DNA of 64,000 nucleotides from Tubiluchus corallicola. Its lineage: Eukaryota; Animalia; Priapulida. Every line of letters begins with the position of its first letter. Within the stretch, counting starts at the first letter, position 1. Made by a program: the position numbers and the translations under genes. The stretch is from assembly GCA_030141605.1 (NCBI GenBank), contig JAQGDQ010000428.1, positions 124,001 through 188,000 on the forward strand, written 5' to 3'. Below the pieces are notes generated by a model. That model did no database searches, was not told the origin of the DNA, and saw only the letters and a program-made list of their open reading frames with translations. Below are positions 1-64,000 of the stretch, piece after piece.

Positions 1-776
1 TCCCAAAAAAGCTTAATTAAATTTTTCACAAAACCGTATTGGAAGAAAGCTCGTTCAACTGCACGGCAACCCTAACAACACCCCTCTGAAGACCAGAAGT
101 TTTTTGTAGCAAGACAGTACTGTATTTCTTATTGTGAAAATTAATATGTATTGTACACTTAGTCACGTAGATGTACACTGAAAATTTGACACTGAAACAG
201 ACCTTGTAAAGCACTTAATTGATGGCACTCTGAGTAAATTTGGCAGATTTGAAAGTTCATATAATGTACTTCAAGTTTTGACAAGTTTGAAAGTTATTTC
301 CCATTTGCCACTTAATTCTTTGAGAGATAAGTCACTGTGGAAGAGTGATGTTAAATTCCTCTTCAAATTCAGCTTGACTGTATAGAAATAAATGACTCGC
401 GTTGCCTAGTTAGTATCTAAGCAGTTTCTGTATGAATAGCTATTTTGCATCTACCTAATTTGCATTTTCTTATCTATTGAACAAGCCTATAATATTTAAG
501 ACATTAATAATTTACATCTTATGTATACAATTTAAATTTGCATAGTGATGCAGAAAACTGTCACAATGCTGAAAGAAGGATTCAAAGCTGAATACAGCAG
601 CTCATCTACAAAGCATTGCTAAACTACAAAGCAAGTAACAAAATCCAGTTAGCTAAATTGTCATCTATCCAGTAGCAAAATAAGTTATACCACACTCACT
701 TTACAAACGCATCTTAACCAAGCATAGTTACTGTAAATAAGTCAATAAGTAAGCGCAAAACATATTGAAAGACTTG

Positions 777-3700
777 TCACTGAAATCTCACACCATTAGG
801 ACTGGCAGAATTATTGTTTGAGGAGTTTGATCGAGACACTAGACTGTTGAGAGAGTTTGTACTTCCTGATGCATTTACGTGTGGAAGTTTGTCAAGAACC
901 GACTTTGCACATTGACCTGGAAAATATAGATTTATAAAATGGAAATGTTTGCATAGTAAAAGACTAGCTAGTGTAAGCCTAAGCTGACCAATAGCTTTCA
1001 AAAGTATTTCAGTATCTTAACAATAAAATAATGCTAATTTTAATTATATTGCAAAGTAATTTAGCAAAGAAATTGCAATCGAATCCCGATAATATGATTC
1101 AGCTTACAACAAAACTCCCAGTAGTACGATGATTTTATTATATTCCTGCAAAGGTTATAATAAAACCTATATGATCACTGATGATTACTGCAAAATGCCG
1201 CCTTATACAATGTTTTCCCAAAGTCCCGCCAGTATAATTTTAACCTAAGCAAACACTTGTAATCAGATTTTCAGTTTGATGATTATTGATTATTGACTTG
1301 TTCGGTTCTAATGGAAACAGCTCTGATGACGGATGGTTAAATAATTACCGATATGTTCACTGGTCAAAAGATGACCAGCATAGAGACTACTGATGTCAGT
1401 AAATTTCTGCTACTTCACATTAGAGTAATTTTGACTTCTAGTAAAAATGCACATAATGGATAGTACAAAGTACGCTTAATATGAAAAATATTTTGAAAAT
1501 TGTATTACCAGGATTCGACTTACTCATAATATTTAATTTTAGCATAAACTACATGATCTAGACTGTTAGTACAACACAACAACAACACTTCTGAAAAGCT
1601 TTCTTGAAAACAGGTGCAGTGTCCCTATTAAATACGACTGGACTGAAAATATATATAATGAACCGACAAATCAGAAAAATGATTTTTTAACTAAAAACCC
1701 AGATTTCTTTTAACCAATCACCACTAATCTAAAGAAATATAAAAACAATCTACTAGGACACATACAAATGCTCAACAATAAACACAATTCGTAAATAAAA
1801 ACACGTGATGCAATTATGTTACATAATTAACAACATTAAATTTCACTAATTTCTTTCAAAAAAAAAACAGCTAATTTTCACAAAACAGTCAATTGTAAAA
1901 ATGCAACTTACATCACGTCAAAACTTCCAAGCTACTGAGCAAAACAAAATTAATGAAACTATAGCAATCACACATTAATTTCTATAAATAGTAAAACTTA
2001 TAATTTAAAATAAATAACTTTTTCATTTAATGAAATATCCAGAATAACTCTTACGATTTTTCATCACAATACGTTTCATTCAAGCTTTCTCGCTTATTCA
2101 TATGCTAAATTTATTTCAGATAATTTTAGAGAAACAAAAAGGGAAATGATGTTCTTCTACGCTCTTGTCTAAATGTTTTTCTAAATTATCACGGTTATGT
2201 ACTTCAGTATTTCAATTTTGCCATTATATGATATAGTGATCCGAAGAAGAGAACAAGCATGTTCCTAAAACGCCATCAGATACAATAAAAACATTTTTAT
2301 GCGATTTTACGTAAAATGTTTTCCTAGTGTTTTACGATGACTGGTTAATTAAAAACAGTGTTTATCGAATTTGAATTTGGATAAATACTATGTAGCTAGG
2401 CATAGAAAACAATAAAATAAAAAAAACTTACTTCCATAATCGAGTCCAGAAAAAATAGAAGTGGTATCATCTTCATCTGAATCATGGCTGCCGCTGCGGA
2501 GATTCGATTTAGAGAAACCTAAATATATGAAACAAAATTATTTGCCTCCGAGTCAGTGAATTTCATAGTTTATTTGCTCAATTCATGACAGTTGTTTGCA
2601 TGAGTAAGTTGATAACTACATTTTGCTTTAATTACCTTGTTTTTTCTGATTGTGTGAAATAGATGCTATACTTTACTGCTTGATTTGTTTACTTGTAATT
2701 ATACTGTTTCGTTTTATTTTATTTGATTTCATTCATAGTAAATACGTGTCACTTGTAATTTTAATATCTCCATTGAATAATGATGGTTTGACTAGATGAC
2801 AGCTTTTGGTCTATCGCCATCCCCTTTTCATATTGTACTAATTATGATGTTAGGACATAAGAAAATAAACAAACGAATTTATAGTAAACAGAAAAGTCAA
2901 TAACAAGATTTTAGATTTCAATCAAAATGCAATATTCTCATTAAGAAGTAGGTGCTGGATTTAAGGATTTACTTGTCATATTTAATAGGATAACATTGGT
3001 TGCTTGTAAGCAACGCACTAGGAATGCAGTATCTATAAAGGGCAGCACAGAATTATTGGCAGGGCTAGGTACCGCCAAGAGAAAGCTTCCTCATTTATAG
3101 ACAGTACTTTAATTATGAGAAACAATGATCACAAACACAGTACAGTAAGTCCTTGTTTAACGAAGCTAATATGTTCCAGCAAAATGCAATGTTAAGCGAA
3201 ACATCGTTAAACGAAGCCAAGACTTCCACAGAAAGTAATGTAAAAGAATTGAGATACGTTCCAGAGGCAAAAATCAATGCTGGTTAAATTATGTAACATA
3301 AACATTTTAGGAGTTTTATTCACATTTCTACTGACTAATTTCTTTCTGCTTAATTGAAACCACCTATATATCTTACTACTACCTAGCTATATCAGATTCT
3401 CTTTCATTAGTGTTTAAGTCTAGGCAGCGGTTAAACAATAAACACTGCACAGTCAAAGCCAAGCTCTGGGCGACCTTGGGAATTTTATCTAGATACTTGT
3501 TTGGTTGCTGTAGCAACAGGTTGCATCCACAAAGTTTGCTCCCAGGTCTCACTTGATATAAACTGCTAGCATTTAGTCGGCAGTTGGAAGAGCAAAAATA
3601 TATATAATAATTACGCAGTTTACGTAATTAGTACATTTTTAGCACAGAATAATGCAATATGTGCTCTTTTAATGCATCAAATTAGGTTGATAAAAAATAA

Positions 3701-6700
3701 AAATTTGCCTTGAACAAAGTAAAAAAATGTCATTAAAGTGGAACATGTGTTGTTAAGTGAAAAAGGTGTCAAATGTTCAATGTCATTAAAAGGAAACATC
3801 GCTAAATGGGAGTCATTAAGCGAGGACATACTGTACTATTATCACAGCTATTCCTCCTTCATCAAGAAGAGTGTTTTAAAGATCATCATTAATCATTAAT
3901 CAGATCATCATTTTATTACGTCAAAAAATTTTATTCGCAAAAACTGATTTACCTCGCCTCCTAGAAGCTATTAAATGTTCATCTACTGACAGAGTTTTGC
4001 GTAGCGCATCTGCCCCTGGATTTATGCGAATTGGAAGTCCAAGCAAATGCTCAATTTGCTCCCATCTGGTTAATCTTTCCTGAAGATCATTGGTTACTTC
4101 ATACAAGGCCTGCCTACAAATAAAAAAATGGCTAAGGTTAAGAATTTAATACATGACAAGCGCATTTTTATGCAAAAATAATTATTTAAAGATTTAGTAA
4201 CTAAAAATAATAAGTTCCTGTTATGTAAAGGACAAGAAACCAGAATTTTTACACAAAGCTAAAAAAGTTTGTCTTGAAATTTTGCATCACTTACATTACA
4301 CGCTGCCTTACAAAACACGGAGCTTATATTAGCAATAATGCTGTATAAACTTGTAAATTTAAATTCCCACAATGACAATTAAGGCACATACATTTTAACA
4401 GTCAGTTCCTGAAAGTTGATTTTGTAAAAGTTGGAATAAATAATCAGAGCGCTCGTAGTCGAAACTGCACTAACTAAGCACAAGTACAAATTATTTTATC
4501 TTGTCAAGAAAAAAATTAATATGCTTTTTGGGTGAACCAGTGATGTTTTAGCAGTTTTTGGACAAACATTTTAAATTATTAAGAAGTTTCTTTTCCAGTC
4601 ACGTAAGTCTTTCAAACAAACAAGAGTAATGCTAATATATCTAACTCTGTATGGAAAGCTTTTTGGGGTATACTTCAGAATTTCTGTTTCTTTCCTTTTC
4701 AGAATTATGCAACAAATGTTTAGTGAACTAATATATAAAATTAACTGAATTATCATTATAGCCAATGATAATACTTAACTGCAGTTGTTTAAAGCAGCAT
4801 ATTAGGAATTTTGCAAAACTAAGGTGCATATCATTAATTAACCATTTTTATTAACTAGAAACTTTTTAATTAATTTTAATTAAAATGAACACTGACCAGC
4901 AGTGGACGGGGTCTTAAAACCAGCCCGAGCATCCCTAATCCTAAGCTTATGACTAACCTTAACTATATGGGTATACTCTATGATATAAAAAGCATATCTG
5001 GAAAGAACAACAACAATAGGTTGTATTTTTGAAGTTTTGGCGACTCATAGTGATCATGCAGGTCAGACCAATACAGGCCCGACAGGCAGCATTAGATCAA
5101 AACCAACCGAAGCCGGGTCAAATACCAAAAACCCAGATTGTACTACACATCTGACGAGTGAATTTATTGATGTAAAAGACAAATGCTTGTTTTTTTTAAC
5201 CATTATCGGTACTTAAATTTCGGAAAACAATCGCCTCAGCATATATTGCTGAAATAAACATAGCCAATCACCATAGTTCATAAGATGTCGTGACAAAAAA
5301 TATCACGTGTTATTTTGATATGTTATTGGCTATTTCACGTGAAATTTATTTCACATAACACCTAGTTGTAATAAAACCATTTTAATTTTCTTATGTCAAA
5401 ACCATCTAACTTTCTAAAGTCTTCTATTTTAGAACAAATTTTTCAGTATTTTTTTATCCAGCCAAGCAGCCTCAGCCCACTGGGCATCGTCCAAATGACT
5501 GTATGGCCACTTATTTGGCCAGTCCATCCCTGACACTGGCTATAACTTTAAAAACAGAGTGCAAAAATAAAACTGAATATTTCTTGAAAAAAGGAAGTAG
5601 CGAAAACATCGCCCGAAGATTTGTTACCATTAAACAACATTTATCCAATTTCCGCTGTGAAATGGTAATTAGTTGTAGCAACTTGTGCTAGCTAATGGCA
5701 AAAACTGTTTGTGCTACGAAATGACAGCTTTATTAGAATATCATTCATAATTAGCAATTTTTATTGCCTTTTTCATACCTGGCACCTCTGAATGAAATTT
5801 AATTATATTAACTGCTTCAATGCACTGCACACAATGCAAAACAAATAAAATAACTTACCTTGCATTTATAATACGCTGATCTACATCATCAACGGAGCTC
5901 ATGTGAGCTATTCTAAATGAACCCAGCAAGGACATTTTCTTTTTATTGATGCGCTCACACTGCAGAATAACGTAATTTACAGTAACATAATCAGCAATTA
6001 ATTAACAATCAAACAACGCAAAAGATAACGAAATTCAAGTGCAATCAAAAGTACTCTGTTCTTTACTAAATGCAAATCTTGTGACAAGGTACATTAGGTG
6101 GCATGTTTCATTAGATGACAGTGTTCCATCTATCGTTATTAGTTTGCGATAATAGTACCAGAATTTTTTACAATTTGTTGAAATTTGTGGATCACAAGTC
6201 AAAAATATGTATAAGGTTTTTTAGGTCAAGATGCCGGGCTATTAATACAAGCGTTAAGATGCAAATTTTATACATATATACATACAGCTATGTCGGCATT
6301 TATGTCATATATATATATGTATATATATCCAACAGCACAAAATTAAAATCTGGTCTTCCACTTTAATCATTTGTAAAAAAGAATAACTGTTTTTTCGCCT
6401 AGTAAATTCAAGTTGCGGATGCTCGTTTTTAGTGCAGAGCCCAATTTGGGAAAATCTGATATAACCTGACCCAATTCAGACGTTTACATTAATATTCCCT
6501 TCGCTGTTTCGGACATGTAGCAACATCAATAAAATGTAGCAAAGATACTTACAGCTTCTTTAGCATTCCGAAGTGTTTTTTCTGCGGTTTGATATTTCAT
6601 GCTGTAGTTGTGCCGTTCTATTTCGTGTGTTAGTTGCAGCCACATCTGAAGCTGTGGCAATGCCTGTCTCACCTACCAGCATAATAATAATTAAAATTTT

Positions 6701-9700
6701 AAAAGTAATAGTTTTTTAAATGTTTTTGAAGATAATGAAAGTTAAAGAAAGATTGTCAAAGAAAGCGCAAAAGTCAAACCTTTTCCAATTTTTCTTTTGT
6801 TTCCCCAATCTCATCTTCATGGTTTAGACTTTTCTCCGATTTTTCTTTTTCATCTTTCTCCTTGTCACACAACCTAAAGAGAAAAATTAAATATAATAAT
6901 GAAACTAGTTTAAATGTAATAGAAGATCAGCAGTTGTAGCAGGCTTTTAGACCTGGTCTTTACATACATTCGCAGTTTGTACTAACCGAGCTACACACAT
7001 TCTAGATAATTAGCTACATCTTCCATTGACTGGCAGGATTAGTTCCTAAGCTAAACACTAAACCCCTAAAATATAAATTACTGAAGTAATACAAGAACTT
7101 CATTTAAATCGCCATGCAAATATCTTCAACAAGCCCATCACGTGGTATTTAATCAACGTGAACAGAAACTAACACCCAACAAAAACAAAAACAAGCAAAC
7201 CTGTACATCAAGAGCCAGCAAACACACTTAACAATTCTTAGTTTTTTATGTAGAAAAAAACAAGAATTTGATGAAAAATTATAAGGTAAATTAAGCGAAA
7301 AAAAATCATAATCTAACATCTGACATATTGCTCGTACTTTTTTTGTAATTCGCGTAGTTTTCTTTCGGCATTTTTCAAATCGTCAAGATCCTTTGACATC
7401 TTTGCAATGTATCTGACAGATTTGTGATGACTCTGGTACCCATGGAATCCATACCAAAACCCTATCAGGGCAACCATTAAAGAAAAAGCCAGTGCGCAGA
7501 GAATTTGTAAGCTGAGTTTAACTGCAACAAAAATATGACATCGAAAATGTGAGCACAACTGTGGTAAAATGAACCAATAAAACAGTACGATAAAAATCAT
7601 AAAATTACATGTAATCATAATAATCCTTAACTATACGGAAGCTAGATTGGCAAAAACGTGCACCAATGAAAGTAATGCCATTGTTGAAGCACTAGTCAGT
7701 AGTCGTGACAAAATATGACAAGTCAGATAACATTAAATACTTTTAGTATTTTTAAAATAATAAGCTTTTTGCCAAATTTACTGTTGCTTAATTATGAATT
7801 CTGAGAATAATGACAATAATTTATACATACATTTTGGAGGACCAAACAGTACAAAATCTTGTGCTTTAATTCTGATTTTCTGCCTGTCCTTGCTACTGTT
7901 AATTCGTAGGTGGTCCTTTAAGAAGAACCCAACACTGTCTAATTTATCAGCTGCAATTCTGAAAAAAACAGATTCAGCTTTTCAGCATTTCACAAGTAAA
8001 CTTTTCGTAGACTAGTTATTAGTTAGAGTTAGTTTAACACAGTTTTTATTAAGTTTATGTGGTCGAGAGGTTACGTGCACATGCTTAACATGAATGGCTC
8101 TTGACCACCATGGGTTCACAGTGAGCACTCTGAACAGTTTGATTTGTCGTGACTATTCTGGGTGTTTAAGTCTGAGAGAGGGAGTCTAAACATCCAAGCA
8201 TAGCTGGAATGATTCAGTGGTTCACTTTAGAGGGACATCTAAGACATTGACGATGTCCACAATAATGAGGCAGGCTCAGTTCATGCACAAACATCTCGTT
8301 GAGTAGGCCCTGTCACAGAGCGCTAGATTCCGGTCTGCAAGATTCCTTTTGCAATACAATCTAACAATACAACATTACTTGCTCGAGTGCTCCTTATATA
8401 CGGTTATCAGAATGAACCTTCAGGAGAAACTAACTCGACTACATCAAGAAAATGTTTTCCCATTTAATATAAATAACTTGAGTAATCAACTGAAAATTTC
8501 AATATTTCTTTTCAGATCCTCTCAACTAAGCCACGACTAAAATGTTATATTGTTTCAAACTGCTTAAGATTATATAAAATCTACCCATTGTTTTTCATCA
8601 ATTGATTGTATGTAGTATATTATTAATTTAACATCAATATTTAATTCATTACTAACACTTAATAGCCATGCATCACATTCTGTAACATGCATTTGTTTTG
8701 CATTACAGCCTAAGGTATTATTAATCAGTCGTGTATAACTGCATACCAAAGGTTACGCTTAAATAAAATATGTTTGGACAAAAAAAGATTCCTTTGTAAT
8801 CTGCCAAAGTGTATAAAACAAGGAAACCTACCTCACAGAAAATACATTTTTTACAAGAATAAATGCATTCACAAAGAATGAATTATCATGATTTGTTTAC
8901 TTAGCCTTTTAAACAAATGCATTGCATGTGCCATATCATTAAGATGTGGGTACGTCAAGTGAATTTGTATCACCAGTAACATCAAACTCTCTTAGTATCG
9001 CAATTTTCATCTGAAATCGCTGCTTAATTTTGCTATCCAGGATAAAAAATGTAAGCTGTTACTTTGCAAGCATGTGACCATCGATGTTATTTTCTTGAAA
9101 AATGCTGGCATACTGGGGTAATTCTACGTGGTTTACTAACCAGTCAACTACTTCCACCACAGTCCATTGTCGAACTGCAAAAAAGTAATGAAGATTTAAA
9201 AGAAATAATGTCAAATTCTGACACGTTTTCCAAAAACAACTTCAACAGAAGCTCAATGCTCTTATGATAAGTATTTACATCAAACTTTAATATGTCGCTT
9301 CTATAATGTTACACTAGGCAGTGATCTAGTCACGTAAAAAATTTGACAAATAAAAATAACTTAAGTGCCATACCTGAACTATTAACCCATGTACACCAAA
9401 TGTCTTTGGCTGTGACTTTCGTTTTGTTATTCAGAAAACTTTTCTGGCGATTTCCAATATCTTCCGAAAGTTCGTCTCGGATGAACTAAACAAATTGAAT
9501 ACAATAAAACATGTTACAAAAAAATCCAAGATGAATAGTGAAAATTGACTAGAAGGAATTGAAATTAAATGCCGATGTAAACAACACCATAACCACAAAT
9601 ATAATTAATAAATATAAGCAGCTATCAGTGTGTTTCACGTTTCAGTGGTTAGAAACTTAAATGGATCACCACTGTCAGGCTCTTAAAGCATTAGAAAACA

Positions 9701-12700
9701 CTAATCTTACATGAAGCTAAAAAATGCGTCTTGAAATTTTGTAACACCTACATGTTGTTTTTTTGGACTTGTGTTAGCAGCAACACTTTAGAAAACTTGA
9801 AAATTTAAACTCCCGTGATGACTGTCAGGCACACCTAATTTAACAGTAAGTCATTTGAAACAAGCTTAGATAACATTGTGTAAAGTTCGAAAAAACAATC
9901 AGAGCATTCATTTTACACTCCACTAACTTGGTGAACCAGTGATGCTTTACTAGCAGGTGGGAACATTTTAAATTGTTAAGAATTATTTTTGCACTTATGT
10001 GTCTTTCCAACAGGTCAGTGCAATACAGAGCAATCTAACCTTGCATGGAAAGTTTTTTGAGACGTACTTTAAAATTCCATTTTACTCCCCCTTAGCTGCC
10101 TGTTTCACAGTTACGTCAAAATACTACCAGTCTGTAGCAGCTTTAAATGGGATTGTACATTGTTTTATGGCAATAAACCGGAAAAGTCAATTGTAGTCAG
10201 GCTGTCAGTGTACCATATATATATATATGTAAATGCTATATGTGTGCTTGTAAACAAAAAACATCCGTAAGTCGGCATAGTTAAAACTACAGTATGATGC
10301 TTCAAAGTAGAATACACCAACATTTTTGTCTAGTGCTAATTTTTTGTTTTATATTAAAATAAATGCTAAATATGTTGGACTTTTATATTCTACCATCAAA
10401 TTACCAAGAAAATGTCCAAAATGTAATAAAAATTTAATAATATAACCCCGAGCCCATTTTTCTGCCTAAAAACTACTACTGCTATTGCAAAAAAATTGTA
10501 TTTTAAAACTCCGATAGTAGCTCGTGGAAGCAGTCATTTTGCTTCGAGTTTTTTCTGTTGTCAAGCCTAAAACTTCGTCAGGAAGAGCCATCTACTGGGA
10601 TTCAAACATAACTTCAATGTGCTCTTATAAAGTCCATAGCAACCACACTTTCGTATGCTAAGTGTCTTGTAGAGACGCGACAAAAAACAATGGCTGACTT
10701 TAATGGTGATTTTCTCAGGTTATGTTTTTCAGTACGTAGAGTGTAACTCAACTTCAACGTGGATTGTCTCAGTTTAGAAATAACATACAGCGATGAGCTT
10801 GGTATCAAAATGATCATCATAAAATGGAGATGCAGGGTATGTGAATAACTAGAAAACGTTAATAGGCGACTTATGGACGATTTTGCTATTAAAGCACACA
10901 TATGTAAAACTATGAAGAGCAGATCTAACCTCTGTAGTTTCACTAGTGTCAACGCTGCCATCATTATCATCATCAAGATGTTTATGTAGATCAGCTAACG
11001 CATTGCAGCCTTCCCTATCTTTGGCACACTCTTCATCACACAGTGATAATGTTGGCACTGAAACACAACATCACAGAATGTTAAAATTTGTACTGAAAAC
11101 ATAAAATAAATAAGAACAATTAAAAATTGTCAAAGCAGGAAATGTTTTTTGTAATTATATATTAACATAATTACACAAGAAGATTTGCAGAGATTTCTGA
11201 TTTAAAGCACAAGAAAACACTATTATCACATAAAGCAAAAAAAATCATCTTGAAATATGTATCATATACAAGCTGTCTTATTGCACACAGAACTCGTATT
11301 AGTAGCAATGCTGTAGAAAACTTCAAAATTTAAGCTCGCGCAATAGCCATTAGATGCCGCCATTTTAACGGTAAGTTGTTTGAAACAACTTTAGATAATT
11401 CTGAGTAAAGTTTGAAAATGAAAATCACAGCATTCGTAGCTCACATGTCACTAACAAAACACAAGCATAAACTACTTTGTCTTGTCAATAAGATTAATAA
11501 TATGCTTTTTGGTGAGCCAGTGACATTTTTAGTGCACACGGGGGATGAGCCAATGCCATTTGATCTGTTGGTATAAATATTCTAAATGACTAAGAATTTT
11601 CTTTTCCAGTTACATTTAGTCTTACAAGTAAGCATTATGCATGGTATTATAACTTTGTATGGCAAGTTTTTTTTAAACAATATTTTCTTCACCTTTAAGC
11701 CATTTCTCTTCAGTTTGTAATACTAACCGAATAACAGCGATTATAAAAGTCTGTTACCTCTAGGAGGTCCAAATAATACAGCATCCATGGCTTTTAAGTT
11801 AATCTTCTTCCTATGAACAGGGCTATTTACACCCAAACCTTGCAAAAAGTTGTGCTTGTCCATGGCTAACCTGTTCAAACAACATATAAGTTAAATTTCA
11901 AAACTAAAATTCATCTTTCAAGAAAACAAAACACAAAGTATTCAAGTTAGATAGGTTAGCTCATTGTGAAATAGTTTAATGTGAGCTGACACGCATGTCA
12001 AAATTGAATTACCTGGGAAGGAACAAACCAGAGACCCTATTAGCGATAAACAGTTTTGCATACTGTGGTAACTCTACGTGGATTGCTAACCAGTCTGCAA
12101 CCTCTTCAGGACTCCAACTTCGAACTGCAACATAAATTACATTTTGTCGACAGTCAATTCATTGCCTTCAGAATTCTGAAAAATTTTACTCAAATAATTG
12201 ACAAATTGAATTTTAAATTTTGTAGCTTATAAAACTGGATGTCTGAAAAGTTTTACTCAAATAAATGATAAATTGAGTTTTAAATTTTATATCTTATAAA
12301 ATTGGATGGTAGACACATGCGTGTTTTGATTTCATCTTTTTTCTACTAAATATTGCAATTGGTTTAACTACATTTTTGCAAACTTATTTTATTTTGTAGC
12401 TATTATTAGTCATGTTACCTTGGCAATAAGTTTTTAGAGAACAGTATTTTTGCAGGCTGCCGAGATCTGAGAAGGCAGGAAGGTTTCACATAACTTCCTG
12501 TGATTTACAGGGCGATATTTTTGTAAGCACAGCAGCGGACAATAACATCTTTCGCTCTCTCTTGTTTATATTTTCACACTCACATAGCACCACAAACATT
12601 ATAATGAAACCCCAATGTGAAAACTAATTGTGCCTATTCTGCACACTGCACAGCAATACTACAGTGCTTGTTCAGAGTTCAAAAACCATCGTTACATACC

Positions 12701-15700
12701 AGGAGATTTTAACCAGATATTCCACATTTCTAACAGGGACGCTAGTTGAGTGCCATGTAAAATATTTTGCTCCCTTCGCTGCACCTTTTCTCCATTACTG
12801 ATATGTAACTCATAGTGGATAAACTGAAAAATAAATATTAATTAAATTGATATAAATATAACAACATTATCGAATGTTGAGCCTAAGCATTTTGCTTGAG
12901 AGATTGCAAGTGGAAGAACAAACTAACTTTGTAAAAGATTTGTCAAGGTCAGTCAAGAAACTCCAAGTACTCTTGGAAGAATTCCAAAAACAATTCCTCT
13001 TTGCAGGAACATAAGAATAACTGAGTGGTTAGTACACACAGAGTAAAAGTAAGTTAAGAACAAAGTGCAACTGCAGAAAAAGAGAACAATTTGTATGCTT
13101 AGCTTTGCTGGATGCCAGCCAGAGTGCAGCCAGGGTAATTACAGCAAAACGGCATTCTGTAGAGCATCGTTGGTGAGATTAGGATACTTACTGAAGCCTG
13201 GGATGGTCGAATGTTCAAAACAGAAGCAAATACCAGCGAAAATAAACAAGGGTATCAGGACAAAAATCCTGGACGTTGTATGCCTGGCTCAGACATGCAG
13301 ACATACTGTAAGTCCCAGGCTAATTTCAAACCAAGAATGTTTTTACACGAGTCAGCCAAACAAGATGTGCTAAGAAATGTAGCTTAAACACCTCAAACTT
13401 TGAAGAAGTGACCACATTCAAGAATAGACTGTTGAAAAGTTTGGATAACATCTGTGTGTTAAACTTGTTCTGTTTTATTTGTTAACTCTATATTGAGAAA
13501 ACACTCTGTAGTGTGGTATTTTAATCACATTTGATTAAAAATATATAAAATGTACATTCGTAAAGGTAAATATAAAGACAACAATGGCTAAGGCTCTGAA
13601 AATGTTATGATGGACACATGGTCATTAACAGTTATGTAAAATTATTTTATAAAATCACTTGTCTGACAGCTGGATTAATGTACTTTTTTATTTGAAATCT
13701 TATGCACAAAGGATTTTGTAATAGCTAAAGTGAAATTTCACATTGTGAAAAGCCGAATGTGTACTAAATCAGAGTATCAAAACATCAAGATAAGGATAGA
13801 CTTTTATATTGTATTTTGCACAAACAAACTGTGAATTTTACATTATTAAAGGAAAACAGGATGATTTTTCATAAGCTGCCCCATTTTGAAGTAAAAAGTA
13901 TACATTTTAAGACCTATGATAATTAGAAAGTATTTTCTGGTAATTAGTTAATGGGTTAAAAACTCAATTAATAGCAGGCGAGCCGAACTGATCAATTTTC
14001 AATAGCACAACCATTGCACGAGCATGTTGCATGAGTTTGTGAAATTTTAAGTCAAAATTTCAAAAATTCAAGTTTATGACTGTGCTTACGCATAAGCTCT
14101 CGAACGGAACGTATGCACTATGTCACAATCAAACATGTCAAACTGAGCAGCACCTGTTTTCTGTGCATTGCATTTCTGAGATGCAGGCACTAGTGTCCAT
14201 CTAACTTGCAAATGACAAAATACACAAAACAGTCTCCCAAATGTCTTTTCGTATGTGGACAGAACTAGCCTCCCAAATACGAAATTACATTTCTGTGGTA
14301 ATAATTCTTTCACGTAAGTCGCTCTTGAAAAAACAACAGTATATTCCCTTTCAAAACTTTTATAGGATAGATTTTTTGAGCTGTAATTTCAGATTGGGTT
14401 CGTGTTTCCTCTAATTAAAGAACAAATCACAAATGCTCAAATGAGAACTCGATTAGGTTCAAGTGCCTAATAACGACCTTGCAGCAATAAATAAGGAAGA
14501 ATTACAACCTCCCAAAGAGAAAGAAAATGACACTTGCAAAATACCTTCACATTCACTTTGAACAAAGTCAGTGTTTGCTTAATATCATTGTCAGTATGAG
14601 ATATTTGATTTCAGAAATTGGAAAATTCGAGTAGGCTGTACTACTTGATCCAATGAATCCACGATAACTTGCTCTACTCAGTATGCAAACAATTGGTGTA
14701 AAAATCATTCAAATTTTCTGCTTAACTTAACAAAGCAAAGCGTACATAACTAACTACTCAAATAGGCTCGGAGTTCTAAAATTGTTAATAACTGAGTTCA
14801 AACATGATAACTATGCTGGGTACAGTAAGTGACTTAGAACTTTGGTGCAACCATGAATGAGCATAATATTAGTTGTCAGTGAATTAGTTGCCATACTACC
14901 TAGACTTTGGCCTATAATAAAATCGAGAAGGTATCCTGGATGCTGAGTTATTGCAACAAGTGACACTATCCCCCTAGGCTCAAGGGGAAGTACAGTAAAC
15001 ATTGAATACTATGCCGCCAAAGGCGTTATAATTGTGTATTTTCAGCCACAGAATTTTTGCCAGTACAATTGGAACTTGTCTCATTTAAAAAAGTGCATTT
15101 GGCATTACTGGACATTGCCAAATAGAACCTATTCATCAGCGAAAGAGTAAAAGGATTAATTATGAACAATGCAGTCTTTATAAATTTGTTTTAATAACTA
15201 CAGGCAAAGACTCAAATTCTAATTTAAGTTTCTAACAGCAATTTTAACGATGAATTCCTGCGATTACTAACCATTTCAATAATTTTCTAATGATCTTATA
15301 ATAATTCCATTTTAATAAGCTATACCTAATCTATGGCACAGAACTTATATGTGGGTAACATAATGCTACCCTTTTGACTTTTAACTTCTACTTACTGTAT
15401 CTTACTACTTACCGTCTATGTGATCAATTGTGTAACACATTTACTATTCTTTGAATGCCAATAGGTGCAAGGCAAATTTTACTTGCAAAGTTGACAGTGC
15501 CTTGGGCACTGCTACAATAACAAACGACTAGAAATAAAAGATTAGAAGAAGTTGAAGGGGCCTCAGTAGAGGGACACAGGTACCCCTGGCTACCATTGCA
15601 GTAAATCTGTATTACTTTTTTTAAATTTCCAAATGACAAAAATTAGGTGTCATGTTTACTATCTGCTTGCATTAAAACATGTATTGATTTTCAAACTCAC

Positions 15701-18700
15701 CTATCTAGAAAACTCCAAACTCTGATATGCCACCCAACAAAGTCAAATATCACCTTACCAATGGGAAATCAATATTAACCTTATTACTACAGTAAACTGT
15801 GACTATTTGTTTGACACAGAAATACATGTACCAACCAAGATGAACTGCGACCCATTACTGAAAGCTCGAATATTCCTGCTGGCATTCAGTACAAAGCATC
15901 TGTATATCTTGTATCATTTTGAAGATATGGAACACTGTTTAAAAAGTAACCTTTGACTTGAAGTTGAACCGATGGAGTATATAACCAAATCATTAAAAAG
16001 AAACTTCTTAGAATACTTGAAAATTGTTAGCCTTGTAGGCTACAGTGCAATTGGCATGCTGACATACAGACATGTCAACAGATCAGCCAGATTTCCTACA
16101 GTTGCTGCTTCCAAGGGCAGCTGCGACTAAGTTGAATCAGGAATAACTGAATGGTCTTTATCCATCCATTAAGCTAGAAAATGCTACATTTACTTTTTGC
16201 ACAGAATCCTTCGACCAACCTTCAGAATCAGCGAAAAATATGTCAATATGGAGCTGCATCAGCTGCTGGCATTATTTCAAATTCAATAAATTTCCCTTAG
16301 GAAAGCTACAAAGCTGCCGAAAAACAAATTTAGAAAAGAGGAAGACATATGTCAATTCAGGGAGCAACAAACCAGTGAGTGTGGGATGTACACCAATGAT
16401 TACAGGGTTGTTTACATAATTTAAATGCTAAGAATTTTTCAGCCGTTAACCTCTACAGCATTTACATGAATCATCAGCACCTACATTATCATTTACCAAC
16501 AACAATAATTACAACAGTTGGCACAGTCATCGTCATCTTACTATAACCTACATAATGATGCTAAACAAAAAGGTGCCAATGTATTATAATCATTGTCATT
16601 ATTACTACATTAGTGGAGGTTGCTTAAAAAGTCAAGCTAAAGAAGAATAACAAAGTTTATTTGGGCAACATGGACAATAAGTGCTTAAGCCATTCAAACT
16701 ATAGTCAGATTTCACTCATTCAAAAGCAGAGTAGTTGAAAACTTGCACGCTCGTTAAGTAAACACTACAAAAACCTTCAGCTGCACCATTTTAAGTGGTC
16801 TAAGTTTTATTTTTAGCATCTAGGTTCAGAAAAATAAAGCACTAATGGAAACACACTAGAAAAGATATTTTACTATCATCAGTAATATTCCAAGGTCAAT
16901 CCAAAAGGTTGCAGTGTAAACATATCTTTACAGAAACTGTTTTTGTTTGTCAGTCTATCAGGAAACTGCATAAAATGAATTACATGTATACAAGAGAAAA
17001 TGATGAAGCCAGGATTTTGAATTGAGTAAGCTGTTAAATTAAGCAAACAAAACCCAGTTGAACTGGATTTAATAAAATTGTCTTACCCCTTCAATTTCAT
17101 CAAGATCTATATTACCATTATGGTCTTCATCTAAATGACTGTGTAGTGCGGTAATGGCCTCAAAGCCTAGAGGGTCTCTTTGACACTCCTCCGTACAGTA
17201 TGCTTCTGGTACACCTGTGCAGAGAATCAATGAGCACAATATAGAAAAAATTGCAGCAAAATCCATATCAGGGTAAGAAGTACAACAACTACGCACTTCA
17301 TCCGCATATGCACAACACTGAACTGAGGTTGTGCTAAGCTACTTAAAGGAGCACAGCTTGACAAACAAGTAAATATAAGGGTCTGGTATAATATGACTAA
17401 TCAAAGAACAAACAAATGGTGTTGACAAAAACAAAAATCTGCAATTGGGAGGTTTGTGCAGTCATATAATGATTAGTAATCATAAAGAGTGAACGACCTT
17501 TACATCATTTCAGACGTCTTTTCCGGTAATACATTTATAATGGTGGACAGTTTCTTCTTGATAATTATTACACGTTATGATTAGTCTACGTACGACGTGA
17601 CACCCAACACGTCTTATGTATTTGTCTACTAAACAAGCAAACATTTTATTTAATTACACCTAGGCACCATTTGTCTGTCTAATCTATCTTAGAAAGTTAC
17701 ATTAATCTGCAGAAATACATTGCAGTTTTGCCCGTCATCAGCAAGTCAAATCTTTAGAACAACTAGAAAAGTTAAACAAACTTTACAAGATTTACTTAAA
17801 TGTCAAGCTTCTTTGCGCACCATTTTTACAAAACAATAATACAAAGCCATCAAAACATTCATTTGAAATTAAATACAAACGGAATGTAAAACATGTTGGT
17901 AATTATGGTTACCCTTTCCCCAAAACAAACAAGTCAATATAATTTACAACCAAGGAAACTTGTTTTGCTCAAACAAAATTAATGCCAAATAAATCAATAG
18001 GTTTTATTTGCAGGTGCCTGTTTAAACTAATAAAGTATGATTAAACTAACTAACTACACATAAACTGACAAAATAAATTTAAAGATTATGTATGTATGAG
18101 ATTGTGCTGGTTTAAACATCACATAAGGTTACAACCTTCTTCCTACAGTAAATAACAGACCTCAAGATTTTGTTCTGTTCACTTGTGGAATGAGTTACTC
18201 TACTTAATAGACTTAAAATGAAGCATTAGGTCAAAAATTTTTCATTAACTACCGTTTCTGCATTATGTTTCTATATGCAGCAGATCTTAAACTGTTTGCC
18301 ACTGTTAACTTGCTACAGCCAAATGCAGTTTCATGACATTTTTACGCATTACCATTCCAATAGCAAATAGTATAGGGTAGTAAGCTGAATGTATTGCCAT
18401 TATATCTTTATAATCACTAATAATTTGTGAAAGGCAATCTTTTATATAGTTGTCAAAGTTTGTAGTAGCTTCTGCTCCATCTCTACCGTTCATCAATGAT
18501 CTACCTTGTCGTGTATTCTGTATGTTTCCTACCTTTGCTGATGAGGATGCAAATTAAAAAAAATTACCAAATTGCCAAACTGGACACTTCACATGTCACA
18601 AACTTTTCAAGTTGGATCATTTAGCTTTAAAAAAATTACCAAATTGCCAAACTGGACACTTCACATGTCACAAACTTTTCAAGTTGGATCATTTAGCTGG

Positions 18701-20844
18701 CTTTCAAATGATGTTGAAATTGATTTGTAACTTTTAAAGCAAAGACTTTAATAAAGAACATAGACTCTTTTCTAATCTTGCTGTCATGCTACTACATTAG
18801 CTACTATGCAAATGAGTGATTCACATCATTCTGATTACTCTTTTCTTAGTTTAATTCAGCAGTGACTTGTGTTCCATTGTTAGACGATGAAAGTACCCTT
18901 TAGAGCTTATTAAGTAGAATGCCAAAACGTAACACAGAGCTGATGCTTACACAGCAACATCTAATCTAAGCCTCACTTCAGCCCAACCTGTAAATGATTC
19001 CAAATTCCAAATTGTATTGTCAGTTCCAGGGGCGTATCAAGGCTTTACGACCTAGGCTGATAGTTCTATCCCACCAATCTGTTGTGAATTTACGGTTGTT
19101 TATGTAATAAGAAGATTAAACAGTTACTTGTGGTGTATTAGAATTACTATAAAGCTGTTCTGCGAAGCTATTATTAATACATGTATTTGCATAGCGCTTA
19201 TATTCAAACAGGCTATGCAACTGCTTGCTGTGTAATACCTTGCACCTGTTCGTTAAGTGGCACTTATATAAAAGCTCAGTCCAGTAAGTGCCTGTAGTGT
19301 GTTATAAAATTTGCCCTTTGCATGAATATGAAAGTATACACATTTTCCGAGGAGAATAAGAATTTTTCTAAAATGTTACGCCCCTCAAACTTTGGTGTCC
19401 TAGGCTATAGCCTAGTTAGCCTATTGGCTAATATGCACTTAGTGGGTTCTCATTGTTGATGATTTGGAATCAACTCCTTGAACCCTGAACTCTTGGCTCA
19501 CTGAAGGTCTGTTATTACATTAAGCCTCCTATATATCCTACTATTGCCAAAGATGCAGATCAGAATTTCTTACCAGAATCAACAAAAAACTCTTCATTTT
19601 TCCTACCTGCCAAAGAGTAGGCCTACAACAGTACTGATATGGCTCATATGGGCAGCTGCTTAGGCTACAGAATTAGAGTTTTTACAAAATAAATCTTATC
19701 TGTGCATTTTTTTATCAGGAAAATGTTTCTCTGTTAACTCATCAGTAGATTCATGAATGGCATCAATAAAAGAAGCCTCTCCTTTACAAAGCTAATTAGT
19801 TATGAAATGTTAGAATTCTAATTTTTCCTGGATATGTTATGCTAACACTCATTTTCAATTTCTAACAGTAGTATTTTATTAGGAACCACCACAGAACTTG
19901 CTTATGGCTTCAATAATTCAGACTAAAGGCTAGATTTAAAGGGAAACAGGATGATTTTTCAGATCTTGTCCCATATTGAAGTATGGTAAAAAATATACGA
20001 TTTGTCAAATGAAATTTAATTTTAAAATGTTTCCGCTAATTAAATATTAGCTTAGAAGCTCAATCAATGGCCAGTGAGCACATTACAACTCAACATAATT
20101 TTTAACAGTTGAAACATTTCATGAACCTGCTGCAGGTATTTGCAAGGGTATAAATTTCAATGCTCCTGTATCTGTTATAAATACAAATTTTTATGAGACT
20201 GTGTGACATATCACAACTGCATTATGTACTTTGAATCATGTACAGCACCTAATTTTGAAACACGTGTTTTCGATATGCAGGCGTTGTTATCATCTAAAAA
20301 ATTGCTAAATGCAAGCAACAGCGAAAAGTTTACAGCACGAACACAAAATCAGGCTTCCGCGGTAATAATTCTTTCACGAGTCATTCTTAAAAAGTTTATT
20401 ATTTTCCTGTGCAGCTAAGCACAGTATTTATACTACTAATAATTAGTAATTACGTACAGCCAACGAAAAGCGAGACTATGTGTCTTATGCAAAAGTTATA
20501 GTAGTTTTTAACCGAATACGTTAACTAAATACATGAGCGCAGAAACTCTACTATAGTATTAGTATTATTACTATTACTCGGTATTAACGTTACTTAAATT
20601 CAGTAGTAGTTCGACCCTTCTGTTATGCGCGTTACGTGTAATAAAGTAATATCAAAGTTACAATCATAAACAGAAAAAGAAATATACCTGATGCAACAAC
20701 TTTTTCATTGTTAGGAACAGATTTCGACAGTGGATCAAATTCCGTTATGTCACCAGCAGCCAAGCAATTTAAAAACAGCAAAACAAACAAAAATATAAAA
20801 ACAAAATTTGCGAGATAGTATTTGCGTTTCAAATGATTTGCCAT
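777..20844 (-). CDS. STIM: Stromal interaction molecule (STIM; ER Ca2+ sensor and Orai activator) with a duplicated luminal EF-SAM region, ~666 aa
   Basis: Coding exons 5'->3': 20844-20688 (signal peptide MANHLKRKYYLANFVFIFLFVLLFLNCLAAG), 17214-17087, 12823-12700, 12124-12013, 11870-11758 (EF-SAM A), 11057-10930, 9485-9374, 9174-9063, 7958-7831 (EF-SAM B), 7521-7338 (TM ILCALAFSLMVALIGFWYGF and CC1), 6873-6780, 6672-6553 (LQMWLQLTHEIE), 5959-5859 (KKKMSLLGSFRIAHMSSVDDVDQRII), 4113-3953 (LQERLTRWEQIEHLLG), 2518-2432 (acidic DSDEDD), 916-777 (stop). All junctions are GT-AG and total 2001 nt in frame. Motifs match the STIM1 EF, SAM and SOAR/CAD sequences. The last exon is the least certain. Confidence 0.95.
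3143..3833. mobile_element. Tc1/mariner-pogo (Tigger-like) MITE
   Basis: TIR CAGTAAGTCCTTGTTTAACGA versus the reverse complement of the right end, CAGTATGTCCTCGCTTAATGA; TA on both flanks (3141-3142, 3834-3835). Confidence 0.8.
4229..4696. mobile_element. Interspersed TTAA/Kolobok-like MITE family 1, copy 1
   Basis: Colinear similarity to 9687-10091 and 11206-11694 (gtcttgaaattttg, ttagca, aaatttaaa, ttttaacagt, ggtgaaccagtgatg, tatggaaag blocks). Confidence 0.65.
8058..8350 (+). mobile_element. Possible decayed tRNA-derived SINE
   Basis: A-box-like GTGGTCGAGAGGTTA followed by a weak B-box-like GGGTTCAC; more GC-rich than its flanks; no cloverleaf. Confidence 0.3.
9687..10091. mobile_element. 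Interspersed MITE family 1, copy 2
   Basis: Same blocks as copies 1 and 3; starts after TTAA. Confidence 0.65.
11206..11694. mobile_element. Interspersed MITE family 1, copy 3 (TTAA flanks)
   Basis: TTAA|AGCACAAGAAAA ... TTTTCTTCACCT|TTAA: imperfect TIR with TTAA on both sides. Lies in the intron between STIM modules A and B. Confidence 0.7.
12176..12309. repeat. Imperfect tandem duplication, ~67-bp unit x2
   Basis: ctgaaaa(a/g)ttttactcaaataa..aaattga(a/g)ttttaaatttt..cttataaaa(c/t)tggatg occurs twice. Confidence 0.85.
13850..14349. mobile_element. TTAA/Kolobok-like MITE family 2, copy 1
   Basis: Begins ttaa|aggaaaacaggatgatttttca and ends gtaataattctttcacg..tattccct; colinear with 19940-20408. 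Confidence 0.6.
18554..18698. repeat. Near-perfect tandem duplication, ~72-bp unit x2
   Basis: ttaaaaaaattaccaaattgccaaactggacacttcacatgtcacaaacttttcaagttggatcatttagct occurs twice. Confidence 0.95.
19940..20408. mobile_element. TTAA/Kolobok-like MITE family 2, copy 2
   Basis: Begins ttaa|agggaaacaggatgatttttca and contains gtaataattctttcacg near its end; colinear with 13850-14349. Confidence 0.6.
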
Positions 20845-21070
20845 CGAATAATGTCATTGATATAATAACATATTATTAACAACAACCACTAAAACCTTTT
20901 TTATCAAAATAAAATTTTTACTCGAATTCACGCAGCCACTTCTTGGAGTCTCACGTTACCCTAACGAGTACGTGTATAAACAAACTCGTCCCGTTTGCTG
21001 TCAGTTTGAGTTTATTTGAGCAACTTACTTTCTCTGAGAACTTGAGATGCTCTGTTGAGTGTTGACAAGT
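20845..21070. promoter_or_regulatory. Putative bidirectional promoter / 5' region shared by STIM and LAMTOR1
   Basis: The STIM ATG is at 20844 (minus). A plus-strand donor-like ACAA|GTAAGA at ~21068 could end a non-coding LAMTOR1 first exon, because the LAMTOR1 ATG exon is preceded by an acceptor at 22740. The segment is relatively CpG-rich. TSS positions are inferred. Confidence 0.45.
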
Positions 21071-21616
21071 AAGAAGTTACAAAAAATGGACCTGAAGAAA
21101 ATAAATTTAATTACATGACATAAATAGAATAATCAAATAACTATAGAAAATGTAGTCTAATGCGTGTTATTTTGCCTTGTTCTCCAAGAATAGTGGAAAT
21201 AGGAAAGTTACTGGTTTTGCAAAATTTGTCTCTGTCTCTAGCACAAATTAACATATAGTTTATTAAAAGTGTTATTATATTTTTATTGATCTTCATAATT
21301 TACTACTATTTACATATTTATGAAACACAGGCAACTGTTCAAATTGACATTAAGTTTCATGTTGGCCAATTATAAGCACTTAAGGGAAACAAACCCAACA
21401 GAATAAATTAAATTGTACTAAAAATAGACAAAGTGCAACAGAAACTGCAGCTAAATTATGCTAATTGCATACTGTTTCAAATATTTTAATGATAAAGAAC
21501 GTATGTGGCTGAAGTGCTGAATTATTCGAATCTATAATTATAGGTTCAAATCGAATTCAAACTGAAAAACTCATTCGAATCAAATCAGATTTGCAGGTCT
21601 CTGTTAGTCTGTTAGT

Positions 21617-22021
21617 CAGTGGTTCCCAACCTTTTGTTGATGGTGACCCCTTTGTAGAATCCTGTATCGTATTGCGACCCCACGAAGTACATAATCACAT
21701 GTTATGCTATCAAATATCATTATCGTTCACATTTATGAATTTTAACTTACTATTCAACAAATTATTGAACAATTAGTGATTGTTTCATTAGTTCATTAAT
21801 GTTCATTTCCTGGAAAATCAACCACTTATACCGCATTTAGAGCGGGAAAACTCAGTTTTACTTTCCAGAACAAAATGATGTAATGAGAGACTGAGGAAGC
21901 AAGACCTACTTCCATACTTTTCATTAAAACAGCACTTTTTTGAAAATTGTTTTTGCACTAGTCCATGACCCCCCGAAAAGTACTTCGCTACCCCAACTGA
22001 TGGCCCATATTCTTAACCACT
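21617..22021. mobile_element. hAT-Charlie-like MITE remnant
   Basis: Starts CAGTGGTTCCCAACC, has subterminal GACCCC repeats, and a degenerate AACCACT right end. Confidence 0.5.
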
Positions 22022-22769
22022 AAAGATTTGTAAACCATTGACCGTGGCAAAGTTTTCCCATCGACGAACTATAACATGCAATGGTGCCAGAGGACAGTCC
22101 AAGAAGTTGAAGAAAAAAGCTGTTCCACACAGGGTGGTACATAGAACAGAAGAAAGAAAACAATTCTAATTGTGAGCAACTGATGAGTGGAATATGCTGC
22201 CTGACAACATGTTAGTCCAATTAAGCCTACAATGCTGTCAGGTTTAAGTCTGGTCTTGACAAACATTGGAAGCACAATACTATAATAATAATATTATTGA
22301 TCCTAGACACCCTCACTGGCAATAAAATAGGACTGAAGTGTTGTGCTATATTTCATAACTGCAGTGTGGCCATGTAAAGTATACATAAATGACCCGAGAA
22401 CTTTATAAGCTATTATGCTTAATCTCTATCCTTCGATAATGATAGGGGTAACGGTAAAAAAGTGTCACCGCTTATGTTGTATATTATGGACAAATTAATT
22501 AAAATTGTGTATTGAGTATTGTACATTAGGAACGATTGTTCTTTTTTCAGAGACGTAGCTGCAAAAATTATTAATTAACTACATTTCTGAACATGTCGTG
22601 GAAAATCGGCTGAGCAGCAAAATAAAAGGGCAGAACCTAAGTGGCGAACGTTATTTTGTAACACGTGACAGATACAGCTGCAACAAAACATGTGAATGTG
22701 ATGATTGTAATTATTGATAGAAACTCATTTTGGTTTTCAGCATCGAATTAGTTTTAGAAATTGATTCGG

Positions 22770-25700
22770 ATGGGGTGCTGTTGTAGCTCAGAAGATGATA
22801 AATTGTCGCAGGTGACAATTTTAATAAAATTAATTCATAACTTTTGTTGCACCGTACCGGTGTAGTACACCTGGACAGTGGATGTAGTAGGATTGGTGTT
22901 TTAGTATAAGTGTGGTAGATGAGTCATGAGGAAAACAAAGAAGTGTTAGATAGAAACATAAATAAAATAGATGATAAATTACGTTGTATGGTTGCATGTC
23001 GGTGGTTAAAAAGTCTGATAAAATTTAATGTAAGAATGCTTTGTCAGTACTGGTGGGGTATAGTGTAATATAATCATTTTGTAATATTTTTTCATTGATT
23101 AATGGCAGTCATATTTCACCAATTTGCATATGCTAAAATTTTGTTTATCGTCAATAAAACACATGAGGCTGACCTATGGTTAGTCTGAAGTACATTATGA
23201 GGATATGGGGATGATAACACAGCAGGACCTCAATTACCTGGATGAAATAACAAAAACCACAATTGACAATATATATTCATTTCAACATGAAGACTTTAAT
23301 ACTATATTGATGCAAAAGATTTTATGGTTGTTCTGCACAGGCTAATCTCTCTTGTTTCTCATGTTTTCTAGAAGAGTATCCTTTTTACATTTTTTACAGA
23401 AAAGTTAATTAAAAACTGCCCTGAATGAAATTTGCGGCCATTGGAATATTTAACTGCAATAGCGTGAGTAATGTACGCCAGGGCACATTAAAGGAGTGCG
23501 AGCTTATGATAAGGAAATTAAAATGAGTAGTTAAAAATAACGAGCTGACTTGGAAATAGGCCTGTAAACTAGGTGTGTTAAATGTGATAGCTGAATATAC
23601 AAATATTTTGATTGAAAAACAAACATAAAACACGTATTTAATGGCATGGTAAGAGTCTTGACATCTGATACAGAGTACCACTATATATGACACAATCTGC
23701 AAGAAATATGTATCTAATTATAGACAAACGACTAGTCACAGTAGGAATAACCAAGCTGTTCGCCCCTCGTGATAAGCTATGCTGTGTTTACTACAGCAAA
23801 TTAATGGGAGGAAGAATTATATACCCTTTTCTTCAGACTCGCAAAATGTTGCGTGTGCTGAGTAATCTATACTTATGGTTTGATATTCACCACCATCAGT
23901 CCCTCACCTAAATTACAGTTTTCCAGTTTACAGGCTGTTAATTTGCAAAAGCATTGGCATTCAAAATTTGACAAAGCATATTGAAAATTGGCATTCAAAA
24001 TGTGTTTTAACTTAACAGACTCCCTGAAAATTTCTAAGCTGTTTTTAAATTGTATTTGTAAGTAAAAGCAATATTTTCTGTACTCCAGGATGGTGAACCT
24101 GATGAAAGAACAAGGTTGATGCTTCCTAATCCAGTGAGCAATAATCATGCTAATCACAAGTTAGTATAACAAAAACTTGAATAAACATGCATCTGAATGA
24201 TATAAAAAGAGTTGTAAGAGCATAATGTCAGAATGATTACCAAAAGTGTTGCTTTGTTTTTGATGGCGCAGTTTTCATTTTATTGAATAGACTGAATCAC
24301 TGCATGGTTGTTTTATATAAAACTTATTGACAAGTTGCGCATGTAATACATCAGAAGTATGTCAATTTATGTCACTGATATTAAAATTTACTTAGCCATG
24401 TTAAGCATGCCAGTTCTTGACATGCTGTGTCTGATTCAGATAAAATTTGAGAAATATTTAAGTTTGATCAGACCTATGTCCTATATACTGTGTTCAAATT
24501 TACTTGTGCAAAATTCAGGAAAATTCATGCTGACAGAGTAGAAATGTGTTAACTACAAGAAGCGTTCTAAAGCTAAACTGCTTAAACTAGGCACTTGAAA
24601 GGCTAAAAATATACGAGAAAATATATGACTAAATTGCATTGACCGACCTATGACACCTGGTTTTTATACTTCGTCTCATTGCATGCTGGTCAGTTTTCAA
24701 TGGTAGGGCAAATAAATATGATGTTTGTGGCATGATGTTTATCAAGTTTAGTCCTCTATGATGAGCTACTGAACCAGCAGAGGTCTAGCACTATCAGCTC
24801 TCACGCCAGTGAATTGTATGTGATATTATGTGAAAACTAGCAGCCTTTGATCTCAATAATTTAGGACCTCCGATTTTCTGGATCGTGGAAAACGGACAGA
24901 AATGAAACCGGCCATCTGAAATGGAAAAGCTGTGAAAAACTGGATTTGTCAGATTCCTGACTTTGCTGTAAATTTACTTCGCACTAGAGACAAAATTTAC
25001 TTCACTTGTTACTTTCCTGCAAAATTTAAGCAGTTGTATGATTCCTGCAAAATTCAGCCGTTCACGATCTTGATAGAAGCACTCCATCAATATTTACTTT
25101 TTTATGCAACTTGCACACCCACTACGTCTTTTTATTCCATTTGTTTTTGCGTTTGCCACAAGAAATCCTTACCAGCACCTTGTAGCGAATAGCAACACCG
25201 TGCACGAAACGGATTCTCATTTTCACACAAACAACATGTGGCCATGACTTCAAAGTTATTTACATTTATTTTTTAAAATTTGTTTGAAGTTTATCCCTTT
25301 GATCAGAATTTAGTCTGTTTAGTTTTTTTAACTGGGCGATGAACGTTCTTTTTCTAATTATAAGCATTTTCTCAATGACAGGAATGAGTCTTTAACAGAT
25401 GATCACACCAAGCAGTTAATTATGTTGTATTATAATGGCAATGTAGAAGACAGATTCCTTGCAAAGCAAAATAAATGTTTAAAAAATGCAAATTAAATGT
25501 TGGTGTTATTATATTAAGAAAAGCTAAGAACATCTTAAAGAAAGCTAAGGAAAGCTATATATCCGATGGACTATAGCTTATTTCATATTAATTTTTTTAT
25601 TTACAATCTATCACACATTATGTAATTTGGTGATAAATATTAGTTATAGGGCCTCCTAACTTCTAATTTCTGTGAAGCGGAATTGAAATGAAATTTGGAA

Positions 25701-28700
25701 CGGAAAATTGGAGGTCGTAATATTTTGTATAAGTGATTCACTTAAATGTTTTCCTAAGTTGCGTTTTTGAACAGTGTTTTCTTGTCTTAGTGTGTTGAGA
25801 ATCGTTTCATCTACAGGGCTGCAAAAATTTCAAATGACTTTGTCTTTTTTAGTGACAGCTATGGCAGCATGCCATCATCGTATACACAGCAACCAGATGA
25901 TCAATCCGCTTTGAGCAGAATTCTCATTCAGACGGCTAAGTAAGTGTTCAACATTATTTAGTCTATTAACCACTCACATTTAATTTTGTGTATCAGCTTT
26001 AAAAGCATGAGTGTGTAGATCAAACTAAAAGCTTATTCATAAACGTAATTTCCAGATTATTGGATTACGATAGAAAAAATCAGTAGCATTTATTATATCA
26101 GTGCCATGTTATAGTGTCGTACAAAAATAATTTCAAACATGCCGAAAATGCTTTTGAAGGCCTTGCTACTAAATTATTGGTGTTTAGGTACGATTAACAT
26201 TTTTAGGTAAAGATTTTAATGGTATCATGAAAATATATTGGTGTACCTGTGCTTCATCTTTAACTGCATCAGTACATTACCTCACAGTTATAATCAAGGT
26301 CAGATTATCCACAAAAACAGTACACTAGTGTCTAGAAAAGATAGCCCATTAAGATTTACAAAAGTGGCAAAAATTGCACTCTATGTATTTAGGTTTCTAC
26401 TCCCGACTAGTAGCTATGCGCACTATTCATATCTCTTGGTTTAATGTTTGGTTTGTTGTTAATTTAGCAATGTCATAGATGTGTCATCAATTGATTCACA
26501 TAATGTAGAACAACACGAGTATGCAGATAGGGCTTCACAATATAGGTAAGTTATATTTTACTGTACATATAAGAAGAAATAAAGTGTGATGGTCATCAAT
26601 TCCACATGATATATCATTAATGTTGAGCAAGTCACTTTTAACAAGAGATGTTTCTGCTGCACGGACCTGTCAAGGAAATTGCTTAAAAGTTAAAATTAAA
26701 TTAAAGTTTTGCAAGTGTATATCCCCCAAAACCGCATAATGTTGTTGTTTTATACCCAATGAAAAACCCACCCAAGCCTAGCCAAAAATACAAGCAGTGC
26801 GAAACATCTGAGTTTTCAAAAACAATCTTGTAAAAAATTTTGTAACTTATTGGTACGTCATCATCATACGCCCATTACGTCAATTGTAAACATTGGGCAG
26901 GCAGAATTCTAAAGTAAAAGAAATTCTCCCTCATGACAGATAAACACAGCAGTAATCCAGCAAAAAACTAAACACTGCTATGCCATTAACATTAACTAAA
27001 TACTTAACATTAGTTGTGATAATCATACATACACTGAACTATGGCATATCTTGTTCATGATATTAGCATACTACAGCAGAACACCCACAGTAGTTAGTGT
27101 CCAGCTGCTATCATCTCCCTACCGCTTTGCCAATGCAGTTTTATTCATTCTAGAGTTTGAAGATTTAAAACTCCCGTTTCTTCTTCATTTTTTTGCTCAC
27201 ATTGTTACATATAATGCATTTCATACATTGTCTTAATTTATAAAGATGCCTAGTTTCACCATCTACATGATCACATTGTAGTTAATTTTCTAATATTATC
27301 GTGCGTGCCAATTTGTAAATTCTTGCTATTTGCAAATAAAATGTTTTTTTTCAGTGCAAAATTGACATCGGTGTGTCATAGTGCTAGTGTGCTCAACAAA
27401 CTAAGAAGGCCAGTTGTACTGGTTGATGTCCCAGCTATAGACAGGGTCCTTACTGAAGAACCAATATCAGTATCTGATGTACATTTGGTAAGTATTTAAC
27501 ACTAAGCACTTGTTTATTATTGTTTTAGTATTTGTTAAGATGATGAAGATGAAAGTATTTTGTTAAGACAAAAAATGAACACTTAAAATATGAATCGAAT
27601 CAATAAATTTAATAGCTGTCTCCTGTCTAACAACTGGATACTTACTGATTTGTCTGTCTTTAATTTTCTGTCATCATTTAGTAGTCTTTTGAATTTATTT
27701 TATGCAATGTGACAGAACTAACTTCAGTTTCACCTACATTTCCATTGTATATTGACGCTAGCAAAAACTTACTTTTAAAATGTAATTATTAACTCTTGAT
27801 CCTAGTTTTAGATTTTTTGCCTAGCGTCTTTTAAAAATCAGAGAATATTTGCTGCTTTTGCTTTTGCCAATACGTATCTGACAGATTTCTACGAGTTCAC
27901 ATGTACTGCATTGTTGATTCGGGAACTAATTATTACAATAAATCAGCAAAATAGCAGTTTTCCGTGATAAGTATCGTGGTTTTCTTCCAAAAAAACGTTA
28001 TGTACAGTGGTGCAAAATTTTGGGTGTTACCAGCCTAATGATGACATTTGTAAACTGTGTTGGTATTTTTGGTATCCAGCTAATATTAAACATTGCTAAA
28101 AGCATGTAACCGGCACTAGCTTAGTCATTTTTGAAATACACTTAGAAATAAACATTTTACACATATTAGACTTGTTGTGCTCCTTACAACTTTAATTGCT
28201 ATATGTAGTGTTTTACATAAACTTCACTTTTTTGGCATACCAAAATAAAAATATATGCTTGTGTCATCTGCACCATATTGCATAAAATGCAATTTGTGTT
28301 ATGGTGTGTTTAGAGCAAACATGTCATTATTGCATTATGGAGCTTGAGGGCTCTTACATATGAATTTGGAAGGTAAATTAGACTTCTTTAAAGCGTTTTG
28401 GTTTTTGCATAATTGTATCGTGGTAAATACACCACAATTTAAAGACTGCATGACAGTGTAATAAGTGACAACCTAATGAAACCTTTAAGTACGATAAAGT
28501 AATCAAAATTTTTGATGCTGCCATCAGTACTGCTCAGAGGCAGAGTGGAACCATGCTATACATCTACCACCATGTCATCCTGCATGTTAAAGTAACTAGC
28601 AAGATCAACATCAGTCTATGCAAAGTAGTGCTGTATTAAAGCCTTTAAGTAACCTTACTATAAAACTAACCCTCAATCTTCTTCATTGAAAGAGATATAA

Positions 28701-28888
28701 AATGCGACTATTTCAGTTTTTTTGCCAATTTAATGTTGAAGTATAATTGATCAAAGCAAATAACTGCAATTTTGTAATCATTTTAATTTTTTCAGATATC
28801 AGCAGTATCAGATCAAGCAGCCGCTGCTGTGAAAAAGGTTACTGTTACACATAAGGAAGACCTTGTTGTTAATTTTGGCATTCCGTAA
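22770..28888 (+). CDS. LAMTOR1: Ragulator complex protein LAMTOR1 (p18), 167 aa
   Basis: Exons 22770-22811 (MGCCCSSEDDKLSQ, myristoylation/palmitoylation N-terminus), 24089-24159 (DGEPDERTRLMLPNP, dileucine-like), 25853-25939 (DDQSALSRILIQTA), 26468-26545 (NVIDVSSIDSHNVEQHEYADRASQY), 27355-27487, 28796-28888 (HKEDLVVNFGIP*). 504 nt in frame, all GT-AG. Matches LAMTOR1 motifs MGCC, IDVS, EQHEY and LVVxFGIP. Confidence 0.95.
24862..25719 (+). mobile_element. hAT-derived non-autonomous element retaining a transposase C-terminal relic
   Basis: TIR TAGGACCTCCGATTTTC versus reverse-complement TACGACCTCCAATTTTC. An internal plus-frame peptide, DERSFSNYKHFLNDRNESLTDDHTKQLIMLYYNG (~25338-25440), resembles the hAT dimerisation motif ERxFS. 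Confidence 0.7.
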
Positions 28889-31800
28889 GATGACATTCAA
28901 GCACTGTATATTCGTTATATTACATGAACGTAAGAATGAAAGTTAATCACATGTGATTTCATAGCAAAGCCTGTCAAATGGTTTTCTGGTAGAAATATTT
29001 AGCATCATTTATTGTAGTTCCTACAGCAGAAACCACTACTGTAAAATTTCTTGGAAACATAACTACAGTGCTTCTAAATGGTTCGCTTACTTGCATTTAC
29101 TGTGTGTTTTTACAAAATAATCATTAATTTTGCTTAAGCCATGTTTAATTATTTAATAACCTATGCCATATGTAATGTAAACCTACCATTATTTTTAGAG
29201 TAAAAATACCCCAAGGGTGATGTATGCAGTTGTCTAGTATTGCACATGTGTGAGTGATACATTGAGTCAAGCTTGCACACACAATGTTTTGTAGCTGTAT
29301 GATATTAACTTACTACTGAAGTATCGGAAAGATTAGTAATTGCTGCTACTTTTCTAGATTGTTGTTCAGTTTAGTATAGAGACAGGATTTATGTTTTTGT
29401 CAAGCTAATTCATACATTGACAAAAATGTAATTGTGTTTTATACAACTTTTATTATGTCAACACTCCACCCACATTCAAAGTAAATTATATCGAACAGTT
29501 TGTTGCAGACTTACCTTTGGTGCGGTAAATCAGGTCACTTCTTATTCAAAATGACATTATTACACAGTAATTAGGTAGACTGCCTTTGGCACAAGTGTTA
29601 AGCAAGCTAATTGATTCACTTATTTATTAGTTGTTTGGAACTGTTTTGGTGCATAGTATGTTTACGAAAGTCATCAGTGGTGTGTTGCCAAAAGAAACAA
29701 GCTTAAAAATAATCTGCTATTAAAGTATTTATTGTATTACTGAATGACAGTAAACTGTGATTGCCTCTGGTGCAAAGTGTCTCCTGTAAGACAAACCATG
29801 TATATTATCTTAAGCCACTTCAAACATGAATTTTCAATTGTTAAGCTTTACTTAACAATGTCTGTAATCATAATGTCATGAGCTCTGGTCATTTTCAGTA
29901 AGGCTTACTTTACAGTAGAAACTGTTTATGACTCTAAATTATGTTATAGTCCTGTACTGCATTAATTGTTACTCTTTGTCAGTTAGTGCAACGTTTAAAT
30001 AGGACCTTTTAACATTATAAATGTAGAGATTTTGAATTTTGATTTTTGGGGTCTACAAAGAATGTTATGAAATTGAACAGTGTGCTTTTCAGTAAACTGT
30101 AAATGTGAAATTGTATTATTAATATTGATTAATGAAATGTGTTTTTCATTTTGTTGTTCCTGGTTTTCTTTCGCATTATACCAAGTTAGTCTAGAAGATG
30201 GTGAATGTTTGCAAAATCTTTATTTACATTTCTTCTCATCAATGTGCAACTAACTGCAAAGATATTTATTAAAAAACTGCCTTTACAAAAACACTAAATA
30301 TTTCTGCATATCTTTCTGCTTTTAGGGTACAAAAAAAATTAAAGTAAAAATTTGGATTTACACAGTTTTATGATTTAGAAGTCTGAATGTGCATCGTTAA
30401 CTTTATTATTTCATCAGTTGGCAAGTATATTATAAATTAATTAGATAACAAAAGCATTTCTCAAACTAAAAATAAAAAGCAGACATTAGGTCTCAAAAAT
30501 TGTAAGCAACAAAAAATGTGCATTTATACATTTATCATTATGGTTCTCCATTGTCAGTTCAAATTCAGTGAGTTAGGAAAACAGCACAGTGGCTAGTGTG
30601 TGTGCTTGGTGGACAAAGTTAAGCAACAAACGCTGCTGCACTCCAGCAGAGTTGTGAACTGTGAAATCAATTACTAGAAAAGCTAATCTATATCAATTAT
30701 TTCATTAAACTCGCATTAATGTTATCAACATAATGGTTTAATACATCTATTTTGTTTGCTTGACATGTATAAATAAATAAATACATATATAAGTATATAT
30801 AAAAATTTAGTAAGACTATTATAATAAGTAAATTTCCTTACACATATTCATCAAATAAAGCACAATTGACGTCAAACATAGTGGTCTATCGCTTCGCCCC
30901 CGCTGCAACGTCGGCATGCTCAGCGGCATTCGGGGCAACAACTCGCACTAAAAAACAACTGTCTAAACTAAACTAAACAGCATGACAGTCACAACTAATG
31001 TCTAATCAGCTGATAAACTGGTTGCACTTTTTCATTAATACAAATTTGCAGAGCAGCAACTATGTTTAAACGAAATTAACACTTCAAGTAGCCAAAAAAT
31101 GACTTTTCAATTTAAACAGAATGTAGAGACGAAGTTTCAAAGCACTTAAAATACAGAGACAAGCATAATAAAGAAACTATGCCAGTTAGCCTTGCTTTAC
31201 AATAAATGAGCAACAAAAATATTAAGTCTCTCTTGCCTTTAAACATACGAACATCGTGCCTGCAATGTATTTTTTCCATATTAACTGACCATGTGCCCGT
31301 CTGCAAGATCTATTGTTTTTGTACTTTTCCGTTTGTCAGGCTACGGAAATAGAATAAATTTGACTGTTCCATTCCATAGACGACCCTTATATTGAATGCC
31401 CGAGTCACATAAGTCTCAATGGCATCTTTTAACTTTGATTATAACCAGAAAAATAGCGTAAAATTAGCTAATATTACTTTGATGTATAATATAAGTTTTG
31501 ACCTCATTTGAATTGATTTTGACTGTAAAGATCTCATTGAGGTTTATAAAAACTGGCCAGAAAAGATTTAAAGTTATTTAAAGCTAATCAAATAGTTGTT
31601 TTTATCTAACTTGCAAAGTCATAAACTAAACTAAACTGCAACTTTTTTCTTGATTGCAAAATGGTTTAATCAGCAACTCATAGACGTAAGCGTTGTGCAT
31701 TTCTTCCTATAAACGAAACTAGACTATATATTTCTACTAATTCGTTTCCAATTTCAATCGACAATAATAAAATCTAGAATCAGGCCAATGAAATAACTAA

Positions 31801-32557
31801 TGAAAAGTTGAGCATTTTTCATAACAGTGTTAGACGGAGCTGTAGCTGAATGTCCCGAACGTACCTGCTGCAGGGGTGTGTGAAATAACTTGCATGCTGA
31901 TTGGGCAGTCAAAGAAAATGACTGACATTATGTTAGACATCAATTGTTAAACTAACACATCTGTTGCGGAACTGGTTGTTACTCTTTGTAGACGATAGTC
32001 CTTTAATATTTTTGCAGCTGGTGTTATACTATTATTACTGATAAGTATATATTAAAAAATAACAATATCATTTAATACTGTTTATCAATGTTAATAAGAA
32101 TCATAAATTCACGATTAAATAGAGTAAGTGGTCCCCTGCCATAGTCACAAAAGTATGAGAATTTAAATGTTTTATATTTATGTTAAGTTATGTTTATGTT
32201 CAAAATACACAAAAGAAAACTATTTGGCAACTTGAAATATTTGACTGCTTGAAAATTTCTGATGACATCAAATCTTTCGCTCGTATTTTCATTTCAGCTC
32301 TTATTTGTATATTTAATTTCCGGTGCATGCATAAATTTCATAAATGTGAAGAAATAGCGAAACCTGAATGCACGGACTTTTAGCTAAAATAACATACTGG
32401 CTAAGCTTACTGAACCATACGGGGTCATTTTCCAAAATGCATGTAAAAATGTCGATAGCTAGGTACACATGTATCGCACAATTACATAATTCATGGACTA
32501 TTTAAAATTGAGAACACAATTACACTTGCAAAAACATATATATAAACAAAGTCAAGG

Positions 32558-35500
32558 CTATGACGTGGGAAAAATCATTTCTTGGGAGCTGCTTGCTTTA
32601 TTCTGCTCAACATTTGATGCTGTATAAAGTTTCTCTTCTATGTTGAAGCCCATCAGATCTTTTCGTGTTATGACACCTTTTACAGAATTACTGTTGTCAA
32701 CCACCACAAGGTGCCGAAGCCCAAGCGTTCGAAAAATTATGTACGCTCTGTGCAGAGAGAAGTTTTCATGTACAGACATTGCTGATTGGTTCATATATGG
32801 AACCTGTAAGTATCAAATCTCAATCTAAATTCATTACAAAGCTGATGTCTAATGGGATCCAAAAGTAAATGTTGTTTTAATAATAACTGTCAATAAATCA
32901 ATTTTATATTTTAACAGCCCTTTTTATTGCACAAATTTTATTAAAAACGATATACCTACCAAATTAACAAAAAGATTTTCGTATTTTTCGTCTTCTGTGA
33001 ATCTCTGGAGAACATCAGTGAGTGAGTGTGTGTCGACTAATTTGTATTTAACAAACTGAAAATGAAACACATGTAGCTAGCAAAACATACGATCACATAA
33101 TTACTAAAGCAAAAACTGTATTAAAAATTCTCAAGGTAAATAACTTGCTCTTTATCTGACCCGCTTGTTATTTATGCACAATTTTACCGAGGACTTGGCA
33201 TAACAAGCAATAGCAACAGTAAGGGGTAAAGCCAAGCAGAGAACTCGTGCTGCTGCTGTTTATCACAAAGCACACTACTACCCTGAGCTTTTCTTCAAGC
33301 CTCTTGTTTGTAGAACTGTCTATCAGAAAACCATTTCATTATTAACTACAATCACACACTCTTGAACGAGAATGTCATTAAATACAAGGCCCATAAGACA
33401 CTACACACTTCAACTTCTAATTTTGTTTTAAAATCTTTGTCTAATCTCGGTAAGTTCTAACAAGAACCAAAAGGGTTTTTGGACAGTTTTTATTTATTTT
33501 TTGATGTATAAGCCAGCTTGGTACAAGATTCCTCGATCTCCAAATAAAGTTCAGCGAAAATTCAAAGCACCATATGGACCATATTATTAACAATGTAGCT
33601 TTATCAAAAAGGAGCAGTGCTGTGAGAGACCTTTTCAATGCAAGATACCGACTTGCAATTCGATTGGTCTCTAAGGGTCTTGAGAGCCCTGAAGATGATT
33701 TCATCAGATTCCTGAAGATGGTATCACCATCATCATCATCATATGCCCTCAAGATATAAGCACAGCAAAAAACTAGATGCTGCTATCCCATTGTGCCTTC
33801 TCAGCAGTTCTTGTGTCGTACTTCCTTTCAGATTTTCCTCTAATTAAAAAAAATTGCCTATCTGCACCTATTTTCAAACATTTTCCTTTATTTGTCGAAA
33901 AAATATGAAAAATGCAAATTGTATCTAATCCCTAAAATATTATTTCTGAACCTCTATTCACATTTTTCACACAACGAAACTTACATCTTGGTAGTCCAAA
34001 AATGTTACATCGGTTTGCTCCTGATCAGCGCCGCTTTCATCCTCAAACAAACTCTCTTGACTCAACAGCAACAATATATCCTTCCTATAACAAAACAGTA
34101 AACAGTAGAAAACATTAATAAATGCAATATAATAGTATTAGTAATGTATGTTATTTGCACTGGCAATTTATCGGGCTTAGCAGATGAGTTTTTGATTATC
34201 AGGACTTTGATATAAAAATTGTCCATCGGTAAAAATGAAATTAAATGCTAGTGATAACATAATAGTTTGCAAATTACAACACAACACAACTCAATGTGAC
34301 ATGACACAAGCTAAGATAAGACAAAGTAAGATAACAATATAAGATAAGATAAATTAACATAGTATGACATAACGTAATGTAACATAGCACAGCACAGCAT
34401 GGCAAAGCATAACATAATGCAACGTAACGTAACATAAGGTAACATAACATAACATAAGATCATCTAATGTAACATACCATAAGATAACATAACATAACAT
34501 GACGTGACGTGACATAACGTAACATAATGTAACACAACATAACACGCAGAAAACTTTACATCCTGACCTCTTTTACTGCTTTGGAATTGACACTGGGAAA
34601 GATAGTCAATGCATAATATAAAACTGGCGAAAGAGCTGTATCATAGAATTTCTAGTTAGCACGTAGGTTTCTCATTACACGCACAAATTAGTGACACAAA
34701 ACAATTGTGTATTTGTCCATTTTTAGAAACACTTGATACCTTGTTATTAAACCGAGGAAAACTTGTCGATCATGCGCATCTACATCAACTACGGGAAAAC
34801 CGCCGTGCTGAGTGTATAACAGCAGAGATGCTAAATTATGAACTTTCTCTTTTTTAAAGAATACAACAGCAGGAGCTGACATCACATCTCTTGCACAATA
34901 TAGTTCAAGATTCATTCTAAAAAAATAAAAAATACTTAACATTTTAATGGCCATGTTTCGTATCAATATATCGTTAAAGTTTACTTAATCTGTGAGAACT
35001 GAAATTAGATTGAATTTTGCAACACTTCAAGTCGTTCATTTACAGTAGGTACTAATTAACTAAAGCTCTTTAGCCTCATTTGTTTTACTGTAGGTAATAA
35101 AACTGCTATCAAATGAAACAAATATTATGCTGAACTGTTACAGCGACCTCGAAATAAAGTATAAACAGCTTTTGTATCGATTCGTTTGAGCTAGTTTCTC
35201 AACTTCAGTTCAGTCTGTCATGTGCAGCTGCTATTGCTCACAATGAACTTATGAAAGGCGCACTATACGTTAAGTCAGCTCACTTATCTATGCTACAAAT
35301 TAATGGTACAAATACACTGGAGATGATACAGTATCTACATCATTGGCTCATGCTTTCGGGGTTCTCAGAGAAATTAGCTGCTTTTGTCTTTGTGCACATG
35401 AGCAGGATCAAATCAGTGGTAGTGTTTCTCAAAGTTGTGTAGCATTCTCCACTTTGTTTCTACTACTGTTTGTCAATATCAGTCAAACTCTTCACACGCT

Positions 35501-38500
35501 AAGCATCCTGTCTATGCTGATGATATGACTAGTACATTTGGTCATAACAATATCCCACTTTGAAATGTTTTAGGTGCTTGAAAGAGATCTTGAATTAGTT
35601 TTCAATTTGGACTGATCGATCTGGTCGGGTCTAGTCTGCACTCAACTCTGCAATCTGTTGCTTATCGAAGATATTTTGCTACAGTATGCTTCTTTGCCGC
35701 TACTGTCACGGAAAAGCTTTCAAGATCTCTCCTAAATGCAGACAGTTTGCTCAAAGAACTTATTTTGCTGCTGTTTCTCATAAAGCTTCTTACTCACAAG
35801 TCTTTAAGCCACCCACAAGCCTTTTTAATTATATATATTTTCTAATAAAATATGGTTGCTTTGCCTTACTAACTTGCTTAGACAGTTATCAGTAATGCTT
35901 GATGCACCCTAGAGCGTATACTCACACTTTGCCACCTTCTTGCACTATCACAGGCTCTGCATCTAGGAAAGGAATGCATTTAAACTCCAGCAGTGCATGG
36001 TAGAGTGGATGTGTGAGAAAATCTCCTACCCACTTTGCAACCATTATAGCTACCATGATGGGCAATAAAAACTGCACATCGTTTGTGATTTCAATCTGTT
36101 GAACAAACAAAAAAACAAAGGTTATTTCTTTAAAAGATTTTCCATTTGTTACACAATCTCAGAAAATTTTTTTGCTTGCACAACACTAATGCAACGTGAT
36201 ATTACCATTATCACAGTAAGTGACATGGTGAGGCGTGACACACCACCAAAAAATGAAGCTCCACCAATCAAAGCAAAAGCACCAGGATCCATCCACGACC
36301 AATATGGGGAATCATTGACAGTGTGAATGCCAAACATTGATACCAAGCTCAAACCTACAATTCTTCCATACAGTCCACCTATAAATCTGAAACATAAAGA
36401 CATTAAATATTAATCATGGTAATACAGTCGAACAACAATTTCACCATCTGCTTTGCAAAGTTATTAACTATTTACTTACACACTTAATTGTAACTGATTA
36501 ATAATGAAGATTAAATCTAAACATTAATGTACATTAACTTTAATGTACTTCATTTTAAATTGTAATAAAGGTTACTACATCAACAAATTATGTTCAACTG
36601 CACATACACATTGGAAGCCATCAAATCAATTAATTTCACAATATTTAATTGTAAAAGCCTGTGCAGCCCAAACACTTACAGCATCGGCACTACTAAACCA
36701 CACGAAATAGCTGTGCCTGATACCCAGCAAGCTAACAAGAAGTACACCACCAACACAGAAACCAACGACACGTAGCCAAACTGCAAATGTGTGTTGCGTG
36801 AATAAAGATGTTGAATTCCAGCCTCTCCTGTACCAAACAAGAGAGTGGCGACTATAATTATAATACTATATAAACTGAAACATATAATTATAATACTATA
36901 TAAACTGTAACATATAGTTAGAATGTTCTGAAACTAAATATACTGATCATGTTCAAGATATCAATTATTTTATGACACAACTCACTATAAATAAAGCCAA
37001 ATATTTGTATAATTTTGAAAAAGTTCATGGAAATAATGATCTTTAATTAATTTTCAACTTCTGTAAATATTCAGGATTATAATTAATGTCGCAGTAAAAT
37101 TACATTTCATGTAATGATGCATCTCGCTTGTCACTAGATAAATTGTTTTATATGTTATGTTTTTGCTATATTACTTGGCTGCAGAAAATGCTGAATTTGT
37201 CATTAAACTATATATATATTTATAGTGCAAATATAAACTATATATATAGCCGTCAGTGCAAAAATTTTCACAATTTTCAACAGATGATGTCAACAAATGA
37301 CTGTTTACATGGATTTACTATAATAAACTGTATTTTGATTATAGCTATAAACTGTATAAAATAAATGTTCTACAAAAGCCTCTAATTGCCTACGAACTGC
37401 CCTTAATGTAACAGAATAAAACAATGTCATTAATTGAATTCTAGCCCCATATGAAACTTCCATGCTGGTCACAATGGTTTGAATGAAATTTAAATGGAAG
37501 AAATGCAAATGGCAGAAATTTTATCAGTTAACAATAATCTGTCTCAATCTTTATAAGTACTAATGTAATAGTAACATCTTGCAGGAGATATTTAATACAA
37601 CAATCAAGTTTAATCCAAGCCTAATACATTAGAGTTAAAACAGTTAACACATAAATTTTGTTTAGCATTTAGCCATTGTAATTATCGACAATTAACTTTT
37701 CTGTATATTTTACATAATTCCCACCTTCACTATATGTCCCATTGGTAAATTCAGTTCCGTTTTTCACAACTGTAGTTCCTACTGGACAAGTGTAGTTTAA
37801 AATTGTATCTTCTGTGTGTACAGGATAATTTGTATTGTTCAAACATTCCTGGCTGCAAATTTAAGAAAGAGTGAGTTTGTTGCAAATGCATCTCTAAATC
37901 AACCAAGAAATCTTCCGTTTTAAATTTGTTACAAAAACATTTACATTAACACTCATAACTAGCAGAGTAGAGCTTTTTAAGAACTTAAAATAAGAACAAA
38001 ATAATCAGTTCAACACTTCTGCAAACAGGTTGTAGTAACAGCCACAAATTTAAAAATTAATCTTGCCTTTTAAACACAGTGAACAGCATTACTAGAAAGT
38101 TAGACAGCTTGCATGATGTCAATAACAATAAAAAAATCAAGAGTATGCTGTATCAGCATTTGGGGAGTGAAGCTTTTACAAGGTAGCATAATATAACAAA
38201 AAGACACATAATTTTAACTATGTCAATGGAATTACCTGAAGTAGTCTCCTTTGAAATAGCAAACAAAGTTTGAACAAGGAAATGCAGCTGGCAGCATTAC
38301 GCTTGCAGAAGCCATAACCACCTGAAAAAACAATGGTTGTAATTTCAAAATAATTATTATATTATGTAACACAATGAAAACATTTCACAAAACAACTTCA
38401 TTAGTTTTTATAAGAAAAATTCTCTTTTTAACAAAACATATTTTTAGAAATGAGAGCACAACAATTATCTTTTGAACTTGAAACTAGGATTCAATGTAAA

Positions 38501-41500
38501 GCACAATCCCATTAGTATATCACTAATCTGTGCATCATTTGCATACAGACTATCCAGTGCTCCATAATGTAGTCATTATCATTTATGACTTTACAAACAG
38601 TTTGTAAAATTAGTTTATCATGGAACCAGGATTACAAAATACAAAAGTCTATCAATGTTCAGGCAAAGGCATTTTTGGAATAAGGTATCTTTTTATCTTG
38701 TGTAGTCCAGTCAGACCATGGGAGATAGCTCCATAGTAAAGAAATAATTAGGGCAATGCAAAAAAGTGTTTAAAATGAGGTAAATCGTGTACACATTATT
38801 ATATCTACCATTAAAACAATTTTAGAGCTCACCATTGCTAAAATAGGTTCTATTAACTTGCACATTTTCTGCATATGTGGAGAGGATATGAGGGAGAGTA
38901 ACTTTCTTCTTATTCTAGCAAGCTTAAGAACTGAAAATGTAAAACCAGCACCAAGGATTCCTCCAATGACTCCTATGACTACAGTGGGCAAAAATGCCAA
39001 AATGTTTACTGCTAAACCATCAGTCACCTAGAAAAACAGTATATTAGTATATATTTTAACATGCACATCACAGAAACAGTCAGGCTTACATGACTTTTAC
39101 AGTGCTTGCCTTTTCAAGTGTGAGCTCGTGTCTCATCATGCCCTGTATTTTGAATATAGTGTGCCCCTACTTGTCAAAGTCACTAACAAAACACCAATTT
39201 CTGCTGATTTTCAGAGTCACTCGAGAGGCGACATAGAAATCCACTGTTTGGAAACTAAATAAGTAAAAACCTCTAACTAATAAATGATTCAGTAAACAAG
39301 CAAAAAATGCAGTTTTTATTTCAAATCATCTACTTTCCCTTGAGGCATTTTTCCATTCCTTTATGCCAGCACACTACCATTATCGGCAACAGAATGAGGC
39401 GTGCATTCTTATTGGGCAATCTGCAACATCTTAGCCAATCATCTTGCTACTCACATACTAACCCCTATGATACTATTTCACTTGTGCTTGGTCACTGATC
39501 AGCACTTCGTGGTTTCACGGCAGATGCAAAATTATATATACGTACTTACTAAGTACTTATAACCTTACAGGTAATGTAATTGTACAATGCTAGTCCAATA
39601 ATCTGTTATTGTTGAAATTATAATATAATCTACTGTAATTGCATTAAAACTTGGCAAACACTTTCACTAATTAAACTAGGAATTGGTAAACCAGTACAGT
39701 AATTATTATTCCAGTGATTCAGTTATTATGTCTATAAGGATAAGAAAAATTGCTTAAAAGAGTACTAACAGTTCTCCTCAAAAATTTAATTGGAGTTTTT
39801 TATAGTTCTCCTGGATTTTGAAGACAAGAACTGTTTTTACAATTGCTACATGTGCATTATAAACACACGTAAAATATAAAAATGAGTTTAAAATTACTAG
39901 TTGTTACACACCTGAAACAAAATGTACTTTTCTGATTTGAACAACCCAAAGCTGCCCATATATCTAAAACCGGAAAAAGCAGAATTGAACAAATCCGTAG
40001 TCACTGTAGACACCATACAGCAGAAAAATGTCTGCCAGGAGAGTTTCATGTTCCAAAAGGATGAGACTTCTTCCATAGCAAACAGAAGACCACCCACTGG
40101 AGCACCAAATGCAGATGATACGCCAGCAGCTGCACCTGCTGATATAAAATTCCTCCTAAAACATAAAAGAAACGAGATTTAACATTTAACACTCAGTATT
40201 CAAGATTCTGGTTGGATAATAAACTATGTTACGAGAGAATAATAATACCTGCCATTTTATTATTAAGTTGTTTTATTAAAATTTAGTTTTCTTATTAATA
40301 TTTTGTGTTCCAATATCACAACTAATTTTCCAAACAGGCATGCTAGAAAAGTAAAAAATACAACCATAATAAGTATGACTACCTTAAAGTAAATAAATGT
40401 AAAATCATGTACAATAAGTAATCACCAGTAACGAAAAGTATTCAAATGTTGTTAGTTATGGTTTTGTTGTTATTAACAATCAAAATTCAGCAATAGTAAT
40501 GTCTGCAACAACTACATTGCAAAACTGTTGCACTTAGTCTTTGAACAAACACAACATAGAGTCATATATTAGCCATTTGTACTGTTAAGGAAAACACAGA
40601 TTAACTAACTTAACTAACAATAACATACCTGTCTTCAGAATTCCGAAATCTTGAGAAAAAGGGAAGATGCAGATTCAAAGTTTCAGATCTGAATTGACTG
40701 AGGCCAGCTCCAATCAAACCACTACGGATAACAAATAAACCAAAAATAAAATAGTGAACATTAAGAAAACTGAAAATTAAATCAAAACTCACATATTCTG
40801 TGCTGATATGGTGAAACATTGATTTACAGTTATGTGTCTCATAACACTAAGAGAGAAAATACTGTTTTCTCACCCAAGATGTATCATTGGCCCTTCTGGT
40901 CCAACTGGCAGTCCACTTGCAACAGCGAAACAGCAAGAAAAGAATTTGACTAGCATCGTTTTTAAATTAAATACATGTCTGACAATTGTGCCATTTAAGA
41001 AGCCAATTAACTCTGGTATCCCTGAACCTGCAGCACTAGGCCTCCAAAACTAAAACAGTAACCATGTTAGTTTGCTATCATTATTACAATATAGCAGATT
41101 TTAAATGTATCAACAACACTTAAGCTATATTGATAAGCTAAATAAAGTCTCTACTCAACGGCAGCTCGTGGGACTACAGCACCCCATATTTTCACTCAAT
41201 ATAATAAATCTTTTTTCTTTAGTTCTTGCTTTATACTTGTACATAACCAGAGCATGTGAGGGTAGTACCGTTTGCTTATACAGTGCGCTCCAGCAATGCG
41301 GTGTTTGGCTGTTGTGCGCATGCGGCCATGCGCACATGTCTAAGCCAAGATAGAGAAAGTATTGTCACCCACACAGTTTGTTATTAGTTGTCACGTGCTT
41401 ACAGTGAACGGATCAAGCTTGAACTGCGACAATTTAGGCTATTACTAAGCAAAAAATATTTTTTTATTTAGGATTTTATCGTAAAATCACAACTTTCATA

Positions 41501-43377
41501 TGTTTGTTTGTTTAAACTTGCAATTACAAATTATAACACTAAAGTTACATATGTTCATTTTGTTTTACACAATATTAAAACAGTGGCTAAAATTTTCTGA
41601 AGCAAAAGCCCCCAATAATTTCAGCTATGAGCCACCAATGTCCCTACTGCTTTGTTGAGTGTGTTGTGTTAAAATAAATATAAAATTTGGACAAGTACAA
41701 GGAGTGACAAGGAAGCCTAAAACAAAAAACTTATTAATTTACGCTATTTAACAATTTGATAAATGGCTCACAAATTAAATAACACATGCGCATTAAGATT
41801 ACGAAAACACAAAAAGGTGCTTTTAATGTACAGTTTTTAAGTACTAACCACAACAGCCACAGAGCTGAAGAACACCAACACACAGCTGTAACCAAGTACC
41901 CAGCCCCAAGCTTTCACGTAATTAGCATCTTGCAAAAATTCTGTGGCCTTGTCCCACTTGAACGAAACGATAACGTCGATTAATTGATGAAGCAAAAATC
42001 CCACCATGCCAATTGTGAAGCCAATCATTCCCATCATAATCCATCTGTCCCATTCCAAACTAAAAAGATATTTCAAAAATTTTAGCTTTTAAAAGTTAAA
42101 ATCAAGCATTAAAAACTACCCAAATACACCTAGATGAAAAAATGTATCGTGGCCTAATCCTGGCAAATGAATTGCTTAGTTTGATCAAAATGACTAAATT
42201 ATGATTATAATATTAATCACATGCAACTCAATTATGAAATACTTTTAAAACTTAACTTGTAAAATTCAACTATATTAAGTTGTTCACCATTCCATAAAAT
42301 TTGCCCTTAAGCCGTTGTGGAAACACAATATCTCCAAGATATTTTTTGCATCCATTTTTTTTAAATTACTACATGACAGTAGCCAGTTCAAAAGAGATAC
42401 TAAAGCATATATGTACTGCGCAGATGTTTGCAGAGTAGCACAGTACATTTTTAATAAATGCCCAAAAAATTTCCAAGGTTGATGATAGCATCTCTGCATT
42501 ATATCTGAAATTTAATGGTAGTTCAAAAATACTAGAAAAAATGAAAGTCTGTTAACCGTTTAATAATGCTGAACAGCAAAATGCAAGGCTCGTGTGTTTT
42601 TATAGACTCACCGAGCAGGTTGACGAAGAATCCAATTTTTATAAACTTGGCTATGTGGAGGCAGATAATCAAGACTATCATACAAGCTCAGTGCTTGTCT
42701 TTCTTTTGCAGTGTATTTATGATTAACATAAGCACTTTCAAAATCTCTTCCCTAAAAACACGTAAAAACACATTATTGTTTTATGATAATGACAGTGTAT
42801 GAAACATAATAATTTATTACAGTATGAAGTAACAATTTTCATATCACCAGGTACTGAATGTCACTATATTGTACTGAATGTGATTATAATAAAAACTTCA
42901 AACACAAATGTCAAATACAAATTGTATTACCAGATTAAAATCTTATTTAATGCTAAAATGTTCTTGTAGCAGCAAACCAAATTGATTTTCATTTAAGTAA
43001 GGTGAGTGTGTTAATGATCGTATGGTTGCACATTCACCACGCATTACTCAAATTATTTTATTTTAAATTTACTGACGTGTTTGATATTGTATTTTTTGAT
43101 GTGTGAAATAAAAATTCATAATTTCATAGTTTTTTGCTTTGATTTGCTAATGGTGCCCAAATGTTTTAAACTTTTCTAAAACATTAACGTTTTGAAACAG
43201 GAGTTACAGAAATGCTGAGTCACATTTTACCTGTGCAAAGAATTTATATTTATCATCATCAGGATGATGGAACAGATCATCAATTTCGTTCTCACTCATG
43301 ACGTTAAGAGGCACGGCAGAATTTGAAAACTGGCGTCTCTTCAGTGACGTTTCTTCCAACTGCGTATCACCAAACAT
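32558..43377 (-). CDS. CLC family Cl-/H+ transporter, CLC-6/7 branch (ClC-C/D-like), with two CBS domains, ~853 aa
   Basis: Exons 43377-43231, 42751-42612, 42059-41849, 41049-40874 (GSGIPE, GPEGPMIHLG), 40721-40629, 40155-39912 (AFGAPVGGLLFAMEE), 39027-38833, 38321-38236, 37852-37725, 36851-36680 (GLVVP), 36386-36206 (FFGGVSRLTMSLTVIM), 36095-35926 (HPLY), 34916-34740 (CBS1 HGGFPVV), 34084-33985, 33055-32960, 32803-32558 (CBS2 FRTLGLRHLVVV..GVITRKDL). 2562 nt in frame, GT-AG. An acceptor just upstream of the ATG implies a 5' UTR exon. Confidence 0.93.
34275..34545. repeat. Degenerate pentanucleotide microsatellite (TAACA/TAAGA)n
   Basis: Visible 5-bp periodicity; explains the spurious LCYVT ORF. 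Confidence 0.9.
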
Positions 43378-43489
43378 TATCTCTGCTCAAAAAACATTGT
43401 CAATAAGTATTACATTCTTGCAGAGTAATGAGTTTATTAGTCAAACCTCCAGAAAAATTTTTACACATAAACCTGCAACAACAAACACA

Positions 43490-43800
43490 TGACTCACACA
43501 ACACAACCCACACTGCCCATACGACATCACCTACACCTACCACCCATACCACATCACACACCTGCCACTCTATACCAATACCAATCACACCACCCACAGT
43601 ACACTACAACAAACTATAACCCACACTGCCCATACCACATCACCTACACCCCACCACTCATACCACATCACACACCTGCCACTCTATACCAATACCAATC
43701 ACACCACCCACAGTACACTACAACAAACTACCTACACTACACCACAGCACAGAGTTACACCCATCATTTCACACCACAACTACCACACCATCCATACCAT
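43490..43800. repeat. CA-rich low-complexity region containing a ~114-bp tandem duplication
   Basis: cacactgcccatac..cataccacatcacacacctgccactctataccaataccaatcacaccacccacagtacactacaacaaacta occurs twice. Confidence 0.85.
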
Positions 43801-43854
43801 GTGCTGCCATTGTTGCCAATGGTGATGATGATTGCAACAAATATGACGGTGAAG

Positions 43855-44245
43855 CAGCAGTGGCAACAACAACGACGATGACAACAACAACAGTAGCAGC
43901 ACCTTCAACAACAAAAACAACAACAACAACAATAACAGCAGAAGTAGCTGCAGATACAGCAGCAACAGCACCAACATCGATGACAATGACAATGATGGTG
44001 GTAATGGCAGGAACAGCAGTAGCAACAACGACAATAACAACAATGGCAACAACAGGAACAACAACAACAACAACAACAACAATAACAGCAGAAGTAACAG
44101 CAGATACAGCAGCAGCAGCACCAACATCGATGACAATGACAATGATGGTGGTAATGGCAGCAACAGCAGTAGCAACAACGACAATAACAACAATGGCAAC
44201 AACAGGAACAACAGCAGAAACAATAACAATCTACAATAACAAAAT
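43855..44245. repeat. (CAA/CAG)n-rich trinucleotide region with an internal duplication of ~150 bp
   Basis: acaacaataacagcagaagta..gcagatacagcagc..ccaacatcgatgacaatgacaatgatggtggtaatggcag.. occurs twice; gives poly-T and poly-L ORFs. Confidence 0.9.
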
Positions 44246-47245
44246 GATTGGCTCGTAGATGAAATTAAAATTAGCATACTGAAAAAATGTGCAAACATTC
44301 CACACAGTACCTTGTTCATTTTTTTATCAACCCCTATGGGACTGGGAGAAACGAGTCGTATGATATATCAATGTTCAGTAGTTTCAGAGGTATCTTGTAT
44401 ACATAAATTCCTTAATATAGCTAAAAAATAAATAGTACAAGGCAATTTTTATGTATTACATAATTACGTGTCCATTTAACAGCTTTTTATGCAGTGAACA
44501 CATCATTAGTAATTTGGCTGATGTAGCCATAACCATTTATACTTTTGAACATTGACAGCACATGTGAAATTACAGACCAATAGTAATTACTTTTACCACA
44601 TCCGGGCTTGCTAGTAAAGTATGAATCTACTTTTGCTGTTGAATTTACTTGTGAACCATTAGTCACAAATCTATCCTTGAATCATCAAGGTTATCATGGA
44701 CCAGAAGACTGGAGGCAGTTCTAACACATGAATCCAACTCGCTCGATGAAATGAAACGATACCAAAGACAATGCATAGTTTTACGTTAAGCTTTTATTGC
44801 CACGAAACAACTACTCCGTGACGCCAATAACGGAATTACACGTCTCCGATTGATTGCGCTGTATTTATACACACAATCTCTATAATCTTACATCACAAAT
44901 AATAAGTTTACTATTAAAATGATAATAAGATTGACATCGAAATGCTCGTGGTAGATTCAGTGCACTTGCTCCGCTCTTTGCAATTTCTACTCCAAAGTGA
45001 AGTAATGTGACTCCACATAAGGATAATCTAACCGAAAAAATGTATCACATCATCCGCAATTTTGGAACATTTGCACGAACCCAAAATTAATGATCCCAGT
45101 TATTTAAACGGAATTTAAACCAAAGATCTGTAATAAATCGGTCTCGGTCACAGTTGCACTTACAGGACGGTAAAATTGTCAACCTAGTGTCAAGTGATCA
45201 TTCAGATAATCTCACAAGAGTAAGACTTGCAAATTCAGCAAGGTTAGCCATTAGAATGGTCACATTTAACTCAATGCAATTTACTGAGTTTTAGTCAAAC
45301 CAATGGAAAAACAAATTCAGGAGTTGATGTTTTTTCACATCTCGCAAAGAGCAAAGAAATTTTCAAGAGACTCACAAATCAATTCACGGCAAAAGGCTTA
45401 AATTCGTTTAACGAAGAGAGTGTAGATAAAAGATACTGCATTATATAAGGCAACCCTAAATTCTATTAGTGACACTAATTGCTTACTAGATTTGGAAACT
45501 GATAGCCAAATAAGCCAATAAATTCAATAATCTGCCTCAAAATTCTAAGTTGTTTTAAAATAGTGAATTTGGACTGTGCCAAAAAGTCAACTGTCTACAC
45601 AAGGAATACTTTAGGTTATTTTCATAGACTGCTGGTCAACATTCACTCTTATTAGCACAGTAAACCAATCAATGATCAAGCCACATGTGATCAAAGAGAA
45701 ATCATAATCACTGTGTTAACATGAACAGTATATTTAATCGCCATTGCTATACCAGTAATAACAAGGTTCTACAAATAAAGGTAGGAAAATAAAAACTTGC
45801 TAATAATTTTGAAGAAAATTGAATATATTTGCACTTTTCGGTGAATCTTATTAAACCATGCAAAACTAAATAAATGGACTAAAAGCAAAGATGTCTTAAA
45901 TTCAGTTTTTTGCTTGGATTGATGATATTAAAATTTTGTTAATTATGAACTAAGGCTTCTAAATTGGCTGATATTGCTTCAGGGTCAAAACACCAAACTC
46001 AGCTGAGGGACTTTCCTCTGGTTTCCAGGACCGAATAGCTTTGCCGCTTTTCAACATTACAGTATACAGGATTTCTTTTACTCGCCCAGACTCCTTAGTT
46101 AAGACTATTGCTTTTTGGACAACCTGACAGGCGTTCAGCAATTAGCACTACACTTTTTTGCAATTTAACGCACTCAGGCGGTAGATACGGCCGTTCAGTA
46201 TCTTACATTAAAACTTACACCGAAATAGGAGAGACCCGAACATCCAAAAACTAAAAGGAACATTAAATTTTGGGAAGACCATCATTTTCGGCATTAATTT
46301 TCGCAGTTGTATTATTTTTTGAAGCACTTATCAAAGCAATGACAGAAATCTTTCTGTCATGCAGTTTGTCCCAAAGTATATAAAAGCAAAGTAGGGAAAC
46401 TACTGTGCAGCATTTCGCGTAGTTAGTATCGCCCTATCGGCACAGCAGTACGGACTGTTGTTGTCAGGTACGCTATAACGTAAGCCAGTAGCATATGAAT
46501 TGATGAGACTAACAAAGCAAGGCCGGTTAACAGGTGCTCATAAATTGCTCAGCAGTGAGTTGCGAAAACACAAATAAAAATATCTTTTTAAATTTCGCAA
46601 GGATGCAGCCAGGTAATTATAATAAAATGTTAATTATAACACAGTTTTGTAACTTTTGTTGCAAGTTAAATATCTTGTACACTAAGCAAAGACTGCAAGG
46701 CCTACATCTCTCTTTGGCGATTTATATCAGCTGTTATATTTTTGAATATTATTTAAAGCAAGCATAAGGCATTAAGAATAATTAGTAGTTAAAATAAAAA
46801 CTATTATAATCATATCACATGAAAATTAATAGGCTTATTTACAAAAAAAGTTAAGACAGTTTGCGTCACTTCCCTTCATCTTTTTTACACGTTGGTTTGT
46901 CCAGTCAGATAAATCAAGTCAATTGTCGGTTTTCGAACTAACCAAAGATTGACGTAATCTGATAAGTGTTCTGTATCACTGTTCACTAGAGGATATATAT
47001 ATATATATAGCATCGAATATCCTACAGAAAATTGATAGGCATTAAATAGCTGGACAGTATATCCAATGATGATCCATATGATGTGATGAAGAAAAACCGC
47101 TAGATTGGAATAAACAAATTGAAGTAAAAAATTGCACGGATTGGGAATTGCATTAAAACTACCTCAAGACTCTCTCCTCCTATAACATTATGTAAAGCTC
47201 TTGAAATGACTGAAAATCTAAGAGGGGGTCAACTACTGATACTGT

Positions 47246-47276
<31 letters not shown>

Positions 47277-49494
47277 CTGGACTGGCAGCAAACAGATAGG
47301 AGTGTGTAGTATGAACAGGAGGAGCGTGCCATGTTTCACAACATACCAGGTAAAAGTGTGCAAATGATGATAATAATGATGATGAACATTGAACGTTTGA
47401 AACGAGCAAGTCTGTTTGTGGCCACCTTAACAGTCACCTTTGATTTCTCAGTGAAATAATGTCTTTAGACCTTTTTAATTAGTAAGAATGAATTCCTTGA
47501 CCACTAAGAAATTTTAAAAAACCCAATAATTAAAACTACTAAAATCATCATCATAATGTGCAGCAGAAGGTGTGATAAGGCCAACAAATATGTAGCCTAC
47601 TATATGAACAACCGTATTTGCGGGTATCTTAGCCGCCATCTTGAATTCAAAATACGATAATATATTTGAATTTTTAAGCATCAGATATGGATTTCTTGAC
47701 TTTGAAATCCTATGTTTAATCAACAAAAGCATCATCCTTCTTACTCTAATGGCCAAGATATCATGGTTTTATCAGCTAGCAGCACCATATCTTGTCGGCC
47801 CATTTTGAAGATAGCAGGAGGCCCATGTTAGTAGATTCTAACATTCTACAAAGTTTCGTGTTTTTAAAGCAAACTGTGCGAGTTTTCATCTTCCTGTTGA
47901 GCTGTCATCTTGCACTATCCTGCCAGAGAGTGCAACTGCTTTATAGAAAGTCTACTTGTGTTGCTACCTGCAGTGATTGTAACTAAACAGTTCGAATAGT
48001 TTGATCCATCAGTTAAAATTCCCGCAAAACTTTAGCCATGGACAGGACAAATTACAACAAAAATTTACTGTACACTTTACAAAAGAAGATGGTGGTAAAA
48101 AAGAATGGTGGAGAAGAGAAGAGAAACTTCTGAAAGTAACCAATTGCACTAATGCCTAATTGACCGACTGTCTGGCTAACTGACTGATCATTCTTTTTTG
48201 CAGGATAATTCCGGGTGAGCATACATATAAACCACAGAATATGACATTTGCTAGTGCGAATATAAAAATATCTGATGCAAGCAAGAGAAAACTTGAATAG
48301 ATAAACGCAAAACATTTTATCGATCTGGTTATTGTCGTTTTTACTGTGGTGCGATTCTTATACAATAAACTGTGGATAATTTGCGCTTGTAAAAAAGATT
48401 AGGCTGTATTTGTACGCCAGGCTTAGTGCGTATGTTGGTTTAATTTTGTTTTGCTCTAGTGATGCGCAGGTAGAAATGATTAGGCTGTGTGGTGTGGTGT
48501 GGGATTTTAACTTGAAGAAAGCTGGGCATTTTTAACAATAACATCAAGAAAAAAATGATAGGCTCGTATTGTCATATCTTTGTAGCAGACAGATCAAATG
48601 GTAGCTTGAAATTGCATTTTCTGTAGCCAGAGGATGTATACATAATGGGTACACATGGTTGGGACACCGTAGCCGGTTCAGTGGTTCATCTTAAAAGGAT
48701 TTTGATGATTATAATGAGCAGGGTCCGAGCGGGTAATGCCACAAGCATTTCGTTGGTAAAGCCCTGCCCTTGATTTCGGCTTGTAGTGTGTGATGTATAA
48801 AGACATTATAATAGCTTTTATTTTACACATTGAAAGTACCAAAAATATAAATGAAATAATAACAAAATGCAGCAATAAACATTTGAACGATAACTTTTGT
48901 AGCCTTTGCTTCATAGAATTACTTTGTAGAAAGAAATATTTCAAGTTTTTGTTTGTAGAGCCGAACGTGAAGCAGATGACCCAGATGATTATATCTTTGT
49001 CATCCATGTTGTTAGAGGACATTATAGCGATATAAATTTATTATGATTTTTAATCAGCTTTACTTTCCCAATTCGAAATTGTTAAAACCAGTAGTACGAA
49101 CTTTTCAAATGGATAACAAATGTCTAAATAATGCGCATAGACTAAATATGTATAACTAATAATTTATTGTTACCTTTGTAGTTCTTCAGTTTTGACTTTT
49201 ATTTTGACTAGAAATCGGTGGGTTTTTGCAGATTGTAAATCACCTCTTCCTTTCAATTTTTAAATTAATCACGCGAAATATTTTGGCAACCAGTCAATTT
49301 TCTTCATTCGGGACATTTCTTTTAATCGTGACATGCTGTTAACTATCACTTTCCTAAAAGATTTGCGACATTATAACTACAGCTGCAAAAGTCCTGCTTG
49401 GATGAAATCGGCCAAAATAACGTTGACGAAGTGCAAACAACAGAAAGCAATTCCACGATTCCAGTAAAGACATTACAAAAAAAACGTAAAAACT

Positions 49495-49585
49495 CTATCA
49501 TCTAGTGTTGTAAACTCTATTTCACTGAGTTTATCAAGTGTGGTAAACTCTGTTTCACGAAGTTTATCAAGTGCTGTAACAGCTG
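49495..49585. repeat. 33-bp minisatellite, ~2.5 copies
   Basis: gtaaactct(a/g)tttcac(tg/ga)agtttatcaagtg repeated. Confidence 0.75.
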
Positions 49586-50923
49586 TCAAAACGAAAAAGA
49601 AATTTACAAACACGATTATTAATGAGCTTGGTAAACATATTAACTTTATAAAGTTCTTTTTACAATCGTGTAATGTCCAATTAATTATTCGTTTATGAGA
49701 AGTGTGGGTCACAGCTGGTCGCTTAATAACGTCAATTAGCCGAAACGTCGTGAAAATCATTCCAGTCTATAATCAGATAAAGTTGCTCAGTTAACGACTT
49801 GACTGTGAAATATGAATTATTTTAATTTAATTGTGTTAATTATGGTTCAGTTTTTCAAAAGCTACAGTAACCAAGCGGTTATGTATATAATAATTATGAG
49901 GTTTCAAGCGGTGTTGAAGGAATTCAAAACTGGGTATAAAAACTCAAATAAAAACAAAAAGCAGCAACTAGAGCGAGGTTCTTCACATTCTTTTATGAAT
50001 CACGTTAACTTTTATAAAAGATACATTATAGATTTAAGTCAATAAGTACGGCAATAACGAATAACACACAAAAATAACTGCACATTATAAACAGCGAGTA
50101 TTAAACTATCTGAATTTACCTACATTTTTCATTTTCTTACCAAAAAAAAACGTTTTACAATGTTTAAAATCATTCAAAGTTAAGGAAAAAGTTAGCTACA
50201 ATGTCACTCTCCTGCTACAACCATTATTGAGAAACAGTTGGGTTTATATCTGTAGGTCATATGGATAAGGCTCTTAATAATAATACATAAAGAGAGAAAG
50301 CACAGAAATTGATAAAAAAATATACACGGAAAAACAAAAAGTGGATAAAAGAAACTAAATGGTCAAACGAGTGGATAAATGAATAAATAACTGAATGAAA
50401 GATTGAACAAGTAAAGCGAATAAATGAATGAAAGAACGGATGGATGAATGAAGGAGTTTATGAGAGCACGAATGAGTTAGTGGGTGAACGAATACGTGAA
50501 AAAAGCGAATGAATGGAGGAAAGTTGATCTTGATGTATTCTGTAACTATTGGATCAAAACAGCAAATTAATGAATGTATTCTATATGGCCAATGGTGTTC
50601 CTTTAAAGTTAATCAGGCTTTAGAACCACGGATGAAATGTGTACTATCATGCATACGAACTAAAAATGCATATGAAAAATACTTAGTACAACTGTTTATT
50701 TTACAAACGTAACTTTTTAACAAAATAAATAAATAAATAAATAAATTGCGCTGAGTAATATGACCATTTATATTATTATGTCTAATGCAGCCTGACAAGA
50801 GTACAGCCCTATATTCTAAGAATACAACCGATTAAGTGGGTCAGGTGAACAAACCATAAGTATATAACATTTATTACGAAAGTTATAAAATTAATAAACG
50901 AGTTATTAACAACTATTTAATTA

Positions 50924-53900
50924 TTAAAAAGCTGAAAAGTTGTTTTTATCTCCGTCAGCGCTATTATGGCTCTTGTCAACAAAATTGAAGACGGCGTTAG
51001 CTTCGGCGGAGCCAACATCTCTTGTTTTTGGTGTCAACACTTCCTATTAAGAAAACAAATCCAAAGTAAATACAACTGAAATTCATACCACATGGGGTCT
51101 AACATCCAGGTTGTTCCAGTGAGGCAAATGTATAGGTAGATAGTCAGCTAAGGTAATGGCGTCTCCACGAATATTAAATAATATGGCGTGCAAGAATTTT
51201 TAACATTGATGTAAATAATTAATGAAACTAAGTAAATTAAGAAAAATAATTTTGTAGTCTTTAAGATGCCCGTCATTAAAATGTATTGTTTGTAGTATCT
51301 AAGGAGTTAGGTTGCCGTGAAAGTTGACTTTTTGTCAGTTGGATATAATGCATTTTCTTGGAAAGCAAAAAAGTAGTTCATGCCACACAGTTTGAGAGTT
51401 GCTTTGGACAAGTGGCACACCTATTTTTAACTACAAATGACGTAATACGTTTTTGGCAGAAAGTACAAAATTTGTTATATAAGGGGTTTAGGTACTGCAG
51501 CTGTACAGATTTTTTCGTTTTCCAGGATAAACGTTGCTAACATACATTTACAAGGATCTGTATACATACTGCACCCATGCTGTACATAACAGCTTTGCAT
51601 AAGTATGTTAGCACGAGTTGAGCTTTAAAAAGAAACTGAATAAACGTATGGTGATTTTATTTATATGTTAAAAAACATATATAAATACACAGAAAAAGAA
51701 ATACTAAATGAAATCCTAAATAAAATAGGAATGATGTCAAGTTTACCTGTTCAAAACTTGGTGCAGGACCAACGCCCCAAATTTCTAATACATCCACCTC
51801 AAATTCGTCTTTTATGGAGAATTGTGGACTGTTATATGTCGTACATAATGGTTCGGCTCGACTGTGACCATACCCAAATTCTTGTGACAACCACAGACCA
51901 AAATAGTCCAGTTGACCACCAAAACCCTGAAAACACAAACTGTTAAGCTTGTGCATGTAGATTGCCAGCTATATTTTATGACAAATGAACGAGTGAATTA
52001 TGAATAAATGATTAAAACAAAGAAAGAAAGAAGGAAGGAAAGTATGAATAAATGAATGAATGAATGAACGAACGAATGAATGAAGGAAGGAAGGAAGGAA
52101 GGAAGGAAGAAACAAACGAATAAAGGAAGGAAGAAAGGAAGAAATGAACGAACGAACGTATGACAAATGAATGAATAAATGCATGAATGAATCAATGAAT
52201 GAGCAAATGAATGAATGAATAAATAAAATGCAATAATCAATTACCTAATTGTGTTTTTAATCATTTTAGACAAGTCACACATCTGATAGCAGTTACAAAT
52301 CAGTTTACACTTTAACTGTTTCTAGACAGTTAGGCTAGACACAGGCACTGGGCTTTTTAAACGCTATCAAATATTTTCAAACCTAAGTTCTGCAGCTACT
52401 GAAAAGAAAGCAAAATATGTGAAAAAATCAATAACTTCTGAAAGATGTGTGAATAGTCGTTGGGAGACATAGGGAAATACAATGGTTGCTTGAAGATGTG
52501 TGAAAAGGGTCAAAAGCTACAAATGACTGAAGATGCTACAATTATCAGGAGTGTAAAAATGCCAGAGACCGTTGGAAAATGTGTAAAAATACTAAAAGCC
52601 ATTGAAGACGCCCCATAAAAATGATTCAACTGAATGAAAGATGTTAAAAAAATAAATGTCGTTGGAACACGTTTCGATCAGCAAGCGGTATAGCTTCAGC
52701 TTGACTTGAAATGATTTATATTACACAGTGTGGCATCAAGCGATAGTGATGGGTAAAACAATTCAATGCTGAGATTATTGCAAATTTTCTGCATTTACAT
52801 AAATAGAATTTTCTAAAAGACTGTAAAACAAAGAACTTAAGAGCTTACCATTCCGTTTGGCATTGCTTGTTGATTCATATTCATATAAATAAAGTTTTCA
52901 TTATAATTTGTTGAAGTATATATACACATCTGGGGAGAAAGACTAAAAACGAAACTTCGAGAGGAACCTGAAACAAAGTAAAGCTGAAATTAATCTGCAT
53001 AATAAAATGGCAAAATCAGTAAAATTTTAAATGCTTTATCTAAAAGAAAATGTAATCACACAGCTAGATTAAATTTAATAAGACTTTGTAAGCTAATGTC
53101 TCTTATCACTAAAATAATGTGCGTATATGTTTGTCTGTCTGTCTGCTGATCAGCCTAACTATCAGCGAAGGAGCTGTCAGGAGAAAATGAAACCACCTAA
53201 CATAACAATCATTCTACAGATAGTATTGATCTATGTTTAGACTCATAATATCTAAAATCTTAGCATTAGGTACTATGTGCTTAGATTATTTGAAAAACAA
53301 AACATTGGCAGGCACAACCTTTAAACGTTGTCATGGTTTCCCATGAATGTGAAGCGAAGCCTCCGAACACGTGGGCGTCTTTGTCACGTATCAGCACAAC
53401 TGTAGGGCCTTTATTCATAATGTGCTTGGCAAGAGTGGCAAAATTTCTTGTGTGATATCTGGAATAAATAATAAATATTTAAATAGATAAAACCTTTTCA
53501 TTTTGCTCAACAATGAATACAGTCACTCTTTAACGTGAGCGTGAAGTGTACCCACAAGCCTGGTAGCCTGCCACTAGCAGGGCCTATTTCAAGGGGGGGG
53601 GACTGGGGATACTTCCCCGGGGCCTCACCCTCCAGGGGGGCCTCGCGCCAAGGTAACATTTTATTTTGCTTTATGCGAACATACTGCCTCCTCTCTCTCT
53701 CTCTCTTGCCGCACGCGCGCCGTTTGCCAGTATTGACAAGTATTAAGGACTGGTCTTGAGAATAAAACCTTTCAATTGTTCTTTCCTTTAACAACTGTAT
53801 AACTCCATATTTTCTCTTCGAAAATGCTTCTCTGGCGTTCTAGCAGTTCAAAAGTTTTCTGGGCGCCAACCATGGTGACGCCCGCCCCCTGACGCATCGC

Positions 53901-55307
53901 CCCACCCCCGATGGGGCCTCACACGCCCCACTTCCCCGGGCCTCGCCTAGGCTGAAATAAGCCCTGGCCACTGGTGCCAAGCAGCAAATGCTCGGTATTA
54001 TTTTTTCTGAGTGCGGCAAGCTATATATATACTATTCGTTTTTATGAAAGAAATATAGCATGTATAATATAAATTTACCTGCGCTAATGAGGTTATGTTT
54101 TCATCGCCGTTGCTTTGTTAGTTTGCTTGTTAACAAGATTGCGCAAAAACATTTCGTCCAGTGATTTGTACGAAACTTCCCGGAGGAGGGAGGAATGAGA
54201 TAGAAATTTATTGAGTCATTAACGAAATAAATTACAAAATACAAAGAAAAACGATTTAAAAAACATTATACATCTGAACAAAGAATCCACATATAAGTGG
54301 TATAATGGTTCAAGCACAAAAAGCGCATACAACAGAGCAACATACATATATATCATAAACTTAATATTACATATGTATTATAGTTAGTCAGTTAATCAGG
54401 CTTGAGATAAAAAAAGATCTCTTTGCATTTTGGCAATAATCGATTGAGACTTGGGAAAGAAAATCAAACTTTATTGATTAACCATGGGCTTCCATGGGGA
54501 AATTCTCTGAAGCTTCTGTGCAGAAAAATCGCAAAAAGCAAGTGTGGACGTCTATTGAGTGCCAATCTAATTTACAATACGGTCATATCATAAGGCAGTA
54601 CTACATGTGATTCACTGGAAGAATTGATTGTGCGGTTGAGTCGTATAAACGCAAAGGAATCATGCTTTTCATGAATAGCATGGCAAAGTAGCCGAAGTAT
54701 TTGCTGTTGCCACAGAATGTAAATATGACCTTGCAGCTCCTGCCCGATCAATTCAAAGCCAAGTAGATATCGCGCAATACCTGGTTCATACGACAAGAGG
54801 AATACAAGATCTGAGACCGGGTTCAAATCGTACAAAGAGAATCGAGCATATTGATTACAATTAAGAGTTACACTTACATAAAACACAAAGTGTTAAAACA
54901 GATTTTTATCTATGGTAAGTCTTTTTTACGTCACGGATAGAAATGGAACTGAGTATATGCAGTTCACATTTTCCATGAATCTATGCAATAATGAGGCCAA
55001 CCCGAAACGAGGCTGGACCAAAACGAAAAGTAACGTTTTACAACACCTGTTCTTATCAGCACAATACAAGCACTTGCAATTGTGCTTATAGAACTATACT
55101 TTGTAGTTTGCAGATAAAACGTACTGTCGTTAGTAGAGGATTGTAATTGTACTACCTAGATGTATACAACATTCTCCACTGACTCCGGAGTTCAACAGGT
55201 AGTTGATAGTTTAATAACAATAAAGACGGGATGTCCAGAAGCGTGTTGTATTTGTCCCACACAGCTCCAGAACACAGCGGAATAGTTGGAGTACATGGCT
55301 CAATATC
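50924..55307 (-). CDS. MEAK7: TLDc-domain protein, MEAK7/TLDC1-like; 3' five exons only, 5' exons not found in the window
   Basis: Exons 55307-55156 (LLDIPSLLLLNYQLPVELRSQWRMLYTS), 53458-53319 (KGPTVVLIRDKDAHVFGGFASHSW), 52967-52849 (FVFSLSPQM..YNENFIYMN..MPNGM), 51926-51747 (GFGGQLDYFGLWLSQEFGYGHSRAEPLCTTYNSPQ..LEIWGVG), 51043-50924 (stop). In frame. GHSRAxPxCTTYNSPQ is characteristic of MEAK7. Confidence 0.88.
51985..52228. repeat. (TGAA)n/(GGAA)n tetranucleotide microsatellite (a weaker array lies at ~50370-50520)
   Basis: Direct reading. Confidence 0.9.
53578..53966. mobile_element. GC-rich hAT-like MITE with an 8-bp TSD
   Basis: TIR CAGGGCCTATTTCA / TGAAATAAGCCCTG; flanks GCCACTAG and GCCACTGG (1 mismatch); subterminal GGGGCCTC and ACTTCCCCGG repeats; intronic in MEAK7. 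Confidence 0.8.
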
Positions 55308-55493
55308 CTGCAAAAGTACAAAGATAATCAAAATCAGTCTTTTTTACAGTCTGACGTACTTCAAGTTTTAAACTATCCGAAGGAGTCTGATACCTATGTA
55401 TTATTTTACAAAATTACTAAACTTTGGATGTGTTACTACGATAGCTGGGATAATAGTGCGTAATTAAACGACAATTTTGCGTATAACATTTTG

Positions 55494-55639
55494 GGTCACT
55501 GGCTTGCCAAGTAACTCTATAAAACCGTCTTTTCCGCCACGATGTTTTTGTTCTTGTTCTCGTTGTGGTCACTGGTTTGCGAAGTAACTCTATAGAACCG
55601 TCTTTTCCGCCATGATATTTTTGTTCTTGTTCTCGTTGT
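55494..55639. repeat. Tandem duplication, ~73-bp unit x2
   Basis: ggtcactgg..aagtaactctata.aaccgtcttttccgcca.gat.tttttgttcttgttctcgttgt occurs twice. Confidence 0.9.
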
Positions 55640-58600
55640 TCATGTAATAAATTCTTAGCTGGTTTTACGTTGTAACGTGACAACAAGGTTACAAATTTCT
55701 ACGATTAAACGAATCTACTGCAACAATAAATGGCGCTGTAAATAAGGTATACAAGCATTTGGGCAAAAAAATCAATAACCGAGTAACACGATGCTTCGCA
55801 TTTCTGACTAGTTTTCAAAATCTTCTTTATTAATGTTAAGCAATGTAGACCATTGATTGATAATTGAGAAAGCTAAAAAATGATCTATAAATTATTCTAA
55901 AAAATCGAAGCAAAATTTAACAAGCGCCCACTGAAACATAGATTTATACTTGCTAATCTGCTATCAAATGTTGCCTACTTCGTCCAGTAAATAGGCTCGT
56001 ATATGTGACAAAATATTGTTGTGAATCAAATTTAAAATATGAATTTCATTGGGAATTAATTGGAATTATCAGATGAATTAGATTACGAAGATAAAACCAC
56101 TCCTCCCTGAGTTTGATATGGAAATTCATACAATTTGATTATAGGTGACTCACCCAGCTTGTAGCTTGAATTTAATGAGTTCAAGAGTTTGAATTTAACA
56201 AGTTTAGATGTCGCAGATTAGTAAAACAGGGGAGTGTAAATTTCAAAGAGACGCCGCTTGTTAACGGTTTGCATGCCAATTAGCGGACATAGAATAAGGC
56301 CAGCACTGACCATTTGTCGAGAAGCGAGTTAAGAAATTATTTTGTTAAACCCCAGTAGCAGCAATTACCGATTGTAAAAGTAGCCTACCGAACATTACTC
56401 ACTGTCTAGGAAGGAAAGGTTGTGACTTCTGGGGTACTAAATCATCAGAGATGGTGCAATCCTCAGTGGTCAATGCGCAGTGCGTGACAAACAAAAAGAG
56501 CTTTTGCTTTATAAGCTAGGTAAAAGTTCAAAGTGCGCACACACATCTAGTGAGACGAGGAGGAGAGTTGTTGCCGTGTTGTTGTTTACCGAGACATTCT
56601 GCAAGACGACAGATTTTCTTTAGCTCAGCGTAGTGATTCTACTGCGTCCTTTGCAACGTCAAAGCACTGATGCTAAGAGGTCTCGAAGAGGAACAAGGAT
56701 CTGGCCAATAACGATTGTAAATTGGCCAGTCCGCGAGTTAAGTAGATTTACTTTACTTACTGTAAATTGTACCTAGAACTGTTTTGTAACAGTAACAAAC
56801 TGCATTGATGTGTAACTTAAGCACCTTAAGTGCAGCATCGCAACTTAAGTAATAGTCTTCGTGAATAGTATCTCTTTTGAATCTAAGATTATTTGTAAGC
56901 GCCCACCAGCGCATAGGAACAAATCTTGTATTGGTTTGGAAGTTCAATATAAAGTGTAATTTGTAATCGCAATAAACTATTCACTGAGTTAACTTAACTA
57001 CTGAGTTGTATTGATGTCTAACGAGTTACCTGAGGCTCATAATCGTAACACTAAATCCTTGATCGAACCTGAACGATTCGCATTGTACAGCTCATTGCGG
57101 GAGCTCGCTTGAAAACTCGAGGGATGCAGATATAGATCTAGATATACAGATACAGATACAGATTTCACTCACAACGCAATATTTCGAGGTTACAGTTGTG
57201 TAGGACCGGATCATAGCCTTATCGACTGAACGGAAGCCCTCGGAGTCGGGCAATTGATAGAACGCCGAAATCAATTGTCTGGAAGCAATCGAAGTGTGAA
57301 TCATCATAAATTCGATTAATTGCAAAATGAATCAAGATCGCTTGTTTCGAAAATAAAGGGCGATAATATGATTACGCTATGAAAGTAATAAATCAATTCT
57401 TGGCTTTTAATCGCCATATATAGCCTCGTATTTATTGCAATGTAACTTTATATAAGCTTCTTTTCAGATATTTTGTTTAAAATTCAACCAACTGGAGGGC
57501 GCCTGCGTTTGCTGCGTATCATGTACATTTTAAAAGGTTTTAACTCAAAGAGTGCTTTACCGCTTTCTGAAGAAAAAAATGACATAAAATCTTAAGAAGA
57601 AAATATAGCATTTAAGAAGAGCCTGCTCTTTCAGTTGATGTCATTTGATGAATGAAACTCGGAAACGTGCTTTATTAGTGGACGTCAATAATATTACCAT
57701 CTCAAGCAAAGACTATAGTCTCAAGGAAAATAAATTTTCAGATAAACATTCTATTGAATTATTATCCCGGATATTTGCTCGACGTGGTTCAAAAACAAGG
57801 AAGCATTTCATTGAGGCAATCAATGACACGTGGCATGATGTTTTTCTTCGATTAATCAGTCAACATGTGATATTACGTTTTCACTTTAATAATCATTCAA
57901 CATGTGGCGTTACTGAATGAGTTTTCATATCTGCTAATTTTTTATGTACGTTTTGCATTCCTGGTAATTTTTATGTACGGCTTGCTCAATGGAAGCCGCA
58001 GGGTAGCCTATATCATAAACTCTGTTTATACCAAGGAAAAGATATGCGATGCGTCCTGAATTTTCTTAAACGCTTTCGCACTTTGAATACCTCTGTTTGC
58101 GCTACATGTAGATATGTGGACTCATTTTACTTCTATGTCTTTTAAAACGGTGTCATGATCCCGCATGCAATGAAAAGAGCTGGATCAAAGCTGTGCTGTG
58201 CCGGCAGAACCTATATCAGGGGTACATGCTGTAGAGAAATACGCGCAATACGCGCGCTATGGCGTATCTTCGAGATACCTGATCCTATTTACCTTAGCAA
58301 CTTGTTGTAATACTCCGCCCGCGCAAATAGTACTATTACATACTCTATACAGACAGATGGATTATCTAAGAATAGAGAATCTTTAGGCGTTCCACATAAT
58401 TAATCGAGATTAGGCTCTACAGTGGCCTATTTTTTATAATCTATATTTATAATCATAATTTTTAATATTTGTGAATAGCTGTAAATGCGTTTTATTTTCG
58501 TTCGGCCCTTACTTGTCGTTACTGCACAATAGTTTAGATTGCACTGACGCATTTGCCTTTCTAAGTAAAAACCCAAGGGCGAATGTTTCCCTTCGGGATG

Positions 58601-59045
58601 ATATAGTGTTGTTAGCATGCACTATACCATCTTAGGGATGCTCCAACGCATAGAGGCATGAACGGCTTTTCATAGTATTATTTAGTATATAACGTATCTT
58701 TATTTTCCAGTCATGTAATAATGGAACGCACATCTTCATACGGTGTTATTGCCTTCTTTTTTATCAGGTGACAGATATAAAACAAAACCATGTTGAAATC
58801 AGCAATATCTAGTTCCACTAAATGTTTTTCATAGTCCAAATGTGAAAATAAATTACTTTGAATCAGGAATTTAGGGAGTTTTAATCCCCTGCTCTTCATC
58901 TCTGCTATTTCACTCATCAAAAATAATAAATTAACCAAAAATTCACAGTTGCCGACGTATGTCAGGTTACAAACAATCCGGGTTTGATGTCTACGTTTTC
59001 TGACCACATCCGGAAAGTAATCGTGGAAAGTATATGGTTGTGTGT

Positions 59046-59048
<3 letters not shown>

Positions 59049-59093
<45 letters not shown>
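59049..59093. repeat. (TA)n microsatellite
   Basis: Direct reading. Confidence 0.95.
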
Positions 59094-59097
<4 letters not shown>

Positions 59098-59553
59098 ATA
59101 GCATGAAACTCCACATAAATTAAAGGTTGCCATTTGCTTTATAAGTACGTGTTATGTTATAAATATTGTAGTGCGGCTATAATTATAGATATCAATAATT
59201 AATCATCAGCAGGCAGCAGAGTAAAAATTATTAGTGGGAACTGGTAAAGTCAGTATAGCCTTTAATTTAGTATAAAGCTAGAACTTTCGGTCATGACATC
59301 AGCTGAATGCAAATCTTCGTGAATGTAGCCGATAAGTTGAGCAGCTTCCAAAGTAAATCGATCGACTACGTAATTGCTTAAAGTATTACAAATTCTATTG
59401 CACATGCTGCTTTAAAACAACATCCATGCTTTTAACGTTTTTGATTTCTCGGTCATATTTATACAGGTCGCTAAAAATCAAACGTATTGTTATGTATACA
59501 AGTATTATGTTACGAAGTAAGAACGTGGCATTTAAATTTGTGGGTGTTTGTCT

Positions 59554-59594
59554 CACACACACACACACACACGCACACACACACACACACACGC
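59554..59594. repeat. (CA)n microsatellite
   Basis: Direct reading. Confidence 0.95.
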
Positions 59595-60029
59595 AAAATT
59601 ACCATCGCCGGCTTGATTTTCAATTTTTGTTGCAGCTAATCGAGTCAATATAAAAAATAGCAAAGTTTATTTAGTGACAAACTGTTAGTCAGCAACTGAC
59701 AAAATTTTGAGTCTACACTTGAATTTTCCGTCATTTTTTTCTGCTGTCATTCTCATCCCCCCCCAGCCCCCAACAACAACAATACCAAGAAAAGTAGCGA
59801 CCAAAAAGAAAACTTTGTTGCTTACTTATACGCTATTAATGTTTAACATTTGACCATGAAAAACACAGCATAAGTGAACACTGATCTGAATAACACACAC
59901 CCGTACTACTCGTGGGAATTTAAAAAAGCACAACCCAACCGGTATAATGATATACATGCTTTGATACGTACTATAATCGTGGAATCTGAGTGTCTGAGTG
60001 AGCCCGAGCAAAGACCAAATTGTTGGGTA

Positions 60030-60830
60030 GATATAAATATCAAAACATGCTGTAGTGCGAGTAAAACAGGCAACATTTCATTTCTGTGGGGCAGAATCTT
60101 TGCTAATCGAAATCCGGTGGAACAATCTATATCTTGCTATATGAATACAGCTCTAACGCCCAAATCACTAGCATCTATCACCAACTTCAATGGTCGAGTA
60201 AAATAAGGAGCTATCAGTACTGGCGAATTCATCAAGATGTACTTGAATTTAAGAAATGAAGACGGGCAATCTTTGCACTTGCTAATAATCTTTCAATAAA
60301 TCAAATTTACTGACACATTTTGACGAATGTTATCGATGCATCTATCTGTTTTTGTGGTGGTATGCAAATTAGTGTTAGTTACAGTAATCACTTTATGAAA
60401 GCCAGTACAAAAACGATACGATCCAATTCCCCTTGGTCACCTGTCCATTTGTTGGCTGTTTGACCTCAGTGGTCAGTGTTGTATTTTCTATCGACAGCAC
60501 TGTTCACATAACCCCTCTCCTTCTGCTTGAGCACATTTATTATGACAGCTGCCCTGCTTTGCACCAGGCATTTTCGTATGTGCGTGAGGCTCCTACCAAG
60601 CGCCTGCATGCAACATAGGAATTGCACACTGACCTTTGAGTCTATCTCATACGGACCACGAAATCTGTTTAGTGAAGCATATTTTTCCAGGATTTGGAAA
60701 AACTAAAACTTAGTCGCTAAGTTTTAAAACTAGCTATAGTATAGTTCTCTTTAGATATAATATAAACTTGAGTTAATTTTTCTTGAAAGCCATACGCAAG
60801 GTGTTTACGAAAACCCTGTTCACACTATGT
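60030..60830 (-). mobile_element. Decayed Ty3/Gypsy LTR-retrotransposon pol relic (integrase C-terminus and RT-RNase H)
   Basis: Minus-strand peptides: FQEKLTQVYIISKENY, LKLSD*VLVFPNPG and RFRGPYEIDSKVS (integrase GPY/F region, ~60630-60790), then CPSSFLKFKYILMNSPVLIAPYFTRPLKLVIDASDLGVRAVFI* and EMLPVLLALQH (RT connection / RNase H, ~60040-60290). Contains stops and frameshifts. Confidence 0.7.
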
Positions 60831-63569
60831 GGAGTGTTAGTGTGTTTAGACCTACTTATAAGTTTTGTAAATACAGGTTGCAATATAAAACATAGTTTTA
60901 AACGTTGGTATCTGTTCGTAATTTCGTATGCCTGATGTTGACAAGAGTCTGGTGTTAGGTGGTGTAAGTACATACCTATTCTCGTCTACGCTTAATATCT
61001 GTACGTAATCTGATGCCCTCACCTCTGTACTTTCGAGGTTACTTTTTACGCCAGAGATGCATAAACGCCTTAAATTGAATGTACTTTTATAATTACACTG
61101 AACAACATTTATTTTGTACTATAGGTAAAGGGTTACAGTACCTCTTCTGTCATACACATTCCATAGTTCCCCTGCCAATTAGGGAGGCAGTCACGTGTCA
61201 TGGACCACACGTTACCAACCCACGTGTTGATATCTTCGCCCTTCAATAACATAACAAAATCGGTGAAATAAATAATAATACGCCAAATAAATGCCAAGCT
61301 GATACTAAATCAGTTAATGCATGTTCTACTGATACGTGTATGCTAAATTAATCAATCTAAAAGCAGAAAAGATCAGTGCAATGCTAGCCAGTTAAGTATC
61401 GAGTCTGTGGGTACGAAAATGCAGCAGATTATCGTAACAAAATAATGAAAATTTTCACGCCAGTGTTCTGTTTTTCTACAAGCCACTGCTCATAAAGTAT
61501 AATCCAACTATTCAACTAATTAATTGCTCGAATTACAATTAATTATTTTAATAATTATGTAATGCATGTTTTAATGGTTAATGAATCGATTGTATTTAAC
61601 CACTTAAAGGGTTGTTTAATTTTTAATGTAGGTAGAGAATGCAGTTAAAGAATATTCAATTTATTACTTGGAGTATTGCTTTAAGTGATATTGTATATGG
61701 AGAGGGACATTTTTCATCAGCTAAAACCAATTACAATAATTTCAACAGAAGTAGTAATGCAACTGCTAACTTCTATTCATTATGGCAAGCGTGCAGTGCG
61801 TGAAATTAATTATGTATAAAAATGTCAAACATAATGAAAATGCACGAAACATTATATGCATGGTCTATTCAATCTATTCAAAGCTTCACAACATTGGTAA
61901 ATTATACACGAAAAACGTGATTCAGTAACGATTTATGCGCTAGTAAACATTCAAAGCCCATCTTGCCTTTATGCTATTACACCTTTGGGAGACTCAGAAA
62001 GCTTTCCTATCAATTAGCCCAAACAAAATTTATGGAGATTTTCAAAATGACATAATAGTGATGTATGGCCTGAGGCACATGTATTAAGTAGAGTAGAGTA
62101 AAGCACAACAATACAGCGTTACAATGTCTGAGATTGCATCTAAAGACTTTGTGAGCGCACCCCTGTAGTATCTAATTAAGTGTAAGAAAAAAGCCATACA
62201 CAGATGTTGTGAAAATTGGCAAGTTTTCAACACAGAATACACAAAGGCTTTGGGAATATCAGCAAGGTATAGCGTCACAAATCCACTCAACCCTAATTTT
62301 GTTAAAAAAATCAAACGATCAACATCTTACGTACTCAGTTTAATGTGTTAAGCCCGTAAACGTTAATACTAAAACATAAAAGTTAATACTACAACTTCCA
62401 TACGTTCATTAATAAATCTTCTAGATGGCGACACTAAAAATGAAAATGTTTTTACGAGCGACGATATTCTGCTGAGAAGAAAGCAAAAGCATTGCAAAGT
62501 AAACGTGTAATTGTTCCATAAAAATTATGTCATTTTAGACGCGTTCATATTCCCTAAACTTGGTGTTTTTTTAGCTTAGCGGCGAAGAATACAGCATATA
62601 GTATGCCTGTACCTGTACATTAAATTCTAAATCCGAAATAACTTTTTAATAAAGCAATTTGCATTTAAGATATTGTAAGTAAACATCTCAAAACTCTGCT
62701 AGGTTATGTTATGGTCAGTGTTATGTTATGCTACATTTATATATATATATATATATATATAAAACAAAGAAATTAAGTCAGCAATACAAATTATTGAATT
62801 TCATTTTGTTTCCTCAGTAATGACTTGCCTTACTTTTCTCATTAGGATGTTCCTTCCAAGTGACCCAAATTCCTAACTCGAGACTGAAGAACTATTAAAC
62901 TTGTAGGACAAACATATAATCAAAAGCAAAGTACCTCTAATCGAGAATATTTCGTTTGTTTTGTTTGGGGCAAATCAAGTACAAAAAGAAGATGGCCTAT
63001 GAATTTAACAAGTTGCTTTAAGTAATTATGAATATTGCATGAGGTACTGTGAACTGCTTTAAATCTACAGATCATGTAAAAATTAAAAAAAAAACAATTA
63101 ATTTTTAATTATTTGTCATTTTTACAGCGCGCGCGCTTGTCCATGTTGCTTTACGCCAATGTGGACTGGCGCAAACTCTGTACATTATTTAACCTAGATT
63201 TTTTTTACATTTTTTCTGTCTAGACTTGGATGAATTAATTAGTCTTTGTATCTGACACATATTGCTCAGAATTTTGCAGGCCGAGAGACACTTCAGTGAC
63301 AAATATTCTCAATTTGACTTAATACAACTTGCGCTTGAACGGTCATTTAAATTGCATTACGCGAAATCTGGTAGTGAGCATGTAAGAATTCGGATGACTG
63401 ATATGTTTCCAAACTGTGCAATCGGTCGACCGTGAGAAATCCGAAATGAAAAATGTTGCAGTAAATTAGGAGTAAAAACTAAAAGCAATCCACCTGACAA
63501 AAGTAAAATAAGAATCTACTGCGTCGCGGCGAAGCTTTGGCGGTCGTTCATAAAGCATAATGTTGTTAT

Positions 63570-63582
63570 GGAGAGAAAGAGC

Positions 63583-63640
<58 letters not shown>

Positions 63641-63716
63641 GAGAGAGAGAAAGAGAAAAAGGACAGAAGAGAAAAAAGAGAGAGAAGGAAAGAGAAAGAA
63701 GGGAAGGAGGAGGAAG
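63570..63716. repeat. (GA)n purine-rich microsatellite
   Basis: Direct reading. Confidence 0.95.
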
Positions 63717-63724
63717 ACTATGGT

Positions 63725-64000
<276 letters not shown>

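Follow-up and report, generated by a model that had tools for sequence, protein, structure and literature searches.

Does the STIM gene on a contig of the priapulid Tubiluchus corallicola encode a single protein with two luminal Ca2+ sensors and, if so, what could the second sensor do? Characterised STIMs carry exactly one EF-SAM module per chain, which is a trait of these proteins and not a part of the Pfam definition. In the order of events given in the literature, loss of Ca2+ makes the EF-SAM rearrange or dimerise, TM-CC1 is brought together and SOAR is freed. How the luminal Ca2+ loss is converted into TM pairing (i.e. by unfolding, dimerisation and/or extra surface sites) is still disputed (PMC6208404), and the models of STIM activation in the sources consulted assume one sensor per chain. 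The gene studied here departs from this trait in that it specifies two full modules. It is located on the minus strand of the window, by which we mean the whole stretch of 64,000 nucleotides that was analysed (contig JAQGDQ010000428.1, positions 124,001 to 188,000).

Joining of the exons (Table 1) yields a frame of 16 exons that encodes 666 aa without an internal stop, and all 15 introns show GT-AG borders. The eight exons that make up the outer module A and the inner module B have the positions and sizes given in the preliminary description, and the phases of corresponding exons, which it had called identical, are indeed 1, 0, 1, 2 (incoming) in both sets. The two hydropathy peaks listed are the only ones in the protein, most STIMs in the comparison have a CC1 that is some 40 aa longer, and no third module was found in the window by tblastn. 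The stretch directly upstream of exon A1 is possibly an alternative leader, or else a retained intron. Skipping of four exons was tried in five ways, each of which leaves the reading frame intact, so that single-module isoforms may exist.

Table 1. Features of the STIM gene, in positions of the window
Feature	Position	Strand	Evidence
Signal-peptide exon, coding part (aa 1-52)	20688..20844	-	Hydrophobic peak aa 7-30; start matches spliced relative P0001
Possible alternative leader adjoining the 5' side of A1: ATG in frame with A1 + 17 codons, most of them hydrophobic	17215..17266	-	Inferred; P0002 starts in the matching stretch
A1, module A: Cys pair + canonical EF-hand, loop DEDHNGNIDLDE	17087..17214	-	128 nt; Pfam EF-hand_STIM1 E 5e-10
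A2, module A: hidden EF-hand, most diverged exon	12700..12823	-	124 nt; in both spliced relatives
A3, module A: first SAM half	12013..12124	-	112 nt; Pfam SAM_2 E 4e-7
A4, module A: second SAM half, LFGPP end	11758..11870	-	113 nt; SAM_2 E 0.002, below cut-off
A4-B1 intron, 700 nt, phase 1, joins modules A and B	11058..11757	-	GT-AG; P0001 and P0002 continue across the junction
B1, module B: linker + Cys pair + canonical EF-hand, loop DDDNDGSVDTSE	10930..11057	-	128 nt; EF-hand_STIM1 E 1e-9
B2, module B: hidden EF-hand	9374..9485	-	112 nt; EF-hand_STIM1 E 2e-4, below cut-off
B3, module B: first SAM half	9063..9174	-	112 nt; Pfam SAM; matches STIM1 EF-SAM 2k60, E 3e-7
B4, module B: second SAM half, LFGPP end	7831..7958	-	128 nt; within second SAM stretch of spliced relatives
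Single TM helix + CC1 start	7338..7521	-	Hydropathy peak aa 372-398; present in P0002
CC1 exon	6780..6873	-	Spliced to next exon in a run X2 contig
SOAR/CAD exon 1	6553..6672	-	Pfam SOAR E 2e-8
SOAR/CAD exon 2	5859..5959	-	Pfam SOAR E 4e-10
SOAR/CAD exon 3 + following helix	3953..4113	-	Pfam SOAR E 4e-6
Acidic, serine-rich tail exon	2432..2518	-	1/29 changes vs P0002
Last coding exon to stop, without polybasic tail	777..916	-	2 K+R in last 20 residues

Pfam was run on 12 single exons of the window and, separately, on the spliced relatives P0001 and P0002. On the single exons it recovered EF-hand_STIM1 in A1, B1 and weakly in B2, SAM in A3, A4 (below the cut-off) and B3, and SOAR in C2-C4, i.e. 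the three SOAR/CAD exons; A2 alone gave no Pfam match, and B4 and the TM exon, each taken alone, gave no relevant one. On each of the two relatives, two EF-hand_STIM1 (PF25578) and two SAM stretches were found, which is the domain content that the preliminary description had anticipated. SOAR (PF16533) was matched at E 1e-35 on the full-length relative P0002, with 3teq as structure match. Both loops of the window protein conform to the canonical pattern (ligands at 1, 3, 5 and 12 plus Gly 6), like 142/142 of the single modules that served as reference set. Each module is predicted to fold as an EF-SAM: pLDDT is mostly 75-95 across both, and the best fold matches are the STIM EF-SAM structures 6pw7, 2l5y and 2k60, with a target TM-score of 0.87-0.88 against 6pw7. 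The relative placement of A and B is left open by the five-model prediction (pTM 0.44, alignment of only 11 rows), and such a model neither shows nor excludes contact between them.

In close relatives, both modules reside in one transcript. P0001 (405 aa on a 1471-nt public contig) is identical to the window protein at 352/386 positions (91%) and P0002 (632 aa on a 2091-nt public contig) at 582/618 (94%); both contigs are intron-free across all module junctions and hold both modules in one frame, from which the existence of the A4-B1 splice, as seen in these relatives, can be deduced. The LFGPP motif that had been described as the end of both modules is present in both in the window, but for module A one relative has LFGAP at this place and the other LFGSP. 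At 85% likeness, the matches listed for runs X1 and X2 contained no joint between module exons and left these exons uncovered, a gap that carries no evidential weight: X1 covers the window stretch in short pieces only, and X2 provided one contig spliced across CC1/SOAR exons. This contig differs at 14 of 193 letters, and of the seven differences listed, six would be silent when each is considered on its own. No relative was found among the 26 candidates of a word search with the SOAR exons or among the 87 pattern matches of a metagenome contig scan, and the ESM Atlas returned generic STIM clusters only.

The two modules are 41-44% alike, and their alignment score of 316.5 lies far above that of 300 shuffles (mean -31.8, maximum 8.5), so that the likeness is not due to chance. 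Synonymous differences between A and B are saturated (pS 0.76, against a pN of 0.38), and the single blastn match with E <0.01 between the two regions is exonic, i.e. 73 nt of exon A3/B3 at 77%. Given the saturation and the lack of intron similarity, the copies are not an assembly echo, as had been argued beforehand. Compared to P0001 there are 9/159 changes in A, 9/160 in B and 14/52 in the signal exon (Fisher, A vs signal exon p = 9e-5, A vs B p = 1): modules A and B are equally constrained among the three close sequences. The view of the preliminary description that the four EF-SAM exons represent an old, retained internal tandem duplication is thus supported by the saturated synonymous sites, the single frame in close relatives and the constraint on both copies. 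The A4-B1 intron contains copies of a dispersed repeat. A recent, repeat-mediated duplication was rejected: the repeat copies in the introns are 69-73% alike and occur outside the modules as well, and apart from them the flanking introns have nothing in common.

Other genes share the architecture of the window gene. Although the preliminary description knew of no counterpart, RefSeq holds proteins of Hydractinia symbiolongicarpus and Hydra vulgaris with two or more EF-SAM modules, which seem to have been overlooked because of their automatic names ('STIM1-like' or 'uncharacterized'); no published description of a double-EF-SAM STIM was found in the part of the literature covered. Among 150 listed STIM representatives, 144 have one EF-SAM, five have two and one has one plus a part. 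Double modules were identified in Hydractinia XP_057314236.1, Hydra LOC100198735, five kin, P0108 and P0149/P0168. The Hydra protein has a truncated, partial third module, lacking a canonical EF-hand, between its two full ones; in the Hydractinia cluster four of five members have the full 802 aa, one being found on 18 Logan contigs, and in the P0003 cluster 12/12 members have two modules. The canonical loop pattern is kept in both modules of all 12 double proteins examined, and the A-B spacer measures 22-29 residues in 11 of the 12. Five further candidates were discarded: P0111 and P0124 (two HMM stretches) have a single module with an insertion, and P0118, P0019 and P0136 (two phmmer stretches) have one module.

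Conclusions from the module tree are drawn from a careful tree of 33 rows, which leaves out 38 of the 71 rows (P0108 and P0168 included), the 71-row tree being a quick one only. AU tests rejected the grouping of all double modules in one clade (p 0.021), of all A modules in one clade (p 0.0008) and of the cytosolic parts of the window protein and the Hydra group in one clade (p 6e-5). The doublings of the window and the Hydra group therefore represent at least two independent duplications, which speaks for retention of the doubling on no fewer than two occasions. For P0108/P0168, links to the Hydra group (p 0.088) and to the window (p 0.072) were both compatible with the data, and we do not count these proteins as a third independent origin.

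As to function, we give even chances to the following reading. The inner module B would serve as the usual Ca2+ sensor and draw the TM helices towards each other; a second sensor, the outer module A, would shift or steepen the threshold for Orai opening. Module B probably transmits the signal to the membrane helices, as it is the only one that is joined to such a helix. A short linker tethers module A (its SAM end and the next Ca2+ loop are 28 residues apart, about half of them in the entering helix), so that a resting dimer would hold four sensors and depleted A modules could add avidity in trans; Ca2+ loss from A would add self-association and thereby move the threshold. The extra module likely retunes the store depletion that is needed before the Ca2+ channels open.

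Module A probably releases its Ca2+ before B, to judge from its fewer acidic residues and the unusual changes in its hidden EF-hand. It has 21 D+E and module B has 26 (single-module median 25, quartiles 23-27); within the Hydra group, B is higher in four, equal in one and lower in two of seven proteins, and A is further from consensus than B in 7/7. In human numbering (via P0114), module A carries I115A, S88I and E94Y, each of which occurs in 0/142 single modules. It also has Ile or Leu in place of F108; here the register of 108-110 is ambiguous by one residue, and Leu occurs in 35/142 single modules. Module B carries P165A (1/142). In human STIM1, F108I/L, H109N/R and I115F activate the protein, whereas with P165Q the formation of dimers is impaired (PMC11506743); neutralisation of acidic surface residues moves the threshold in the activating direction (PMC6208404). 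However, A and B of the window lineage each depart at 8/45 conserved columns, H109 is absent from both, and of the 11 acidic surface residues in human STIM1 each keeps only four, which makes an earlier unloading of A a weak proposition. A generalisation, namely that multi-sensor STIMs were built repeatedly (two or three times), with an outer module that unloads first and primes or cross-links the dimers and an inner one that fires, and that SOCE in Hydra and Hydractinia runs in this manner, is tentative and rather doubtful. If true, one gene would provide a two-step store response, STIM2-like and then STIM1-like.

Other explanations deserve weighing. It is unlikely that A is a folded passenger (i.e. 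a Ca2+ buffer, a spacer or a dock for a luminal partner) and that B alone sets the threshold. The exclusive connection of B to the membrane helix and the lack of a confident A-B arrangement would fit such a role, as would Hydra's tolerance of a truncated module without canonical EF-hand and the stronger departure of A than of B from consensus in 7/7 Hydra-group proteins (which are related and not independent). Yet A is under the same constraint as B among the three close sequences, its canonical loop is kept in every double protein examined, and a Ca2+-free EF-SAM is expected to self-associate (PMC6208404), which makes it improbable that a tethered copy has no effect.

Pairing of the two modules within one chain, upon Ca2+ loss or as packing at rest, would absorb the drive for dimerisation in trans and damp or delay activation. 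We consider this unlikely as well: the five-model prediction has no fixed A-B arrangement (a weak argument given the shallow alignment) and no compensatory residue pair was demonstrated, even though both origins have a short spacer that differs little in length, and both window-lineage modules are off consensus where single modules are conserved, as co-adaptation would give. That the exon sets are alternative cassettes, with most mRNAs encoding one module or an A/B chimera (STIM1-like and STIM2-like sensors) and the double form being minor, is improbable. The in-frame skips and the difference between A and B, which equals that of distant orthologues (41%), would suit cassettes, but both modules are present on the 2/2 contigs found for the window lineage, and the Hydractinia and P0003 clusters described above consist mostly or entirely of double forms; contigs drop rare variants, so that minor skipped forms may exist. 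The piecemeal coverage by run X1 could be adduced for an artefact of the assembly, for two neighbouring genes or for pseudo-exons in decay, but these readings are largely refuted and scarcely credible in view of the saturated copies without intron similarity, the one signal exon and one TM exon that flank both sets, the read-through in two relatives and the constraint on A.

A natural two-sensor chain that is under selection and evolved at least twice offers a direct test of STIM activation models: an effect of the distal EF-SAM is expected where activation is driven by self-association, and none where membrane-adjacent geometry alone counts. The double-module version of Hydra and Hydractinia sits in laboratory animals with transgenics.

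The window protein has the features of a STIM, i.e. a hydrophobic signal-peptide peak, a single TM, a luminal EF-hand, a predicted EF-SAM and CC1 plus SOAR/CAD. Its nearest named relative is the STIM homolog of Priapulus caudatus (XP_014667541.1, P0006, 501 aa), which is its sister in the cytosolic tree (100/99; one gene, without a named kinorhynch or loriciferan) and the sister of A+B in the module tree (91/86). The two have in common a short CC1 (103 vs 100 residues between the end of SAM and SOAR) and the Cys pair, and neither has a basic tail, but the RefSeq model of Priapulus has one EF-SAM; a duplication older or younger than the split from Priapulus fits equally (AU p 0.25 and 0.28, neither rejected). 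Both have two K+R in the last 20 residues, against 7-11 in nine of the 12 other proteins compared; the polybasic tail is absent in worms and insects too (PMC1904252). The extra module does not compensate for a lost tail, as Priapulus is tail-less with one module and the Hydra group is tailed with two. P0108 and P0149/P0168 resemble the window protein in having two EF-SAM-like modules followed by one TM and a SOAR-like region, and are far more diverged (18-24 departures at the 45 conserved columns). Hydractinia XP_057314236.1 (802 aa) and Hydra XP_065667544.1 (LOC100198735, 910 aa) share with it the tandem luminal EF-SAM, canonical loops in two full modules, one TM and SOAR, and Hydractinia also a similar A-B spacer, with modules that are 35-40% identical to those of the window; unlike the window protein, both lack a Cys pair before the modules and have a basic tail, and Hydractinia has a full-length CC1. 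Human STIM1/STIM2 and C. elegans STIM-1 (2k60, 2l5y, 6pw7; SOAR 3teq) have the same module fold and the same order of signal peptide, Cys pair, canonical and hidden EF-hand, SAM, TM, CC1 and SOAR, whereas their structures have one EF-SAM per chain each, and vertebrate-type STIMs have the longer CC1 and the polybasic tail that the window protein lacks.

The STIM gene on the minus strand comprises 16 exons, which, when joined by their coordinates, give 666 codons with 0 internal stops and GT-AG borders at 15/15 introns. Between the signal-peptide exon and the sole transmembrane (TM) exon sit two four-exon sets, each encoding a luminal unit of EF-hands and SAM (module A, outer, exons A1-A4; module B, inner, exons B1-B4). 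Both are entered in phases 1, 0, 1 and 2, and the joining confirmed the exon sizes, equal phases and stop-free frames put forward in the preliminary description. Aligned as a pair the modules share 68/154 residues, while the multiple alignment puts identity at 41% over 158, with a pairwise alignment score of 316.5 against a maximum of 8.5 among 300 shuffles; no third EF-SAM module was found within the window. Module B carries two cysteines in addition to the usual pair, placed in the helix that leads into the canonical EF-hand and in the exit helix of the hidden EF-hand; they are kept in 3/3 close sequences and could conceivably form a luminal disulfide. The double-module STIMs of Hydra, Hydractinia and kin (the Hydra group) differ in that their modules lack the usual pair.

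Of 57 candidates compared with a profile built from exons A1 and B1, one matched, P0001, whose cluster has two members, both close-relative proteins from Logan contigs: P0001 itself (405 aa, 1471-nt contig) and P0002 (632 aa, 2091-nt contig). Both contigs cross A1-A4 and then B1-B4, reach the TM exon with no introns and are therefore probably derived from RNA; P0002 extends to the same stop as the window model. Identity to that model is 352/386 for P0001 and 582/618 for P0002 (307/333 between the two). Pfam recovered two EF-hand_STIM1 and two SAM stretches in each, as had been anticipated for the spliced protein. When 12 exons were scanned singly, A1 and B1 matched the STIM EF-hand (B2 weakly), A3, A4 and B3 matched SAM, and three of the cytosolic exons matched SOAR; A2, B4 and the TM exon gave no relevant match by themselves. 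In close relatives, then, splicing appears to join both modules into a single frame, and the transcript of the window gene is presumably alike; among the contig joints listed from sequencing runs X1 and X2, none linked module exons. The last 20 residues of P0001 reflect a frame shift within the TM exon near a T run, with an early end, which may be a contig error or a real indel. P0002 starts in a stretch that matches the hydrophobic codons directly before exon A1 (one residue longer, frame intact), possibly an alternative short signal peptide or a retained intron, and the two upstream ATGs could dampen translation.

Features of the window and their positions
Feature	Position	Strand	Remark
STIM gene	20844 -> 777	-	16 exons
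Two upstream ATGs before main start	20857 and 20871	-	5-codon frame; 35-codon out-of-frame ORF overlapping signal peptide
In-frame ATG and 17 mostly hydrophobic codons	17266-17215	-	directly before exon A1
Exon B1	11057-10930	-	extra cysteines (with B2)
Exon B2	9485-9374	-	extra cysteines (with B1)
CC1	within 7521-6553	-	short
Last STIM exon	916-777	-	no basic tail
Dispersed repeat copies	4223-4682, 9683-10076, 11200-11672; 13846-13983 and 19936-20079; 18554-18698; 12175-12308		repeat copies in several introns; also two short tandem duplications
Depth peaks, run X1	10238-10904, 13573-14906, 18909-19575		very high contig depth
CLC-type chloride channel gene	about 32500-45000	-	multi-exon; Voltage_CLC and CBS matches
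TLDc-domain gene	about 51600-55700	-	multi-exon
Long simple-sequence tracts (tri-/dinucleotide repeats)	43400-44400 and 63500-64000		give spurious long ORFs

By a protein-level proxy, not dN/dS, the window differs from P0001 at 14/52 positions in the signal exon, 9/159 in A and 9/160 in B (A versus signal exon, p = 9e-5; A versus B, p = 1), and from P0002 at 9/159 in A and 11/160 in B; on these comparisons both modules appear constrained. The canonical calcium loop pattern is present in A and in B. AlphaFold2 predicted both modules as folded (11-row alignment; pLDDT mostly 75-95, pTM 0.44; for P0002 with a 10-row alignment, pLDDT 66.7 and pTM 0.32), and the top three Foldseek matches of the predicted model were STIM EF-SAM structures.

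According to PMC6208404, calcium loss in STIM1 makes EF-SAM rearrange or dimerise, upon which TM and CC1 associate and SOAR is freed, the threshold being tuned by surface acidic residues. Because module B alone adjoins the TM helix, it would be the one to pass the signal on, and calcium-free A might supply extra self-association in trans and thereby shift or steepen the response, a proposal to which we give an even chance. The A-B spacer measures 22-29 residues in 11/12 double-module proteins. A division of labour is hinted at by acidity (21 D+E in A, 26 in B) and by residue differences (human STIM1 numbering): A has I115A, S88I and E94Y, seen in 0/142 modules of one-module STIMs, and B has P165A, seen in 1/142; in human STIM1, PMC11506743 describes changes at F108, H109 and I115 as activating and P165Q as impairing dimer formation. 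Against such a division count the equal departures at 45 conserved columns (8 in A, 8 in B), the absence of H109 from both modules, the equal retention of human surface acids (4/11 in each) and the mixed D+E pattern between modules in the Hydra group. That module A is simply passive is unlikely, and that the modules pair within one chain, damping activation, slightly more so. The exon sets could also be alternative cassettes, which we consider improbable even though the frame is kept in all five four-exon skips tested.

That the two-module reading is an artefact is scarcely credible. At the DNA level, a 73-nt stretch of exon A3/B3 (77%) is the sole match between the A and B regions with E < 0.01, and over 155 paired codons pS is saturated at 0.76, with pN 0.38, bearing out the earlier view of an old internal duplication rather than an assembly echo. 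The duplication is old, real and constrained, and it is spliced in close relatives. The dispersed intron repeat copies are 69-73% alike, the short tandem duplications measure 73 and 67 nt, and the depth peaks of sequencing run X1 mark high-copy elements.

The claim that the architecture has no counterpart did not hold, as the RefSeq proteins of Hydractinia symbiolongicarpus (XP_057314236.1) and Hydra vulgaris (LOC100198735, XP_065667544.1) are doubled; the Hydractinia 802-aa form is also present on Logan contigs. With P0001 as query, HMMER gave 414 matches among 1.84 billion representatives; of the best 150, a module profile assigns two full modules to 5 (P0001, P0003, P0004, P0108, P0149), one module plus part of another to P0069 and one module to 144. 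Searching with P0003, P0004 and P0164 yielded 22 proteins. Two full modules occur in 7 of them, the Hydractinia and Hydra proteins included; these 7 make up a single cytosolic clade (100/99) that lies within single-module proteins, and its five other members are probably hydrozoan. The Hydra vulgaris protein, P0174, differs in having a partial third module (residues 170-288) between the full ones, with a hidden EF-hand and SAM and without the canonical loop, making three luminal SAMs. Very divergent double-module STIMs (P0108, P0149/P0165/P0167/P0168) have both calcium loops canonical and have lost conserved SAM and hidden-EF residues. A search of the literature on STIM evolution and architecture, with most subscription journals outside it, turned up no description of a STIM with two EF-SAM modules, nor do the sections consulted of PMC11506743, PMC1904252 and bioRxiv 10.1101/716472 mention one; the form thus provisionally stands as undescribed in the literature, with sequences already in RefSeq.

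In trees, modules cluster by lineage rather than position. AU tests, on groups chosen after the first tree was seen, so that the p values are somewhat weakened, rejected a single clade both for the tree's 16 double modules (p = 0.021) and for its 8 A modules (p = 0.0008), as well as a joining of the window and Hydra group cytosolic parts (p = 6e-5). For the long branches P0108/P0168, neither a link to the Hydra group (p = 0.088) nor one to the window (p = 0.072) was rejected. The trees point to at least two independent origins of the duplication, possibly three, and the independent doubling in Hydra and Hydractinia makes the present case more interesting, yet less singular.

The nearest named relative is Priapulus caudatus, the STIM of which is sister to the window protein and P0002 in the TM-to-SOAR tree (38 rows, 100/99); going by this single gene, the source is probably a priapulid or an animal close to one. 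Like the window protein, the Priapulus STIM lacks the basic tail and has a CC1 that falls about 40 residues short of that in most STIMs compared, traits that may change how far the protein spans the gap between ER and plasma membrane. One module is present in the Priapulus RefSeq protein and two in the window gene; in the module tree (33 rows) A is sister to B (98/88) and Priapulus falls outside the pair (91/86), and a grouping of Priapulus with A or with B was also not rejected. In comparison with known systems, the gene is a variant STIM and not a different kind of system.
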